Below are positions 1-64,000 of a stretch of 64,000 nt of DNA, piece by piece; within the stretch, counting starts at the first letter, position 1; every line of letters starts with the position of its first letter. The translations under genes and the position numbers were made by a program. Source of the stretch: Pachysolen tannophilus NRRL Y-2460 (taxonomy: Eukaryota); contig KV454018.1 in the NCBI GenBank assembly GCA_001661245.1, positions 569,569 to 633,568 on the forward strand, read 5' to 3'. The notes beneath the pieces are model-generated. The model was not told the DNA's origin. It did not search any database and saw only the letters and a list, made by a program, of their open reading frames with translations.

Positions 1-1047
1 TTGGTTATTTAAGTTGCTTGAATGATAAGTAATGCATCTTTCGTGGACCCTATGTAGCCATAATAGGTTGGTGTTAATTTTGTCAGTGACATATGTAATT
101 TTTAAACTTTATATATATATATATATATATAAATATATAAATAAATAAATAAATATATATATATATTTATATATATTTATTTATTTATTTATTTAAATGA
201 TGATAATAATGATGATGTTGTTGTTGTTTAATGACTTGATGATTTAAAGTACAAAGTTGATAAATGATATGAAAAGAAAAACAATCAGCTTTAACAATAC
301 AACTTTAAAAAAAAAAAAATAAAGTAAAATAAAAATTGTATTGATAACTTTTTTCTTTTTGTTTACCTTTTAAATGACTTTGATAATTGATATAGCTTTA
401 ATATATGGTCAATCAATTATTATTAAAGAATTATCTAAAAAAAAAAAAAAAAACAAAAACAAAACAAATATAGAAAAAATAAATAATAATAATTAATAAT
501 AATAATTAAAAAAACAAAAAAAAAAAAAAAGTAAATGGTTGTTGTTAGTCAACAAATGACACTTTCTTTCACTGGGGTTTGTTTTGTTTTCTTTTTAATA
601 ATATTAATTATATTTTTTTAATGTATTCTATTTTTGTATGTCTTGTTTCAATCTCTTTTAGTTAAGATGCCTAAACGACTAAACTTTGAGTATTTTCTAA
701 AAGTGACTGATAAGGTAACACAACTATCTATATATATATATTATTTTTTTTAATATATATATATACATATATATATATATATGTCTCTTTCTCTTTATAT
801 ATATATATATATATATTTATTTATATTAAATATGACTTAGTTCTTTTTTTAAATAACAAAAAATAAGAGAAAGCAGCAATTTTAAATTCATTTATATTTT
901 TCCTGTGAAGTAATAGCTCTTCTTCCTCTCGCTGTGCTTTATAATTTTTTTTTTTTTCTGCTTCTTTGACTACTTTTCTGCACAATACAAATAATGAAAG
1001 CGGTTTGGAGAAATGACAAGACTCCGGTTATCAATCACAAGTGTTAA

Positions 1048-1079
<32 letters not shown>

Positions 1080-2675
1080 CTAGAATCAATTTACTTAATT
1101 TACTCAAATCTATTTATTCTACTTTGTCTTTTTATAAATGTTATAAATTTTTTCATTTTTTTTTTTTCTTTTTGGTATTGTATTATGAATCCATATTATA
1201 ATAATATCTCTTTGCTGATCAGCCAATTGGGGCTTTTCAAAATGTAGAGAAAATAAAGAGTAAGTTTAAAGTAAGGTAAAAGGTAAGTTAAGGTAATAAT
1301 AATAGAATTAAGTACTCGGTTTGCGGTGGCAAAAAATTTCTTATTTTGTCCCCCCCCTTTCCTGCTTGTTGTCACCGACCGGAGTTTGCCTTTATTGTAA
1401 CAAGACTTGATTTATTTTTTAATATAAATTATAAGATGCAAATCTATATACTTACATATACTCCAACTTGGTTTCAAGATATTAATTGAGTCTTTTTCTC
1501 TCCTAATATCAATATTAAGTTAAAGATAACATAAGTTAATATATGTGTTATATATGCTACTTCTTGTTTGTTGCATCATCGGAATTTAGATAGTAAACGC
1601 AACTTTTTCAAGACTAGTTAAAACTAAAAAGCGAAAATGCAACTAGTTTGATATTTGCCGAACGACACAACCTCAAATTGCCTGCTTTCCTTGTTTTTTT
1701 TTCCTAAACTTTTGATTTGCCACACATGGGTTCAAGCAAAAAAAAAAGAAAGTGGGGCAAAAGTTTCCTTACGATTGTCCGTAAAATATGAGCCCACATG
1801 TAACCCACTTAAACTAATTTTTTTGTCCTACTGATGTAAAAGTGCTAAGGTTTACTAGTTTCTATTGTCCGTAAATATTTACTTAAATTCTTACTATGGG
1901 GAAACATTCATCTGCATATATGTTTAATGAACAGGCAAATGCAAAAAAAAAAATAGAAAAAAAAAGGGGGGTTAGGGTTAAGGTTGAGGTTTTGTTTAAT
2001 TTTTCTATTTTGTATTCTCTTGAAAAGTTAAATCTGTACTCATCAGGCATGTTTCTGCTTCATGCTTTCTGATTTATGCTTTCTACATGCTGTTATTAAA
2101 TGTATCTGATCAAAAATACATATATCCGAGAGATTGTATTTTGTGCTTAAAAATAATTGAAACCTAAAGTTTAAATACTTAAAACAGGGCTGGACTGATT
2201 TCAATATAAAGAAAAATATAAACTAACTAGCTCTAAGTTACTACTAGTTACTGCTTCGATGAATAAAAAATAGTTCAAAATTAATTTAACTTCAAGGTTA
2301 AAGGCACAAGAAGAGTCTTCTGTAATGTCTAAATTTATCTACGAGGTAGAGAAAGAAAAATTTAATATACATTTTTTTATCTTTTTATCTTTTATCTTTG
2401 CAGTTTTGAAAGCAGGTACCAAAATAATAGTGAGGAATTTTTTTTTTCTTTTTAAGTTAATTAAATTGTTGATCTCTCATCTCTTTGTTTACGGCTCTAC
2501 ATTTTACATTTTACATTTACGTTTAAATTTTCTTTTTAATACTTTGAATTTTTTTTTCATAATATTTTTTTTTTTTTTTTTTTTTACAAATTATCTCTAT
2601 ATATATATGAACGTACCGGACTCTTCATAAAATTAAGAGACTCTTCTTTACTCCTCCGCCTATTAATTGATCACA

Positions 2676-4682
2676 TTATTGACAAAATTTCCTATCCAAT
2701 TCTTTTAAAACACTTGCCACAGAACCTGCTTCAACTAACATTCCTCTTGTGGTTAATTTACCAATTAAAGTGTTGAAACTAACCAAATTGAAATTTTCAT
2801 GTCTCGATAAAGTTTTATATGCATCAGCACACGGTATGAAAAGATCCTTGTTATTGTTGTTGTTATTGGTGTTATTGGTGTTGGTGCTGCTCTTTTTCTC
2901 AATAGCCGTTCCTGGTGCTGTTGCTGTTCCTGGTGCAGTGGTTGACACATCGGATTCTTCTCTTCTAGCAATAGTAGTGCAAAAAAGTGTAGACATTGGA
3001 TCTTTTTGACATTGTAAACATGTACCTGGATTCCCTGTACATTCCAGAATTTTTTTCTTTTCTTGAACTTCCTCTGGTTGTTGCTGTTTGTCTTCAATAA
3101 CAGCAGCTGCAGCAGCAGCTGCAGAAGCTGCAGATGTGGCTATAGTCGATGTTATCTTGCCATTGTTGAATTCAACAGATGGTCCAGGATGTAAAACAGG
3201 TAAAGACTTTCTATTCATGTTAGTTTCATTCAATTTAATTGGAGGAAGACTGGTTGACAGTAAATCATCTTCTGGATCTGTCGAACCAGTTCCTGAACCA
3301 GTTCCTGAACCTCTTGTACCACTTAACGATGAGGTCATCAACAGTTGCTTTTTAGCCAACGCCTCTGCCTCCTTTGCCGCCTCACGACAAACACATGGTG
3401 TATCATCTGAACAAAACCCACAATCATCTCCAGGATCCAAAAAATCAACTTCTGTAATACTGCTCTGTTGGAACAATGATCCTTGGTGTAAGTAGTCCCC
3501 GCTGCTTACATCGACATTTACATTTAAGCCATTTGAATTATTTGAACCATTGGAAATAGATGTCTTTGGACGTTGATCATCATTATAATAATCTTTCTTG
3601 AACAATTTTGAAAGATCTGGCATTGGTTTTTTCCTTGCAAATTTCAGTGTGAAATCAATTTCATTTTCATCTTCATGTAATTGCGAGTACCTTTTCCTTT
3701 TCAACGGAACAGCAGCCACAGGTGTAAACGACTTCAAATTTTCCATATTTGCCGCAGCAGCAGCAGCAGCAGATGTTGCTGATACTGCTGTTGATGTTGT
3801 ACTCGTTGCACTAGTCGCATTCGTTCCAGGTTGCTTCAAGCCCAACGATTCACATATACAATCGTCCTTCAGACAAACCCCACAATCGTACCCCTCTTTG
3901 GATAGAGACAACGACGAGCCCAGTGATCTAGATCCAGACAAGCCATTAGATGCCTGTGTCTGCGACAACGTCTGTGACAGTGTTGGTGCCTGTGCTGTGG
4001 TATTTTTCGGAGATATACTAATATTATTTATTATGTTTGGAGAGTTTGCACTTGATGAGACTGGAGATATTTGTTGAACCGAATAAGCAGTAGAAGAAGA
4101 ATGAGGGCTTGAATGTGTTGAATTAGTTTGTTTACCGATATTGACGTTACCATAAGGTGTTGGGGTTGGTTGTACACTTATTGTCTTCAGATTTTGATTT
4201 TGAATTGAAGGTGAATATTCATTTGTTGAACTGGACATGGAAGCTATTGATTGGCCCGAATGAAAGCCCGGGTATTGTTGCTTATAAGAATTTAATTGTC
4301 TTTGTAAATCTTGAACATTTTTAATTAAATTTTGATTTTCATTTTTTAAAGTTTTTATATGATTATTTAATAAACCTTCTTTAATGGCTCTTTCTTTTTC
4401 AATTTCCATAATTTTACCTTCCAACTCAGAAACTCGATTTGCTCTTCTTTCTCTAAAAGCTCTTTGTGCAGCTCTATTTTGAGCTTTTCTCTTAGTAGAT
4501 GGTGTATCAATGCTCGGTTTCCGCCCCGGTTTTGGCCTTGGAGGTAAAACCCACTCTTTAGAAGTGACTATCCTCGTAATCACCGACCTTTGCTTCTCCT
4601 GATTCATTCTTGGTGCAATAGAACCTGGAGATGACGATGAAGATGACTGTGGAATTACTTGCGACTGAACGTTTGCAGTCAT
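2676..4682 (-). CDS. HAP43: HapX/Hap43 iron-responsive bZIP transcription factor
   Basis: Hap4-like domain IVTSKEWVLPPRPKPGRKP, then bZIP KRKAQNRAAQRAFRERR, then Cys-rich clusters CGVCxKDDCIC, CGFCSDDTPCVC, CTGNPGTCLQCQKDPMSTLFC and IPCADAYKTL. First ATG at 4682 (the track starts at TTG 4688). Confidence 0.92.
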   Translation of the reverse strand: MTANVQSQVIPQSSSSSSPGSIAPRMNQEKQRSVITRIVTSKEWVLPPRPKPGRKPSIDTPSTKRKAQNRAAQRAFRERRANRVSELEGKIMEIEKERAIKEGLLNNHIKTLKNENQNLIKNVQDLQRQLNSYKQQYPGFHSGQSIASMSSSTNEYSPSIQNQNLKTISVQPTPTPYGNVNIGKQTNSTHSSPHSSSTAYSVQQISPVSSSANSPNIINNISISPKNTTAQAPTLSQTLSQTQASNGLSGSRSLGSSLSLSKEGYDCGVCLKDDCICESLGLKQPGTNATSATSTTSTAVSATSAAAAAAANMENLKSFTPVAAVPLKRKRYSQLHEDENEIDFTLKFARKKPMPDLSKLFKKDYYNDDQRPKTSISNGSNNSNGLNVNVDVSSGDYLHQGSLFQQSSITEVDFLDPGDDCGFCSDDTPCVCREAAKEAEALAKKQLLMTSSLSGTRGSGTGSGTGSTDPEDDLLSTSLPPIKLNETNMNRKSLPVLHPGPSVEFNNGKITSTIATSAASAAAAAAAVIEDKQQQPEEVQEKKKILECTGNPGTCLQCQKDPMSTLFCTTIARREESDVSTTAPGTATAPGTAIEKKSSTNTNNTNNNNNNKDLFIPCADAYKTLSRHENFNLVSFNTLIGKLTTRGMLVEAGSVASVLKELDRKFCQ

Positions 4683-5038
4683 TTTCAAATCATATATATT
4701 ATCAAATTATGAAAATTATTTTTTTTAAAAAAAAAATGCATCCGGAGTAAATAAAAACAACCAAAAAGAAGAAACAAAAAAAAAATTATTTTAATATAAA
4801 TGTTATGCTAAGGTTTCTTTTGAAATTAAAAATCAATCAACACAAACTGATTTGAATTAATTTAATCTTTTTAACAATATATATATATATATATATATTA
4901 TTTATTATATATATTTTATATATATATCACTAAAGTTATTATATGTTTTTGTCCTTTGTTTTATCTTTTCCATCAGGCTTTTTTTTAGCGCTAAGAAAAA
5001 GAAAAAGTTTTTAAATCAGAAAAAAATTGAGAAAAAAC

Positions 5039-5069
<31 letters not shown>

Positions 5070-5091
5070 AGCGAAAACCGGCTTAATTTAA

Positions 5092-5107
5092 GTCACGTGA
5101 CACGTGG
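5092..5107. promoter_or_regulatory. Overlapping E-boxes GTCACGTGAC (Cbf1-type) and CACGTGG in the divergent HAP43/PET127 promoter
   Basis: gtcacgtgacacgtgg: a perfect palindrome plus a second CACGTG in a very AT-rich intergenic region. Confidence 0.55.
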
Positions 5108-5539
5108 TATATTAGAATTTATGGCCCCAAAGTCCGAAATTCGAAAATGCGGTACCAAAAGCGGTATAAAAGTGCTAAAAGCAATGCAAAATGCGTAGCA
5201 AAAAGCGCAGAGGCAAGTAGTGCGTGAAGAGTACAAAACAAAACATGGAAGACAAAACACAAATTAGGAAAGTATTACTTAAAGAGGCTATATGCTGCTA
5301 CTATTTTACCGTTTTTGTCATTTTTTCTTAATTTTTTTTCCTTTTTCTGAATAATCTTTTTTTGGACTTCCGAAAGAAGTAAGTTCTGTAAATGATTATT
5401 AAATTACTTGTTTTGGGAAAAGGGCCATCTTTAGTACCGTGGAAAACTTTTCATTTACATCTATCTATCTATCTATATCTATATATATGAACTAAAAGGT
5501 TCTTCTTGATCTTTTCAGTAAATCTCAGAGATAGGTAGT

Positions 5540-7867
5540 ATGATATCGAATAAGATCGCAGATGCTACTAAGCTGAGTGCTAGGCTGTTGAACAAAAATA
5601 AGATTAATGAGGTGTTGAAAAGTGTACGGAAACTTGAAAAAATTTCAAATGATCGAGTTAATAATGATAATAATAGGACACAGAAACAAAATTTGGACAA
5701 GAAACCAAAATTTGGTTCTTCTCAAAAAACTGGGCCATCTTTGAACTCTAGTGGTGCTCCTAAGAAAGTTTTCACAAAGATTAAAAATGGGAACTTGAAC
5801 TTGAACTTGAACCTGAACTCGAAGCTGAACTTGAACTCGAGCCCGAATCCAAAATTTACTAAAAAAAATGATTCAAAGCTGGGGATTTCAAGACAAAAAA
5901 AATTGAATAGTAATAATTGGAAAAGTTTAGATCCGGCTTCGATTTTTTACAAAGTTATAGAACCACCGCAAAAAGTCCCCGTTGCAGAGTTGGCACATAA
6001 TTTGGATCGTGTATTATTTTCACCAGGAATACATTATTTACAAGACCCAAGATCAAGAGTTTATAATTTTACACCATATTTGAAAAATATCATGCCAGTT
6101 AGTGAATTTGATTTTAAATGTATTGGAGAATATGTCACTTCTTCTAGGGATAAAGTTTTGGGTAAATTAACTTCAGAATTGAATAAAAAATATTTTTCAT
6201 CTACTTCATCAATGACAGGTGTTTTAAGTCAGTTTCATTTCTTATTATCTAATTTAAGACCAACAAATATCTTGAATTTATCAAAAAATTTCCCAAAATT
6301 AGGTGCAACTTTCTCTGCAGGTACAAAATGTCCAGCAGTGGTGATCGTTAAAAAAATTAATAACGAAACTATAAAAGCTACACAGTCTAGTGGTACAAAT
6401 GATGGTGCAGCATTATCGGGAGCATTGCCAAAACCAATATATTCTATAGATTCAGACAAATCTGCTGATCAATCAATGATCTTATCATTGTTGGGTCATT
6501 CAATGGAAAAACTTTTAACTACAGGTTATAAAGATTTTGAAAATTTTAGAATTTCAAAATCTAGTAATTTACCAGAAAATTTAAAAGATAAAAATGAAAG
6601 TTATCATTATGCAACAATGTCAAACTTTGTCATGAGATCCCAATTGGATTGTTACGACCAAAGATTACCTGGAACTGGAACTTTTGATTTAAAAACAAGA
6701 GCCGTTTGTGCAGTTAGACATGATATAAATTTTGTTGAAACTTCTCCAACTGGTTATCAAATCCTCAAGACAAATGGTAATTACGAAAGTTATGAAAGAG
6801 AACTTTATGAACTTATTAGATCTGCAATGTTGAAATATTCATTACAGGCAAGAATTGGTAATATGGATGGTATTTTCATTTGTTTCCATAATATTGAAAA
6901 AATATTTGGTTTCCAATATTTACCTTTATCAGAAATAGATACTATTTTCCATACTTATGATGATAATTTTTCTAAAATAGATAATGGATCTAGAAATATT
7001 ACTAGATATCCATTACCTAAACCTGATCCTTTGAAAATTACAGGACCAATAGGATCAGATCATGAAGATTATGAACAACATATTTCTTCAAGAATTGCAA
7101 ATACAGAGTTTAAATTTTCAATGGAATTATGGAATGAAATTTTAGAAATTTTTACAAATAAAGATTTTAAAAATGATAAATCTTTTAGATTAGTTGTACG
7201 TCACGTTGAAAATGAAGCAGAAAAATCCGTGGCATTATATTTCATTGCTACACCATTGGAGATTAATGAAATTGATCTGATACAAAATTTAGGTAATGAA
7301 TTTTCAAAAGATAAATTAAAAGAATTAACATCAGAAAATGAAGATGAGTTATCAAATTTGAAAAAAACTATTAATGAGAAACATAGACAAGAATTTGTTA
7401 AAATTAATCAAGAAACTGCAGAAAATGCTATTGGTTATAAATTAACAATTCAGCATATATTTGATGGTAAAGTTTCAACACAAAATTTCCCTAAACCTGA
7501 AAGTTTATCAACTGATTGGAAGTTGAATTATAATATTTCAAAAATTCCTCCTTCTGAAGCTAAGAAACTTTATTTAGATTTCTTAGCAGAAAAGGAAAAT
7601 ATAGTTTGGAGAAGTAATAGTACAGGTACAAAGACTTTAAATGAAAAGAATAATAAACATGGTAGAAAACATGGGAAAAATAAAAATAATGAAATTATAG
7701 AAACTGAAACCCAAGAAGTTGATGAAGATTTTGATAAGATTAGTGATTTTTTACAAATCTTAAGAGCTTATGGTGTTAAAGGTAGAATGAGAGAAGAACT
7801 TTGGGGAAAGAAGGAAAATGGTAATGTGGTTGTTTGGGAACCACAATATAAAAATAATGATTATTAA
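5540..7867 (+). CDS. PET127: Mitochondrial RNA 5'-processing protein Pet127
   Basis: LAHNLDRVLFSPGIHYLQDPRSRVYNF, SSTSSMT, MRSQLDCYDQRLPGTGTFDLKTRAVCAVRHD and LKYSLQARIGNMDGIF motifs. Confidence 0.93.
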   Translation: MISNKIADATKLSARLLNKNKINEVLKSVRKLEKISNDRVNNDNNRTQKQNLDKKPKFGSSQKTGPSLNSSGAPKKVFTKIKNGNLNLNLNLNSKLNLNSSPNPKFTKKNDSKLGISRQKKLNSNNWKSLDPASIFYKVIEPPQKVPVAELAHNLDRVLFSPGIHYLQDPRSRVYNFTPYLKNIMPVSEFDFKCIGEYVTSSRDKVLGKLTSELNKKYFSSTSSMTGVLSQFHFLLSNLRPTNILNLSKNFPKLGATFSAGTKCPAVVIVKKINNETIKATQSSGTNDGAALSGALPKPIYSIDSDKSADQSMILSLLGHSMEKLLTTGYKDFENFRISKSSNLPENLKDKNESYHYATMSNFVMRSQLDCYDQRLPGTGTFDLKTRAVCAVRHDINFVETSPTGYQILKTNGNYESYERELYELIRSAMLKYSLQARIGNMDGIFICFHNIEKIFGFQYLPLSEIDTIFHTYDDNFSKIDNGSRNITRYPLPKPDPLKITGPIGSDHEDYEQHISSRIANTEFKFSMELWNEILEIFTNKDFKNDKSFRLVVRHVENEAEKSVALYFIATPLEINEIDLIQNLGNEFSKDKLKELTSENEDELSNLKKTINEKHRQEFVKINQETAENAIGYKLTIQHIFDGKVSTQNFPKPESLSTDWKLNYNISKIPPSEAKKLYLDFLAEKENIVWRSNSTGTKTLNEKNNKHGRKHGKNKNNEIIETETQEVDEDFDKISDFLQILRAYGVKGRMREELWGKKENGNVVVWEPQYKNNDY

Positions 7868-8140
7868 AAAAAAAAGGAATGGTCAGTCACACATGAATTT
7901 CGTTTATATTAATATATAGATTTTTACATTTTGGATAAAATGGATGAGAAACTTAGTTTCTTAATGTATATAGTGGTAATAAGAATTTTTATTAAAAGTA
8001 ATAAATAGGTATTTTGAAATTACAAATTATGATTCAAATGAAAGTTTTGTTTGTCTTTTCTATATATATATATATAACGTAATATTACTAAAAATTGATT
8101 GCACAGTAAACATGGTATATCAAACTATATATGATAATTA

Positions 8141-9178
8141 TTAATCATGAATCATCTTGTTTAACTCAATAACGTCTCCATCTCCCATGCTCATCTCACT
8201 TTCTCCTTCAAAATCAGTGTCATTATTCAAATAGTTTAAAGCATCGTTTCTTCTCTCTAATTCTTTATAATAGAAGAATTGGAAACTTATTATACAATTT
8301 AAAGAAAATTGGAAAAATGCAGCAATAATGAAAATTATAGAAACATTGTCTGTACCATATATCAAGTAACTAATTTTTGTAAAATCTCCTCCTAACCAAC
8401 TTAATAACAATATTGTTTTAAAACCTTTAACAGATTTTAATCTTTGAAAAATTAATATTTGAGGTAATGGTAATAAACTTTCAGTTAATAATGAAGCTGA
8501 ACCAATTAAAATGGTAAAATTTTCATTTTTATAAAAAATTGTTGTTAAAACAATATTTATTATAATAAATGATGCTAAAAATTTCCAATAAACTATTTCT
8601 CTTTCCCATTGCCAAAATTCAAATGGTCTTTTATAAAAAACATCAAATAATTTTAATAAATTTAAAACAAAATTGATTAAAAACCAATAAATTGCTTTAA
8701 AATATTCTGATAATATTTTGAAAATTAATTGATTTAAATCTTTTAAATATGCACTTGGTGAACTGAAATTCTTTAAATTATGTTGATTTAAACTCCCATT
8801 TATACTTCTAATTCTCGACCAAAATTCTTCTAAAATACCAGGATAATCATACAAACTATCTGTGCTATAAACACTAGGTCTAAATTTTAAAGCTGTCTTT
8901 AATAATAAACATTGTATAAAAATCATTATAAAACACTGCCTCAACAAAGATATTTCAAATGGTTCATTAATATAATAAAAAACTTTTAAAATTGAAGCCA
9001 TAAGCATCGTCGCACATATATCTATCGAAAACCCAGTAGAAGTTCTTTGCTTATATATCCCCAAGATAGTGGTTCCATATGATATCAATGGTGAAAAAAT
9101 CATAAACGAATTCACCGCATTTTGGAAAGATGGAAAGTAATCGTAATAATCCAGCGGTATTGTAAGATATGATGACAT
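8141..9178 (-). CDS. ANY1: PQ-loop membrane protein Any1/Cfs1
   Basis: SPLISYGTT..STGFSIDICATML and ESLLPLPQIL..LLSWLGGDFTKISYL PQ-loop motifs. Confidence 0.88.
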   Translation of the reverse strand: MSSYLTIPLDYYDYFPSFQNAVNSFMIFSPLISYGTTILGIYKQRTSTGFSIDICATMLMASILKVFYYINEPFEISLLRQCFIMIFIQCLLLKTALKFRPSVYSTDSLYDYPGILEEFWSRIRSINGSLNQHNLKNFSSPSAYLKDLNQLIFKILSEYFKAIYWFLINFVLNLLKLFDVFYKRPFEFWQWEREIVYWKFLASFIIINIVLTTIFYKNENFTILIGSASLLTESLLPLPQILIFQRLKSVKGFKTILLLSWLGGDFTKISYLIYGTDNVSIIFIIAAFFQFSLNCIISFQFFYYKELERRNDALNYLNNDTDFEGESEMSMGDGDVIELNKMIHD

Positions 9179-9385
9179 TGCATTCTCTATTTAAAACTGC
9201 TAAATTCCTTCTTCTCAAAAACCTTCAACGATATATTCCACTCTTATCGCCCAAGATAATTCCTACTCTTATCCTTTTAAACAAATAGATATATTATACT
9301 ATACTATATTATATTATTATATTATATTATATTATTATTACAATTCAATATTTTTTTTTCCTTTTTTGTGTTCGATATTTTTCAT

Positions 9386-10564
9386 TCAAATAAATTTTTT
9401 TTCACCGCCAAAATCACCGCCTAACTTACCGCCCAGCTTAACGCCGGACTCTCCGCCAGAATTACCGCCAGAATTACCAGACTTAGCAGAAATACCAGCA
9501 CTAACACTAGCACCAGAACCAGCACCAGCACCAGTTCTAGTGTTAGTGGTAGTGTTAGTGTTATAAGAGGAATAACTATACAAGAGAGCACCAGAAAATA
9601 CCAAGAGGGCACCGGTGACCTCCAGAGCGCTGATTGGGTAACCAAACAGTATTACACTAATGATTAAACTAACGAATTTTCTAACCAATAACACTATATT
9701 CACAGTTAAAGATGTAGAATTTCCTGCTAATCTATTAACTCCATTAACACATATTACTTGGGTAAAACAGTTCAAAAGTAAAGTCATTTGTAATTGGGTG
9801 TTTCCACCATAAAATAAGTTTTGTAACTCTTTCCAAAGTTTTGAAGGTGATATAATCATGAATAGTGGTAAACTTAATAAATGCATAAAGAATAAGTTTT
9901 CCTCCCAATGTCTACCATACTTAAAGAATGTGATTTCTGTATATAATCCCAGTAATGTTCCCAGGATTGTGGCAATTAATAAAATCATAGCTCCAATTCC
10001 ATCTTGGTTAGTATTATTATTATTATTATTATTATCGATAAAGTTACTAGTGATACTTGAACTATTTCTCTTATTGTTTAAAGTTGCTACCATGACACCT
10101 ATAGTCAAGATAATAGCACTCATTATTTGATTTAAACTATATCTTTTGTTGAAAAACAAATATCCTATGATCATTGTTGTAGCAGTTCCCAAAGATCTAA
10201 TAATAATATGAATTGGTACTGAAATATCAAATGAAAATGCAATATTATTTAAAGTTGAACTAATGAATGATAATAATACATTGATCCAATGACGTCTCAA
10301 TGGGATCTTTAATTGAGGTAAATATAATCTCTTTATAGAATTCTTATTCATATCAATATTCCTAACATATCCATTGGCAGCAACAAATAAAAATTGGAAA
10401 AAAGTTAAGACAAAACTCTTGTTTGGTGAAGTTGATTGTTTAATAAATTTCTCTAATACAAATACATTTGAACAACATCCTCCAAAAATTAAACTAAATA
10501 TAGCTACCCATTCATAAATGCTAACTGAAGCAAATGCCTTCACTATCTCTCCTCTTTGGACCAT
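9386..10564 (-). CDS. YEA4: ER UDP-GlcNAc transporter (UAA family)
   Basis: IFGGCCSNV, FDISVPIHIIIRS, LLVRKFVSLIIS; multiple TM segments; C-terminal KKFI (KKXX). First ATG at 10564. Confidence 0.88.
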   Translation of the reverse strand: MVQRGEIVKAFASVSIYEWVAIFSLIFGGCCSNVFVLEKFIKQSTSPNKSFVLTFFQFLFVAANGYVRNIDMNKNSIKRLYLPQLKIPLRRHWINVLLSFISSTLNNIAFSFDISVPIHIIIRSLGTATTMIIGYLFFNKRYSLNQIMSAIILTIGVMVATLNNKRNSSSITSNFIDNNNNNNNTNQDGIGAMILLIATILGTLLGLYTEITFFKYGRHWEENLFFMHLLSLPLFMIISPSKLWKELQNLFYGGNTQLQMTLLLNCFTQVICVNGVNRLAGNSTSLTVNIVLLVRKFVSLIISVILFGYPISALEVTGALLVFSGALLYSYSSYNTNTTTNTRTGAGAGSGASVSAGISAKSGNSGGNSGGESGVKLGGKLGGDFGGEKKFI

Positions 10565-10743
10565 TATCCTACTCTTTATATTCTTATCCAAAATACCCAA
10601 GATAAAAATTTAAACCCAATAGTAGTAAATACAAATTTGAAATCGTATATAAATTTTACAAATTATAAATTATAAACTATAAAAATTATTTAAATTTATT
10701 TAATTCAAATAATTTATATCATTAAAATGTTGATACGGAAAGG

Positions 10744-12333
10744 ATGAATGAGTTATTCAAGACAGATTCATTTATAGGTCAGAAGCTTGGTAGAAAGACC
10801 AAACAAAAACAAAATACAGATAAAAAATTGGGTCAAAGACCACCTTTACCACCAATTGAACAATTTAAATTAGATAACATTTTAAATTATATTTCAAAAC
10901 AAGATGATTCAATATCTCAACTACTGGATTCTATAAAAATAACAAATAACAATTTTAGCAATGATTTGAGTTTTGAATTGATGAATTCTATAAAATTTGA
11001 ACAAAACGAAATAGTGGAATTGAAATTAAGAAAATTGAATAAATTGGTTAATAATAATAATAATTCGATTACTAAATATAATAATCATGATTGCAATAAT
11101 ATTAGAAACAAATTGGATAAATTGAATATAGAAACTGATGAGATATTGGCTTTAATAAATGAAAATTCAACTAATTTACAAAAAATTACAACCAAATTAT
11201 ACGATTTTGAACAATTATTACCTGTAAAAGAAAGATTGTTTTCTCCCAAATCACCAAATAAACAGCATTATCCAAACTTGTATAAGTTTGTAGTAAAATC
11301 GGGTGATCATAGTAATACTGACACTGGTTCTGGAAGTGCTAGTGTAGAAAAAAGTGAGAATGAAACTGAAAATGAAGATATATTGATTGATGACGAAGAA
11401 GCAGAGAATTACGAAGACGATAATAATACAACTTCATTTGATGATGCCATTGAAGAGAGCAGCGATAGTAATATACAGTCAGAACTGGCGTCAACACATG
11501 TGCAACTGAAAGAACAAGTGCAGCAAGAACCATCTAAGTCCCAACCGAATCTGATTTCTAATGATAATAGCACTGGACTGTCATTATCTTTACAGAATCT
11601 TTCATCAAAAGATCGTTCCAAAAAATTGAGAATATTGGATTTATCAAAGGAAATCGAAGATATGCAACAGAAATCTGAAATTGACAAAAAATTTCAAAAA
11701 CAAGAAGAAATTTTAGCAAAAGAAGAAGAAGATCAAATAACAAAAGGAAACGATAGGTATATTTTACCTGGGCTGCAAGGGAAGGGTGATCCAATAAAAT
11801 TAGCTTCTTTGGATCATTCATCTTCAATTAGAATAGATAGTAATGTCAACAATAACAATGACAACGAAATTGATAATGGAGAACAAAAATCAATAATTTC
11901 AACTTCTCCAACAGAAAGAAAATTAAAATCTTTATTGATAAGCTCATCAAAATTAGGTAATAATAATAATATTAATATTAATAATAATGATGGAAATGGT
12001 AGTAGAAGTAGTAGTAGCTCAATATTTGGAGCCCCTACAACGTCAACTATCATTAGTGGTCGCATTAGAAATCCAACATCACTGATACTTCCATACTTTA
12101 TGCAGAATGATAATAGAAGAGGAAAGCACAGTAATGAAGATGATAAGATATCGTTATCAATATCTGAAAATAGTGGTGGTAATAATATTAATAATAATAG
12201 TTTATCGTTTGAAGATGTACGAGGAATCTTAATTACCAAATCAAATGACGATTCCGAAATTGAAGCAAGTAATAGCAGTAATGTTAGTAATTATGATTAT
12301 AAAACAGTTAAAGGTTTGAAAAAATTTTTATAA
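10744..12333 (+). CDS. VAB2: Vab2-like (BLOC-1-related) coiled-coil protein with a long low-complexity tail
   Basis: N-terminal PPIEQFKLDNILNYI...SNDLSFELMNSIKFEQN resembles recalled Vab2. Adjacent to YEA4, as in S. cerevisiae (YEL005C/YEL004W). Confidence 0.62.
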   Translation: MNELFKTDSFIGQKLGRKTKQKQNTDKKLGQRPPLPPIEQFKLDNILNYISKQDDSISQLLDSIKITNNNFSNDLSFELMNSIKFEQNEIVELKLRKLNKLVNNNNNSITKYNNHDCNNIRNKLDKLNIETDEILALINENSTNLQKITTKLYDFEQLLPVKERLFSPKSPNKQHYPNLYKFVVKSGDHSNTDTGSGSASVEKSENETENEDILIDDEEAENYEDDNNTTSFDDAIEESSDSNIQSELASTHVQLKEQVQQEPSKSQPNLISNDNSTGLSLSLQNLSSKDRSKKLRILDLSKEIEDMQQKSEIDKKFQKQEEILAKEEEDQITKGNDRYILPGLQGKGDPIKLASLDHSSSIRIDSNVNNNNDNEIDNGEQKSIISTSPTERKLKSLLISSSKLGNNNNININNNDGNGSRSSSSSIFGAPTTSTIISGRIRNPTSLILPYFMQNDNRRGKHSNEDDKISLSISENSGGNNINNNSLSFEDVRGILITKSNDDSEIEASNSSNVSNYDYKTVKGLKKFL

Positions 12334-12377
12334 AAAATAAATATATATATTTGTTTTGAATTGAAGAGTCTGTGTTG

Positions 12378-13211
12378 TTATAATGTCAAGTTTTGTAATC
12401 TATTAGGCAAATTATCATCCAAGATCAATTGAATGATATCATTAAATCTCGTAAATGAAGTATTTTCTTTATAAAAATCCACCAAAGTTTTACCTTCTTT
12501 ATCACCTTGAGTTTCAATCATTTCATTGAATGATGGATCTATAGGTAATTTCCCTAAAAATCTTAATCCTAAATCCCTACATAAATTCATTCCACCATCT
12601 GAACTAAAAATATTTGTACACTCATCACAATAGGGACACACAAATCCTGACATATTTTCAATTAATCCCAAGATTTTAAATTTTACTTTGTTACAAAAAT
12701 TGATTTCCTTTTTAACATCATCAACACTAATCTGTTGTGGTGTAGTTACCAAGATACATCCATCTGGATTAGCAAATTTCAACTCTTCTGCAATCGTGAT
12801 ATGTTCATCTGACGTTCCAGGAGGAGTATCGATTATAAGGTAATCCAATTCATCCCAAAATACATCACTCAACATTTGCTTTATCATTGCTTGTTTCTTT
12901 GGTCCTCTCCAAACAACACTACTACCTCTATCATTAATTAAAAACCCTAATGACATAATTTTTAAATTTGTTGACAAATGCACTGGAACCCATCCTTTTG
13001 AAGATTGATGGATTTTTTTACCTTCTAAACCAAACATCCTGGGTATTGAAGGTCCAGTTAAATCTATATCCAATACCCCAACTTTATAACCTTTTGATAC
13101 AAGTGTTAGCGCCGTCTGAGTTGTAACTGATGATTTCCCAACTCCACCTTTTCCAGATAATACCAATATAATATGCTTAACTTTAGCTAATGACTTTGGC
13201 GGTTCCTCCAT
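12378..13211 (-). CDS. CFD1: Cytosolic Fe-S cluster assembly NTPase Cfd1
   Basis: [11 protein letters not shown]-loop, [10 protein letters not shown] and [11 protein letters not shown]; lacks the Nbp35 N-terminal Cys motif. Confidence 0.93.
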
Positions 13212-13443
13212 GATTGAAAAATCAACAGAAAAAAAACAAAATTTATTTTATTGTTGTTTTATTAATCAGATTTAAAATCATTAAAACCCAATTTTGAATT
13301 TTATAAAAATTCTTATTTTTTTGCTTACACTATTTAAAAAGGGAAAATTTCAATTCATTATCACAAAACAATTGAAATATTTAAATATTTAAATATATAT
13401 TTAATATATATATATATATCTAGATATATCAGTTATTTATTGA

Positions 13444-13935
13444 ATGAGTTCCAGTCGATATTCATCACAGTTGCATCAGCGTGATCAAACAAGGACTTCA
13501 TTGTTTTCAACAACGTCTAATAATGGTGGTGGTGGTGGAAGTAGTAGTAATAATATTAGCAAGAGTAATAATGTGCTAGCTACTGAAACTGATCTTCCAA
13601 GATCTTCATCACCATATTCAACTCCATCAGGTCAAAAAGATTATTCTTCTTCACTTATGGATCAATTAGAATCACAAAATAATGTTGAGATAAATGAAAT
13701 GACAGAGAAAGTTAAACTTTTGAAAAATATTGGATTAAAGATGAATACTGAATTAAATTCTTCTTCAATAAATATTAAAAGTTTAAATGAAAATTTTGAA
13801 AAAATGTTACCTGTTGTTAAAAGATATGGTACTAGGGTTGGAGTTATAGGAAGAGATGGTTGGTTTACATTTAAAGGATGGTTAATTTTTTTCGGATTAG
13901 TATTTCTAATTTTTTTCATAAGGTGGATATTTTAA
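13444..13935 (+). CDS. BET1: ER-Golgi SNARE Bet1
   Basis: MSSSRYSSQLHQRD..RTSLF N-terminus, LESQN SNARE coil, C-terminal TM anchor; divergent from CFD1. Confidence 0.85.
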   Translation: MSSSRYSSQLHQRDQTRTSLFSTTSNNGGGGGSSSNNISKSNNVLATETDLPRSSSPYSTPSGQKDYSSSLMDQLESQNNVEINEMTEKVKLLKNIGLKMNTELNSSSINIKSLNENFEKMLPVVKRYGTRVGVIGRDGWFTFKGWLIFFGLVFLIFFIRWIF

Positions 13936-14454
13936 TTAATTAAATAAATGATTTAAATTATTATTTTATCTTCAAAAATTGCTGTGATTTGTGAGTTTTT
14001 ATTTTTTTTTCCTTATATATAATGATACAAGAAAACTTTTTTTTAAAAAAAAAAAAAAAAAGAAAAAGAAAGAGAAAGACAAGGCAAGGCAAAAAATGAA
14101 TAAGAAAAACTAGTATAATCAATAGCTTTTTTTTTTGTTGTCATACCGGAAAAGAAAAGCAGAAACAATTGATTGATAAAAAAAAAAAGAGAAAAAAGAA
14201 CAAAAATTNNNNNNNNNNNNNNNNNNNNNNNNNNNNNNNNNNNNNNNNNNNNNNNNNNNNNNNNNNNNNNNNNNNNNNNNNNNNNNNNNNNNNNNNNNNN
14301 NNNNNNNNNNNNNNNNNNNNNNNNNNNNNNNNNNNNNNNNNNNNNNNNNNNNNNNNNNNNNNNNNNNNNNNNNNNNNNNNNNNNNNNNNNNNNNNNNNNN
14401 NNNNNNNNNNNNNNNNNNNNNNNNNNNNNNNNNNNNNNNNNNNNNNNNNNNNNN

Positions 14455-14485
<31 letters not shown>

Positions 14486-14662
14486 AAATCACCACCACCA
14501 GCAGCAAGAACAAGAATAAGAACAAAACAAAAAAAAAAAAGAGAATAACAACAACAATAACAGTAATAATAATAATAATAGTAATAGTAATAGTAATAAT
14601 AATAGTTATAATAGTAATAATAAAAGTAATAAAAATTCTTTATTTTACTTTAATAGTTGCAA

Positions 14663-15397
14663 TTAGTTTTTTTCAACATTGGTGATTTTTTCAATATCTT
14701 GATCACCTCCACTTTCAAGATCTGTGTTAGTATTAGTATTAACACCAACTTCATTTTCTATTTTTGAATTATCACCACTTTCTGCGTCTATTCTTCTAAA
14801 CCCGCCTCTACCACCTCTAAAGCCACCACCACTACCACCGCGGCCACCTCTAAAACTACCACCTCTAAAACTTCCGCCTCTAAAACTACCGCCCCTGAAA
14901 CCGCTACTACCTCTAAAGCCACCTCTAAAATCACCGCTTCCACTTCCACTTCCGCTTCCGCGGCCTCTAAAGCTGTTGGAACTACCGCCTCTACCGCTCC
15001 TATAAGGTCTTCTATTTAAACCAGGAACATTTGTTCTTTTTTCAACAACTTTTAATTCTCTACCTTTAAATTCCGTACCATTAAATTGTAAAGCAGGTTC
15101 GACACTTGAAGTCAGATCAAATTCAATATACGCATAACCTTTAGGTTTCCCAGTATACTTATTATATAATATAGTAATTCTATTTATAACACCAGCTCTA
15201 TTGAAAAATTGTTCTAATTCTTCAGGAGTTGATGAATAATCCACATTACCAACATAAATTGATCTTGAATCAACTTCTTGTTGGATCTCATTCTTAGCTT
15301 CTGCTGAAAGTTCTTGTTGTGGTTGTTGCTGTTGTTGTTGTGGTTGTTGTTGTTGTGAAGGTGTGTTACTATCACTACTATTTTCTTGGTCACTCAT
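14663..15397 (-). CDS. SGN1: PABPN1-like single-RRM poly(A)-binding protein with RGG tail
   Basis: DSRSIYVGNVDY (RNP2), KPKGYAYIEF (RNP1), KRTNVPG, then FRGGS repeats. Confidence 0.85.
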   Translation of the reverse strand: MSDQENSSDSNTPSQQQQPQQQQQQPQQELSAEAKNEIQQEVDSRSIYVGNVDYSSTPEELEQFFNRAGVINRITILYNKYTGKPKGYAYIEFDLTSSVEPALQFNGTEFKGRELKVVEKRTNVPGLNRRPYRSGRGGSSNSFRGRGSGSGSGSGDFRGGFRGSSGFRGGSFRGGSFRGGSFRGGRGGSGGGFRGGRGGFRRIDAESGDNSKIENEVGVNTNTNTDLESGGDQDIEKITNVEKN

Positions 15398-16232
15398 AGC
15401 TGTATCACTCTATAATTATTTATTTTTTTTTCCCTAATTAAAAAAAAAAAAAACTAAATTTTCCAGCCCTTATCTTATTCGTACATATATATAGATATAT
15501 ATATATATATATATACTATTTATTTATTTATATATATATATTACCACAACTAATGACTGTAACTATTAGTATCAATCTCAAACCTCTTTTGAAATAAAAG
15601 TATTTGAAATTTTTTAATTAATGAAATTCAATTAATTATGTAAAATAATTATCACAATTTTTAAAAATATAATAATAATAATATTAATATTATTACTATT
15701 ATGAGAAAGGAAACACCTTTCCTTTACAAAGGGAAAAGGAAAATTTTCGTCTTTTTTTTTTTTTTTTAATTTTTTTCGTTCACCAGCCAACGAACGGAAA
15801 TAAAGAAAATATGGTAGTGGCAAACGGATCAAAAATAAAAACAAAAACAAAAACAAAAACAAAAAGGCAAAAAAGCAAAACACGGGCTATTTCTCTTTAT
15901 ATTTAAATAAATATCTGATACAAAATTTTAAAGGTGTTTTATAGCTGGTCGTACATATATACCTAACAGTTCTAATTTGGGTAATACTAGGGGTGCTCGT
16001 TTCAAATTTTTCTATTTCTTTTTAAAAAAAAATTATGTTTTTAGGGGCGGTGTCGTATATTTGTATATGTTTTAAACATTTAATTAACAAAAATTGTATT
16101 TGTTGTGCACTATTTGCACTACTGTTTTATTTCTATAGACTAAAGAAAAATTCTTTTCTTATCGTTTTTTTTCTCTTCTTCTCTTCTCTTCTCTTTTCTG
16201 AAATTTTTTCAAAAAAAGAAAAAAAAATAAAA

Positions 16233-16243
16233 AAAATTTTTCA
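16233..16243 (-). promoter_or_regulatory. RRPE element upstream of NOP16
   Basis: aaaatttttca is the reverse complement of TGAAAAATTTT, about 75 nt before the ATG of a ribosome-biogenesis gene. Confidence 0.5.
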
Positions 16244-16316
16244 GTATTGTGTAATATCGGTATTAAAGATTAGATATACTATTACTAGAGTTTAGTTAGT
16301 TGGGAAAAAAATAAAA

Positions 16317-16994
16317 ATGGTTTCTGTTAGGAAGAGAAAGATTAACAAATCTTCTGTTAAGAGAGTGAGTCGTCGAAATAAGGATAAGCAGAGAAAGATA
16401 AATATTTCTTCAAATCCTATAATAGCAGCTAATTGGGATCATAGTTTAACTTTAGAACAAAATTATAAAAAATTGGGGTTGAAATCGAGGTTAGGGAAAT
16501 ATGCTGGAGGTACGGAGAAAGATGTGATAGGTAGAAGTAGACGTGAGAAAGAAGTAGGAGAAGGGGAAAAGATAACAGAATTACAAAGTTCTGTTAATGA
16601 ACTTGAAAGTCATGATCCATCAAAGATACCTGAAGGTGAAGCTAGGATAATTAGAGATAATGAAGGCAAAGTTTTAGAAATCATATATGGTACTAAACCA
16701 AGATCTTTACTTGTTGGTTCCATTGGTCAAGATAAATCAGGTTCAAGATCAGATTCTGATTCTGAAACAGAAACTGAAGTTGTTAAAAAATTAAAAGAAT
16801 TATCTAAAATTGATAAGTCAAAACCAAGAATTCAAAGTGAAAGAGAACAAGAATGGGTTTCGAAATTATATGCAAAATACGGTGATGATTATGAAAAGAT
16901 GAAATGGGATAAGAAATTAAATATTTACCAGCAATCTTCTGGTGATTTAAAAAGAAGAATACTTAAATGGAAACGAGCAAATGATATTCAATAA
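16317..16994 (+). CDS. NOP16: Nucleolar 60S biogenesis protein Nop16
   Basis: NPIIAANWDHSLTLEQNYKKLGL and KYGDDYEKMKWDKKLNIYQQS motifs. Confidence 0.93.
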   Translation: MVSVRKRKINKSSVKRVSRRNKDKQRKINISSNPIIAANWDHSLTLEQNYKKLGLKSRLGKYAGGTEKDVIGRSRREKEVGEGEKITELQSSVNELESHDPSKIPEGEARIIRDNEGKVLEIIYGTKPRSLLVGSIGQDKSGSRSDSDSETETEVVKKLKELSKIDKSKPRIQSEREQEWVSKLYAKYGDDYEKMKWDKKLNIYQQSSGDLKRRILKWKRANDIQ

Positions 16995-17610
16995 ATAATA
17001 AATATTAGTATAAATTTCATATAAAAGAACAACAATTTTTTTTTTTTTTTATTATATTGATTCTCTCTTTTCTTTCTCTATTTCAAAATAATAAAAAAAA
17101 AAAAAAAAAAAANNNNNNNNNNNNNNNNNNNNNNNNNNNNNNNNNNNNNNNNNNNNNNNNNNNNNNNNNNNNNNNNNNNNNNNNNNNNNNNNNNNNNNNN
17201 NNNNNNNNNNNNNNNNNNNNNNNNNNNNNNNNNNNNNNNNNNNNNNNNNNNNNNNNNNNNNNNNNNNNNNNNNNNNNNNNNNNNNNNNNNNNNNNNNNNN
17301 NNNNNNNNNNNNNNNNNNNNNNNNNNNNNNNNNNNNNNNNNNNNNNNNNNNNNNNNNNNNNNNNNNNNNNNNNNNNNNNNNNNNNNNNNNNNNNNNNNNN
17401 NNNNNNNNNNNNNNNNNNNNNNNNNNNNNNNNNNNNNNNNNNNNNNNNNNNNNNNNNNNNNNNNNNNNNNNNNNNNNNNNNNNNNNNNNNNNNNNNNNNN
17501 NNNNNNNNNNNNNNNNNNNNNNNNNNNNNNNCAATAAAAAAAAAAAAAAAAAAAAAAATAAAAAACAAAAGTATTAGTAATAATAGTAGTAGTTGGATGA
17601 TGATTTTATT

Positions 17611-19002
17611 TTAAGCTTCAACAAAAGCTCTATAAGTTGTAAATTCTTCATCATCATTTGAAGTCAATTCGATTTCAATACCTGGTGCAATGAAAAATGT
17701 AAAACCTTCATTTGCTTTTAATTTTGTTGAATCATTTTTAATTTGAATAAAACCATCACCTTTTGTTACAATTAAAATTGAAGGACCTTTAAATTTATCA
17801 AAAGTTCTAATACTTCCCTTTGGAGTTTTCTTAAATTGAGTTTGTAAAACTGCAAATTCTGCAATTGGTGGATCATATAAGACACTAATACCATCACCAT
17901 GAGATCTTGGAAAATTTAATTTTTCCATAATTTGTTTTTCAACTCCACCATAAGAATAAGTTAACATTTCAACTAAATTTTTAACATCTTTAAATTTTGG
18001 TGTAAAACCTGCTCTAACAACATTATCAGATGCAGCCATACATTCAATAATATCTCCACTTATATATGCATGTGGATCTTTTGCTTGTAAAAACATTGCT
18101 TCACCAGCTTTTAATTTACAATGATTTAATAATAAACAACCACAAAAAAGACCAATATCATTTGGAAATTGTTCATTAAGATTTTGAATAAGTTTAGCTA
18201 AAGATTCACCAAATAATTCAGGTTGAGAATGAGTTCTTTTAACTAAAGATTTTGCCTTTTCAGTAATAATATCTTCTGATGTATTCATCAATTTACCAAA
18301 AAGTTTTTGTAATAATTTTCTATTATTTGAATCTTCTAATGAATTAATTTCCAGATTTGGTTTAATACCTTTTGCAAATTCAATAGAAATTTCATCACCA
18401 ATAATTTCTTTAAATTCAGGAATTTTTTCCAATAATTCATTAATCAGTTCTAAAGGTTTAAATCCACAAAAACCTTCAAATTCTGTAACAGCAATTGCCA
18501 TTTCAGGTTTATGATTATCATCTGGATAATTCTTTGGATCAACAAAATGTAATTTTTTCCCTAATTCTTTATCAGGATGAGCTTGAATTGATAATACTTT
18601 TTCAATTGATAATACTTTAAATAAAAATGGTAATTCTTCATTTGAACCAAATTTTTCAATAATTTCCTTTCCCAATAATTCTTGAGGATGTGCTTTAATC
18701 AAATCTCTTAATTTTTCTCCAGTTGAACTTTTAATCGAAGGAACAGATGGATGAGTACCCATCCATAATTCTGCATAAGGCTTTGTTTCATCAATTTTAA
18801 CTGCTTTATCAGATTGAGCAGCAAATCTAGCAACTGCAGATGTTGACCCAATCTTACCCCAACCATAATTCTGGTATCCTTCACAAACAAACCCATTCTT
18901 GTCAGTAAAATCCAGATCATAATCGATTTTATTAACGAAAAAAAAAAACAACTTTTTATCTATTTACATACCACAATGTATTTGAAATAATCCGGATGAC
19001 AT
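17611..19002 (-). CDS. PMI40: Mannose-6-phosphate isomerase; exons 19002-18972 and 18878-17611, 93-nt intron
   Basis: YAELWMGTH, LSIQAHP and NHKPEM motifs. Exon 1 MSSGLFQIHC-G, donor GTATGT at 18971, branch TACTGAC at 18907-18901, acceptor AAG ending 18879; the spliced product reads CGYQNYGWGK. Confidence 0.93.
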
Positions 19003-19497
19003 GTTCAACTACGATACAACAACAACAAAAAAAAAACAAAAAAAAACAACTAAAAGTTTAAATAAATAAATAATTAAAACTCAACAACAATTAAGTCAAT
19101 TGCTATTTTAAAATATATATATTTATATATATATATTTATAAGATGAAACAGACAAAATAATATATAAACGATACCTTTAATACCAATAATTTACTCGTG
19201 CGCTTCAACATGTGAAATGAAAAGTGAAATTTTCAAAAAAAAAAAAAAAAAAAAAAAATACTGTGCTGGAATACGCATTTCAGTAAACTAAAGCGCACGC
19301 AAGTGCACATTAGAAGAAGGTTTATTTGCGTAAGAGCACTTGTGTACCACACGTGCGCATTAGGGCTCTCACATTATGCTTACGCAAGTGCGGAAAGAGA
19401 CTTATTTAAAACAAGACAAAGAGATAAAAAGACAAAACGATATAACAAAGAGGTATCATATATATTGATTTCATCTAAATCACTTTAAAAACAAAGA

Positions 19498-20036
19498 ATG
19501 GATGATGAGTTTATAGAGACTTCTTCAGGTAACAAGATTTCGAAAAATGCACAGATTTCGGGCTCATCGAATATTCTGATTGCTGGTCAAACCACAATAA
19601 GTACAGGTTGTAAAATTCATGGAGATTTTTTAGGAAAAGACAAAAAGATATCTATTAATTTAGGAAAATATTGTTTTTTAAATCAAGGTGTAGAATTATT
19701 ACCACAAAAAGATGATGAAAAAAAAATTTATATAAACAAATGAAAATTGGATCTTATGTGATAATCAATAAAAATTCATTAATAAATACATCATATATTG
19801 GTAATAAAGTAATTATTGGTAAAAATTGTAAAATTGAAGGAATCATTTACGATTGTTGTATTATCAAAGACAACACGACTATAAATAAAACCACTGTAAT
19901 TCCTCCATTTAGTTTAGTGGAAAAATTACCAAACTCAAAAGAATTAAATATCGTTAATTTAAATGATAGCTATAAGAAACTTATTGAATTGGCGGCTAGA
20001 AAACTGCTCTTGTTAGGTTTGAAAGACAAAAAATAA
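19498..20036 (+). CDS. Dynactin p25 (DCTN5-like) beta-helix protein, split by a frameshift at an A9 run (19718-19726)
   Basis: ETSSGNKISKNAQISGSSNILIAGQT..IHGD in the first ORF; MKIGSYV..IGNKVIIGKNC..DCCIIKDNT..VIPPFS in the second. One added A joins them into 179 aa. Confidence 0.8.
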
Positions 20037-20369
20037 ACAAAAAGAATTCTAACAAAAGTTAGTTAGTTTAATTGAATATAAAATAAAATAAATGAATAAC
20101 TTTTCTTTGAATGACCAAATGCGGTAATTTAAACCGTAAAGAGTGGGTTTTTACTTACGATCAAAGTTAACAATTATTTCCGAATTAGGAAGTCAGGTTG
20201 TTGAATTAATTGAATTTGAATTGAAAATTTACAAAAACAGTTGTCAGTTTGAATGAATAAATTTTTTAATAATAAAAAATTTTAATTTCTTTATATATAT
20301 AATCAAAAAAAAAAAGAAGATAATTTTGTTGTGAATATTAAAGATTTAATCATAATTAATTAGTTGAAT

Positions 20370-21015
20370 ATGTCTGGTATGTTTTTTTTCTTTTTTTTCT
20401 TCTTTCTCTTGAATTTATACTAACAATTTATTTTGAATAAAAAAAAAACAGACTTTAGTTCCTTGGCTCGTATGTGGAATCTTATTATTTTTTTTAAACC
20501 AAGTTGAAATGATGCGATAAGATTTTTTTTTTGATCCATTGATACTAACAAAGCAATTTTTTTTTAATTTAGAACAATTTTGTGAATTTTATTATAATCA
20601 GTTTGATACTGATAGATCTCAATTGGGTAATCTCTACGTATGTAAATATTGATTTAAATTTTTTTTTTTTTTTTTGATTTATTATAAAAGATGATTTACT
20701 AATATCCTTTTTTTTTTTTTTGCTTCAATATAGAGAGATCAATCAATGTTAACTTTTGAGGCTTCTCAAACACAAGGTCCTAAAAATATTGTTGAAAAAT
20801 TATGTGGATTGGGGTTCTCTAAAGTTAAACATAGAATTTCAACTTTGGATGCACAACCTGCTTCTCCAAATGGTGATGTCTTGGTAATGGTCACCGGTGA
20901 ATTATTGATTGATGAGGAACAAAACGCCCAACGCTACTCTCAGGTATTTCACTTGATACCAGATGCTGGTTCATATTATGTCTTTAACGATATATTTAGA
21001 TTGAATTATTCATAG
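20370..21015 (+). CDS. NTF2: Nuclear transport factor 2; join(20370..20376,20452..20469,20573..20637,20734..21015), 123 aa
   Basis: Three GTATGT donors (20377, 20470, 20638), branches TACTAAC/TACTAAC/TACTAAT, acceptors CAG/TAG/TAG. Spliced protein [39 protein letters not shown]...[13 protein letters not shown]. Confidence 0.94.
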
Positions 21016-21379
21016 AGAGAGAGAGAAAAAAAAAGAAAATTTTTTTTTTTGCTTTCTTCATTATAATATTATTACTATTATTATTACTATTTTTTTTTGT
21101 TTGTTTCAACTTACTACTCTTTATACTTATTTGATTGTCTTTAATTTAAGCTCTCGTCGTTGTCGTTGTCGTTGTTGTAGTTCTCTTGTTGTAAAAATTT
21201 TTGTTAGTGGAAAATTGTTTTGATTTGTATCGCACGACTTGGGTTTCTTTTTAGACAAAATTCTTTATTGCGTTTTTGGTACAATTTTTATATAATTGTT
21301 TTTTTAAATAATATATAATTTATAATTGAATCTATAATTATTCACTATTTATTTAGATTAAAGGTCAACAATTAAAAAA

Positions 21380-23715
21380 ATGCAAGATATTCCTGCAATT
21401 CCTAGAAGGCCAAAGACCAATACAGCTTCTTCTTCTAATAGTGATATTCCGCAAATTCCGTCCAATCGTCCAAATAGAAAACCCACTTTTTCTGAACTGG
21501 AAAAGGACAACGATAATGATGGTGCAGATACAAGTGAAGAGGAAATGGCTAGTTCAATTCCAGATGGATCTGGAAGCTCTAAGCTTTATGGCAAAGATGA
21601 CCTGGTAGAGGATATGACAGTTGAAAAAGAAACGGAAACAGATCCGTTATCAATTGAAGGAGAATCAGTAGTGAAAGAAGAAGACGCGTCACCAATTCCA
21701 ATTATTCCTAAAAGACCTAAAACTCATATTAAAGAATCAATTGAAACCCACAATGATGATCAAAGCGATGACTTGTCCTTGAAACAGACTTTAGATCAAG
21801 GTGAAGATAATGTTTTGGTGGAACGGGAGCCTCATAATGAAGCAAAAGGATCTTTTGATACAGTTACAAGCATTGCGAGCCCGTTGAGCGCTACAAGTGC
21901 AACAAGTGCTACAAGCGCGGCAAGCGCTGCAAGTGCTACAAGTCCTTCATTGCCAACAATTCCTAAAAGAAGACCAGTGCGTGGTAGATCTGAAAATATT
22001 GATAATGGTACAATTACCCCTTCGGGCAACATTAGTGCTCCAGATACTGCATCTACTCCTGAAAATTATGCTCCAAGAAATGAATCGAAATCAGCTGTTT
22101 TTGCTTCAGATAGTTCTGAATTACTAGATGCTTCTGCTGCTTTAGACTTAGCACAGGGCGGTCTGAGCTTTTCCGAAAATAAAAAAAACTGGAACAGCTG
22201 CAAGACAAAGAAGAACACGAAGAATTTGTACATGAAGAGGTATCGCTACCAGCAGAAGGAGAAGTGGAAGCGGAACTAGAAACTTGTTCAGCAGATTTAC
22301 TGCCTCAGTTGTCTTCTTCCTCAGTATCTTCTTCCTCATCTTCGCCGCTGATTGAAAAATTAACAGATTCTTCAATTCCACATATTCCTCAGCGTCCACT
22401 GCATAGACCTTTAAAGAAATCTTTAACTGGTACTTCTCTCGATAGTGGATCATCTTCCCCGGCAACTTCAACTGCAACAATAACAACAGTAGCTACAACA
22501 AAAGAAAATTCAGATAATGATTCATCTGAAATCCCTAAATTGAAGAAATCAGAGACAATTGATTCAGAAACTTCCTCCTCTTTGACAACAAAGAAAATTC
22601 CACCACCAATAAAGCCAAAGAAACCATCTTCTAAAATCTTGGCTTTCCAACAAATGCTCGCTCAACAACAACAAGAAGATCTGGCAAGATCTGGTAGAAG
22701 ACCACCACCTTTAGTTACTAGGAAATCTTTGTCACAAACTTCATCTAAAGAAGATGATAACTCAAAGGAATCACCAGAAATTGAAGAGAAATCTGGAAAT
22801 AATGAAGAAATAAGCATTGATCATAAAAATAAACCAGAAATTCCAAGGCATAGACCAACAAATAAATTTACTGGAAACAAAGCACTGTTTGCTAAAAATT
22901 TAAACGGAGTGTTTGCAGGAGGTATTGCTTTACCGGGTATGGTATTGCCAGGAATGGATCCACCAGCAGCCTTATCCAGCAGAAGTAAAGCTGACGATGA
23001 TAATGAAGACGATGACGACGACGAAGATGATGATAATAGTAATAATAGGTCCGATAAGAAAGCTCTGAGAAAAGTCACTGATGTTAGAAGAGGTCGGGCA
23101 AAAGGTCCGAGAGGTCGTAAATTACCAAGCAGTGTTCAAGACCCTGTCATTGTGGAAGAACAGAAGTATAAAGTATTTATCTCTGATTGTTGGCAAATTG
23201 GTTTCCTTGAAAAAAATGAAGCCGCAATTACTGCTGAGGCTACTGCTGAGAAGCAGACAAACGTCGATGACGAAAAACAAAAAGAAGATGTTGGAGAGAA
23301 TAATGAGGAAGACGAAGAGCTGCTTAAAGTCTCTGGAGCTAAAAATTCTTCTCAAATCAGTTTGTCAGGGGAAACTTCCAAATTCATCAATCGTCTTAAT
23401 GCAGAGAAATCTAATGATAACGATAAGGATAATATAGGGACTACAGACTCAATCGGAAATGACAACGAAAGTGAAGCCAAAATGCAAGAAAGGGAAAATC
23501 TTGATGTATCTACAAACACAGTTAACAGTTCTCAGCCAGAAGAGGAATATGTTGATGCAGATCCAAAAAGTGATTTAATTTCCGAAAATTTTGAAAACGA
23601 CAATGAAGAAGCCGAACTGAAAAAAATACCGGTTACAGAAGAAGAGGCAATAGCTGAACTATTAGATGATTACGGAAATAATTCAGATGGAGAAGTAGAA
23701 AAAGACAATGCGTGA
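21380..23715 (+). CDS. AIM21: Aim21 actin regulator, split by a frameshift at an A8 run (22181-22188)
   Basis: Repeated P(I)PxRP motifs, KKIPPPIKPKKPSSKILAFQQML, FAKNLNG..ALPGM and DVRRGRAKGPRGRKLP. One added A gives a continuous 778-aa ORF. Confidence 0.82.
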
Positions 23716-24488
23716 AATTTGTTTTCTTTTTTTGTTTTTTTTTTTGTTTTTTTCTTCTTCTTCTTCTTCTTGTCATGCCTTTTAAAAAACTAAAACTAAG
23801 TAGCACGGTTTCTATGATTGTGTTTTTGATTCTTTTTTTGGTTTGTTTGTTTACAATTTTATCTATTTTATGCATTTATGACTTAAAAGATAGCAAACAA
23901 AGCTTTTCTTAATCGGAATCGGTACTATAGACTGATAACCAAAAAGGGAAAATGTAATCCGGAAACTTGGGTTACTGCTTCCAAGCCTCATTTAACCGAA
24001 CAAAACCCTTAAATAATCCCTCTAAACGGTGGGAAAATATCTCGTTATTCTCATAATCGGACATTGTATTGTTTATAAATTTATAAAATTTATGCATAAG
24101 CGTGCATATGCTTTAGCTTGCACCGAGACCGAACGAGTCTGTTTTAGAGCGGGCATTGGAGATCCTGATGAAAAATTTTTCCTTATTTGCCTGCAACCCA
24201 TTTATTTATTTACCTTATGTTTCAAAAACTTCTTTCTTTCTTTCTTTCTTCTGTCTTTGTATCTTTGACTTTGGTGATTTGCAAATCCTATTATTCGATC
24301 GCTATTCAAAGTTTTGGTCTGTCGTTCGTTTTTCTTTAGTTCCCAAACTTTGTTCTATAGTTACTCAAGACTTATTTTTTGCTTTTTTTTTTCTTTTTTT
24401 TCTTTTTTTTCTTTTTTTCTTTTTAATTTTTCCAAGTGTATATTTGGATAGAGTAAATAACGAAGCCAAAATTTAAAAGAAACAGAAA

Positions 24489-25871
24489 ATGAAGGTATTA
24501 CAATTAGTTCAGGCTTTGTTAGCTACTTCAGTTTTAGCAGTTCAAGCTGTACCCATCATAAATGTTACAGGTAACGCATTTTTTGATTCTGAGTCTGGTG
24601 ATAGATTCTACATTAGAGGTGTCGACTATCAACCAGGTGGAAGTAGTAACTTGTCTGATCCTTTAGCTGATGAGACCACTTGTGAAAGAGATATTCCTGT
24701 ATTCACTGATTTGGGTATTAACACTATTAGAGTTTACTCAGTTGATAATTCCAAAAACCATGACGCTTGTATGAAATTACTTGAAGAGGCAGAAATTTAT
24801 GTGATCTTGGATGTAAATACTCCAGACGCTGCTATTTCTAGAACTTGTCCAAGTGGAAGTTATAACGCTGAATATCTTCAAAATGTTTTTGCTACTATAG
24901 ATAGTTTTCAAAACTTTACCAATGTCTTGGGTTTTTTCGCTGGTAATGAAGTTATTAATAGTGTAAACACCACTGATGCAGCACCATACGTCAAAGCAGT
25001 TGTTAGAGATATGAAAAATTATATGGATGCTAGATCATATAGAGCCATCCCAGTTGGTTATTCTTCAGCTGATATTGCTTCCATTAGACTTGATATTGCC
25101 GAGTACTTCAATTGTGGTAACGATAGTACTGCAAGAATTGATTTCCTAGGTGTAAACGATTATTCGTGGTGTGGTTACTCTTCTTTTACCACATCTGGTT
25201 ATGCTGAAAAAGTTGAATTATATTCTGGTTACTCCATTCCAATATTCTTGTCAGAATTTGGCTGTAACGAAGTCACTGGTTCTAGACCATTTACTGAAGT
25301 AGGAGCCATTTATTCTACCGAAATGTCATCAGTTTTCTCTGGTGGTTTAGTTTATGAATATTCTGAAGAAAGCAACGATTATGGTCTTGTTGATATTGTA
25401 TCATCTACTAATGTTACCAAATTAACTGATTTCTATAACTTGAAAGATGAATTTGAAGAAACTGATGATCCTTCTGGCGATGGTGGTTACTCTGATTCCT
25501 ATAATTATTCTACATGTCCTGATTGGGATGTCACTACAACTTTACCTTCTATGCCTGAAGGCGCTGAAAAATATCTTACAAGTGGTGCTGGTACTGGTGA
25601 AGGATTTGAAGCTTCAACTGAATACTGTGATTCTGAAGATGATGAGGAAACCAGTGACTCTTCAAGCTCGAGTACATCAAAAACTGCTTCGGCAACACTG
25701 TCTGCTCTGCTGTCTTCATCTGTATCTTCTTCTTCATCTTCTTCAAGTTCTTCAAGTGCTGCAGGTGTCACCTTCTCTGCTCCATCGATTTTTAAAATAT
25801 CAGAGTTCAATAGCTTTGCTACTCTGATTGCAACTGTTGCCATTTTCGTTGGTTTTACATTCTTATTCTGA
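24489..25871 (+). CDS. GAS5: GH72 beta-1,3-glucanosyltransferase, GPI-anchored, no Cys-box domain (Gas5-type); the last codons derive from the inverted segment
   Basis: Signal peptide, RFYIRGVDYQPGG, FFAGNEV, LSEFGCN and FSGGLVYEY, Ser-rich linker, hydrophobic C-terminus. Confidence 0.9.
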   Translation: MKVLQLVQALLATSVLAVQAVPIINVTGNAFFDSESGDRFYIRGVDYQPGGSSNLSDPLADETTCERDIPVFTDLGINTIRVYSVDNSKNHDACMKLLEEAEIYVILDVNTPDAAISRTCPSGSYNAEYLQNVFATIDSFQNFTNVLGFFAGNEVINSVNTTDAAPYVKAVVRDMKNYMDARSYRAIPVGYSSADIASIRLDIAEYFNCGNDSTARIDFLGVNDYSWCGYSSFTTSGYAEKVELYSGYSIPIFLSEFGCNEVTGSRPFTEVGAIYSTEMSSVFSGGLVYEYSEESNDYGLVDIVSSTNVTKLTDFYNLKDEFEETDDPSGDGGYSDSYNYSTCPDWDVTTTLPSMPEGAEKYLTSGAGTGEGFEASTEYCDSEDDEETSDSSSSSTSKTASATLSALLSSSVSSSSSSSSSSSAAGVTFSAPSIFKISEFNSFATLIATVAIFVGFTFLF

Positions 25872-26622
25872 TGATTCCCTCATAATTAAAAATGAACTTA
25901 TTCCTAGAACCATTTCATCAAAATTGGCCAATACTTTACAATTACCTAGAAGGACTTCTACAGGATTATTTAGATATCTTAAAGCCGGCTACACATTTAT
26001 ATCGGGAAGAGGTTACGTTTCCTTAACTGGTATTGGTCAAGTTTATCAAGTTTCCTTGAAAGAAAATGAAGAGTTTTTAATTCAAAGAGATAATTTATTG
26101 GCATTAACTATTAATGGTGAATCAGATTTAGCTAGCGCGGTTACTTCTTATAATTTCTCTGGGAATCTGAAAAGACAAAATAAACCAGTTGAAACACAAC
26201 CGGGATCCGCACTTGAACCTAACTTAGGATCTAAAATTCATCAATACTTAAATCAAGTGAAATCATCTTTGAAATTTACTACAAATATTGCTACTTCTTA
26301 TTCCAACAAGATTTATAACTCATTAACCGGTAACAATAATTTTGTCAAAATTTTAGGACCTAGAAATATCTTGTTACAATCAAATTCAAATTTCCAATTA
26401 ACCAGTGGTATTAGAAATTTTAATCGTGCCATCGACCTTAATGAAATCACAAAAACTGAAAAATTAATCAAATCTTCACACGAATTTTCTCAACCAAAAA
26501 AGTCATCTGCAGATTATTTAAGTTATGTAACTGTTAAAGATGGCAAAGCTGAGTTTAGAAATACTCCTAATTTTAATGACACCGTTCGCAAAATTGAAGA
26601 AGCTGCAACCAAGAAAGTATGA
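25855..26622 (+). pseudogene. AIM24: AIM24 C-terminal half, no ATG, inside the inverted segment
   Basis: LHSYSDDSLIIK..GYTFISGRGYVSLTGIGQVYQVSLKENEEFLIQRDNLLAL..FVKILGPRNILLQS..DYLSYVTV are Aim24 C-terminal motifs. Confidence 0.85.
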
Positions 26623-27023
26623 TTATACTAATATTCCCTTTTCTTATAATTCCCATACGTATATACTTTAGATTTAAATGCATTTACAATGAATGAACTA
26701 GACTTTTTTTTTTTTGATAGTTACTTTAGATTTTATATTGTTTTTAAAAAATATTAAAATGATCTTTTTAACATGAAAAAATTACGTACTTATTATAAAA
26801 AATGTGCAAGTCTAAATAATCCAGAAAGGCCAAAAAAAGGGTATGTTTTGTGTATGAGATATTTTAATTATCGTCATAGTCACAGTTCACCACATGAAAT
26901 AAAAAATAAAGTTAAAAGTATATATATATATATATATATAGAAATGTATGTATGTATGAGTGAATGATTGGTTTTAATTCTATCCGAGCCGTAGCCTATA
27001 TCACATCTAAGCAGACATAATTA
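25855..27023. other. 1,169-bp inverted segment (breakpoints uncertain by 1 nt)
   Basis: Reverse-complementing this interval restores a continuous AIM24 ORF and an alternative GAS5 ending VGLIMSA*, with no bases gained or lost. Confidence 0.88.
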
Positions 27024-27593
27024 TGCTCTTGTTGGGAAAACTGCCCAGTCAATTCTTCCATCAAGTGACAAATTCACAAAAGATTTTTCAGAAACTGAAG
27101 TTTTAATAAAAAGTCTTGATAAAAAATTTTTTCTAGAATCAGTGGAAACTAAGACATTAAATGGTACTGTTGAAATTAATTTTTTATAACTCGATGTGAA
27201 CCCTCCATAGAAAAACCTCTTAATAGGAGAAATTATTTCCAACTGACTAGTAACTGAGCTAATTGAATTATTGGTTTTTTTACCTGATATAGAAGAACCA
27301 TATAAAGATACCAATGACCCATTTTTAATATATACTGGAACAGATGGTGGTAAATTGAACGATAAAAGTGAAGACGTATTACCCATTTTTTGAAATTGTG
27401 GGTTTGCAGAATCTGGAACATTCAAAGTAATCTCTTCAACCCCATTAGAGCCATTGTTATTAACATCAAAGTTAATGGATGTAGTACGTGATGAATTTCC
27501 AGTAGAAGACAATTGTGATATCGAAACACTCCGACGAAATGCAAGTTGCCGGACACTTTTCAATTCATGTGAAATTAAACTCTTCTTCATCAT
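27021..27593 (-). pseudogene. AIM24: AIM24 N-terminal half, truncated at the inversion junction
   Basis: Presequence-like N-terminus, PQFQKMGNTSSLLSFNLPPSVPVYIKNGSLVSLYG and FVNLSLDGRIDWAVF; ends abruptly at PTRA*. Confidence 0.85.
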
Positions 27594-27997
27594 CCCATTA
27601 GTAAGAGTAAGACCGGATCACCATATATAATTTACTATCAATAATACCCTTCTTATTTTATTTTTTTTTGTTGGTAAATATGATTCCTTAGCCATTGTAG
27701 TTTGTTACGGTGATGAAGATGAAGCCTAGCCAGCATCTCCACCTACTATTTTGGGCCAAGTGGTACTTAACCTTTCCCACTATCCGTTCGACTATTGGTC
27801 AGATAACGAAAAACTTGTAAATTTGGTCAGATCAAGCCAGTACCATTAGAAACTTCATTTTGAATCTTCTAGGATCAAATGCCTTCAAGGCCCTGATATG
27901 ATCTTAACTGAAGCTGAACCAATTGAATGGTATTATTCTCTTCTTACTCCAGAGAGGATGATTTGATTGATGAAACAAGGAAAAAAAAAAATACAAT

Positions 27998-28112
27998 TGC
28001 TCCCGGCGGGGATTGAACCCGCGACCATCGCGTTCCTCACACGAATCTAACATAGAATGTCAAGATTTGAACAACTATAAGCACGAAGCGCTAACCTCTG
28101 CGCCACAAGAGC
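27998..28112 (-). tRNA. tRNA-Ile(UAU) with 42-nt intron, copy 1
   Basis: GCTCTTG acceptor stem, A-box TGGCGCAGAGG, anticodon loop CT-TAT-A then intron, T-arm GGTTCAATCC; T-rich terminator downstream. Confidence 0.93.
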
Positions 28113-28453
28113 AACTGCATGAGCCAGTTGTTCAGAGGTTGCATACTTGAGCATACTTTCCTACGCTCAATTTTTTGTTAAATTTTAAAATTAATACTAA
28201 ATACTTTCAACTAGTGGTATAAGTAAGTTATTAGATTTCTTTTTTTTTTTGCTTTTTAAACCCATTTCTGACATTTCCGCAGAGATTGAGAGAGTAACAA
28301 AAAGGTGAGAAGTTCATTGTAGTGTTTATAACGTACTAGATTAATAATAATAATAATAATTTAAAAAATTTAAATAGTAAATAGCATAGTTGGAATTTGG
28401 TTATTGCTCATTGATACTTGAATTATTTTAGCCATATCTTCGCTTACGCACCT

Positions 28454-28568
28454 GCTCCTGTGGCGCAGAGGTTAGCGCTTCGTGCTTATAGTTGTTCAAA
28501 TCTTGACATTCTATGTTAGATTCGTGTGAGGAACGCGATGGTCGCGGGTTCAATCCCCGCCGGGAGCA
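28454..28568 (+). tRNA. tRNA-Ile(UAU) with 42-nt intron, copy 2
   Basis: Same cloverleaf with GCTCCTG acceptor stem, identical intron, poly-T terminator. Confidence 0.93.
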
Positions 28569-28978
28569 GAAGTGTTTTTTTNNNNNNNNNNNNNNNNNNN
28601 NNNNNNNNNNNNNNNNNNNNNNNNNNNNNNNNNNNNNNNNNNNNNNNNNNNNNNNNNNNNNNNNNNNNNNNNNNNNNNNNNNNNNNNNNNNNNNNNNNNN
28701 NNNNNNNNNNNNNNNNNNNNNNNNNNNNNNNNNNNNNNNNNNNNNNNNNNNNNNNNNNNNNNNNNNNNNNNNNTTGCTTTTTAAACCCATTTCTGACATT
28801 TCCGCAGAGATTGAGAGAGTAACAAAAAGGTGAGAAGTTCATTGTAGTGTTTATAACGTACTAGATTAATAATAATAATAATAATTTAAAAAATTTAAAT
28901 AGTAAATAGCATAGTTGGAATTTGGTTATTGCTCATTGATACTTGAATTATTTTAGCCATATCTTCGCTTACGCACCT

Positions 28979-29093
28979 GCTCCTGTGGCGCAGAGGTTAG
29001 CGCTTCGTGCTTATAGTTGTTCAAATCTTGACATTCTATGTTAGATTCGTGTGAGGAACGCGATGGTCGCGGGTTCAATCCCCGCCGGGAGCA
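28979..29093 (+). tRNA. tRNA-Ile(UAU), copy 3 (probably an assembly duplicate of copy 2)
   Basis: Identical to copy 2 and inside a 333-bp duplicated block flanking an N-gap. Confidence 0.55.
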
Positions 29094-29392
29094 GAAGTGT
29101 TTTTTTTTTTTGGTTCTGCTTTTCTTCGGTGGCTCTAAATTCCTTCCTTACCTAAGCCGGCTAGAGAAGAGGCAGAAGCAGTGTAGCCGCTTCTGCTGCT
29201 GCTGCCACAGGGCTTCCAAATTATTGGATGGACAAACACATAATATATTGATTATATTAATAATAATCAAACAAAAACAGGCAAAAAAAAAATAATTATA
29301 TAAATAGATGTATATATATATTTATATAGATATGGTTAACTTAAATTCATAAAATCAAAGAAGATAAAAGTGGTTTTAGTCAATTGAGTAAA

Positions 29393-30076
29393 CTACCTTA
29401 ACAATTGTTCTTTCACTTCTAATTGCTTACCCAAATGCAGGGTATCCCCAAATACTTGAATAATCCCTTTTGTAGTGTTCGATTTATTAATATCCACAAC
29501 TGTTATGCTTGTATTATATGGAACTTTTAAATCTTCAACTTTAATCTTATTACTCAATTTATAATTCAAATCACTATACAAGTGATTAATAAAATTTGTA
29601 ATTACACCTCCATGAGTAATTACAACTACATTTTTATAATTTTCTTTACAACCTTTAGATATAATCAGTTCCCATTCACCATAAAGTCTCTTAACCAACA
29701 GTGTCCTTGACTCACCAAGATTTTTATAATCAGTACCATATTTCTCTATTGCATCTTTTAAATACATTCCTTCCACAGGTCCCATTGATCTTTCTCTTAA
29801 ATTATAAGTCTTATTCAATTTTAACAAAGGATGATATTTCAATATCTCCTTTGATGTATTTTCACAACGAACTAAATCTGAAGAAATCAAATAATCAATT
29901 GGTAATTCCCGTAACCTTAAACCACATAGTTTTGCCTGATTATAACCTGTTTCATTTAAATCTATATCTGCATGGCCTTGTAATCTTTTACAAATATTAT
30001 AAGAAGTTTGACCATGTCTTATAATGAAAATACGAAGAACACCTTCATCAACATTACTCAAACTATCTTGAGTCAT
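29393..30076 (-). CDS. Histidine phosphatase / phosphoglycerate mutase family (YOR283W-like)
   Basis: FIIRHGQT, SSDLVRC, LRERSMG, VITHGG and NTS motifs. Confidence 0.88.
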   Translation of the reverse strand: MTQDSLSNVDEGVLRIFIIRHGQTSYNICKRLQGHADIDLNETGYNQAKLCGLRLRELPIDYLISSDLVRCENTSKEILKYHPLLKLNKTYNLRERSMGPVEGMYLKDAIEKYGTDYKNLGESRTLLVKRLYGEWELIISKGCKENYKNVVVITHGGVITNFINHLYSDLNYKLSNKIKVEDLKVPYNTSITVVDINKSNTTKGIIQVFGDTLHLGKQLEVKEQLLR

Positions 30077-30528
30077 CTTCCTTCAATTAAAATTCAACCC
30101 AAAGTAACAAAAAAAAAACCCTTGTTCCTATTTTTTTTTTGGTTTTTTAAAAAACAATTATATATCTTAGTTTAACAACTCCATCATCCGCCCACCACAC
30201 ATACACATACATAGCTTTACTGCAAAACTAAATGAGACATAATAATTTTTGAGGACAAAAACAATTTTTCACATTTAGATTTCCTAATTTGGCAGTTTCT
30301 TATTTTGGGTTTTTTACTTCCGAAAATGGCAAAAAATAAAATCTTGGTATTAAATATTTTTTTGAAGGTAAAAAAAAATTTTCGAATACTTTTGACCAAC
30401 ATTAACTGATAATATATATTAGTATCAAGTATTTGTTTTTTTTTTTTTTTTTTTTTTGGTCTTTTTGGTGTTTTTTTTTTGGATTAATTTCATTTGAATC
30501 ATTTGAAGGATAGTTTGATTTTTAGATA

Positions 30529-31314
30529 ATGATGATTAATTCTACAAGACGTCTGTTTTCAGTTCAGCAAAAATTTGAGCTTGGGGGATATCGTTATTTT
30601 GCATCTTCTCAGACAAATTTATCAATTTTAGATTTTTTCAGGTCAAAGAAAGATACAGCAACTTTAACAAAGAAATCAACTGATGAATTAATAAGTAAAG
30701 TTGAAAAAGATGATGTTTCTTTAACTTCGGATATTAATAAAAAGATACCTATTTTAGGTAAAAGGAATGTTGAACAATTAAACCGTTGGAAAACTAAAAT
30801 GAACAATTTTAAAGTTGAAAGTTGGGTACCTGAAAAGAGTAAATATTATTATGGATTAAAACAATATGATTCAAATGATTTAAAATTAGAAAAATATGGT
30901 GAGTTGATAAATAATTTATTATTGACCTCATATAATAAATTTTATCCAAATAATCAACTTGAATCAATATCACAATTTAACTCAAATTTAAATAATGATT
31001 TATCATTGAAATTTAAATTTTTCAAATATATACAAATTACTTTTGGATTAAAAATTTCAGATATGAATTTAACACAAATTAATACTTTACAAGCTTTAAA
31101 TGATTTCTTAAAGACAGAATTAAAGCCAAATAAAACAATAATTAATGAAAAATTACCAAATGCAATTTACTTAAATCCACAAGATTTTAAAAATACAAAT
31201 GTCTATATAGATTCATCTATTTCTCCAAAGGAAAAACAAAAGAAATTTAACAAGTTAATAATGAAACTCAATAAAGTGGAAAAATTGGAAAAACAAAAAT
31301 TAATCCAAGCTTAA
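30529..31314 (+). CDS. MRPL13: Mitochondrial ribosomal protein mL50
   Basis: Presequence; LNNDLSLKFKFFKYIQITFGLKISDMNLTQINT L50-type domain; NVYI..SPKEKQKKF. Confidence 0.72.
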   Translation: MMINSTRRLFSVQQKFELGGYRYFASSQTNLSILDFFRSKKDTATLTKKSTDELISKVEKDDVSLTSDINKKIPILGKRNVEQLNRWKTKMNNFKVESWVPEKSKYYYGLKQYDSNDLKLEKYGELINNLLLTSYNKFYPNNQLESISQFNSNLNNDLSLKFKFFKYIQITFGLKISDMNLTQINTLQALNDFLKTELKPNKTIINEKLPNAIYLNPQDFKNTNVYIDSSISPKEKQKKFNKLIMKLNKVEKLEKQKLIQA

Positions 31315-31578
31315 GTTAAAAATCATTAAGAACACACCTGTATATATATAATACATACATCAATTTATTTCCCATTAATTTTGAATTGAATCGTAATTTT
31401 TTTTTTTTTCAAAAATCTAGTAGAATATTATTAACAACCATATACATATATATACTAATTAAAAAATTGATGAAAAGTGTCAAAAGGGAGAGAGAAAGAA
31501 AAAAAAAATGGTTCTAGAGAAATAAAAAAAAAAATAAAAAAAAAAAATGAAAATTCATTTCAAGTTAAAATTCTAACA

Positions 31579-33711
31579 TCATTTTCTGCTGAAAGTAAAT
31601 ACAACTACTATAGACGCTGCTAATGCCACTAGAGCACTTGGTAATAACAAATGATTTGGTATACCGAAAATATCATTATCATTTAATCCTCCTGTAGTAG
31701 TCTCGATACCATTTTTCTTGTCTTTTTTAACAAACTCATATGTAACTGGAGCTTCATCATGTTTATGAATAAATAAATCTGTCTTTTCTCTTCTCAAATG
31801 CTTAGAAATTGAAACACATTGAAACAAGTCTTCATCATTTGTGATGGCAACAATATCAGCTTCATCATCGATATATGAAATAGCAAAATCAACTTTATCA
31901 TATGCTGACACTGGTACTGCTTCTTCTTCTCCTTCTCCTTCTTTCCCATTTGCAACTTGTTTCTTTGGTTGTTGTTGTTGTTGTTCTTCTTCTTCTTCTT
32001 CTATTTCTTCTTCATTGGTAAATGATAATAATTCTTGTTTGTTTAATTTAGATGAAATAATTTCTTTTAATTTGTTAAAACCTTCCGATGGCTTAAAAGA
32101 TATTCTATGAACTCTACCAACCGGTGACTTAAATTTGAAATGAAATGGATTGTCAAAATCAATTTCTTTAACAATTGAATCAGCTGTATGAGAATGACGA
32201 GATTCACTTTCTGGTGTTGGTAACAATGTACGGTTTAATTTTGAAGCAGGTAATCCTGTTCCTGAAACGCTATCAGATGGTCCAATATCTCCAGTGAATT
32301 GAGCAAGTTCTGATGTGGTAGCATCAAGATGTTGTGTATAATGAGAATGTGAATGACTATCACTATTTACTGAATGTAAAGATTCTGAATCATTATCCAA
32401 AGAAGTCCAAAATTTATTCCATGCAGGTCCTTCTTTTTCATCATCACGAGCACTATTATTAGTTGATGAAGATAAACCTTGACCATTACCATTAACTCCT
32501 GAAGCAGCAGAGCCACTACCACTATTTAAATTTTGCATAGATTTAATTTGATCCAATGTAGCATATGTTAATTTTAAAACTTCAACAATACCAATTATTT
32601 CATTTGATTCATCATCTATAACTGGTAAATTTAAATATCTTCCATCAAACATTTTTCTTAAAGCTTGATGAATAGATAAATTACTACTAGCATAATCTGG
32701 TTTTGGAGTCATAACTCTAATAACTGAACAAGTTTTTGGATCTAAACCTGCAGCAATAACTCTCAAGACAACATCTTTTGAAGTGAAAATTCCCGTTACT
32801 TCATCATTATTTTTACTATCTTTAACTAATACAGCTGTAGTTCTATTATTTTTCATTAGTATTGCTGCATCATTTGCAGTTGCTTTAATATCGATATAAA
32901 CAGGAACAGTAGATTCATCTAATACATCATTTAAAGTTGGACCTTCAATTAAACTTTTTAAATCTTCAAAATATTGAATTATTTGTAATGATTGAGAACC
33001 AATGGTAGAACCACCAATTTCATTATTAACACCTTCTAAAGCATCTTGTAATTTTTTATTATTTTCATACATTCTTTCTAATTTTAACATTGCTTCATTA
33101 TAACATTTAGTAATATCCAAGACACTAACAATTTGATTTGCTTCATTTACAATTGGTAAATGTCTAAAACCTTTACTAACCATAAGATTTAAAGCATCAG
33201 AAGCTAAAGTTGTTGTTTTACAACACATTGGATTTGGAGTCATAATTTGATCAACAGTTGTTGTATTAGCATTTAAATTAGAACCAACTATTCTAAAAGC
33301 TAAATCTTTTGCAGTAAATATACCTAATAATTCATCTTCATCATTAACAACCAAGACACAATTTTCCTTTTTAATTGACATTATTTGAGAAGCTTCATAA
33401 ACAGTTAAATTTGGTTTACAAATAATAGGTTCTGAAGGTTTTAAAGATAATACAGAACCTGGGGAAGTAGATTTAAATTTTTTCTTTGAAGGAGATGTAA
33501 CCTGTTGAACAGAGTTTCTTTTCTTCTTTAAATCATTTTCAATTTTCCTTCTAATAGCTTCATCCCTTTTTGATTGTCTCTTTCTTGAATCATTCATATC
33601 AGGAGGATTAATCATTGCATTGTTTCCATTATTAATATTGATATTGTTCCCACTATTGTTTGTAATATTCGACAACGCAGACTGTGATCTTCTTGGTGAT
33701 CTATTGGACAT
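31579..33711 (-). CDS. 4xCBS + PB1 domain protein with C-terminal TM anchor (Mug70-like)
   Basis: GIFTAKDLAFR, GFRHLPIV, GIFTSKDVVLRV, GRYLNLPV, FKFKSPVGRVHR and SYIDDEADIVAITNDEDL. Confidence 0.88.
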   Translation of the reverse strand: MSNRSPRRSQSALSNITNNSGNNININNGNNAMINPPDMNDSRKRQSKRDEAIRRKIENDLKKKRNSVQQVTSPSKKKFKSTSPGSVLSLKPSEPIICKPNLTVYEASQIMSIKKENCVLVVNDEDELLGIFTAKDLAFRIVGSNLNANTTTVDQIMTPNPMCCKTTTLASDALNLMVSKGFRHLPIVNEANQIVSVLDITKCYNEAMLKLERMYENNKKLQDALEGVNNEIGGSTIGSQSLQIIQYFEDLKSLIEGPTLNDVLDESTVPVYIDIKATANDAAILMKNNRTTAVLVKDSKNNDEVTGIFTSKDVVLRVIAAGLDPKTCSVIRVMTPKPDYASSNLSIHQALRKMFDGRYLNLPVIDDESNEIIGIVEVLKLTYATLDQIKSMQNLNSGSGSAASGVNGNGQGLSSSTNNSARDDEKEGPAWNKFWTSLDNDSESLHSVNSDSHSHSHYTQHLDATTSELAQFTGDIGPSDSVSGTGLPASKLNRTLLPTPESESRHSHTADSIVKEIDFDNPFHFKFKSPVGRVHRISFKPSEGFNKLKEIISSKLNKQELLSFTNEEEIEEEEEEQQQQQPKKQVANGKEGEGEEEAVPVSAYDKVDFAISYIDDEADIVAITNDEDLFQCVSISKHLRREKTDLFIHKHDEAPVTYEFVKKDKKNGIETTTGGLNDNDIFGIPNHLLLPSALVALAASIVVVFTFSRK

Positions 33712-34595
33712 TTTTTTTAAAAAAAAAAAAAAAGAATTAACTTAACCAACAACCAACTATCAAACTATGGAACTATCAAACTTGTACAAAATAAAATAAA
33801 ACACAAAATAAATTAACCTCTCTTTCTTTCACTCTATTCTCACTATTTCTACTTTATTTTTTTCTTTATTTTATTTTATTTTATTTTATTTTAATTTAGT
33901 TTTCTTTTTTTTCCTACTTTTCCCACTTAAACTCCTCCTACTTAGTTAGTATTTTTTACCTTCCACTATGTTTACACAAAAATGTAAACAAAAACAAAAA
34001 CAAAAACAAAAAATAAAAAAAAATAAAAAAAAAAACCGTTTGGCAGATTTTAAAAGAAAAAAAAAAATACAATTAAACGTGCAAATAGCAGAATGATCTT
34101 TTTTTATTTTTTATTTTTTATTTTTTTTTCCCCCTTTTAAAGATAAAAAAAGAAAACAAAAGATAACAAACAAGAAAAGAACAAGGGGATTCTTGACAAG
34201 ATGATGGATAACAATACCTTGAGTAATGGCGGTTAGTTTGAAACTGCTATATAATGGAAGCTATAAGTTGTGGGAATACAAATCGGCTATTGAAAAGCAA
34301 AAAAAAAGTGGGTGGAAATGAGGTGACTGCACTTGTTGCTTTTTTATCCCCTTTGTTTAAAATATATAATTAAAGAAAACAAGGAGTATGTGAAAAAGGG
34401 GATATCCCCCATTATTTATATATAAATATTTATAAAAAATATTTAAATTTATTATAAATCCATTGGCGGCTAATTTTATAAGTGGTTGTTTTCTTTTTTT
34501 TAAAAAAAACTTATATTTAAAGGGGTAGAAGTATTAGATTATTTTTTATTTTTTCTTTTCCTTTTGATTTGAAGAAATAAATAAAAACAAATAAT

Positions 34596-35516
34596 ATGGT
34601 GGTTAGTTTGATTTTCCATTATTTGAGTTTGATTCCTGTTTTCCAATATGTTGTTAATTTTGCACAAGATTTTATCATTGGTATTTTGAAAACTGGGCCA
34701 ATTCCACATCATGTTGCCTTTGTTATGGATGGTAATAGGAGATATGCTAAAAACAATACAATGGCTTTAAAAGAAGGACATAATGCGGGGCTGGAAACTC
34801 TTGTTAAAGTTTTAGATTTTTCATATAGATTAGGTATTAAAGCAGTTACCATTTACGCTTTTTCAATTGAAAATTTTAATAGACCTAAACTGGAAGTGGA
34901 TACTTTATTTGAATTATTAAAATCAAAATTGGTTTATATTAGTCAAAGTGGTGAATATGCTGATAAACATGGTATTAAAATTAAAATTATAGGTAATAAA
35001 TCAATGATTCCAGAAGAAATTTTAAAAGATTTAAATAAAGTTGAAGAAAAAACACTGAAAAATAAAACTTTTTTATTAAATGTTTGTTTCCCATATACTT
35101 CAAGAGATGATATTACAAATTGTATTATAAAAATTGTTAAAAAAGTTAAAGAAGAAAAAACTATTTCTATAGATGAAATTGATGAAGATTTATTAAATGA
35201 ACACATGTATTTCGGTAATGAATATCCTAATGTTGATGTTTTAGTTAGAACTTCTGGTCATACAAGATTAAGTGATTTTATGTTATGGCAAACAAATAAA
35301 GATTCTGTAATTACTTTTGATAATTCTTTATGGCCAGAATTTGGATTCATTAATTATATGAATATAATCTTAAAATATAGTTATTATAAAAATTTGCAAT
35401 TACAACAAATTAAATTTAAACCTAAGAAATCAAAAAATGATACCCAAATTGCAAATAATAACATTGAAGAATTGATCAATAATCATCCACCTTATGCTTC
35501 AGTTACTGGTAACTAA
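34596..35516 (+). CDS. SRT1: cis-prenyltransferase (dehydrodolichyl diphosphate synthase), Srt1-type
   Basis: HVAFVMDGNRRYAK, YAFSIENFNRP and RTSGHTRLSDFMLWQ; C-terminal SVTG as in Srt1 (Rer2 is the paralogue). Confidence 0.8.
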   Translation: MVVSLIFHYLSLIPVFQYVVNFAQDFIIGILKTGPIPHHVAFVMDGNRRYAKNNTMALKEGHNAGLETLVKVLDFSYRLGIKAVTIYAFSIENFNRPKLEVDTLFELLKSKLVYISQSGEYADKHGIKIKIIGNKSMIPEEILKDLNKVEEKTLKNKTFLLNVCFPYTSRDDITNCIIKIVKKVKEEKTISIDEIDEDLLNEHMYFGNEYPNVDVLVRTSGHTRLSDFMLWQTNKDSVITFDNSLWPEFGFINYMNIILKYSYYKNLQLQQIKFKPKKSKNDTQIANNNIEELINNHPPYASVTGN

Positions 35517-35998
35517 TTTTTTTTTTCAAAAAAAAAAAAAAAAAAGAACTTTAATTTACTACACACACNNNNNNNNNNNNNNNNNNNNNNNNNNNNNNNN
35601 NNNNNNNNNNNNNNNNNNNNNNNNNNNNNNNNNNNNNNNNNNNNNNNNNNNNNNNNNNNNNNNNNNNNNNNNNNNNNNNNNNNNNNNNNNNNNNNNNNNN
35701 NNNNNNNNNNNNNNNNNNNNNNNNNNNNNNNNNNNNNNNNNNNNNNNNNNNNNNNNNNNNNNNNNNNNNNNNNNNNNNNNNNNNNNNNNNNNNNNNNNNN
35801 NNNNNNNNNNNNNNNNNNNNNNNNNNNNNNNNNNNNNNNNNNNNNNNNNNNNNNNNNNNNNNNNNNNNNNNNNNNNNNNNNNNNNNNNNNNNNNNNNNNN
35901 NNNNNNNNNNNNNNNNNNNNNNNNNNNNNNNNNNNNNNNNNNNNNNNNNNNNNNNNNNNNNNNNNNNNNNNNNNNNNNNNNNNNNNNNNNNNNNNNNN

Positions 35999-36030
<32 letters not shown>

Positions 36031-36040
36031 TGATTTAAAT

Positions 36041-36682
36041 TTATTCATTTTCTTTATTTTTGCCAAATGTGACCGTCTCTACCACCTTCTTCACTTCTTT
36101 CTTCTTCCTCTCCTTTTCCTTTGCATCATCTAGTTTTAACAAGTAACCGTTAAATACAACTACTTCTGCAACTAAAACAAGTAAACCGAAAAATAAAGAC
36201 ATTAATATTCTGGCCCCATCATCCATATATGTCGAAGAGCCAGTCCAATACCATATAGCATACATCACAGATACTACACTAATCAATATATTGACTATTG
36301 TAGTCAATTGATGTTTCAACTCTTTTGCCATTTGTGAAGGTTTATTTGTAAAATCATTATCATACATAGATAATGAATTTGTAGATGATTTTATTAATTG
36401 CTGATATTCATATTCTTGTTGTCTTATTTTTAAAATCTCTTGATTCTTAAGAAACTCCAGACTCTTTGGTACTTCTACTTCTTCAAATTTTTTCCTTTTA
36501 ACATCAGCATTTTCAAGTAATTGTATTAATCCTATACTGCTTTCTGATGATCTGCATAATTGAATTAAATCATTATGTGATATCCATTTTCTTTTCGAAA
36601 TAACCTCTTTTGTAGCTTCATCTATCACCTTAGATGCCCTCACTTCTTTCAAGATCCTATCCGTTAAAATGATTCTAGTCAT
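36041..36682 (-). CDS. VPH2: V-ATPase assembly factor Vma12/Vph2
   Basis: KELKHQLTTIVNILISVVSV..LFFGLLVLVAEVVVF two-TM signature; first ATG at 36682. Confidence 0.85.
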   Translation of the reverse strand: MTRIILTDRILKEVRASKVIDEATKEVISKRKWISHNDLIQLCRSSESSIGLIQLLENADVKRKKFEEVEVPKSLEFLKNQEILKIRQQEYEYQQLIKSSTNSLSMYDNDFTNKPSQMAKELKHQLTTIVNILISVVSVMYAIWYWTGSSTYMDDGARILMSLFFGLLVLVAEVVVFNGYLLKLDDAKEKERKKKEVKKVVETVTFGKNKENE

Positions 36683-36905
36683 TATATTCTCCAATCCGTC
36701 TTATTCTTGATATATTCTATATTTTTCATATAATCATCATCTTTAATATTAATTTTTTATTTACATATACTGAAAAAAGTGAAGAAATAATAAAAAAAAA
36801 AAAATTATTATTATTTCAAAAGGCAAAAGAAAGGTACAATTTACATTAAAACTAAATATAATATATTATTATTCATATGAATTTATTCTGTTAAACGATT
36901 GCATT

Positions 36906-38267
36906 ATGACTGTGACTTCTAAATATTCTTCTACTATTGTTGGTGCTTTGGCTTGTCAAAGGGAATCATATTTGAAAAAACTTACCACTAGAGTTGTTAA
37001 TTGCAATGAACAAATTTATAGAGATGAATCATCGTCGGCAAAGAAATCTTCATCAAAAAAAAATTTGAAAAATGAAGTTGTTGATAAGATAAAAGAAGAT
37101 GGAAGCTCTTTACCTAGATATCAAATTGAATTGGAAGATACTATTTTATTTCCGTTGGGTGGTGGACAACCTTCTGATCAAGGTTATATCTCTTATAATG
37201 ACAAGAAAATTCCAGTTTTATCGGTTATTAGAGATGGATTGATTGCAAGACATATCACACCTGAACCGATTCAAGTTGGTACAGAGGTTGAATTATCTTT
37301 AGATTGGAAAAGAAGATTTGATCATATGCAACAACATACTGGTCAACATCTTTTGAGTGCCATATTGGATAGGTATGAATTACCAACACTTAGTTGGGCA
37401 ATGGGTGAAATGATCAATTATGTTGAGATTCCAAGGAAATTAACTGAAGAAGAAATTGAAAAAATAAATGAAGAAGTAAATGATGCAATTTACGCTAATA
37501 TTGAAGTCAATGTAGAGGTGCCTCATAAAGACCAGGTTGATAAATCTAAAATGCCAGAAGATTATGATTTAGAAAAAGGTATATTAAGAGTCGTTCACAT
37601 TGGAAATTTAGATTCAAACCCTTGTTGTGGAACACATTTATCTTCAACGTTGCAAATCAATTCAATTTGTTTATTACATCAACTGAGTGTTAGAGGAACT
37701 AATTCCAGGTTATTTTTCTTAGCAGGAGATAGAGTTAGAAAATATGCAAAATATTCACATAATATTTTGAAAAATTTGAATTCAACATTGTCATGTCAAA
37801 CAGATGAAATCTTGGATAAAGTTTCTTTATTATCCAATAATTTACAGAAAACTTCAAAAAGGGAAACAAATTGGATAAAAGAGATTGTTAATTATAAAGT
37901 TGAAGATTTGAAGAAAAATTTTGAAAAAAATGACTTCGATTACTTATATAGACCAGATGTTGGATTAGAATTTATTAATCAAATTTTCAAAGATATAAAC
38001 CAATTTTTAAAAGAAAACCCATCCAAAAACTTGGTCTTGCTATCTGGAGAGGGGAAAACTGGTGGATCTTTGATTATAATGGGTAATAAAACTGATGAAA
38101 TTGCTTCTTCAATGAAAAAACTAATCAAGAACTTGAAAGGTGGAGGAAAGGGTAAGTTCCAAGGGAAAATAACTTCTTTTGAAAAAAATGAAACTGAAAA
38201 CATTAAAAAGTATTTAGATTCTTTAAAAGAAGCCGAAACATTGACTTTGGAAAATTTAACTATTTAA
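36906..38267 (+). CDS. AlaX trans-editing protein (YNL040W-like)
   Basis: VGALACQRESY, DTILFPLGGGQPSD, HMQQHTGQHLLSA, CCGTH and KGGGKGKFQGK. Confidence 0.9.
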   Translation: MTVTSKYSSTIVGALACQRESYLKKLTTRVVNCNEQIYRDESSSAKKSSSKKNLKNEVVDKIKEDGSSLPRYQIELEDTILFPLGGGQPSDQGYISYNDKKIPVLSVIRDGLIARHITPEPIQVGTEVELSLDWKRRFDHMQQHTGQHLLSAILDRYELPTLSWAMGEMINYVEIPRKLTEEEIEKINEEVNDAIYANIEVNVEVPHKDQVDKSKMPEDYDLEKGILRVVHIGNLDSNPCCGTHLSSTLQINSICLLHQLSVRGTNSRLFFLAGDRVRKYAKYSHNILKNLNSTLSCQTDEILDKVSLLSNNLQKTSKRETNWIKEIVNYKVEDLKKNFEKNDFDYLYRPDVGLEFINQIFKDINQFLKENPSKNLVLLSGEGKTGGSLIIMGNKTDEIASSMKKLIKNLKGGGKGKFQGKITSFEKNETENIKKYLDSLKEAETLTLENLTI

Positions 38268-38994
38268 ACGTTCATATATATATATATATTTGCGTATCTA
38301 TTTATTTCATATTTATAAAAATATTTATAGGACATTTTTTGAAGTGGTAAAATATTCATCAGATGGTGTAGTGATGATTTTTTTTTTGAAATATTAAAGA
38401 TATTAAGCGGTGTACCAGCTTTATCTTAAGCAACATTTCGAGTTTTTACGTTAAAGATGGATTTGTTGTTTTAAGATATCTTCTGCCTTATAAAGTTTAT
38501 CCTTTATTTTAAACAAAACTACAAAAAATAATTACTCTGATTCGAAACATTCTTTACCGCAAAATAATGAGAATGATGCAAATATTATTTCAAGATTAAT
38601 TGGAATAGAGGCAATTATGCTCAATCGTTGACAATGACTATTTTCTGTGACTTTACAAGGTAAAGAACAAAACAGGAAGTAGACAACAGGTAGGACCAAA
38701 AAAAAAAAAAGAAGTCCTAAACTACTGATTGAAAATCATCATCTAGGAGAAAACTCATACATTAAGAGCTGTTATTTTCTGATCGTAAAGTTTTATTTCG
38801 AAATGATGATTTATGTAATTAAAGCTTGAACAGGAAAAAAAAAAGTCTAAAAAATGCACACAACTATATTTATTTTAATCATTATTGATCGAAAAAAATT
38901 TTGTATTTCATAGTGTAAATCATTGGATTTTAGTTTTGATTAAATGGTTGTTTAATATTCAAATATTTGGATAAAAGTTTCTCACTTTATTGAT

Positions 38995-39402
38995 TCATTG
39001 TGCATGTCGATAGTATTCTTCTTCTTCGCTATCGTCACCACTACTGACTTTTATCATGTCATCCCTTTCATTATCATTATTGTTGTTATTGTATGTTTGT
39101 CTAAAGTAATTAAATCTTCTTCTTGCTTTAATCCATAAATCTTTTGCAGTATTATTTAAAGATGACCAAATGTCTTTTGTGTCAACTGATGCATAGGTAC
39201 TCATACCGTCTCTAATGAAGTTAAATGATAAAGTTGAATTAGATGACTTCAAGGTATTATTGTTCATGTCATTGTTATGATTTATTACTCCATTTGGAAC
39301 AAAATTGATATGTGGTTGGTAATTATAATTATTAGATACAGGAGAATTTTTAAAAATATTATTGTTGTCGTTAAAATTGAAGTTGAATTTGAATGTAGCA
39401 CT

Positions 39403-39438
<36 letters not shown>

Positions 39439-40925
39439 GGCATTATTATTGGCATTATAAACATCTTGTTTTATCCTTCTTAGTAAAGGATTTTTTCTTT
39501 TCAGTGTTGGTTTTTTCAATTTATTAAGTAAATAATTATTGTGATCTTGAATTTTTTTCAAATCACAATATAGTTTATCTAAACCATTTGTATTTGAGAT
39601 ATTATTAATTTGAGAATTTTCAAAAATTTCTCTTTCTAATGAATTACATTGTTTTTTAAATGAAGGTTCTATATCACAATTTTGAAATTGATCTGATTTT
39701 TTCAAATGGAAAGAAAGAGAATTAAAAGAAGATTCTAATTCTTCATATATTTCATCACCATTATCTTCTTTATTATTCCAAGTTGATAAGTTATTTTCTT
39801 GAATTTGTAAATTATTTATTAGATGAATCAATTTTTCATAAGTTTCAGTACACTTAGAGCAAACCAATTCTTTATATCGATTGTCATTATTAAGTTTAGA
39901 AGTTGATGATGGAATTAAAGTTGATATTTCATATAATGGAACTTCACAAAGGCAGCAATGTCTTAATGGAAAATCTTGTTTAGTTTTAATATTTTTTGAA
40001 AAAAAATTTCCCAGTAATGAAACAGGAGAATCATTTATCATAAAATTTTCTAATTGAGGAACTTTTTCAGATGTCAGAAAATTTTTTATCAATGTACTTG
40101 ATGATGGTATAATATTTCTTTGTTTTTTTTTTCAATTTCTCCAATAGATTTTTTAAAATCTAATATTGAAATGCTCTTATTTTGATTCAATGTTTTTTTT
40201 TCTTCTATATAATCTTCAATTAATACAATTGAAGATTGATGAGTTGTATCAAGGTTGCTATTATCTTGATCATTATTAGTATGTAAAGCGCCATCACCAT
40301 TTAAAGCACCGTCACTATCTTTATTTGGTTCTGCTGAATCCAAATTAGGTGGATCTATTGGGAAAGAAGTTAATCCAGAATCCAATAAATCCAACCTTGA
40401 AGGTCTATGTTTAATAATATTTGGTTTTGAAATTTTTCTTTTCAAATAATGATATCTATTACTATTGTTTAATCGTGTTGGAGAATTATTCATATTTAAA
40501 AATTTTGATTCTGATAAAGAAGGTGATTGCAACTTTACTTCTAACATCATGGGTGTTGTATTATTTCCAAGTACCTTATCATCTTCCAAGATTTCAAATG
40601 AATTACCGCTGTTAGTTAAACAATCCAGACTCTGATTTAATGTACCTGTAATTGATCCCATCATTTCTTCTAATAAAATCGAATTTTTCCCATTCGATTT
40701 CAAATCACTATTCCCTCCAAGAAAACATTGCCGCTGTTGATTTTGACTAAAATAAGCAATCTCTTTCAAAGGTGTAACTGTTGATGATCTTGACTTGTTA
40801 TTATAACTCAAATTCCCATTTCTCACATGTGAAAACATACTATTTTTAGTATTTTCTAAAATATCCTCATCCATCAATAAATTATTATCATCATCATCTT
40901 TCACCACTCCAGTAGTCATTTCCAT
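38995..40925 (-). CDS. Uncharacterised protein with CxxC...CxxC motif, split by a frameshift at an A10 run (40132-40123)
   Basis: Two abutting ORFs join as ...GEIEKKKQRNIIPSSSTLIKNF with one added A (643 aa). Contains CCLCEVPLYEIS..LVCSKC; family not recognised. Confidence 0.62.
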
Positions 40926-41238
40926 AACTCTGTTACCTTTCCTATAGTGTGTCAACCTTCCCACTTTTCAATCTTAGACTATCATCAAAAAAGCCAATAA
41001 ATCACCTCCGCTATCAATTAGGAAAAACAATATATATTATTATTGCATTTATTCTATGTACAATTTTTCTTTGTTCTTTTTTCCTTTGTTTACCTTTTAG
41101 CTATTTTGTATGGTGAAATCTCTCACTAAGGAAAAGAAAATTGAGGTAGTGCGCATTTATTTCAAAAAATCAAAAAGAGGAAGTATTAAACTGGTATCTA
41201 ATGGGTTTTGCCAGGGAAGTTTCCCTTCCAAGAAAGTT

Positions 41239-41312
41239 GGTTTTGTGGTCTAGTTGGTTATGGCATCTGCTTAACACGCAGAACGTCCCCAGTTCGATCC
41301 TGGGCAAAATCA
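41239..41312 (+). tRNA. tRNA-Val(AAC)
   Basis: GGTTTTGTGGTCTAGTTGG..TT-AAC-AC..GTTCGATCC..CAAAATCA; 74-nt cloverleaf with a T-run downstream. Confidence 0.95.
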
Positions 41313-41612
41313 AGGTTTTCTTTTTATTTTTTTTAGTTACTACTTTTTTTTGTTATAATTTTTCATTTTCATTAGTTAAATTGTGTTAATTGTAGAAGAA
41401 GTAAAAGATGTAAACATCTTATTTAAGGATCTATGCCGAAAAAAAAAACATATATATGTGAATGAAAGGTATGTAAAAAGAAAGAAAAAAAGAAAAAAAA
41501 AACAAAACGAAACTTGAACAATAAAGTAAATAAAAAAAAAAATTTAACCAACCTTTTGAGCAACAGTAATAATAAACGATTAAGAAAAAGAAAAAACAGT
41601 TTTTTTTTTTTT

Positions 41613-42517
41613 TTAGTAATTATTTTCTTCAAAATATGGATGTAACAATGCTCTTTTTGCACTAATTCTACCAGCTGGGTCAAATATCAATAAATTTTCT
41701 AATAAATCAATTCCATCAGGATCTAAACTAGTTACAATTTCACTTAAATTTTTTTTTGACCATTTAGGGAAAGTTGGTTTAAAATCTGGTAAATAAGTAA
41801 TATCTGGCCAAATTTCTTCATTTGGAGTACCTAAAATTCTAAAAATTCTAAAAATTTCATCAATTTCAGAATCACCTGGAAAAATTGGTTTTCTATTACT
41901 CATTTCTGCAAATATACAACCAACAGACCACATATCAACACCAGTTGAATATTGTTTCCCACCTAATAAAATTTCTGGAGATCTATACCATAAAGTAACA
42001 ACTTCATGAGTATAAGCTCTTAAAGGAACACCAAATGCTCTTGCTAATCCAAAATCAGCTAATTTCAAATTTCCTTCTTTATCAATAAGTAAATTTTGTG
42101 GTTTTAAATCTCTATGTAAAATTCTATGAGAATGACAATATAATATACCTTTAATTAATTGCATCATAAATTTTTTAACCATATCATTACCTAATCCAAC
42201 TCCAGACGGAATTGATTCCATATATTTTTTTAAATCCATATCCAAAAATTCAAAAACTAAATACAATTTATGAGAATCAGAATGAACTATATCATATAAT
42301 CGAACAATATTATCATCTTTTAACTCTTTTAATAATGAAATTTCTCTAATAGCAGTGGAAGGAACTCCTTCATCTTCAGATTCAAGACGAATTTTTTTTA
42401 ATGCAACAATACGATTATTCTGCCTTGTATCCAAAGCTTTATAAACAACACCATAAGTACCTATACCCAAAAAACCAAAAAAATATTTTGTTTTTGACTT
42501 TGTCAGTATTAAACCTC

Positions 42518-42552
<35 letters not shown>

Positions 42553-42645
42553 TATATAGTATACCTTTAAAGAATTAGAAGAAGAAAAAAAAAACTTACC
42601 TTCGCCTACCTTTTCTAACCTTTGAAAATCAGAAAGTTCAACCAT
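41613..42645 (-). CDS. CDC28: Cyclin-dependent kinase Cdk1; exons 42645-42600 and 42460-41613, 139-nt intron, 297 aa
   Basis: [23 protein letters not shown] and GDSEID. Donor GTAAGT at 42599, branch TACTGAC, acceptor TAG ending 42461; splicing restores GEGTYG. Confidence 0.97.
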
Positions 42646-42840
42646 TCTATATATACAACAAACACACTAATAAAAAAAAATAGCCAATCTCTTTTAATTA
42701 TTCAAAGATTACCTCCACTTTCTTTTCTTTTACCCTTTATTTCCTATAATAAATTATTACAATTTTTTACTGAATTATAAAGAAATAAAAGAAAAAAAAA
42801 TTTTGAAATTCAATTTCTTTTAATTTTTTTGTCTATTTTT

Positions 42841-42859
42841 TGTTTACATTTTCACGCGT
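42841..42859. promoter_or_regulatory. Forkhead site (TGTTTAC) next to an MCB (ACGCGT) in the CDC28 promoter
   Basis: tgtttacattttcacgcgt about 200 nt upstream of the CDC28 ATG; both are cell-cycle motifs. Confidence 0.5.
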
Positions 42860-42958
42860 TCGATTTAAATTGATTTTCCACAAACTACTTGCTAATTTCC
42901 GGACTATATAAAAAGTTGTTATAAAAGATGATGAATTGAATTATATATTTCTTTTCTT

Positions 42959-44005
42959 TCAATCTTGTTTTGCAGTTTGATCTGCTAGACGTTTTGCCTT
43001 CTTTAAAGCTCTTGATCTGATACTTTTGTGCATGTTCAGGTTCAATTTGTTGGCGATACTGGAATAAGTTCCAACGGTATTAACAATAAACCAATGCATT
43101 AAAGCATGGGACCAATAAGGTGTAATTGTTGCAAATCTTTCCTGTGCACCACATCTTGATCTTCCAACATTTTTAAGGACACTAGAGACAAAATCTTTTG
43201 GGTTTGGGATTGTAGCAGATGGTCTTTTAATTTTTGACATTGCAGAAGCAACAAGATAACTGATGATCAATTCTACATCGATATTTGATGACAGTAATTC
43301 ACCAGCCAATGCATCTGACCATGCTTCCAAGAAAGCTTTTGAACCAGAATATGTGGCTAAATATGGGGTTGGTATTAAACCTGCAAATGAACCCATATTT
43401 AAAATTAAACCTTTAATTTTTTTAGATTTTGTTGTTTCAACAATTATTGGAGCAATAATTTGAGTAATTTTTAAAGTTGCAATATTATTAATTGTAATTA
43501 TATCATTAAGTTCATTAATATCAGTTTCTAAAAATGGAACTGGAATTGAATGTGATTGACCAACATTATTAACTAATATACTAATTGGTAAATTTAAATA
43601 ACAAATTTCACGAATTTTATCATAATTTTCTTTAGAATTTTTAGAAATATCAATTGCTAATTTTTTAGTTTTAACTTTATATTTTGTTTCAATTTCAGTC
43701 TGAATTAATTCTAATTTTGATTCAGTTCTAGAAATTAAAATTATATTAAATCCTTTTTTAGCTAATTGTAAAGCAAATTCTTTACCAATACCATCAGAAG
43801 CACCAGTAACAACAGCCCAAGAATTTATTGAACTACCATATTTTTTAAAATTAACAGCTGGTAAAACAAACAAATTTAAAATCATTGAAAAAAATCCTAA
43901 TGACATTATAGTCAATTTAGAAACACCAACTAATAACGCAACATAACATAACGTTTTAGTAATTATACAATTACCATCAAATTCAAATAATTCATATAAT
44001 CCCAT
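42959..44005 (-). CDS. IFA38: Very-long-chain 3-oxoacyl-CoA reductase
   Basis: WAVVTGASDGIGKEFA, LVNNVGQSHSIPVPF, YSGSK; adjacent to CDC28 as in S. cerevisiae. Confidence 0.94.
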   Translation of the reverse strand: MGLYELFEFDGNCIITKTLCYVALLVGVSKLTIMSLGFFSMILNLFVLPAVNFKKYGSSINSWAVVTGASDGIGKEFALQLAKKGFNIILISRTESKLELIQTEIETKYKVKTKKLAIDISKNSKENYDKIREICYLNLPISILVNNVGQSHSIPVPFLETDINELNDIITINNIATLKITQIIAPIIVETTKSKKIKGLILNMGSFAGLIPTPYLATYSGSKAFLEAWSDALAGELLSSNIDVELIISYLVASAMSKIKRPSATIPNPKDFVSSVLKNVGRSRCGAQERFATITPYWSHALMHWFIVNTVGTYSSIANKLNLNMHKSIRSRALKKAKRLADQTAKQD

Positions 44006-44352
44006 TTTGTAAAAAATACTTTAATTTTTTTTAAAGAAAGAAAGAAAAAAAAAGTTTACCACAATTATAATTTAAATCAATTCTTCTTTTTTTGAATACC
44101 CAATTATTAAACTGCTAAACTTCAATCTATCCTATTCCTAATTTCTTCTTATAATTTAATTATCAACACTTGTCAGTTGAAAGCATTTATTCGGTATATT
44201 CTGGCTTTCCTTTTTCCTTTTTTTGCTGCTTCATCTATAATTGATCTCACCTACACTACAAGAGAATTAGTTAAAAGCTTTAAAATCTCAGCAGTTTTCA
44301 TCTTTTATTCAATAATATTACAAATATACAAAATTATAATGTCACACAAGAC

Positions 44353-44632
44353 TTATATAAGACTTATATCGGCTAATTTTTCTTCGGTTAAGTTTACTTG
44401 AAGTTCATTTTTTGCTACTTGTCTTTGTAGGCTTTCAATATCCAAGGTTAGTCCAAAACATTTTTCTTTTAATTCAACTAATTTTTGTTCAATTTTATCA
44501 TTTTCTTTTAAATTTTTAAGAAATTCCAGCTTAAATGCACTATTGTTTGGGATTTTGTCAACTCCTAATAATGATACCCATAAAGACTCGGCTAAATTTA
44601 TTTCTTTTTCCTTTTCTTTCTCTAATTGTTGT

Positions 44633-44667
<35 letters not shown>

Positions 44668-45396
44668 CTGTTGCTGTTGCTCATTCACAGATGCAGATCC
44701 AGACCTAGGTGAGTGTGACTCAAATGACTCGTGCTCAGGTTCAACTTCATCTTGATGCCCATTAGCATAAGAAGCTTGTGGATTCCTTTCATAAAAACTT
44801 TCATCTATTTCAGTTCCCTGTTGTTGATAATTCACACCACTATATCCTTGATTCCCACTACGATATCCGCCATTATATGGATGATAACCTCTTCCTCTAA
44901 AACCTGAACTGAAACTTCCTCCTCTCCTATATGCCGAATTATATCCATTATTATGATATCCTCCTCTATAGCCTCCTCTATAACCACCGTTGTAACTTCC
45001 ATTATAACCTCCATTATAACCTCCGTTATAACTTCCACGACCACCACTACCACTACTATTACCACTACTGTAACGAGAATATTGGCGTGAATTTTCCATC
45101 GATCCCAGTACATTTGTACTTGACTTACTAGTATCATCTTGCAGAGACTGGTGCTGTTGAGAAGTTACCACAGACGGATCATTATTTTGTTCCTGCTGAG
45201 GATGTTCATCTCTTTCATATGAATAATGTTCATTATATCTATTGCTATTTCCATACCAACTTCCTCTTCCACCACGGCCACCTCTATAGAAACTTCCCCT
45301 CTGTGAACTATAGTAAGGCCTACTACTATTACCACCACTATTACCACCACTACCACTATTGCCACTATTACCACTATATTCTGAATTTTCCGCCAT
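44353..45396 (-). CDS. LGE1: Lge1, Bre1 cofactor for H2B ubiquitination
   Basis: R/G/Y-rich disordered N-terminus, polyQ, C-terminal coiled coil ending NELQVNLTEEKL; first ATG at 45396. Confidence 0.75.
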
Positions 45397-45776
45397 GATC
45401 AACTAACCCCATTCATTAAATTAAAATTATCATATTCTTTTTATTGTTGGCAAAATTTACAATTATTTTTAAAAATGGGTGTTTTAATTGACACGTACAA
45501 CGATTTCCACATATTAAAACAAAATTGACAGACGGTTTTTTTAGATGAGTTCAAGTTGAGTTCAAGTTGAATTATAATTCATTTTTGATATTGATGTTGT
45601 GTGTATTATTGCCATTGAAAACTAAGATGCTCAATTGATGGTTCCATCAATTGAAGTGAAAATTGATAACAATAACCAAAAAAAAAAAAAAAAAGTAAAG
45701 AAATAAAAAGGTGGGAGGTGCAAGGAAAAGATAAAAAAAAAATTCAATATAATTAATTAATCACTCTATGTATTTC

Positions 45777-45812
<36 letters not shown>

Positions 45813-45830
45813 GCAAAATCTTGTGTTATT

Positions 45831-47601
45831 TTAAAGTGAAGATCTTCTATTATTACTATTATTAACAAGAAACTCTTTGTAATCTATATCTTCATCATTT
45901 GTGCAATCATTTATCCATTCTGCAATATCTTGAAATATATTTTGTGATATCTCTGAATCTAGTAATTTTTCTTCTTGGATCATTCTTCTTTCCAATTCTT
46001 CACAACCTTCAATTAAAACATTGATCTTATTATTAAAAATTTGTCTTCTCTTAAATTCAACAATAGATCTTAATTTTGTTATATTTAAACAATATCTTAG
46101 TTCCAATACTGACAAGTTTGGGAAATAATTCATTTTTAATATCCTTGGTAAAGAATTATCAGTTATTAATCTACAATTATTTAATGATAATCTTTCAATA
46201 TTTCCTCCTCTGTAATATGCCAATTCCCATAATGATCTATCTGTTATATGACAACCTGCAACTCCTAATGTAGAAATCAATGTGTTACGACAAATTGCAC
46301 TAATACTTGAATCTGTTATTAAAGCACCATTAGAATGTCTTCCAACATTTAATAATTTTAATTTTGTACATTTTTTAGCAATATTATAAATACCACAATC
46401 AGAAACTAATTCACATGCTCTTATATCTAAAATTTCTAAACGAGGTGCCAATTTACTAACCATTATTAAAAAATCATCATCAACAACTTTAGAACCTGGT
46501 AAAACCAATTTTTTCAAATTATTTCCTTTAAACATAATAGGAGGTGGTAAAATCTTAGGACATATATATAATTCAATCCATTGTAAATTACCACTTATTT
46601 GATTGGCTACCAATTCTAAATGTCTCTGTCTAGCAAGTGTAATCTTGTGTAAGACAAATAACTCTGGTGCTAATTTGGTTTTAAATCTTTGTTTGTAATT
46701 TGGATTTTTATTCAAATAAGAAGCATATTGTAACCATTTAACTTCATCATCAAAATAAACTTTTCTTTCCATAATTTCCATAGATAATCTATACCATAAT
46801 TTATTAACCAATAAACTATTAAATAATGCATGACATGATTTTTCTTCATTTTGTGAATTTAAAGATTCATTCCAAATTTTTTCTGCAATTTCCTTTTTAC
46901 CATGAATTAATAATGCATGTTCATATGAAATCGGTTTTCTTCTAACTGGTGGAAGTTCACATGGTATATGTGATGATTGTGCATTATGATAATCTAAAAT
47001 TTTTATAACAATTTCAGGAATTTCAAAAATATGGTGACTAGTTTTTTCAATAACATTTATATCATTAACAATAGTGGTAGCACTACAACAACTATCACTA
47101 TTAAATTCTTCATCTCCTATTGGTGTTGTAGCTTTTGGAGATTTTGGTGAAGAAAGTGATTCAGATGAGGATAATGTTAATTTAGTAAATTTGTCATAAA
47201 CATAAGAATTCTCATTTTCAATTTCTTCATCATCTTCAGCAAACAATCTTCTAATTACTTTATCCTTATGACCTGTACCTGTACCTGTACCTGTACCATT
47301 AAAATTGAAGTTGTTGTTGAAGAAAATATTATTATTATCGTCATCATTAATATGAAGTGGAGTAATTGGAGACCCACATGAACCAGGTGTAGGGAAAAAA
47401 TCTCTTGTTAATCCTGGGGTCAATACCGGAGTTGTCATTTGGCTACTATTAGAGCTAGAACTAAAGCACTCGCTATTATCTAGACTAGAGCGGGTATTAA
47501 AAGACTGAACAGAGGATGAAGCACTGGACTTATTACTAACACTAGTGCAGCGCCTTCCGGTGAATATGGAACCTAACAAATTTGCCCTTGTCTTATCGCT
47601 A

Positions 47602-47647
<46 letters not shown>

Positions 47648-48140
47648 CTTGTTGAGACGAAGGGGAGTTAGGGTTAGAATACTCTCTATGATGATGATGA
47701 TGATGATCTTGAGCAAAAAATGACGGGAACCTTCTAGCTGTAGATGAAGTCCTTCTCCCTGTGGTATTAAAATGCTTGATATTTTTAACCACTGGTTCAT
47801 TAGCCGCCGTTGGAGAAATGGGAGAAGTTGGTGCTGAAGTTGATGTTTTGTTGGTATTACAACTTAACGATGTAGTTGATAAAGACGCTATTCTTTTCTT
47901 TGGTCTCAACACATCTCCAGAACTCGATCTATTCTTTTGTCTTGAAATTTCTGAAGTAAAATTTGAATGTACAATTGAAGAACCAGTATCCCAGGCCCTT
48001 GTTCTCTTAATCGATTGATACCTTTTCGGTATTGAAATAACCAGATTTTTATTTTCACTTTCAGTAGTATTTGAACTCAATTCAGATACAATAACATCAC
48101 TTTTCTTTTCAAAGCTATAATCTATATTTGTTTTTGACAT
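45831..48140 (-). CDS. AMN1: Antagonist of mitotic exit network, atypical F-box/LRR protein
   Basis: IFEIPEIV, PVRRKPISYEHALLIHG, LDIRACELVSDCG, LGVAGCHITD and IERLSLNNC. Confidence 0.9.
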
Positions 48141-49435
48141 TCTTAATTATTAACAAACAAGAAAAGAAAAGAAATCAAAATAATAATAATTTTAATTTTA
48201 ATAAAAAAAAAAAAAAGGGGAAAACAAACAAAAATGCTAATTTTAAATGCAAGTTCAAATTAAAAGATAAATGATCATATAATTATAATGAATGGACGTC
48301 AACAGATATATTAGTGACAAATAATGATTGATAATACCCGTATGAACTTTTATATATTTGATTGTGAAAAGTAAATAATATATATAAATCGATAAATTTA
48401 TATGGGCTAATTCGATGGGATGGGAAATGTACCAAAAACAAAAAAAAAAATTAAATCTTTAATATATAGATTATAATTTATTATTTTCTTTTTTTTTAAC
48501 AAGTTTTAATTTAACCTCAACAATGGTCATCAAAGTATGTTAAACGTTGAGGAGGGAAAAAAGTGAGTCAATAATTGAAACTGGGAAAGACAACAAAGAC
48601 AAAGGGAAATGAAACAAATAAACTTGACAAGGGTCAAAAGAAAGGGAAAAGTGAAACAAAGAAGTGAAAAGAAATTAAAAAATTAAAAGAAAGAAGCTCC
48701 AAACTGAATTGAATTGAATTGAACTGAACTGAATTTAAAGAAAAGAATTCAAAAATATTTGTTTCAAGTATCTTCCTCTTTGAATTTCCACTTTAAAAAG
48801 TTTGGAAAGTAGAATTATGGAAGAAAAAAAAAAAANNNNNNNNNNNNNNNNNNNNNNNNNNNNNNNNNNNNNNNNNNNNNNNNNNNNNNNNNNNNNNNNN
48901 NNNNNNNNNNNNNNNNNNNNNNNNNNNNNNNNNNNNNNNNNNNNNNNNNNNNNNNNNNNNNNNNNNNNNNNNNNNNNNNNNNNNNNNNNNNNNNNNNNNN
49001 NNNNNNNNNNNNNNNNNNNNNNNNNNNNNNNNNNNNNNNNNNNNNNNNNNNNNNNNNNNNNNNNNNNNNNNNNNNNNNNNNNNNNNNNNNNNNNNNNNNN
49101 NNNNNNNNNNNNNNNNNNNNNNNNNNNNNNNNNNNNNNNNNNNNNNNNNNNNNNNNNNNNNNNNNNNNNNNNNNNNNNNNNNNNNNNNNNNNNNNNNNNN
49201 NNNNNNNNNNNNNNNNNNNNNNNNNNNNNNNNNNNNNNNNNNNNNNNNNNNNNNNNNNNNNNNNNNNNNNNNNNNNNNNNNNNNNNNNNNNNNNNNNNNT
49301 TTTTTTTTGTTTTTCAGTTAAAGGTGCGGCTGGAGAAATAGATAATTTAAGGCACGTTAATGTACAGTTTTCAAATAAATAACAAAAATGAAGAAGTAAT
49401 TCTTTTTTTTAAAAAAAAAAAAATCAGGTTACAGG

Positions 49436-49464
49436 TTATCAGTTTATCAGTTATCAGTTATCAG
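49436..49464. repeat. Four TTATCAG units (CTGATAA, GATA-type motif)
   Basis: ttatcag-t-ttatcag-ttatcag-ttatcag upstream of AMN1. Confidence 0.7.
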
Positions 49465-50737
49465 TTAGACAGTGGAAGGTTAGGGTATAGGATTTGATGT
49501 TGGTTTTTTTTGGCGTTTATGTTATTCTGTTAGTTCATATATATATATATATAGATTGAAGAGGTGCTAGACGCAATGAATGTCCTGCATGGCTATTGCA
49601 TTTCATGCGCAAGCGGAAATAGGGAAGAAGAAGATTCAAAAAAAAAAAAAAAAAAAAAGGCGGAAACGCGCAGAAAAAGTGGGTAAAGTGGGTAAAGTGC
49701 ACACTTTAATCGCAGTGGCAAGCTGGGGGAAAATACAATAATAGAAATAATTATTGAAAAACCAAAGGCGTGCACTATTTATTATCTGTTCCATATACTA
49801 TCTTGGTTTATCATGTTAAGATCAAAATTATATATATAAAGATAAAAACTTTAAAATGAAGTGTTTATTTAGTTGTGTGTTTAAATAGTTGAATTTGTGC
49901 GATGCAGCCCGCGATGGAATCTAAACTTTTTGGTTGCTTTCTTGTTAACATTTTGCTCTTAATTTATTTGGGTTTTGATGTGCATATTATCTAGAAAATC
50001 GATGAAATCGATGCGGCTCACATACATGAGATAAGTTCCAGAAAGAAGCGTGAGCCATCCACCCCTCTTTACTTATTTGAAGCTAATTGTAAACCATGCA
50101 CAGAGTTGGTTTTGCAAAGCGACAAAACCCGTAAATTCGAAGAGATGCCAAGTATCAATATATAGTTTTTCATCTTTATGGTTTTTAAAATCTTGGCTAA
50201 TTGTTAGCCAAGATTTTAAAATTGAAAAAAAAAAAAAATGGATAGGTTTAGTACCATTCATTACTCAACTCCAGTCCAGTCTAGTACAGTCCAGTACAGT
50301 ATAGTAAATTTCAAAATCACAAAATTACGAAGTTACAATTTTTTGATATTACGTATCTATACTTTAATCATTAAAATAACGGTTTTTTTTTTTGAAAAAT
50401 CTCATTAATGTGCACACTGATATATTTATACAAATTATAAGAAAATATCTAAAAAGATTCTTTTTTCTTTTTTTTTTTGTCCTTGATCGATTGGAGCAAA
50501 AAAAAAAAACAAAAACACAAATAGTACCATTTGATTGAAAAAGCATGAAAAATAAATAAAATTAGCTTTTTTTTTTTTTTTTGGCTTTTATTGATGGGAA
50601 ACGTTAATACAAACAAAATTTGAAATCAAGCTAAAAACAAAACGTTACTGAATTTTTTTAGAAAAAAGCAAACTATGAACAAGTACCTTGTTTTCCCCTT
50701 TCTTTTCCTATAGTAATTGAGAATTTAATTGCTGTGC

Positions 50738-52189
50738 TTAATTAGAATCTTGGCCCGGTTCTTGCTGATTGAACTGTTGTTGTTGCAGTTGTTGCAGCTG
50801 TTGTTGCTGTGACTGTGGCTGATGTTGTGGCTGATGTTGCTGTGGCTGCTGCCGCGAATGAGGGAACGATATTGGGGGTAGAAAAGAACTGGGTGGTGGA
50901 ATAATAACATTATTATTTGGTGGAAAATAATTTTGAGTGCTGGGAAGTTGAAGATTGGGAAAGTTGGGAAGCAGAAGAGATCCATGATGTGTCTGCTGCT
51001 GGAGTGCTTGTTGTGTTTGCTGTGCTTGTTGCTGTTGTGTTTGTTGTGTTTGCTGTTGTTGCTGCTGTTGTTGTTGTTGTCTTTGTTGAAAAATTAATGA
51101 TACAGGAGGTGGTGGCAAAATTGGTTGATAAGAAGTTTGATTTATTACTTGTGAGTAGACATTTGTAAAATCGCAAGAATATTTACTCATAATCTTGAAA
51201 AAAGCTTGAGGTAATGAAGACCATCCAAACACTTTAACATTTTTTTCAATATTTCTTGGTTTAGGAGTTGGAAATTCCATGATTAAATTGAAAAAATCTC
51301 TATTTTCTTGTTTAGTGATTGTAATTGGCTTTAAACTTTGTAAATTTCTTCTAATTCTATTTTTTTCGTCAATCTTAAATTTAGCATCAACGATTTTTTC
51401 AAATAAATTTATAAAATCTACACTGGTGAAAAAAAATTTACCATGCGGTTGATCAAATATGCACGAGACAACTGAAAAATTCAATTGATATTCATTTTGT
51501 TTTACAGGTTCAAAAGTGATGAAAAGATCACAACCTACTTGATCCCAAAAAAATCGCACCAACCTTCTCTTTAATGAATATTCTTCTTGAGTCCAATTTA
51601 ATGTCATTGAATTTAAATCACCATTCAAACGTACATTAACTCTGTTGGAAGAATGAAGCACATCCCGTGTGCCTTCAATCATACCAACAGGTAAGGCTGT
51701 AGTACGTACCAATCTTGGTTGTTGTCTCAAACTACTACTTTTACTTGTTGAAGTATAAGATTCTGTTGGATATACTGGTAGATTTCTTAATTGAAATTGA
51801 TTTTTTTCCGGTACCTCTGTAAATCTCAATGGAGGAACATATCCTATACCTAAGTTGGGATTACCTGACCGTTGCTGCTGAGCCTGTTGTTGTTGTTGTT
51901 GTTGTTGAGTCTGTGGAGGCAGTGGAAGTAAAGGCGGTATATAAGATGGTTGAATGCCTTGTTGGTTAGGATTTTGGTTCGGTGTTGGGAATTGATAATT
52001 TAAAGTTTGCTGCGGGATTGAGGGCACCACTTGAAATTGAGAGTATTGGGAGGGCTGCTGCCGTTGCTGCTGCTGAGATTGCTGTTGTTGCTGCTGTTGC
52101 TGCATCTGCCGCTCCTGTGGGAGCTCGGGGTACCACTGCTGATACCCTATATAGTTATTTTCAGCACTGTTAATATTATTAGTATTCAT
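50738..52189 (-). CDS. MedA/Medusa (Acon-3)-like developmental regulator with polyQ tracts
   Basis: LNGDLNSMTLNWTQEE..RRLVRF..SCIF..TSVD..EKNRIRRNL..FFNLIMEFPTPKPRNIEKNVKVFGW matches the MedA conserved domain. First in-frame ATG at 52189. Confidence 0.8.
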   Translation of the reverse strand: MNTNNINSAENNYIGYQQWYPELPQERQMQQQQQQQQSQQQQRQQPSQYSQFQVVPSIPQQTLNYQFPTPNQNPNQQGIQPSYIPPLLPLPPQTQQQQQQQQAQQQRSGNPNLGIGYVPPLRFTEVPEKNQFQLRNLPVYPTESYTSTSKSSSLRQQPRLVRTTALPVGMIEGTRDVLHSSNRVNVRLNGDLNSMTLNWTQEEYSLKRRLVRFFWDQVGCDLFITFEPVKQNEYQLNFSVVSCIFDQPHGKFFFTSVDFINLFEKIVDAKFKIDEKNRIRRNLQSLKPITITKQENRDFFNLIMEFPTPKPRNIEKNVKVFGWSSLPQAFFKIMSKYSCDFTNVYSQVINQTSYQPILPPPPVSLIFQQRQQQQQQQQQQTQQTQQQQAQQTQQALQQQTHHGSLLLPNFPNLQLPSTQNYFPPNNNVIIPPPSSFLPPISFPHSRQQPQQHQPQHQPQSQQQQLQQLQQQQFNQQEPGQDSN

Positions 52190-54126
52190 CTGATGGTTCA
52201 CTGCTCTTTTTTTCACTTTTTTTTTTCGCTTGATACCAATGGATGTACTAGCACTTATTAATAAGAGTTGAAAACAAAGTAAAATAAGCTGAGGTACACA
52301 AGTGTCGTTTAATTGTTGTTATTTGAATATTTTGGAATAGTGGAAATGACATACGGAAGTTTAATATTTTAAGTTGATCAAGTTTTTCATATAATTTCAT
52401 TTAGAATTAAAAGTAATCGGATGACAACCTATACTTGTTAAGCTTCTTCTTTTTTTTTTTGTTTTTTATTTCCTTATCTTTTTATTTTCTTTCAAGTTTC
52501 CTTCTGGAAATTAAAACTAACCAAAACAATGGATTTACCTCTTTTGAATTGGTAAATTTTTACTACTTTCTAGTTCAAAGACAAATTGTCAAAATATGAA
52601 AAAACCAGAAATTTTTTATATTTTTTCACTTTTTTTTCCCTTATAGAAGCTCTGAATTGAGCTTCAATTTCATCGACCTTCTTTTTTTTTTTTTTTTTTT
52701 TGAGTAGTTATTTGGTAAATTCGATATCAAAAACCTTGAACTAAATTCAAATCTTTAATACCAATGTTTTTCTTCCAACTCAATTAAACTTTCCTTGCTT
52801 TTTTTATACTTTCAAAACAAGATTAATTTTTTCTCTTATTTGAGAGAAATAAAAAAATAAACAGTAAAGATTCGCAAAATTATATATATATATATTATAC
52901 AAATAAGAAAATAGTAAAAAAAAAAAAAAAATAAAAAAAAAAAAAAAAAAAAATAAAATAATTACTTAATAAGTAAAAAGTCAAAAGGTATACATATCTA
53001 TCAAAAAATTAAAGTTCAACTAAAAAGACAAAAATTTAAATAAGGTCAGAATAGGCATTATTGTCATGCATTAGCCTTTTTCATGCAAGCTTATAATGAC
53101 GAAGCTTAAGCGGAAATAATCTAAAAGAATGCATCATCGCATGCATGGTATTATATTATTCTATACCGATTTTATTTTAATCCTGTATTTTTAATTTTAT
53201 AGTGAACAATTTCTGTTTTTGTTAATGAATGGTTTATGATTGTTGCTAATTTTAAAATGTTATTATTGTTGTTGTACTTAATGGATTTCTTTTAAAAAAA
53301 AAAATCTTTTTTTTTGTTTCAAAAAAATGAGTAGTAGTTAGGTGAATGAATAAATGGATTTAAACTGGGGTGNNNNNNNNNNNNNNNNNNNNNNNNNNNN
53401 NNNNNNNNNNNNNNNNNNNNNNNNNNNNNNNNNNNNNNNNNNNNNNNNNNNNNNNNNNNNNNNNNNNNNNNNNNNNNNNNNNNNNNNNNNNNNNNNNNNN
53501 NNNNNNNNNNNNNNNNNNNNNNNNNNNNNNNNNNNNNNNNNNNNNNNNNNNNNNNNNNNNNNNNNNNNNNNNNNNNNNNNNNNNNNNNNNNNNNNNNNNN
53601 NNNNNNNNNNNNNNNNNNNNNNNNNNNNNNNNNNNNNNNNNNNNNNNNNNNNNNNNNNNNNNNNNNNNNNNNNNNNNNNNNNNNNNNNNNNNNNNNNNNN
53701 NNNNNNNNNNNNNNNNNNNNNNNNNNNNNNNNNNNNNNNNNNNNNNNNNNNNNNNNNNNNNNNNNNNNNNNNNNNNNNNNNNNNNNNNNNNNNNNNNNNN
53801 NNNNNNNNNNNNNNNNNNNNNNNNNNNNNNNNNNNNNNNNNNNNNNNNNNNNNNNNNNNNNNNNNNNNNNNNNNNNNNNNNNNNNNNNNNNNNNNNNNNN
53901 NNNNNNNNNNNNNNNNNNNNNNNNNNNNNNNNNNNNNNNNNNNNNNNNNNNNNNNNNNNNNNNNNNNNNNNNNNNNNNNNNNNNTTTTTTTTTTTTTTTT
54001 ATATTCGATCTTATATTTCTTCTGCTTAACGAATTATAATATTTTTAATCTTGGTTTTGCTTTGACATGTAGGCTTATCTGCTTGTCTTTACTCAAAGTC
54101 AAGTCTTATAATTGATTCAAGTAACA

Positions 54127-54160
<34 letters not shown>

Positions 54161-57100
54161 CTTATTTATTTTATTTAATTTTTTTTGGTTTCCGTTCAGG
54201 TTAAAAAAGTGTTCTTTTAGAGATCAACTTTTACGATATGTAAATAATAAATAATGTTTGTTTTGGAACTAAAAATTTTCAGATTCCAAACTGTTTTCAA
54301 TTTAATTAATAGCGGGACAAATAAAAAAATAAAAAATAAAAAAAAAATCCTTTTCTAAAGATTCCTTCTTATTCTCTCCCTTGAATATAAAAAAGTGCAT
54401 AGTCTTTCCCGCTCAAAAAAAAAAATCGCTTATATACTTGGTCCAAATTTTATATTCTTTGAACCGTTTATATTTTATTAGTTTGGGAAGAGAGAGAATA
54501 TTTGCGTATGCTGAATATATATATAGCCTACATAGAATTTTCTCTTTTTCGTGCAGCATCCGAACTTTACGACTCAATTCTGCCTGCCCATAATAAAAAG
54601 AAAAATAAAAAATAAATAAAATAAAATAAAAAAAATTTCCGGTTTCCATAACCGTGTTTACTTGAGGTGCAAGCTTCCGAAAGGAAATAAACTCAAATTC
54701 AAAGAAAAGAAAAGAAAAGAAAAAAAAATCCTTGGACTTGATATTATCATTTGTCTCAGTATATATATATATATGTCTTTGACCTTGGAAGCAAAAAAAC
54801 AAAAAAAAATAAAAGTTTAGAAAACGCGATTTTGTCTGTAACAACGTTTCATTGATTTTCCCTTGAAATCAATAAAGAATATTTGCAAAAAAATTATTAT
54901 CTATTTTTTTTTTTGGAACCGAGGTTTTGAAAAAAAAAAGTTTTGGAAGTAACTACTACGTAAGGTCTTTGGATTCTTCCATAGATTTTTTTTTTTTTGG
55001 TATCATTCTGTGACCCAATTTGAAAAAAAAAGGGTCATATTCATTTTTGATGCAGACAAATTAAAGTTCGTAGTGTACGTTTAAACAATAGTCTATTATT
55101 TACGCTAGTGTCTTCCTGCATGTCACTAAAAATGCTTATTCCAATTAAGGTTTGATATGCTATAACATGTTTAAGGCATCTTTTTTTTTATTTTTTTATT
55201 TTTCATTTTTTCATTTTTAATTATTGTTCTCGTTATTTTAGTTCAAAAAGTCCCTAGCTCCAGAATAACTCCAGAAATTATCATCAAATAAAAATTTAAA
55301 ACTTGACTATTTTAAAAAATAATCAGATAAGATAGGACTAACCAATCCAACTATTGTATTATAAAAATAGAAGATAAACTATATTATATACTTAGGACAT
55401 GTAAACATTGTTATATTTAACGTTGTCTAGGCTATCCATAAGTAATATTCTCGTTATGGCAAAGACAAAACAATTCTGGTGTTTATCGGGGTCAGATCCC
55501 ATAAAATATTTGGGCAACTTTTCTTCCCTTTTTGGGGGGTTAGGTTTATTTTCTTGTGAATTAGAAAAAAATTTTCAGCTACTAAAAAATTGGTGAATGC
55601 TGATTGTACAAAAAACACAAAAAAAAAAAAAATGGTTCCAGAAATTGCCAAGTAAAAATATTTTTCGATTTAAAAATTTGAAAAGTCAAACACCTGCGAA
55701 GGAAATGAAAAAAAAGAGTCGAGGTTAGTAACAATCAACTAACACCTGAAAGATTTTACTAAGACTTTTTTTTTTTGGATTAATCCAATTTTGCAACTAG
55801 AGAATAAACATTTAAAATAGAATCAAAAAAGTACCGATTTGCTATTGTGTATGTGACTCTTGAAAGCTTATCTATTAATTTATTGTTTGCTCGAAAAAGC
55901 TAAATAGCCAAAGAACGAAAGAAAGTAAGAAAAGAAGGAAGCAAAAAAAAAAGGTTTTGAAGACTATATAAAGGAACTAAATATACAAAAATATTCTTAG
56001 TGACATTTTGTCATTTAAATCTTGAAACTAACTGATTTTACAAAAAAAAAAAAAAAAAATTTGTAACTCTACTGCTATTTCATAGAAATTATAGAAAATG
56101 AAATTTGAGAAATTTTAAAACCTCGGCCAGATGGTAATTCATAATCATATGAACTTTGGGATCTTTCTTGATTGTGACTATATAAATATAGCAAGCAATT
56201 TTTTTGAAGCTTAACTTTTTCTTAGTTGAATCAAAAACAATTCAAATCTTGCTTCACATCTAAGACGTCACTAGATTGAAATCAGAAACAAATCTACATA
56301 ATAATGTCCATTTTTCTTTTTACTTCAGATTTGCGAAATACCCGAAAACAAGAATAAATCTAATGTAATGTGCAAAGATGAGTGTTTATGGCCGTACCCC
56401 ATGTGCTTCTGATATACATCAAGCTTACTTAAGTTTTCGCCTAAATAGGAATTTAAAGGCATTACATGGAATTTTGATATTTTAGATCTACAACCCTTTA
56501 AAGAAATCAAAAATTGCATTTGATTGAGACAAATTGGAGAATAAAAAAAAAAAAAATGGAATTTTATCAAAAAAGAAAAAAAGAATGTATTCAACTAACG
56601 AAATCATTTCTTTGAAATTTTTTATTTATTTTTTTATTATTCTTACATATTATAAAATTTTTGTTTTTTATTTTATTTTAATTTTGAAGTTAAAGAAATT
56701 ACTTTTTTTTTTAAAAAAACAGCAACAAGCATTGAAAGTTGCAAATTTTCAGTGATTTATATTTTTTAACTGTTTTCGAGTACATCTATAATGATTTTAT
56801 TGGTTTCCAAATGGATCGATAAGAATTTAGTGTCCCATGAAGCTGTAACCGTTTACATGATTGTGTATGCACAGTGATGCAGGATGCATTAGCCTGCATA
56901 TGCCTGTATGCATTGAAAAAAAGAAAAATGTAAGATTTGTTTTGGATCTTCAAAACTTTAAACCTTTTCTGGACCCACTCTTTTATTCTACGTTTCGGTG
57001 GAATTTGTAAAAGTCTGAAGTTACGACAGACATTTAGATAGAAATATATATGGACAGATTGATAGATATTATATTATATGTATTTTGGAAGCAAGAACAA

Positions 57101-57799
57101 TCAGGAGATAACGATAACGATAAATAGCGGATTTAATTGAAAATAAACTTTACTATTTATGTCCTGTATTTTTCAAAGTTCTTTTTTTTTTTTTTTTCTT
57201 TCTTTTCTACAGCAAAAGGTTTAGTTAGAGAAGTTGGGCATAGTCATTTTTTTTCCTATGGCCAAAGAGAACACAACCACATAAATCTGACAACAAACAA
57301 CTGAGAAGTTGTTTATTAACAAGAGCAAATTAATTAACTATAACCCCACCCTCATTCAAGCCAAAAAAAAAAAAAAAGCTAAAAATAATTTCGTCATTAA
57401 AATGAAATAATGGTAATTATTAGGAGATAACAGCTAAAGGAAAACCTGTAATACTTAAACTGTAATACTAGTGAATAATCGAATATACGTTACATATGTT
57501 TGATAATCAGTGCCAACTTAATGATCGAAACCAGAATCAACTAACTATCAAAAGGTATTAGCACAACAGATTACAGATATAGTGTCACAAACTCATCCTA
57601 TTTTTAAATTTCTGAGACTATAAAAATACGTTGCTACAGATTTTAGTAAAACCTTAAATCTTAGATGCCTGTTTCAAAAGATTCTTTAAAGTAACTACAA
57701 GCAAGTAAGGCAGCTAAGCAGTGCTTTAAATACACACAGTCTTTAATACTCCCCTGCTCCTTTTTTTCCGAAGAGTGAGTTTAATTTTTCACCTGCACA

Positions 57800-57843
57800 G
57801 CAATACAGGCAATACCAGGCAATACCAGCAATACAGGCAATAC
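57800..57843 (+). repeat. Short minisatellite GCAATAC(C)AG, about 4.5 units
   Basis: gcaatacag gcaataccag gcaatacca gcaatacag gcaatac. Confidence 0.7.
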
Positions 57844-58564
57844 TCACACTACAGTTCACTATTATGCAATTGTTTTTTTTTAAAAGTTTTTTAACTTTTC
57901 AATAATGAAAATTTCTATGCGGAAAACTGGAGAGTGAATTGTCGTGACCTTGGAACAGTTGACTTTCAGTCCAATAAGACTGAGAGACTGAAAGACCTTT
58001 ACCTTTTTTTTTTTTTTTTTTTTTTCTCTTTTCTCTTTTCTTTATTTCTATAGATGTTGCCAAATGCTGTGTAATATTATTGAATAAACTTTAAATAATT
58101 ATATTTTCACATACCAATGCTACAAGGTTATTATTTTTGAAATTTGAAATTACTAATGGCGTAAAATTAATTAATACCCAGTTTTACAATCTAAAAAGTA
58201 ATAATAAAAAAAAAAAAAAGAACTTTTTGGAACAATGTGAAAGAGCTTCAATGATGATGGCGGCACAGCAAGTCTTTTCAATTTTGATATACGGGAACAA
58301 GTGAGATACTGACAGTCTGGAGAAGAGGGCAAACATTTTTTTTAAACGGAACAATGAATCACAAATAAGCTGAAATTTTTTTTGTTTATTTTTTTTTTTT
58401 AAGGGCCCTGGCTATGCCTATAACTGGAAACAATGCTGCACCAATTTGAGATTTGTTTTATTAAACCGTCCTCTCATATGTACTTCAAGCATCTAGAGTT
58501 CTGAAACCATGTTACATGAAGTATTTCTTTTTGGAAAAGCCAGTTGTAATTCGCGTCGTAAACG

Positions 58565-61486
58565 TCATAAAAACTTTTGTATGTAGTCATAAATCCAATC
58601 TTCGTCAACAATTCGTGGTATTTTCTCCAAATTGCCCTGGTCTTTATTAATTTGCAGATTTTGAGAATTGAAGGTTCTTAATTCTTCAATTTCAGCTTCC
58701 AATTGAGAATAGATTTTTTGCTCAATTCCATGGAAATCGTATAATGATGAAGAATCATCATCTTGTATTGTATTAATTTCATTTAAATAATTGAAAATTT
58801 TAGATAAATTTGGCTTCACAATATGAGTTGAATTTTTCAAAGTCTCTGAAACTTCTCCATGATAAATATTAATTGTGTTGATCAAATTGTTATAAATAAA
58901 CCCTAAATTTAAAGTTGATGATTCTAATAGAGGTGATTTAACAATATAGAATTTGAAATCTTTTAGCAAATAGAAAAGTGAATCATTAGAACTACTCATC
59001 AATTCTTCTTGGATATTATTTAATTTTTTGGAAAAATGCTCTTGATCAAATTTTAAACTATCAATATAAGAATGGAAGTCATTCGTTTCAACTGGTAAGT
59101 AGAAACTATCACCATTTTTATCAACATTTCTAAGACTTGATTGGTATAATTCATCTGATGCTTTCAATAAATGAGTAGGTTCAAATCTGACAATTTCATT
59201 AACAGTTATGCAGTTAAACATCCAATTAGGTCTTATTATATCATAACCTTCATTAATCAAGCTCTTTGTTGATAAAGTGAGCTTATCACTGATAATAATC
59301 AATTTTCCAGATCCTAATTTTAACCGTTCATTTTTAGTTATTTTCCCACCATTCTTTTTAATTATAGATATTAAATCATTTACCGAAAGCCGTTCATTAC
59401 AACTAACATAATCCGTTAATACATAGAAAACAAGATTATTGAACAATTTTGAATTCTCATTCACTTGAATCTTTTCACTAAGATTCTGAGCAATCAATGA
59501 TTTATTGGATATTTTTCTTCTAATCAGATTTTTTCTTGTGACAACCTCATGTTCCCCATTTTCATCCAATATTCTCTTTCTAGAATGAGAGTTTTTCATT
59601 TTCTTATAATCCTCAATACTTAAGCTATCCTCCCAAGTTTTATCTTCTCTAATACTACGAAAATATGCATTATATAATGTCGTTCCAGCTTTATAAGATT
59701 TGCCTCCAATACCAATATCAATCGAACGAGCTTTCACTTGAATTACTACTGATTCTTTAGGGTTTATCCATTCATCAGGAATTTTTTTCCCAAATTCAAC
59801 TATATCAGCAGATGGTGGATTTTTTTGATATTTCTTCCATTGATTTCCTATTTTTTTTTCAATCATCTTATAATCATCATTGGATAATCCATTTGCAATG
59901 CTACAAAATGAAACAAAATGTTGATCATTTTCATCATCTCGCAATCCACATACATATGTGGTTTTAGAAGAACGTATCTTGCCTATAATTACTATGTCAA
60001 CTTCTTCTCCAAATTCATCCAAGTATTCAGGTTTTATTTTAATCCATGAAGAATTCCTTTCTGCTAAGAAATATTTTGAGTTTGGGTTTTTAATTATAAT
60101 ACCCTCTTTGCTTTGTCGAATTGCATTCCTAATAGAATTTTCAATTTCTTCGGCAGTATGACATTTGGAGTATTTCACAATTTCAATGACATTTTCAATT
60201 GGATTCAAGATTCGTGACAAATATTCTCTGCGATCTTCTAACTTCAGATTTTCAAAAGAAGCACCATTCAAATATAAAATATCATATACAACATACATTG
60301 GCCGAGCGGTATCATCAAAAGAACGAGCGGTATTCTCACCATCAATTGTACTTTTTGCAGCACCTTTTAAATAACCAAAGGGTAAGACCGTTTTCCTCCT
60401 ATGATCGTAGACAACCATTTCACCATCTAATATAACACTTTTAACTTTTTCGTTAAAACATCCTTTAATATATTTTGTTAATGAAGGTTTTGTATAATCA
60501 GAACCATATAACTGGGTATAATTAGTAGCATTTCTTGAAAAATACAGGAAAGTTTCACCGTAATTATCCATGTGTAACTGCATCCTTTCACCATCCAATT
60601 TTTCCTCAATATAAAAATACGATCCCAACCTTTCAACAATCTTGGTGAAGCTCTCTTCAGTTCTCAAGGCTAATTGAGGTTTAAAGGGATTTAATAATCT
60701 AATATTTATTTTACCCAACTTTTTCTTGGGATTTGGTAATTCATAGAAAACTCTTTTCAAATCACTCACCACATCTAAAAGTTTTGGTGCATCAGGATGC
60801 CAACATGCGAGAAACATATTTGCCAGGCCTTTTAATATGTTTAGTTTCAATATAATTTTAATAAACCATCGTATTTCTTCAACACTCATTTTATCGAACA
60901 ACTCCTTAAGCAGATAAAACTGCTTTGTACTTTTATTTTCATCTTTAGAAACCAGTTCAAGTAACTGAGGCATTAGCGTAGTTTTACCGAATTCATTCAA
61001 GAAATTGTTTAATTCATCAACAGTAACGATATTCCCATTATTATCAGTCCCTACCCTTGATCGAATCAGATTACAACAAATTTCAGCAAAACCTACATCA
61101 CCTCTTCCAAATGAATTCTCCACGCTTCTTTTCCATTGTGTTATCTTCTTATAATCAACTGAATTTTTAGGGATCTTATAAATCTTAGTAATCATATCAC
61201 CCAACTTACTTTCTTTTAAATAGTAAATACGATTATCTTTATCAGGTAATGCTAACCTTCCCACAGGGTAAATATCATCCCCAACTCTCCATCTGTATTC
61301 TCTTATAAATCTTTCAACAATCTGATATTTTCTAGAACTTAAGGTTCTTTGATCTAATGGGTCTTTTCTAACATTATATAATGGAATAAAAAGACTATTA
61401 ATTAATGTGCTAAATGTCGGAAGTTCTCCGTGATTAATGGGCACAGGAAGTTCTGATACATCCTTGCTTTCAATCTCAAAATCCAT
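58565..61486 (-). CDS. DNL4: DNA ligase IV (NHEJ)
   Basis: EEKLDGERMQLH, ILDGEMV, EGIIIK and WIKIKPEYL; C-terminal BRCT-like domains. Confidence 0.93.
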   Translation of the reverse strand: MDFEIESKDVSELPVPINHGELPTFSTLINSLFIPLYNVRKDPLDQRTLSSRKYQIVERFIREYRWRVGDDIYPVGRLALPDKDNRIYYLKESKLGDMITKIYKIPKNSVDYKKITQWKRSVENSFGRGDVGFAEICCNLIRSRVGTDNNGNIVTVDELNNFLNEFGKTTLMPQLLELVSKDENKSTKQFYLLKELFDKMSVEEIRWFIKIILKLNILKGLANMFLACWHPDAPKLLDVVSDLKRVFYELPNPKKKLGKINIRLLNPFKPQLALRTEESFTKIVERLGSYFYIEEKLDGERMQLHMDNYGETFLYFSRNATNYTQLYGSDYTKPSLTKYIKGCFNEKVKSVILDGEMVVYDHRRKTVLPFGYLKGAAKSTIDGENTARSFDDTARPMYVVYDILYLNGASFENLKLEDRREYLSRILNPIENVIEIVKYSKCHTAEEIENSIRNAIRQSKEGIIIKNPNSKYFLAERNSSWIKIKPEYLDEFGEEVDIVIIGKIRSSKTTYVCGLRDDENDQHFVSFCSIANGLSNDDYKMIEKKIGNQWKKYQKNPPSADIVEFGKKIPDEWINPKESVVIQVKARSIDIGIGGKSYKAGTTLYNAYFRSIREDKTWEDSLSIEDYKKMKNSHSRKRILDENGEHEVVTRKNLIRRKISNKSLIAQNLSEKIQVNENSKLFNNLVFYVLTDYVSCNERLSVNDLISIIKKNGGKITKNERLKLGSGKLIIISDKLTLSTKSLINEGYDIIRPNWMFNCITVNEIVRFEPTHLLKASDELYQSSLRNVDKNGDSFYLPVETNDFHSYIDSLKFDQEHFSKKLNNIQEELMSSSNDSLFYLLKDFKFYIVKSPLLESSTLNLGFIYNNLINTINIYHGEVSETLKNSTHIVKPNLSKIFNYLNEINTIQDDDSSSLYDFHGIEQKIYSQLEAEIEELRTFNSQNLQINKDQGNLEKIPRIVDEDWIYDYIQKFL

Positions 61487-61814
61487 CTATGACAAACAAA
61501 AATATTTTTCTTTTCCCTCTCCAATCTCCATATATCTTTCTTTCAAAGTAATCAATCCCTCACTATTCACTATTAACTCAAGAGATGTCATTAAACTAAA
61601 GAAAGATAAAAAGGAAACCCCATATTTTTCACAAAATGATTAATACCACCAATCCTCTTAACAAAGGTTTGGGACATATTCCTGTTAACAAAGGTGTTTT
61701 GTTTTAATAAATAATACCCGTTTTATCTGGAAGAAGAAGACCTCTTCCACAACAGGAGCAAACGATATTAATTGAATCGAAATTATATATATATATATAT
61801 ATATTAATATGTAC

Positions 61815-62768
61815 TTAAGAAACTTTAAGGCTATTCACTTGTTCCCTCACCAGATCTAGGGAAGAGTCCTCTTCTGCTTCTTCTTCTTCTTCTTCTTCTT
61901 CTTCATTATCAGTGTTTTCTATGAGATTTCCTAGCTTATCGTATCTATTAACCTCTTCCAGTTCTTCCTCTATTATATTGCCGAGATTATCGTATTTCAC
62001 AACTTTCTTTATTGAGTCATCATCATGTTCTTCTTCTCCGTCTTCTTCACTTTCTTCTTCATCGGTGTCTAGGTTTTTTCTATTTACATTTCCTAACATC
62101 CATAAATCTTGTCCCTGTGCCATTTCTTTCCTTTCCAGTCTTTCTTTTTCAACTTCTTCAATATATCTACTTTGAGCTTTTTCAATTGATTCAGAGTCAG
62201 TACACGATTGATAAATTTCTAATAACTCCTTATTTACATCCAAGAAAGTCAACCCCCAGCTAAATTTTTCCAAGATCATTTCTGCCCATTCGGTTTTCCC
62301 TACAATTGCAAAACAAGCTGCTAATGCTTCAACGCAATTTAATCTCCAAGGCCTACCATAGTTCACAGGGTTTGCAGCAAATAAATAAGGTAACAACCTC
62401 TCATATCTACCACCAATTTTTTTAAAAGGAATTTCGTCCAATCTTGCCCAAGAACATTCCACTACTGCCGCACCATTTTGTTCAACAATAGATAAATCGT
62501 TTGGACACACAAACCCTTTCCCATTGGGAGAAACAACAACACCTTGAAATTTTTGACCAATCCTCAAGTTTTTAATTAATCCTAACCTCTCCAACTTTTT
62601 ACCACTACATCTCTTTGGATCGCAATGATCAAAATCCCACATGCCCAATTTAAATGGAAGATCACTTATAACATGTTGTCTCGTCTCTTGATGACGATGT
62701 TTCGAATGCGATTTTGGCTTATGAGAGCTCCTCTCTTCGGTAGATACCTTATTCTTTCCCTTACCCAT
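61815..62768 (-). CDS. TSR3: 18S rRNA aminocarboxypropyltransferase
   Basis: MWDFDHCDPKRCSGKKL, VECSW and RLLPYLFAANPVNYGRPWRLNCVEALAA. Confidence 0.96.
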   Translation of the reverse strand: MGKGKNKVSTEERSSHKPKSHSKHRHQETRQHVISDLPFKLGMWDFDHCDPKRCSGKKLERLGLIKNLRIGQKFQGVVVSPNGKGFVCPNDLSIVEQNGAAVVECSWARLDEIPFKKIGGRYERLLPYLFAANPVNYGRPWRLNCVEALAACFAIVGKTEWAEMILEKFSWGLTFLDVNKELLEIYQSCTDSESIEKAQSRYIEEVEKERLERKEMAQGQDLWMLGNVNRKNLDTDEEESEEDGEEEHDDDSIKKVVKYDNLGNIIEEELEEVNRYDKLGNLIENTDNEEEEEEEEEAEEDSSLDLVREQVNSLKVS

Positions 62769-62868
62769 TATTTCAGCTTTACCTCTATAACCTCTATAAC
62801 CTCTGTAATCTTCCTCTAATATTGGAAAATCAACTCTTTTTCTTTATTAAATTGATTAAAAGAATTTT

Positions 62869-62878
62869 TGAAAAATTT
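62869..62878. promoter_or_regulatory. RRPE-like motif in the TSR3/VRL1 divergent promoter
   Basis: TGAAAAATTT about 100 nt upstream of the TSR3 ATG. Confidence 0.4.
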
Positions 62879-63001
62879 ATCAAAATTTTTTTTTTTCTTT
62901 TTCTTTTATAAATAATATTTCTATTTTATAAATAAAACCTTTTTTATTTTTTAATATTAAGAAAATGGTTCATATAGAATTGCACCAATTTGCAATAGAT
63001 T

Positions 63002-64000
63002 ATGAGGAATAAAAGCAATAATAATAGTATCAACTCTCATCTTCCGTTGTTGTTGAATCCTTTTTTGAATGCTTTGTTCAATCATCCAAATCCTGCCAAG
63101 TCAAATCTTAGTAAGACAATCAATTTATTAAAGGAATATCCAAATGATTATATATTGCTAGTGCCCAGTACTCTTTCGTTATTGCTGTTGAAGAACCAAT
63201 GTCATCAGGAAGAGTTTGTGAATAATCATGTGATAACAGTGAAAGAGTATCAATCGTTGAATAATAAGGTATATAAGGTTAGGAAAAATTATTTGTATCA
63301 TGATGGAGTCAAGATAGCAAAGTTATTAGAGAATAATTTTTTTGTTAGTTTTAACAATTATCTTCCAAATGATCTGTTTTATAAGGTGATACATATACTG
63401 GAGCCAATTGTTTTCAGTAAGGATAACAAAGGTAATGGAGTTAATGCGAAGTATCAACAACAACAACAACAACAGCAACAGCAGCAACAGCAGCAACTTG
63501 AGATAGATGCTCTTGATGATTCGCTGGATTTCACTCAATTATCAAGAGAGTTCCCAGTAATTTTCAATCCAGTTGGAGAATTATTCAAAAATTTTTTCAA
63601 AAATTTAAATTTGAAATCAATTGATGATATAGGTCTGCTTACAAACAGTTTTAACAGCATTGTACAAAGAGGAAATTCGATTTTTTTAGATAGTTTGGAT
63701 AGGAAAACTTATCAGAATGAGATGCTAGCAAAATATCCGAATTTGGATTTGAATAAATGTTTATTCAATTATATCGAAATGAATGTATACGAGAAGTTTT
63801 GGAATCAACTAGCAAGTAAGTGTGAAGATGAAAATAAGATTCTTGATAGCCATTATGAAGAATTATCTAATTTATCCTTAAATCAACTTGGTTTGCCAAA
63901 TTATTTTAAATTATATTTTGCAGTTGACAAAAAAAATTTAATTATGTTGGAAAAATTGATAAATAGATCAATTGAAGAATTTTCCAAATTGAAGTTTTCA
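63002..64000 (+). CDS. VRL1: Vrl1 (VARP-like VPS9 GEF) N-terminal part; runs off the window and is absent from the ORF track
   Basis: Manual translation MRNKSNNNSINSHLPLLLNPFLNALFNHPNP..ILLVP..FNYIEMNVYEKFWNQL showed no stop as far as read; HLPxLLNP..NA.FN.P.P resembles YML003W/YML002W. Confidence 0.78.
   Translation, partial: MRNKSNNNSINSHLPLLLNPFLNALFNHPNPAKSNLSKTINLLKEYPNDYILLVPSTLSLLLLKNQCHQEEFVNNHVITVKEYQSLNNKVYKVRKNYLYHDGVKIAKLLENNFFVSFNNYLPNDLFYKVIHILEPIVFSKDNKGNGVNAKYQQQQQQQQQQQQQQLEIDALDDSLDFTQLSREFPVIFNPVGELFKNFFKNLNLKSIDDIGLLTNSFNSIVQRGNSIFLDSLDRKTYQNEMLAKYPNLDLNKCLFNYIEMNVYEKFWNQLASKCEDENKILDSHYEELSNLSLNQLGLPNYFKLYFAVDKKNLIMLEKLINRSIEEFSKLKFS

What the first reader, a model, noticed from the sequence alone, without database searches (positions are those of the whole stretch)
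25855..27023. Clean 1,169-bp inversion splits AIM24 and swaps the GPI-signal tail of GAS5
Seen: the AIM24 N-half (minus strand, 27593-27024) ends ...DGRIDWAVFPTRA|taa. The AIM24 C-half lies on the opposite strand and starts at 25855 (tta cat tct tat = LHSYSDD...), overlapping the GAS5 stop. Reverse-complementing 25855-27023 joins aga gca|tta cat into one uninterrupted 445-aa AIM24. It also gives GAS5 gtt ggt t|ta att atg tct gct tag (VGLIMSA*), i.e. an ordinary convergent GAS5/AIM24 pair. Both junctions resolve with no base gained or lost. Only 1 nt of microhomology is present, with no flanking inverted repeats, no recombinase gene in the window and no N-gap at either junction. The current GAS5 end (VGFTFLF*) is still hydrophobic, so both orientations could give a GPI signal while AIM24 is on or off. 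Inference: a recent blunt end-joining inversion, a polymorphic or invertible segment, or a misassembly.
Basis: partly seen in the sequence, partly recalled or inferred. Interest (0 to 1): 0.9.

Follow-up and report, generated by a model that had tools for sequence, protein, structure and literature searches.

The report
Assembly-only inversion splitting yeast AIM24
The 1,169-base flip that cuts the yeast mitochondrial gene AIM24 in two is present in this genome record, but independent sequencing data of the same organism show the unflipped, intact arrangement, so it is almost certainly an assembly error and not biology.

Summary
Reverse-complementing 25855-27023 joins a 190-aa and a 255-aa piece into one 445-aa Aim24, and GAS5 stays 460 aa with a different five-residue tail. 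The joined protein aligns as a single stretch across the junction to Aim24 of Ascoidea rubescens and to an Ogataea polymorpha homologue (halves).

The decisive test goes against biology. In 4 of 4 public runs laid (two studies), one contig of 3.6-3.7 kb covers 24433-28027 with the segment on the strand opposite to that in the window. That is the restored orientation. No contig carries the window's orientation.

Apart from the flip, the window differs from those contigs by no substitution. It differs only by five shortened homopolymers, and it is a gapped draft.

There are no flanking inverted repeats. No recombinase family was found in the 28 ORFs scanned.

The flip is already in the public record: the database's own GAS5 model, P0003, carries the flipped tail.

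Verdict: an assembly artefact (about 0.88). A real inversion private to the assembled isolate is about 0.08, and a switch about 0.02. Interest is low. The practical consequence is a falsely truncated Aim24 and a wrong GAS5 C-terminus in databases.

The parts
25855..27023 (.). The 1,169-bp segment that is flipped in this record relative to independent contigs
   Evidence: in 4 of 4 runs this segment lies on the strand opposite to its flanks within one continuous contig. The joints fall at 25854|27023 and 25855|27024, or 1 nt to the side ('both' = 1); flipping it restores both genes with no base gained or lost.
27024..27593 (-). AIM24 N-terminal part (190 codons; in the record it runs into a stop at 27021-27023)
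   Evidence: BLASTP to A. rubescens Aim24p P0001 residues 2-116 (E 3e-31) and to O. polymorpha P0002 residues 7-177 (E 2e-31). No Pfam hit on its own.
25855..26622 (+). AIM24 C-terminal part (255 codons plus stop), with no Met and no start of its own
   Evidence: Pfam PF01987 AIM24, 33.6 bits against a cut-off of 25.7. BLASTP to P0001 residues 120-350 (E 1e-55) and to P0002 residues 182-413 (E 1e-44).
24489..25871 (+). GAS5-like GH72 glucanosyltransferase as it reads in the record; the last five codons and the stop (from 25855 on) come from flipped AIM24 sequence
   Evidence: Pfam PF03198, 468.6 bits, profile positions 4-313 of 314. 60-70% identity to yeast Gas5 proteins. Tails printed.
27007..27023 (-). 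The true end of GAS5 (last five codons and stop), displaced by the flip
   Evidence: in the restored orientation GAS5 ends ...VGLIMSA; contig letters run directly from window 25854 into the reverse complement of 27023 downward.
26623..27006 (.). Intergenic spacer between the convergent GAS5 and AIM24. It holds T12, A6 and A7 runs and a (TA)n tract.
   Evidence: contigs carry TT, A and A more than the window at 26703, 26745 and 26831. The tool skipped 26906-26974 as a repeat.

Best explanation
The inversion is an error of this genome record, introduced in assembly or finishing. It is not a feature of the organism. The true locus is an ordinary convergent pair: GAS5 (460 aa, tail VGLIMSA) and an intact AIM24 (445 aa). 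In the draft, a discrete 1,169-bp piece was set in backwards. Gene models taken from the record therefore show a 190-aa Aim24 stump, an unannotatable 255-codon fragment, and a GAS5 with five wrong C-terminal residues. Two things are shown: the reads' contigs carry the other orientation, and the record bears other error marks. How the assembler produced the flip is inferred only and remains unknown.
For: 1.. In 4 of 4 runs laid (X1, X3, X4 = one sample, study P1; X5 = another sample, study P2), a single contig of 3,637-3,717 nt aligns to the window in three blocks. These are 24433-25854/5, then 27022/3 down to 25855/6 on the opposite strand, then 27023/4-28027 or beyond. Record coordinates are contiguous and no letters lie between the blocks (table 5c: none).

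2.. In the bin holding the left junction (25812-25962), the depth equals that one contig's depth in every run (15.4, 68.6, 128.4, 117.1). No second contig lies there. No loose end is listed at either junction.

3.. There are 0 substitution rows over about 4.4 kb. There are 5 indel rows, each an extra 1-2 letters in the contigs, in 4 of 4 runs. One search places them at homopolymers of 6 to 12 bases. The window is therefore the same strain, with the shortened homopolymers expected of sequencing error.

4.. All 6 N runs are flanked by long homopolymers or (AT)n, so the window is a gapped draft scaffold.

5.. The C-terminal piece has no Met, yet it is a perfectly open 255-codon frame, still 41% identical to a relative. 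Nothing has decayed.

6.. No inverted repeats sit at the breakpoints. There was no recombinase, integrase or transposase family at E <= 1e-5 in any of the 28 ORFs scanned (21 had some other family and 7 had none).

7.. The database's own model of the window's GAS5 (P0003, contig of 947,628 nt) carries the flipped tail. The flip is therefore in the public record itself.
Against: - The usual causes of an assembly flip are absent. There is no repeat at the edges and no N gap at the joints. A base-perfect reciprocal flip inside a contig is hard to derive from a known assembler failure.
- I could not establish whether either sample laid is the one the record was assembled from. If it is neither, the assembled isolate could carry a private, real inversion.
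- Logan contigs drop rare variants (tool text), so a minority orientation in the cultures is not excluded.
- 34 pieces and 6 loose ends were not shown.
- Only contigs were available, not raw reads.
Confidence: 0.88

Rival explanations
1. A real, very recent two-break end-joining inversion, fixed only in the isolate or DNA preparation behind this assembly. It would inactivate AIM24 and change the GAS5 tail.
For: The joints are blunt with 1 nt of ambiguity, as end joining can give. No assembler-type cause (repeat or gap) lies at the joints. Complete lack of decay would fit a very young event. From general knowledge, not tested here: AIM24 is not essential in S. cerevisiae.
Against: 4 of 4 runs from two studies show only the other orientation, in otherwise substitution-free sequence. 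Two independent breaks rejoined without losing or gaining a single base at either joint is unusual for end joining (general knowledge). The record carries other error marks.
Confidence: 0.08
2. An invertible or polymorphic segment that toggles AIM24 on and off while keeping a hydrophobic GAS5 tail.
For: Both orientations leave GAS5 at 460 aa with a hydrophobic end. The exchange is conservative, as with site-specific recombinases.
Against: None of the 25 longest of 122 inverted-repeat pairs puts an arm at each breakpoint. No recombinase family was found in the 28 ORFs scanned. Only one orientation appears in the contigs of 4 of 4 runs, at word depths of 15 to 128. The off state has no start codon for the C-terminal piece and no plausible product.
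Confidence: 0.02
3. The flip was introduced into the window after the record was deposited, for example by later editing of the sequence.
For: A base-perfect reciprocal flip is what an in-silico operation gives.
Against: P0003 is the database's own protein for this locus, from a contig of 947,628 nt. It equals the window's GAS5 under table 26 letter for letter, including the flipped tail. The public record therefore already holds the flip.
Confidence: 0.01

Closest known systems
Orientation (inversion) errors of short pieces in draft genome assemblies
   Same: The flip exists in the record but not in independent contigs of the same strain. The record is a gapped draft with homopolymer errors. 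That inversions are a recognised class of assembly and scaffolding error is general knowledge. The papers listed were seen only as a search listing with abstract starts.
   Different: Such errors usually sit between gaps or at repeats. Here both joints are gap-free and repeat-free inside an 11-kb contig (17532-28581).
Site-specific invertible DNA switches (Hin/Gin, fimS, FLP/FRT of the yeast 2-micron plasmid; recalled, not searched)
   Same: The exchange is conservative, with no base gained or lost, and it changes what is expressed from the ends of the segment.
   Different: No inverted repeats at the ends, no recombinase family found in the ORFs scanned, and one orientation only in the contigs.
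Aim24 (PF01987), a mitochondrial inner-membrane protein that interacts with MICOS in S. cerevisiae (PMC3975624; search listing and abstract start seen)
   Same: The restored 445-aa protein is colinear with Aim24 of A. rubescens (43% identity over 385 columns) and with an O. polymorpha homologue (35% over 443 columns). The C-terminal half passes the Pfam cut-off.
   Different: Nothing unusual once restored. As the record stands, the gene is in two pieces on opposite strands.

Membership tests
Assembly artefact (misoriented piece) | Independent sequence data of the same strain contradict the record at both joints | tested here: met
   4 of 4 runs, from two studies, each have one contig with the segment on the opposite strand and both joints bridged by 48 or more letters. 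No contig is colinear with the window in the left-junction bin.
Assembly artefact (misoriented piece) | The record shows other marks of draft-quality error | tested here: met
   five homopolymer shortenings against the contigs, in 4 of 4 runs; six gaps at homopolymers; a probable frameshift in AIM21 at an A8 run.
Assembly artefact (misoriented piece) | The assembly's own source reads lack the flipped joints | not testable with these tools
   The source libraries of the record are not known to me.
Site-specific invertible switch | Inverted repeats (recombination sites) at both ends of the segment | tested here: not met
   of 122 inverted pairs, the 25 longest were shown, and none has an arm at each junction; only 1 nt is shared.
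Site-specific invertible switch | A recombinase gene nearby | tested here: not met
   28 ORFs of the window were scanned against Pfam at E <= 1e-5. None matched a recombinase, integrase or transposase family. Seven ORFs matched nothing.
Site-specific invertible switch | Both orientations present in a population | tested here: not met
   one orientation in the contigs of 4 of 4 runs. Caveat: contigs can hide minority forms.
AIM24 family (PF01987) | Match to the family profile above Pfam's cut-off | tested here: met
   C-terminal piece 33.6 bits against a cut-off of 25.7, profile positions 118-204 of 205. The N-terminal piece alone had no Pfam hit but matches Aim24 proteins by BLASTP.
AIM24 family (PF01987) | Full-length colinearity of the rejoined protein with known Aim24 | tested here: met
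   single alignments across residues 190/191 to P0001 (E 9e-92) and P0002 (E 1e-79).
GH72 Gas glucanosyltransferases (GAS5) | Complete Glyco_hydro_72 domain | tested here: met
   PF03198, 468.6 bits, profile positions 4-313 of 314.
GH72 Gas glucanosyltransferases (GAS5) | C-terminal GPI-attachment signal; which of the two tails is native | tested here: inconclusive
   the tails of 10 relatives are all hydrophobic but cannot be aligned to one another, so they do not tell the two tails apart. No GPI predictor was available. decides for VGLIMSA.

The most novel reading that the evidence does not exclude
The flip is real in the particular isolate that was assembled. That would be a base-perfect, repeat-free two-break inversion that arose within a laboratory lineage, knocking out AIM24 and swapping the GAS5 tail. 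Alternatively, it is a minority orientation that contigs cannot show.
Probability: 0.09. Interest if true: 0.35.

Novelty: not a real feature. Interest (0 to 1): 0.05.

Why it matters
There is no biological importance. The practical point is data hygiene. The public record yields a truncated 190-aa Aim24 and a GAS5 model with five wrong C-terminal residues (P0003). Comparative work could misread this as loss or splitting of AIM24 in this yeast lineage, or as a divergent GPI signal. The case also shows that a clean inversion which restores two genes when undone should be checked against reads before any switch is proposed.

Tried and rejected
- Whole genome of the window: none is held, so no genome-wide look for further flips was possible.
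- First homologue search with lengths 'longer' (448-2000 aa) found nothing. Aim24 proteins are shorter than that range. The 'near' search found 2 proteins.
- RNA evidence: no RNA holder was listed. Expression and the PTRA-LHSY junction in transcripts could not be examined.
X6 and X7 hold next to none of the words.
- Two other joint rows were set aside: 25745 to 27839 in 4 of 4 runs, and 25746 to 28236 in 1 of 4. Their shorter side is 21 letters, below the tool's 31-letter rule. They lie in the serine-codon repeat of GAS5.
- Loose ends at 24655, 24957, 25724/5, 27109, 27860 and elsewhere belong to other contigs that share short stretches. None is at a junction.
- GAS5 C-termini of relatives cannot discriminate between the two tails.
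- Earlier notes of this scan: two look-ups returned nothing.
- The idea that the flip was added to the window after deposition was rejected because P0003 already carries the flipped tail.
- The literature search on assembly inversions gave only Hi-C and long-read scaffolding papers, seen as a listing. None was read or used as evidence.

Full report
**What is in the sequence**

The window holds a GAS5-like gene on the plus strand (24489-25871, 460 aa). It has a complete Glyco_hydro_72 domain, at 468.6 bits.

On the minus strand, an ORF runs from 27593 to 27021 (190 aa), ending ...DWAVFPTRA. On the plus strand, a frame from 25855 to 26622 reads 255 codons starting LHSYSDD. This frame has no Met at all, and a stop lies nine codons upstream in the same frame. 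The 255-aa piece matches Pfam AIM24 (PF01987) at 33.6 bits, above the cut-off of 25.7. The 190-aa piece has no Pfam hit.

**The reconstruction holds**

A script reverse-complemented 25855-27023. This gave one 445-aa frame (190 + 255). GAS5 stays at 460 aa, with its last five residues changed from FTFLF to LIMSA.

The C-terminal piece found two homologues: Aim24p of Ascoidea rubescens (P0001, a partial record of 350 aa) and a 421-aa Ogataea polymorpha protein (P0002).

- The N-piece aligns to P0001 residues 2-116 and the C-piece to residues 120-350.
- The N-piece aligns to P0002 residues 7-177 and the C-piece to residues 182-413.
- The three or four residues left between the two alignments match in number on both sides, so nothing is missing at the joint.
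- The joined protein aligns as one stretch across residues 190/191: to P0001 over 67-444 against 2-350 (E 9e-92), and to P0002 over 1-438 against 7-413 (E 1e-79).

A chance open frame of 255 codons has P about 1e-8 at this window's stop frequency. That includes the 1-nt ambiguity of the joints ('both' = 1) and the absence of N at the joints.

**No switch apparatus**

Of 122 inverted-repeat pairs in 25300-27600, the 25 longest were listed. None has one arm at each breakpoint.

A Pfam scan of 28 ORFs across the window found ordinary yeast genes. Examples are Pet127, a UAA transporter, Nop16, PMI, Aim21, a DNA ligase and a CDK. There was no recombinase, integrase or transposase family. Seven of the 28 ORFs matched nothing.

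**The decisive test**

Five public runs hold 0.94 of the sampled words of 24000-28500. Four come from one sample of study P1 and one from another sample of study P2. I laid X1, X3, X4 and X5.

In each of the 4 runs, one contig (3,717, 3,637, 3,637 and 3,637 nt) covers the region in three blocks. For X3 these are:

- record 39-1460 on window 24433-25854, plus strand;
- record 1461-2631 on window 27023 down to 25855, minus strand. The tool skipped the (TA)n tract 26906-26974 within this block as a repeat;
- record 2632-3637 on window 27024-28027, plus strand.

Record coordinates run on without a break, and no letters lie between the blocks. The other three runs show the same layout, with the joints 1 nt to the side.

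The contigs therefore read left flank, then the reverse complement of the segment, then right flank. That is the restored orientation, with intact AIM24.

In the bin that holds the left junction, the summed depth equals that one contig's depth in every run (15.4, 68.6, 128.4, 117.1). No other contig lies there. In the bin with the right junction, the small excess is explained by another contig whose match begins at 27109, to the right of the joint. No loose end is listed at either junction.

There are caveats. These are contigs, not raw reads, so a minority form could be hidden. In addition, 34 pieces and 6 loose ends were not shown.

**The record bears other error marks**

Over the roughly 4.4 kb laid, there is no substitution between window and contigs. 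There are five indels, and in each one the contigs of all 4 runs carry 1-2 more letters than the window. They sit at T12, A6, A7, A11 and T11 runs.

This means the same strain, with the shortened homopolymers expected of sequencing error in the window.

All six N runs of the window are flanked by long homopolymers or (AT)n. That marks true gaps of a draft scaffold. The flip lies inside the contig 17532-28581.

Elsewhere, the AIM21 homologue is split into two overlapping frames, 21362-22279 and 22183-23715. The switch falls at an A8 run, 22181-22188. One more A would join the frames. This has the same signature but was not checked against reads.

**The flip is in the public record**

The GAS5 search returned P0003 (460 aa, 99% identity, sources '-', from a contig of 947,628 nt). 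P0003 equals the window's GAS5 letter for letter if CTG is read as Ala (NCBI table 26). All 4 of its 4 CTG codons are read that way, and it ends with the flipped tail. The error has therefore already passed into a protein database. The window also comes from a yeast that is treated as using the CUG-Ala code.

**Explanation**

The most likely reading (0.88) is that a discrete 1,169-bp piece was set in backwards during assembly or finishing of a draft genome.

- Shown: independent contigs contradict the record, the record has other errors, nothing has decayed, and no recombination apparatus was found.
- Inferred: that the record's own reads would also contradict it.
- Unknown: which assembler step caused the flip. 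The absence of repeats and gaps at the joints is the one feature that does not fit the usual failure modes.

The rival readings are:

- a real, very young end-joining inversion private to the assembled isolate (0.08);
- an invertible segment (0.02);
- a flip added to the window after deposition (0.01).

**Comparison with what is known**

Once restored, the locus is an ordinary convergent GAS5/AIM24 pair. Aim24 is known from S. cerevisiae as an inner-membrane protein that interacts with MICOS (PMC3975624; I saw the search listing and the start of the abstract only).

The C-terminal tails of 10 GAS5 relatives are hydrophobic but cannot be aligned to one another. They do not decide between the two tails. 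The contigs do.

**Verdict**

This is not a real feature of the organism, and interest is low (0.05). The useful outcome is a correction: the 190-aa Aim24 and the GAS5 tail in this record should not be used as evidence of gene loss or of a novel GPI signal.

Noticed in passing
window 24489-25868 (P0003): The database's own protein for this GAS5 equals the window's translation only under NCBI table 26 (CTG = Ala), at 4 of 4 CTG codons. The source is therefore treated as a CUG-Ala yeast. One CTG lies in the AIM24 C-terminal piece, at codon 105.
   Followed up: partly
window 21362-23715 (+), switch at 22181-22188: The AIM21 homologue is split into two overlapping frames at an A8 run. One more A would join them. 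This is probably a homopolymer undercall like the five seen against the contigs. It was not checked against reads.
   Followed up: partly
window N runs 14209-14454, 17113-17531, 28582-28773, 35569-35998, 48836-49299, 53373-53984: All six N runs are flanked by long poly-A, poly-T or (AT)n tracts. They look like real scaffold gaps of a draft assembly, not masked genes. The window's GC content is 29%.
   Followed up: yes
window 26703, 26745, 26831, 27980, 28239: Homopolymers (T12, A6, A7, A11, T11) are 1-2 letters shorter in the window than in the contigs of all 4 runs laid.
   Followed up: yes
window 41613-42650 (-): A CDC28-like kinase has a short first exon ([16 protein letters not shown]) and an intron containing a long trinucleotide repeat. 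This is an ordinary split by an intron, not an error.
   Followed up: partly
window 28520-28581: A tRNA-like 3' end (T-arm-like sequence followed by a T run) abuts the gap at 28582. ARAGORN reported only one tRNA in the window, tRNA-Val at 41238-41313.
   Followed up: no
P0001 and P0109 (Ascoidea rubescens): The Aim24p and a GH72 protein of A. rubescens are both listed from a contig of 3,341,275 nt, so they share a scaffold there. Whether they are adjacent could not be checked.
   Followed up: no
window 26906-26974: By record arithmetic, the (TA)n tract spans 67 letters in the X3 contig against 69 in the window. The tool skipped it as a repeat, so the difference is unresolved.
   Followed up: no
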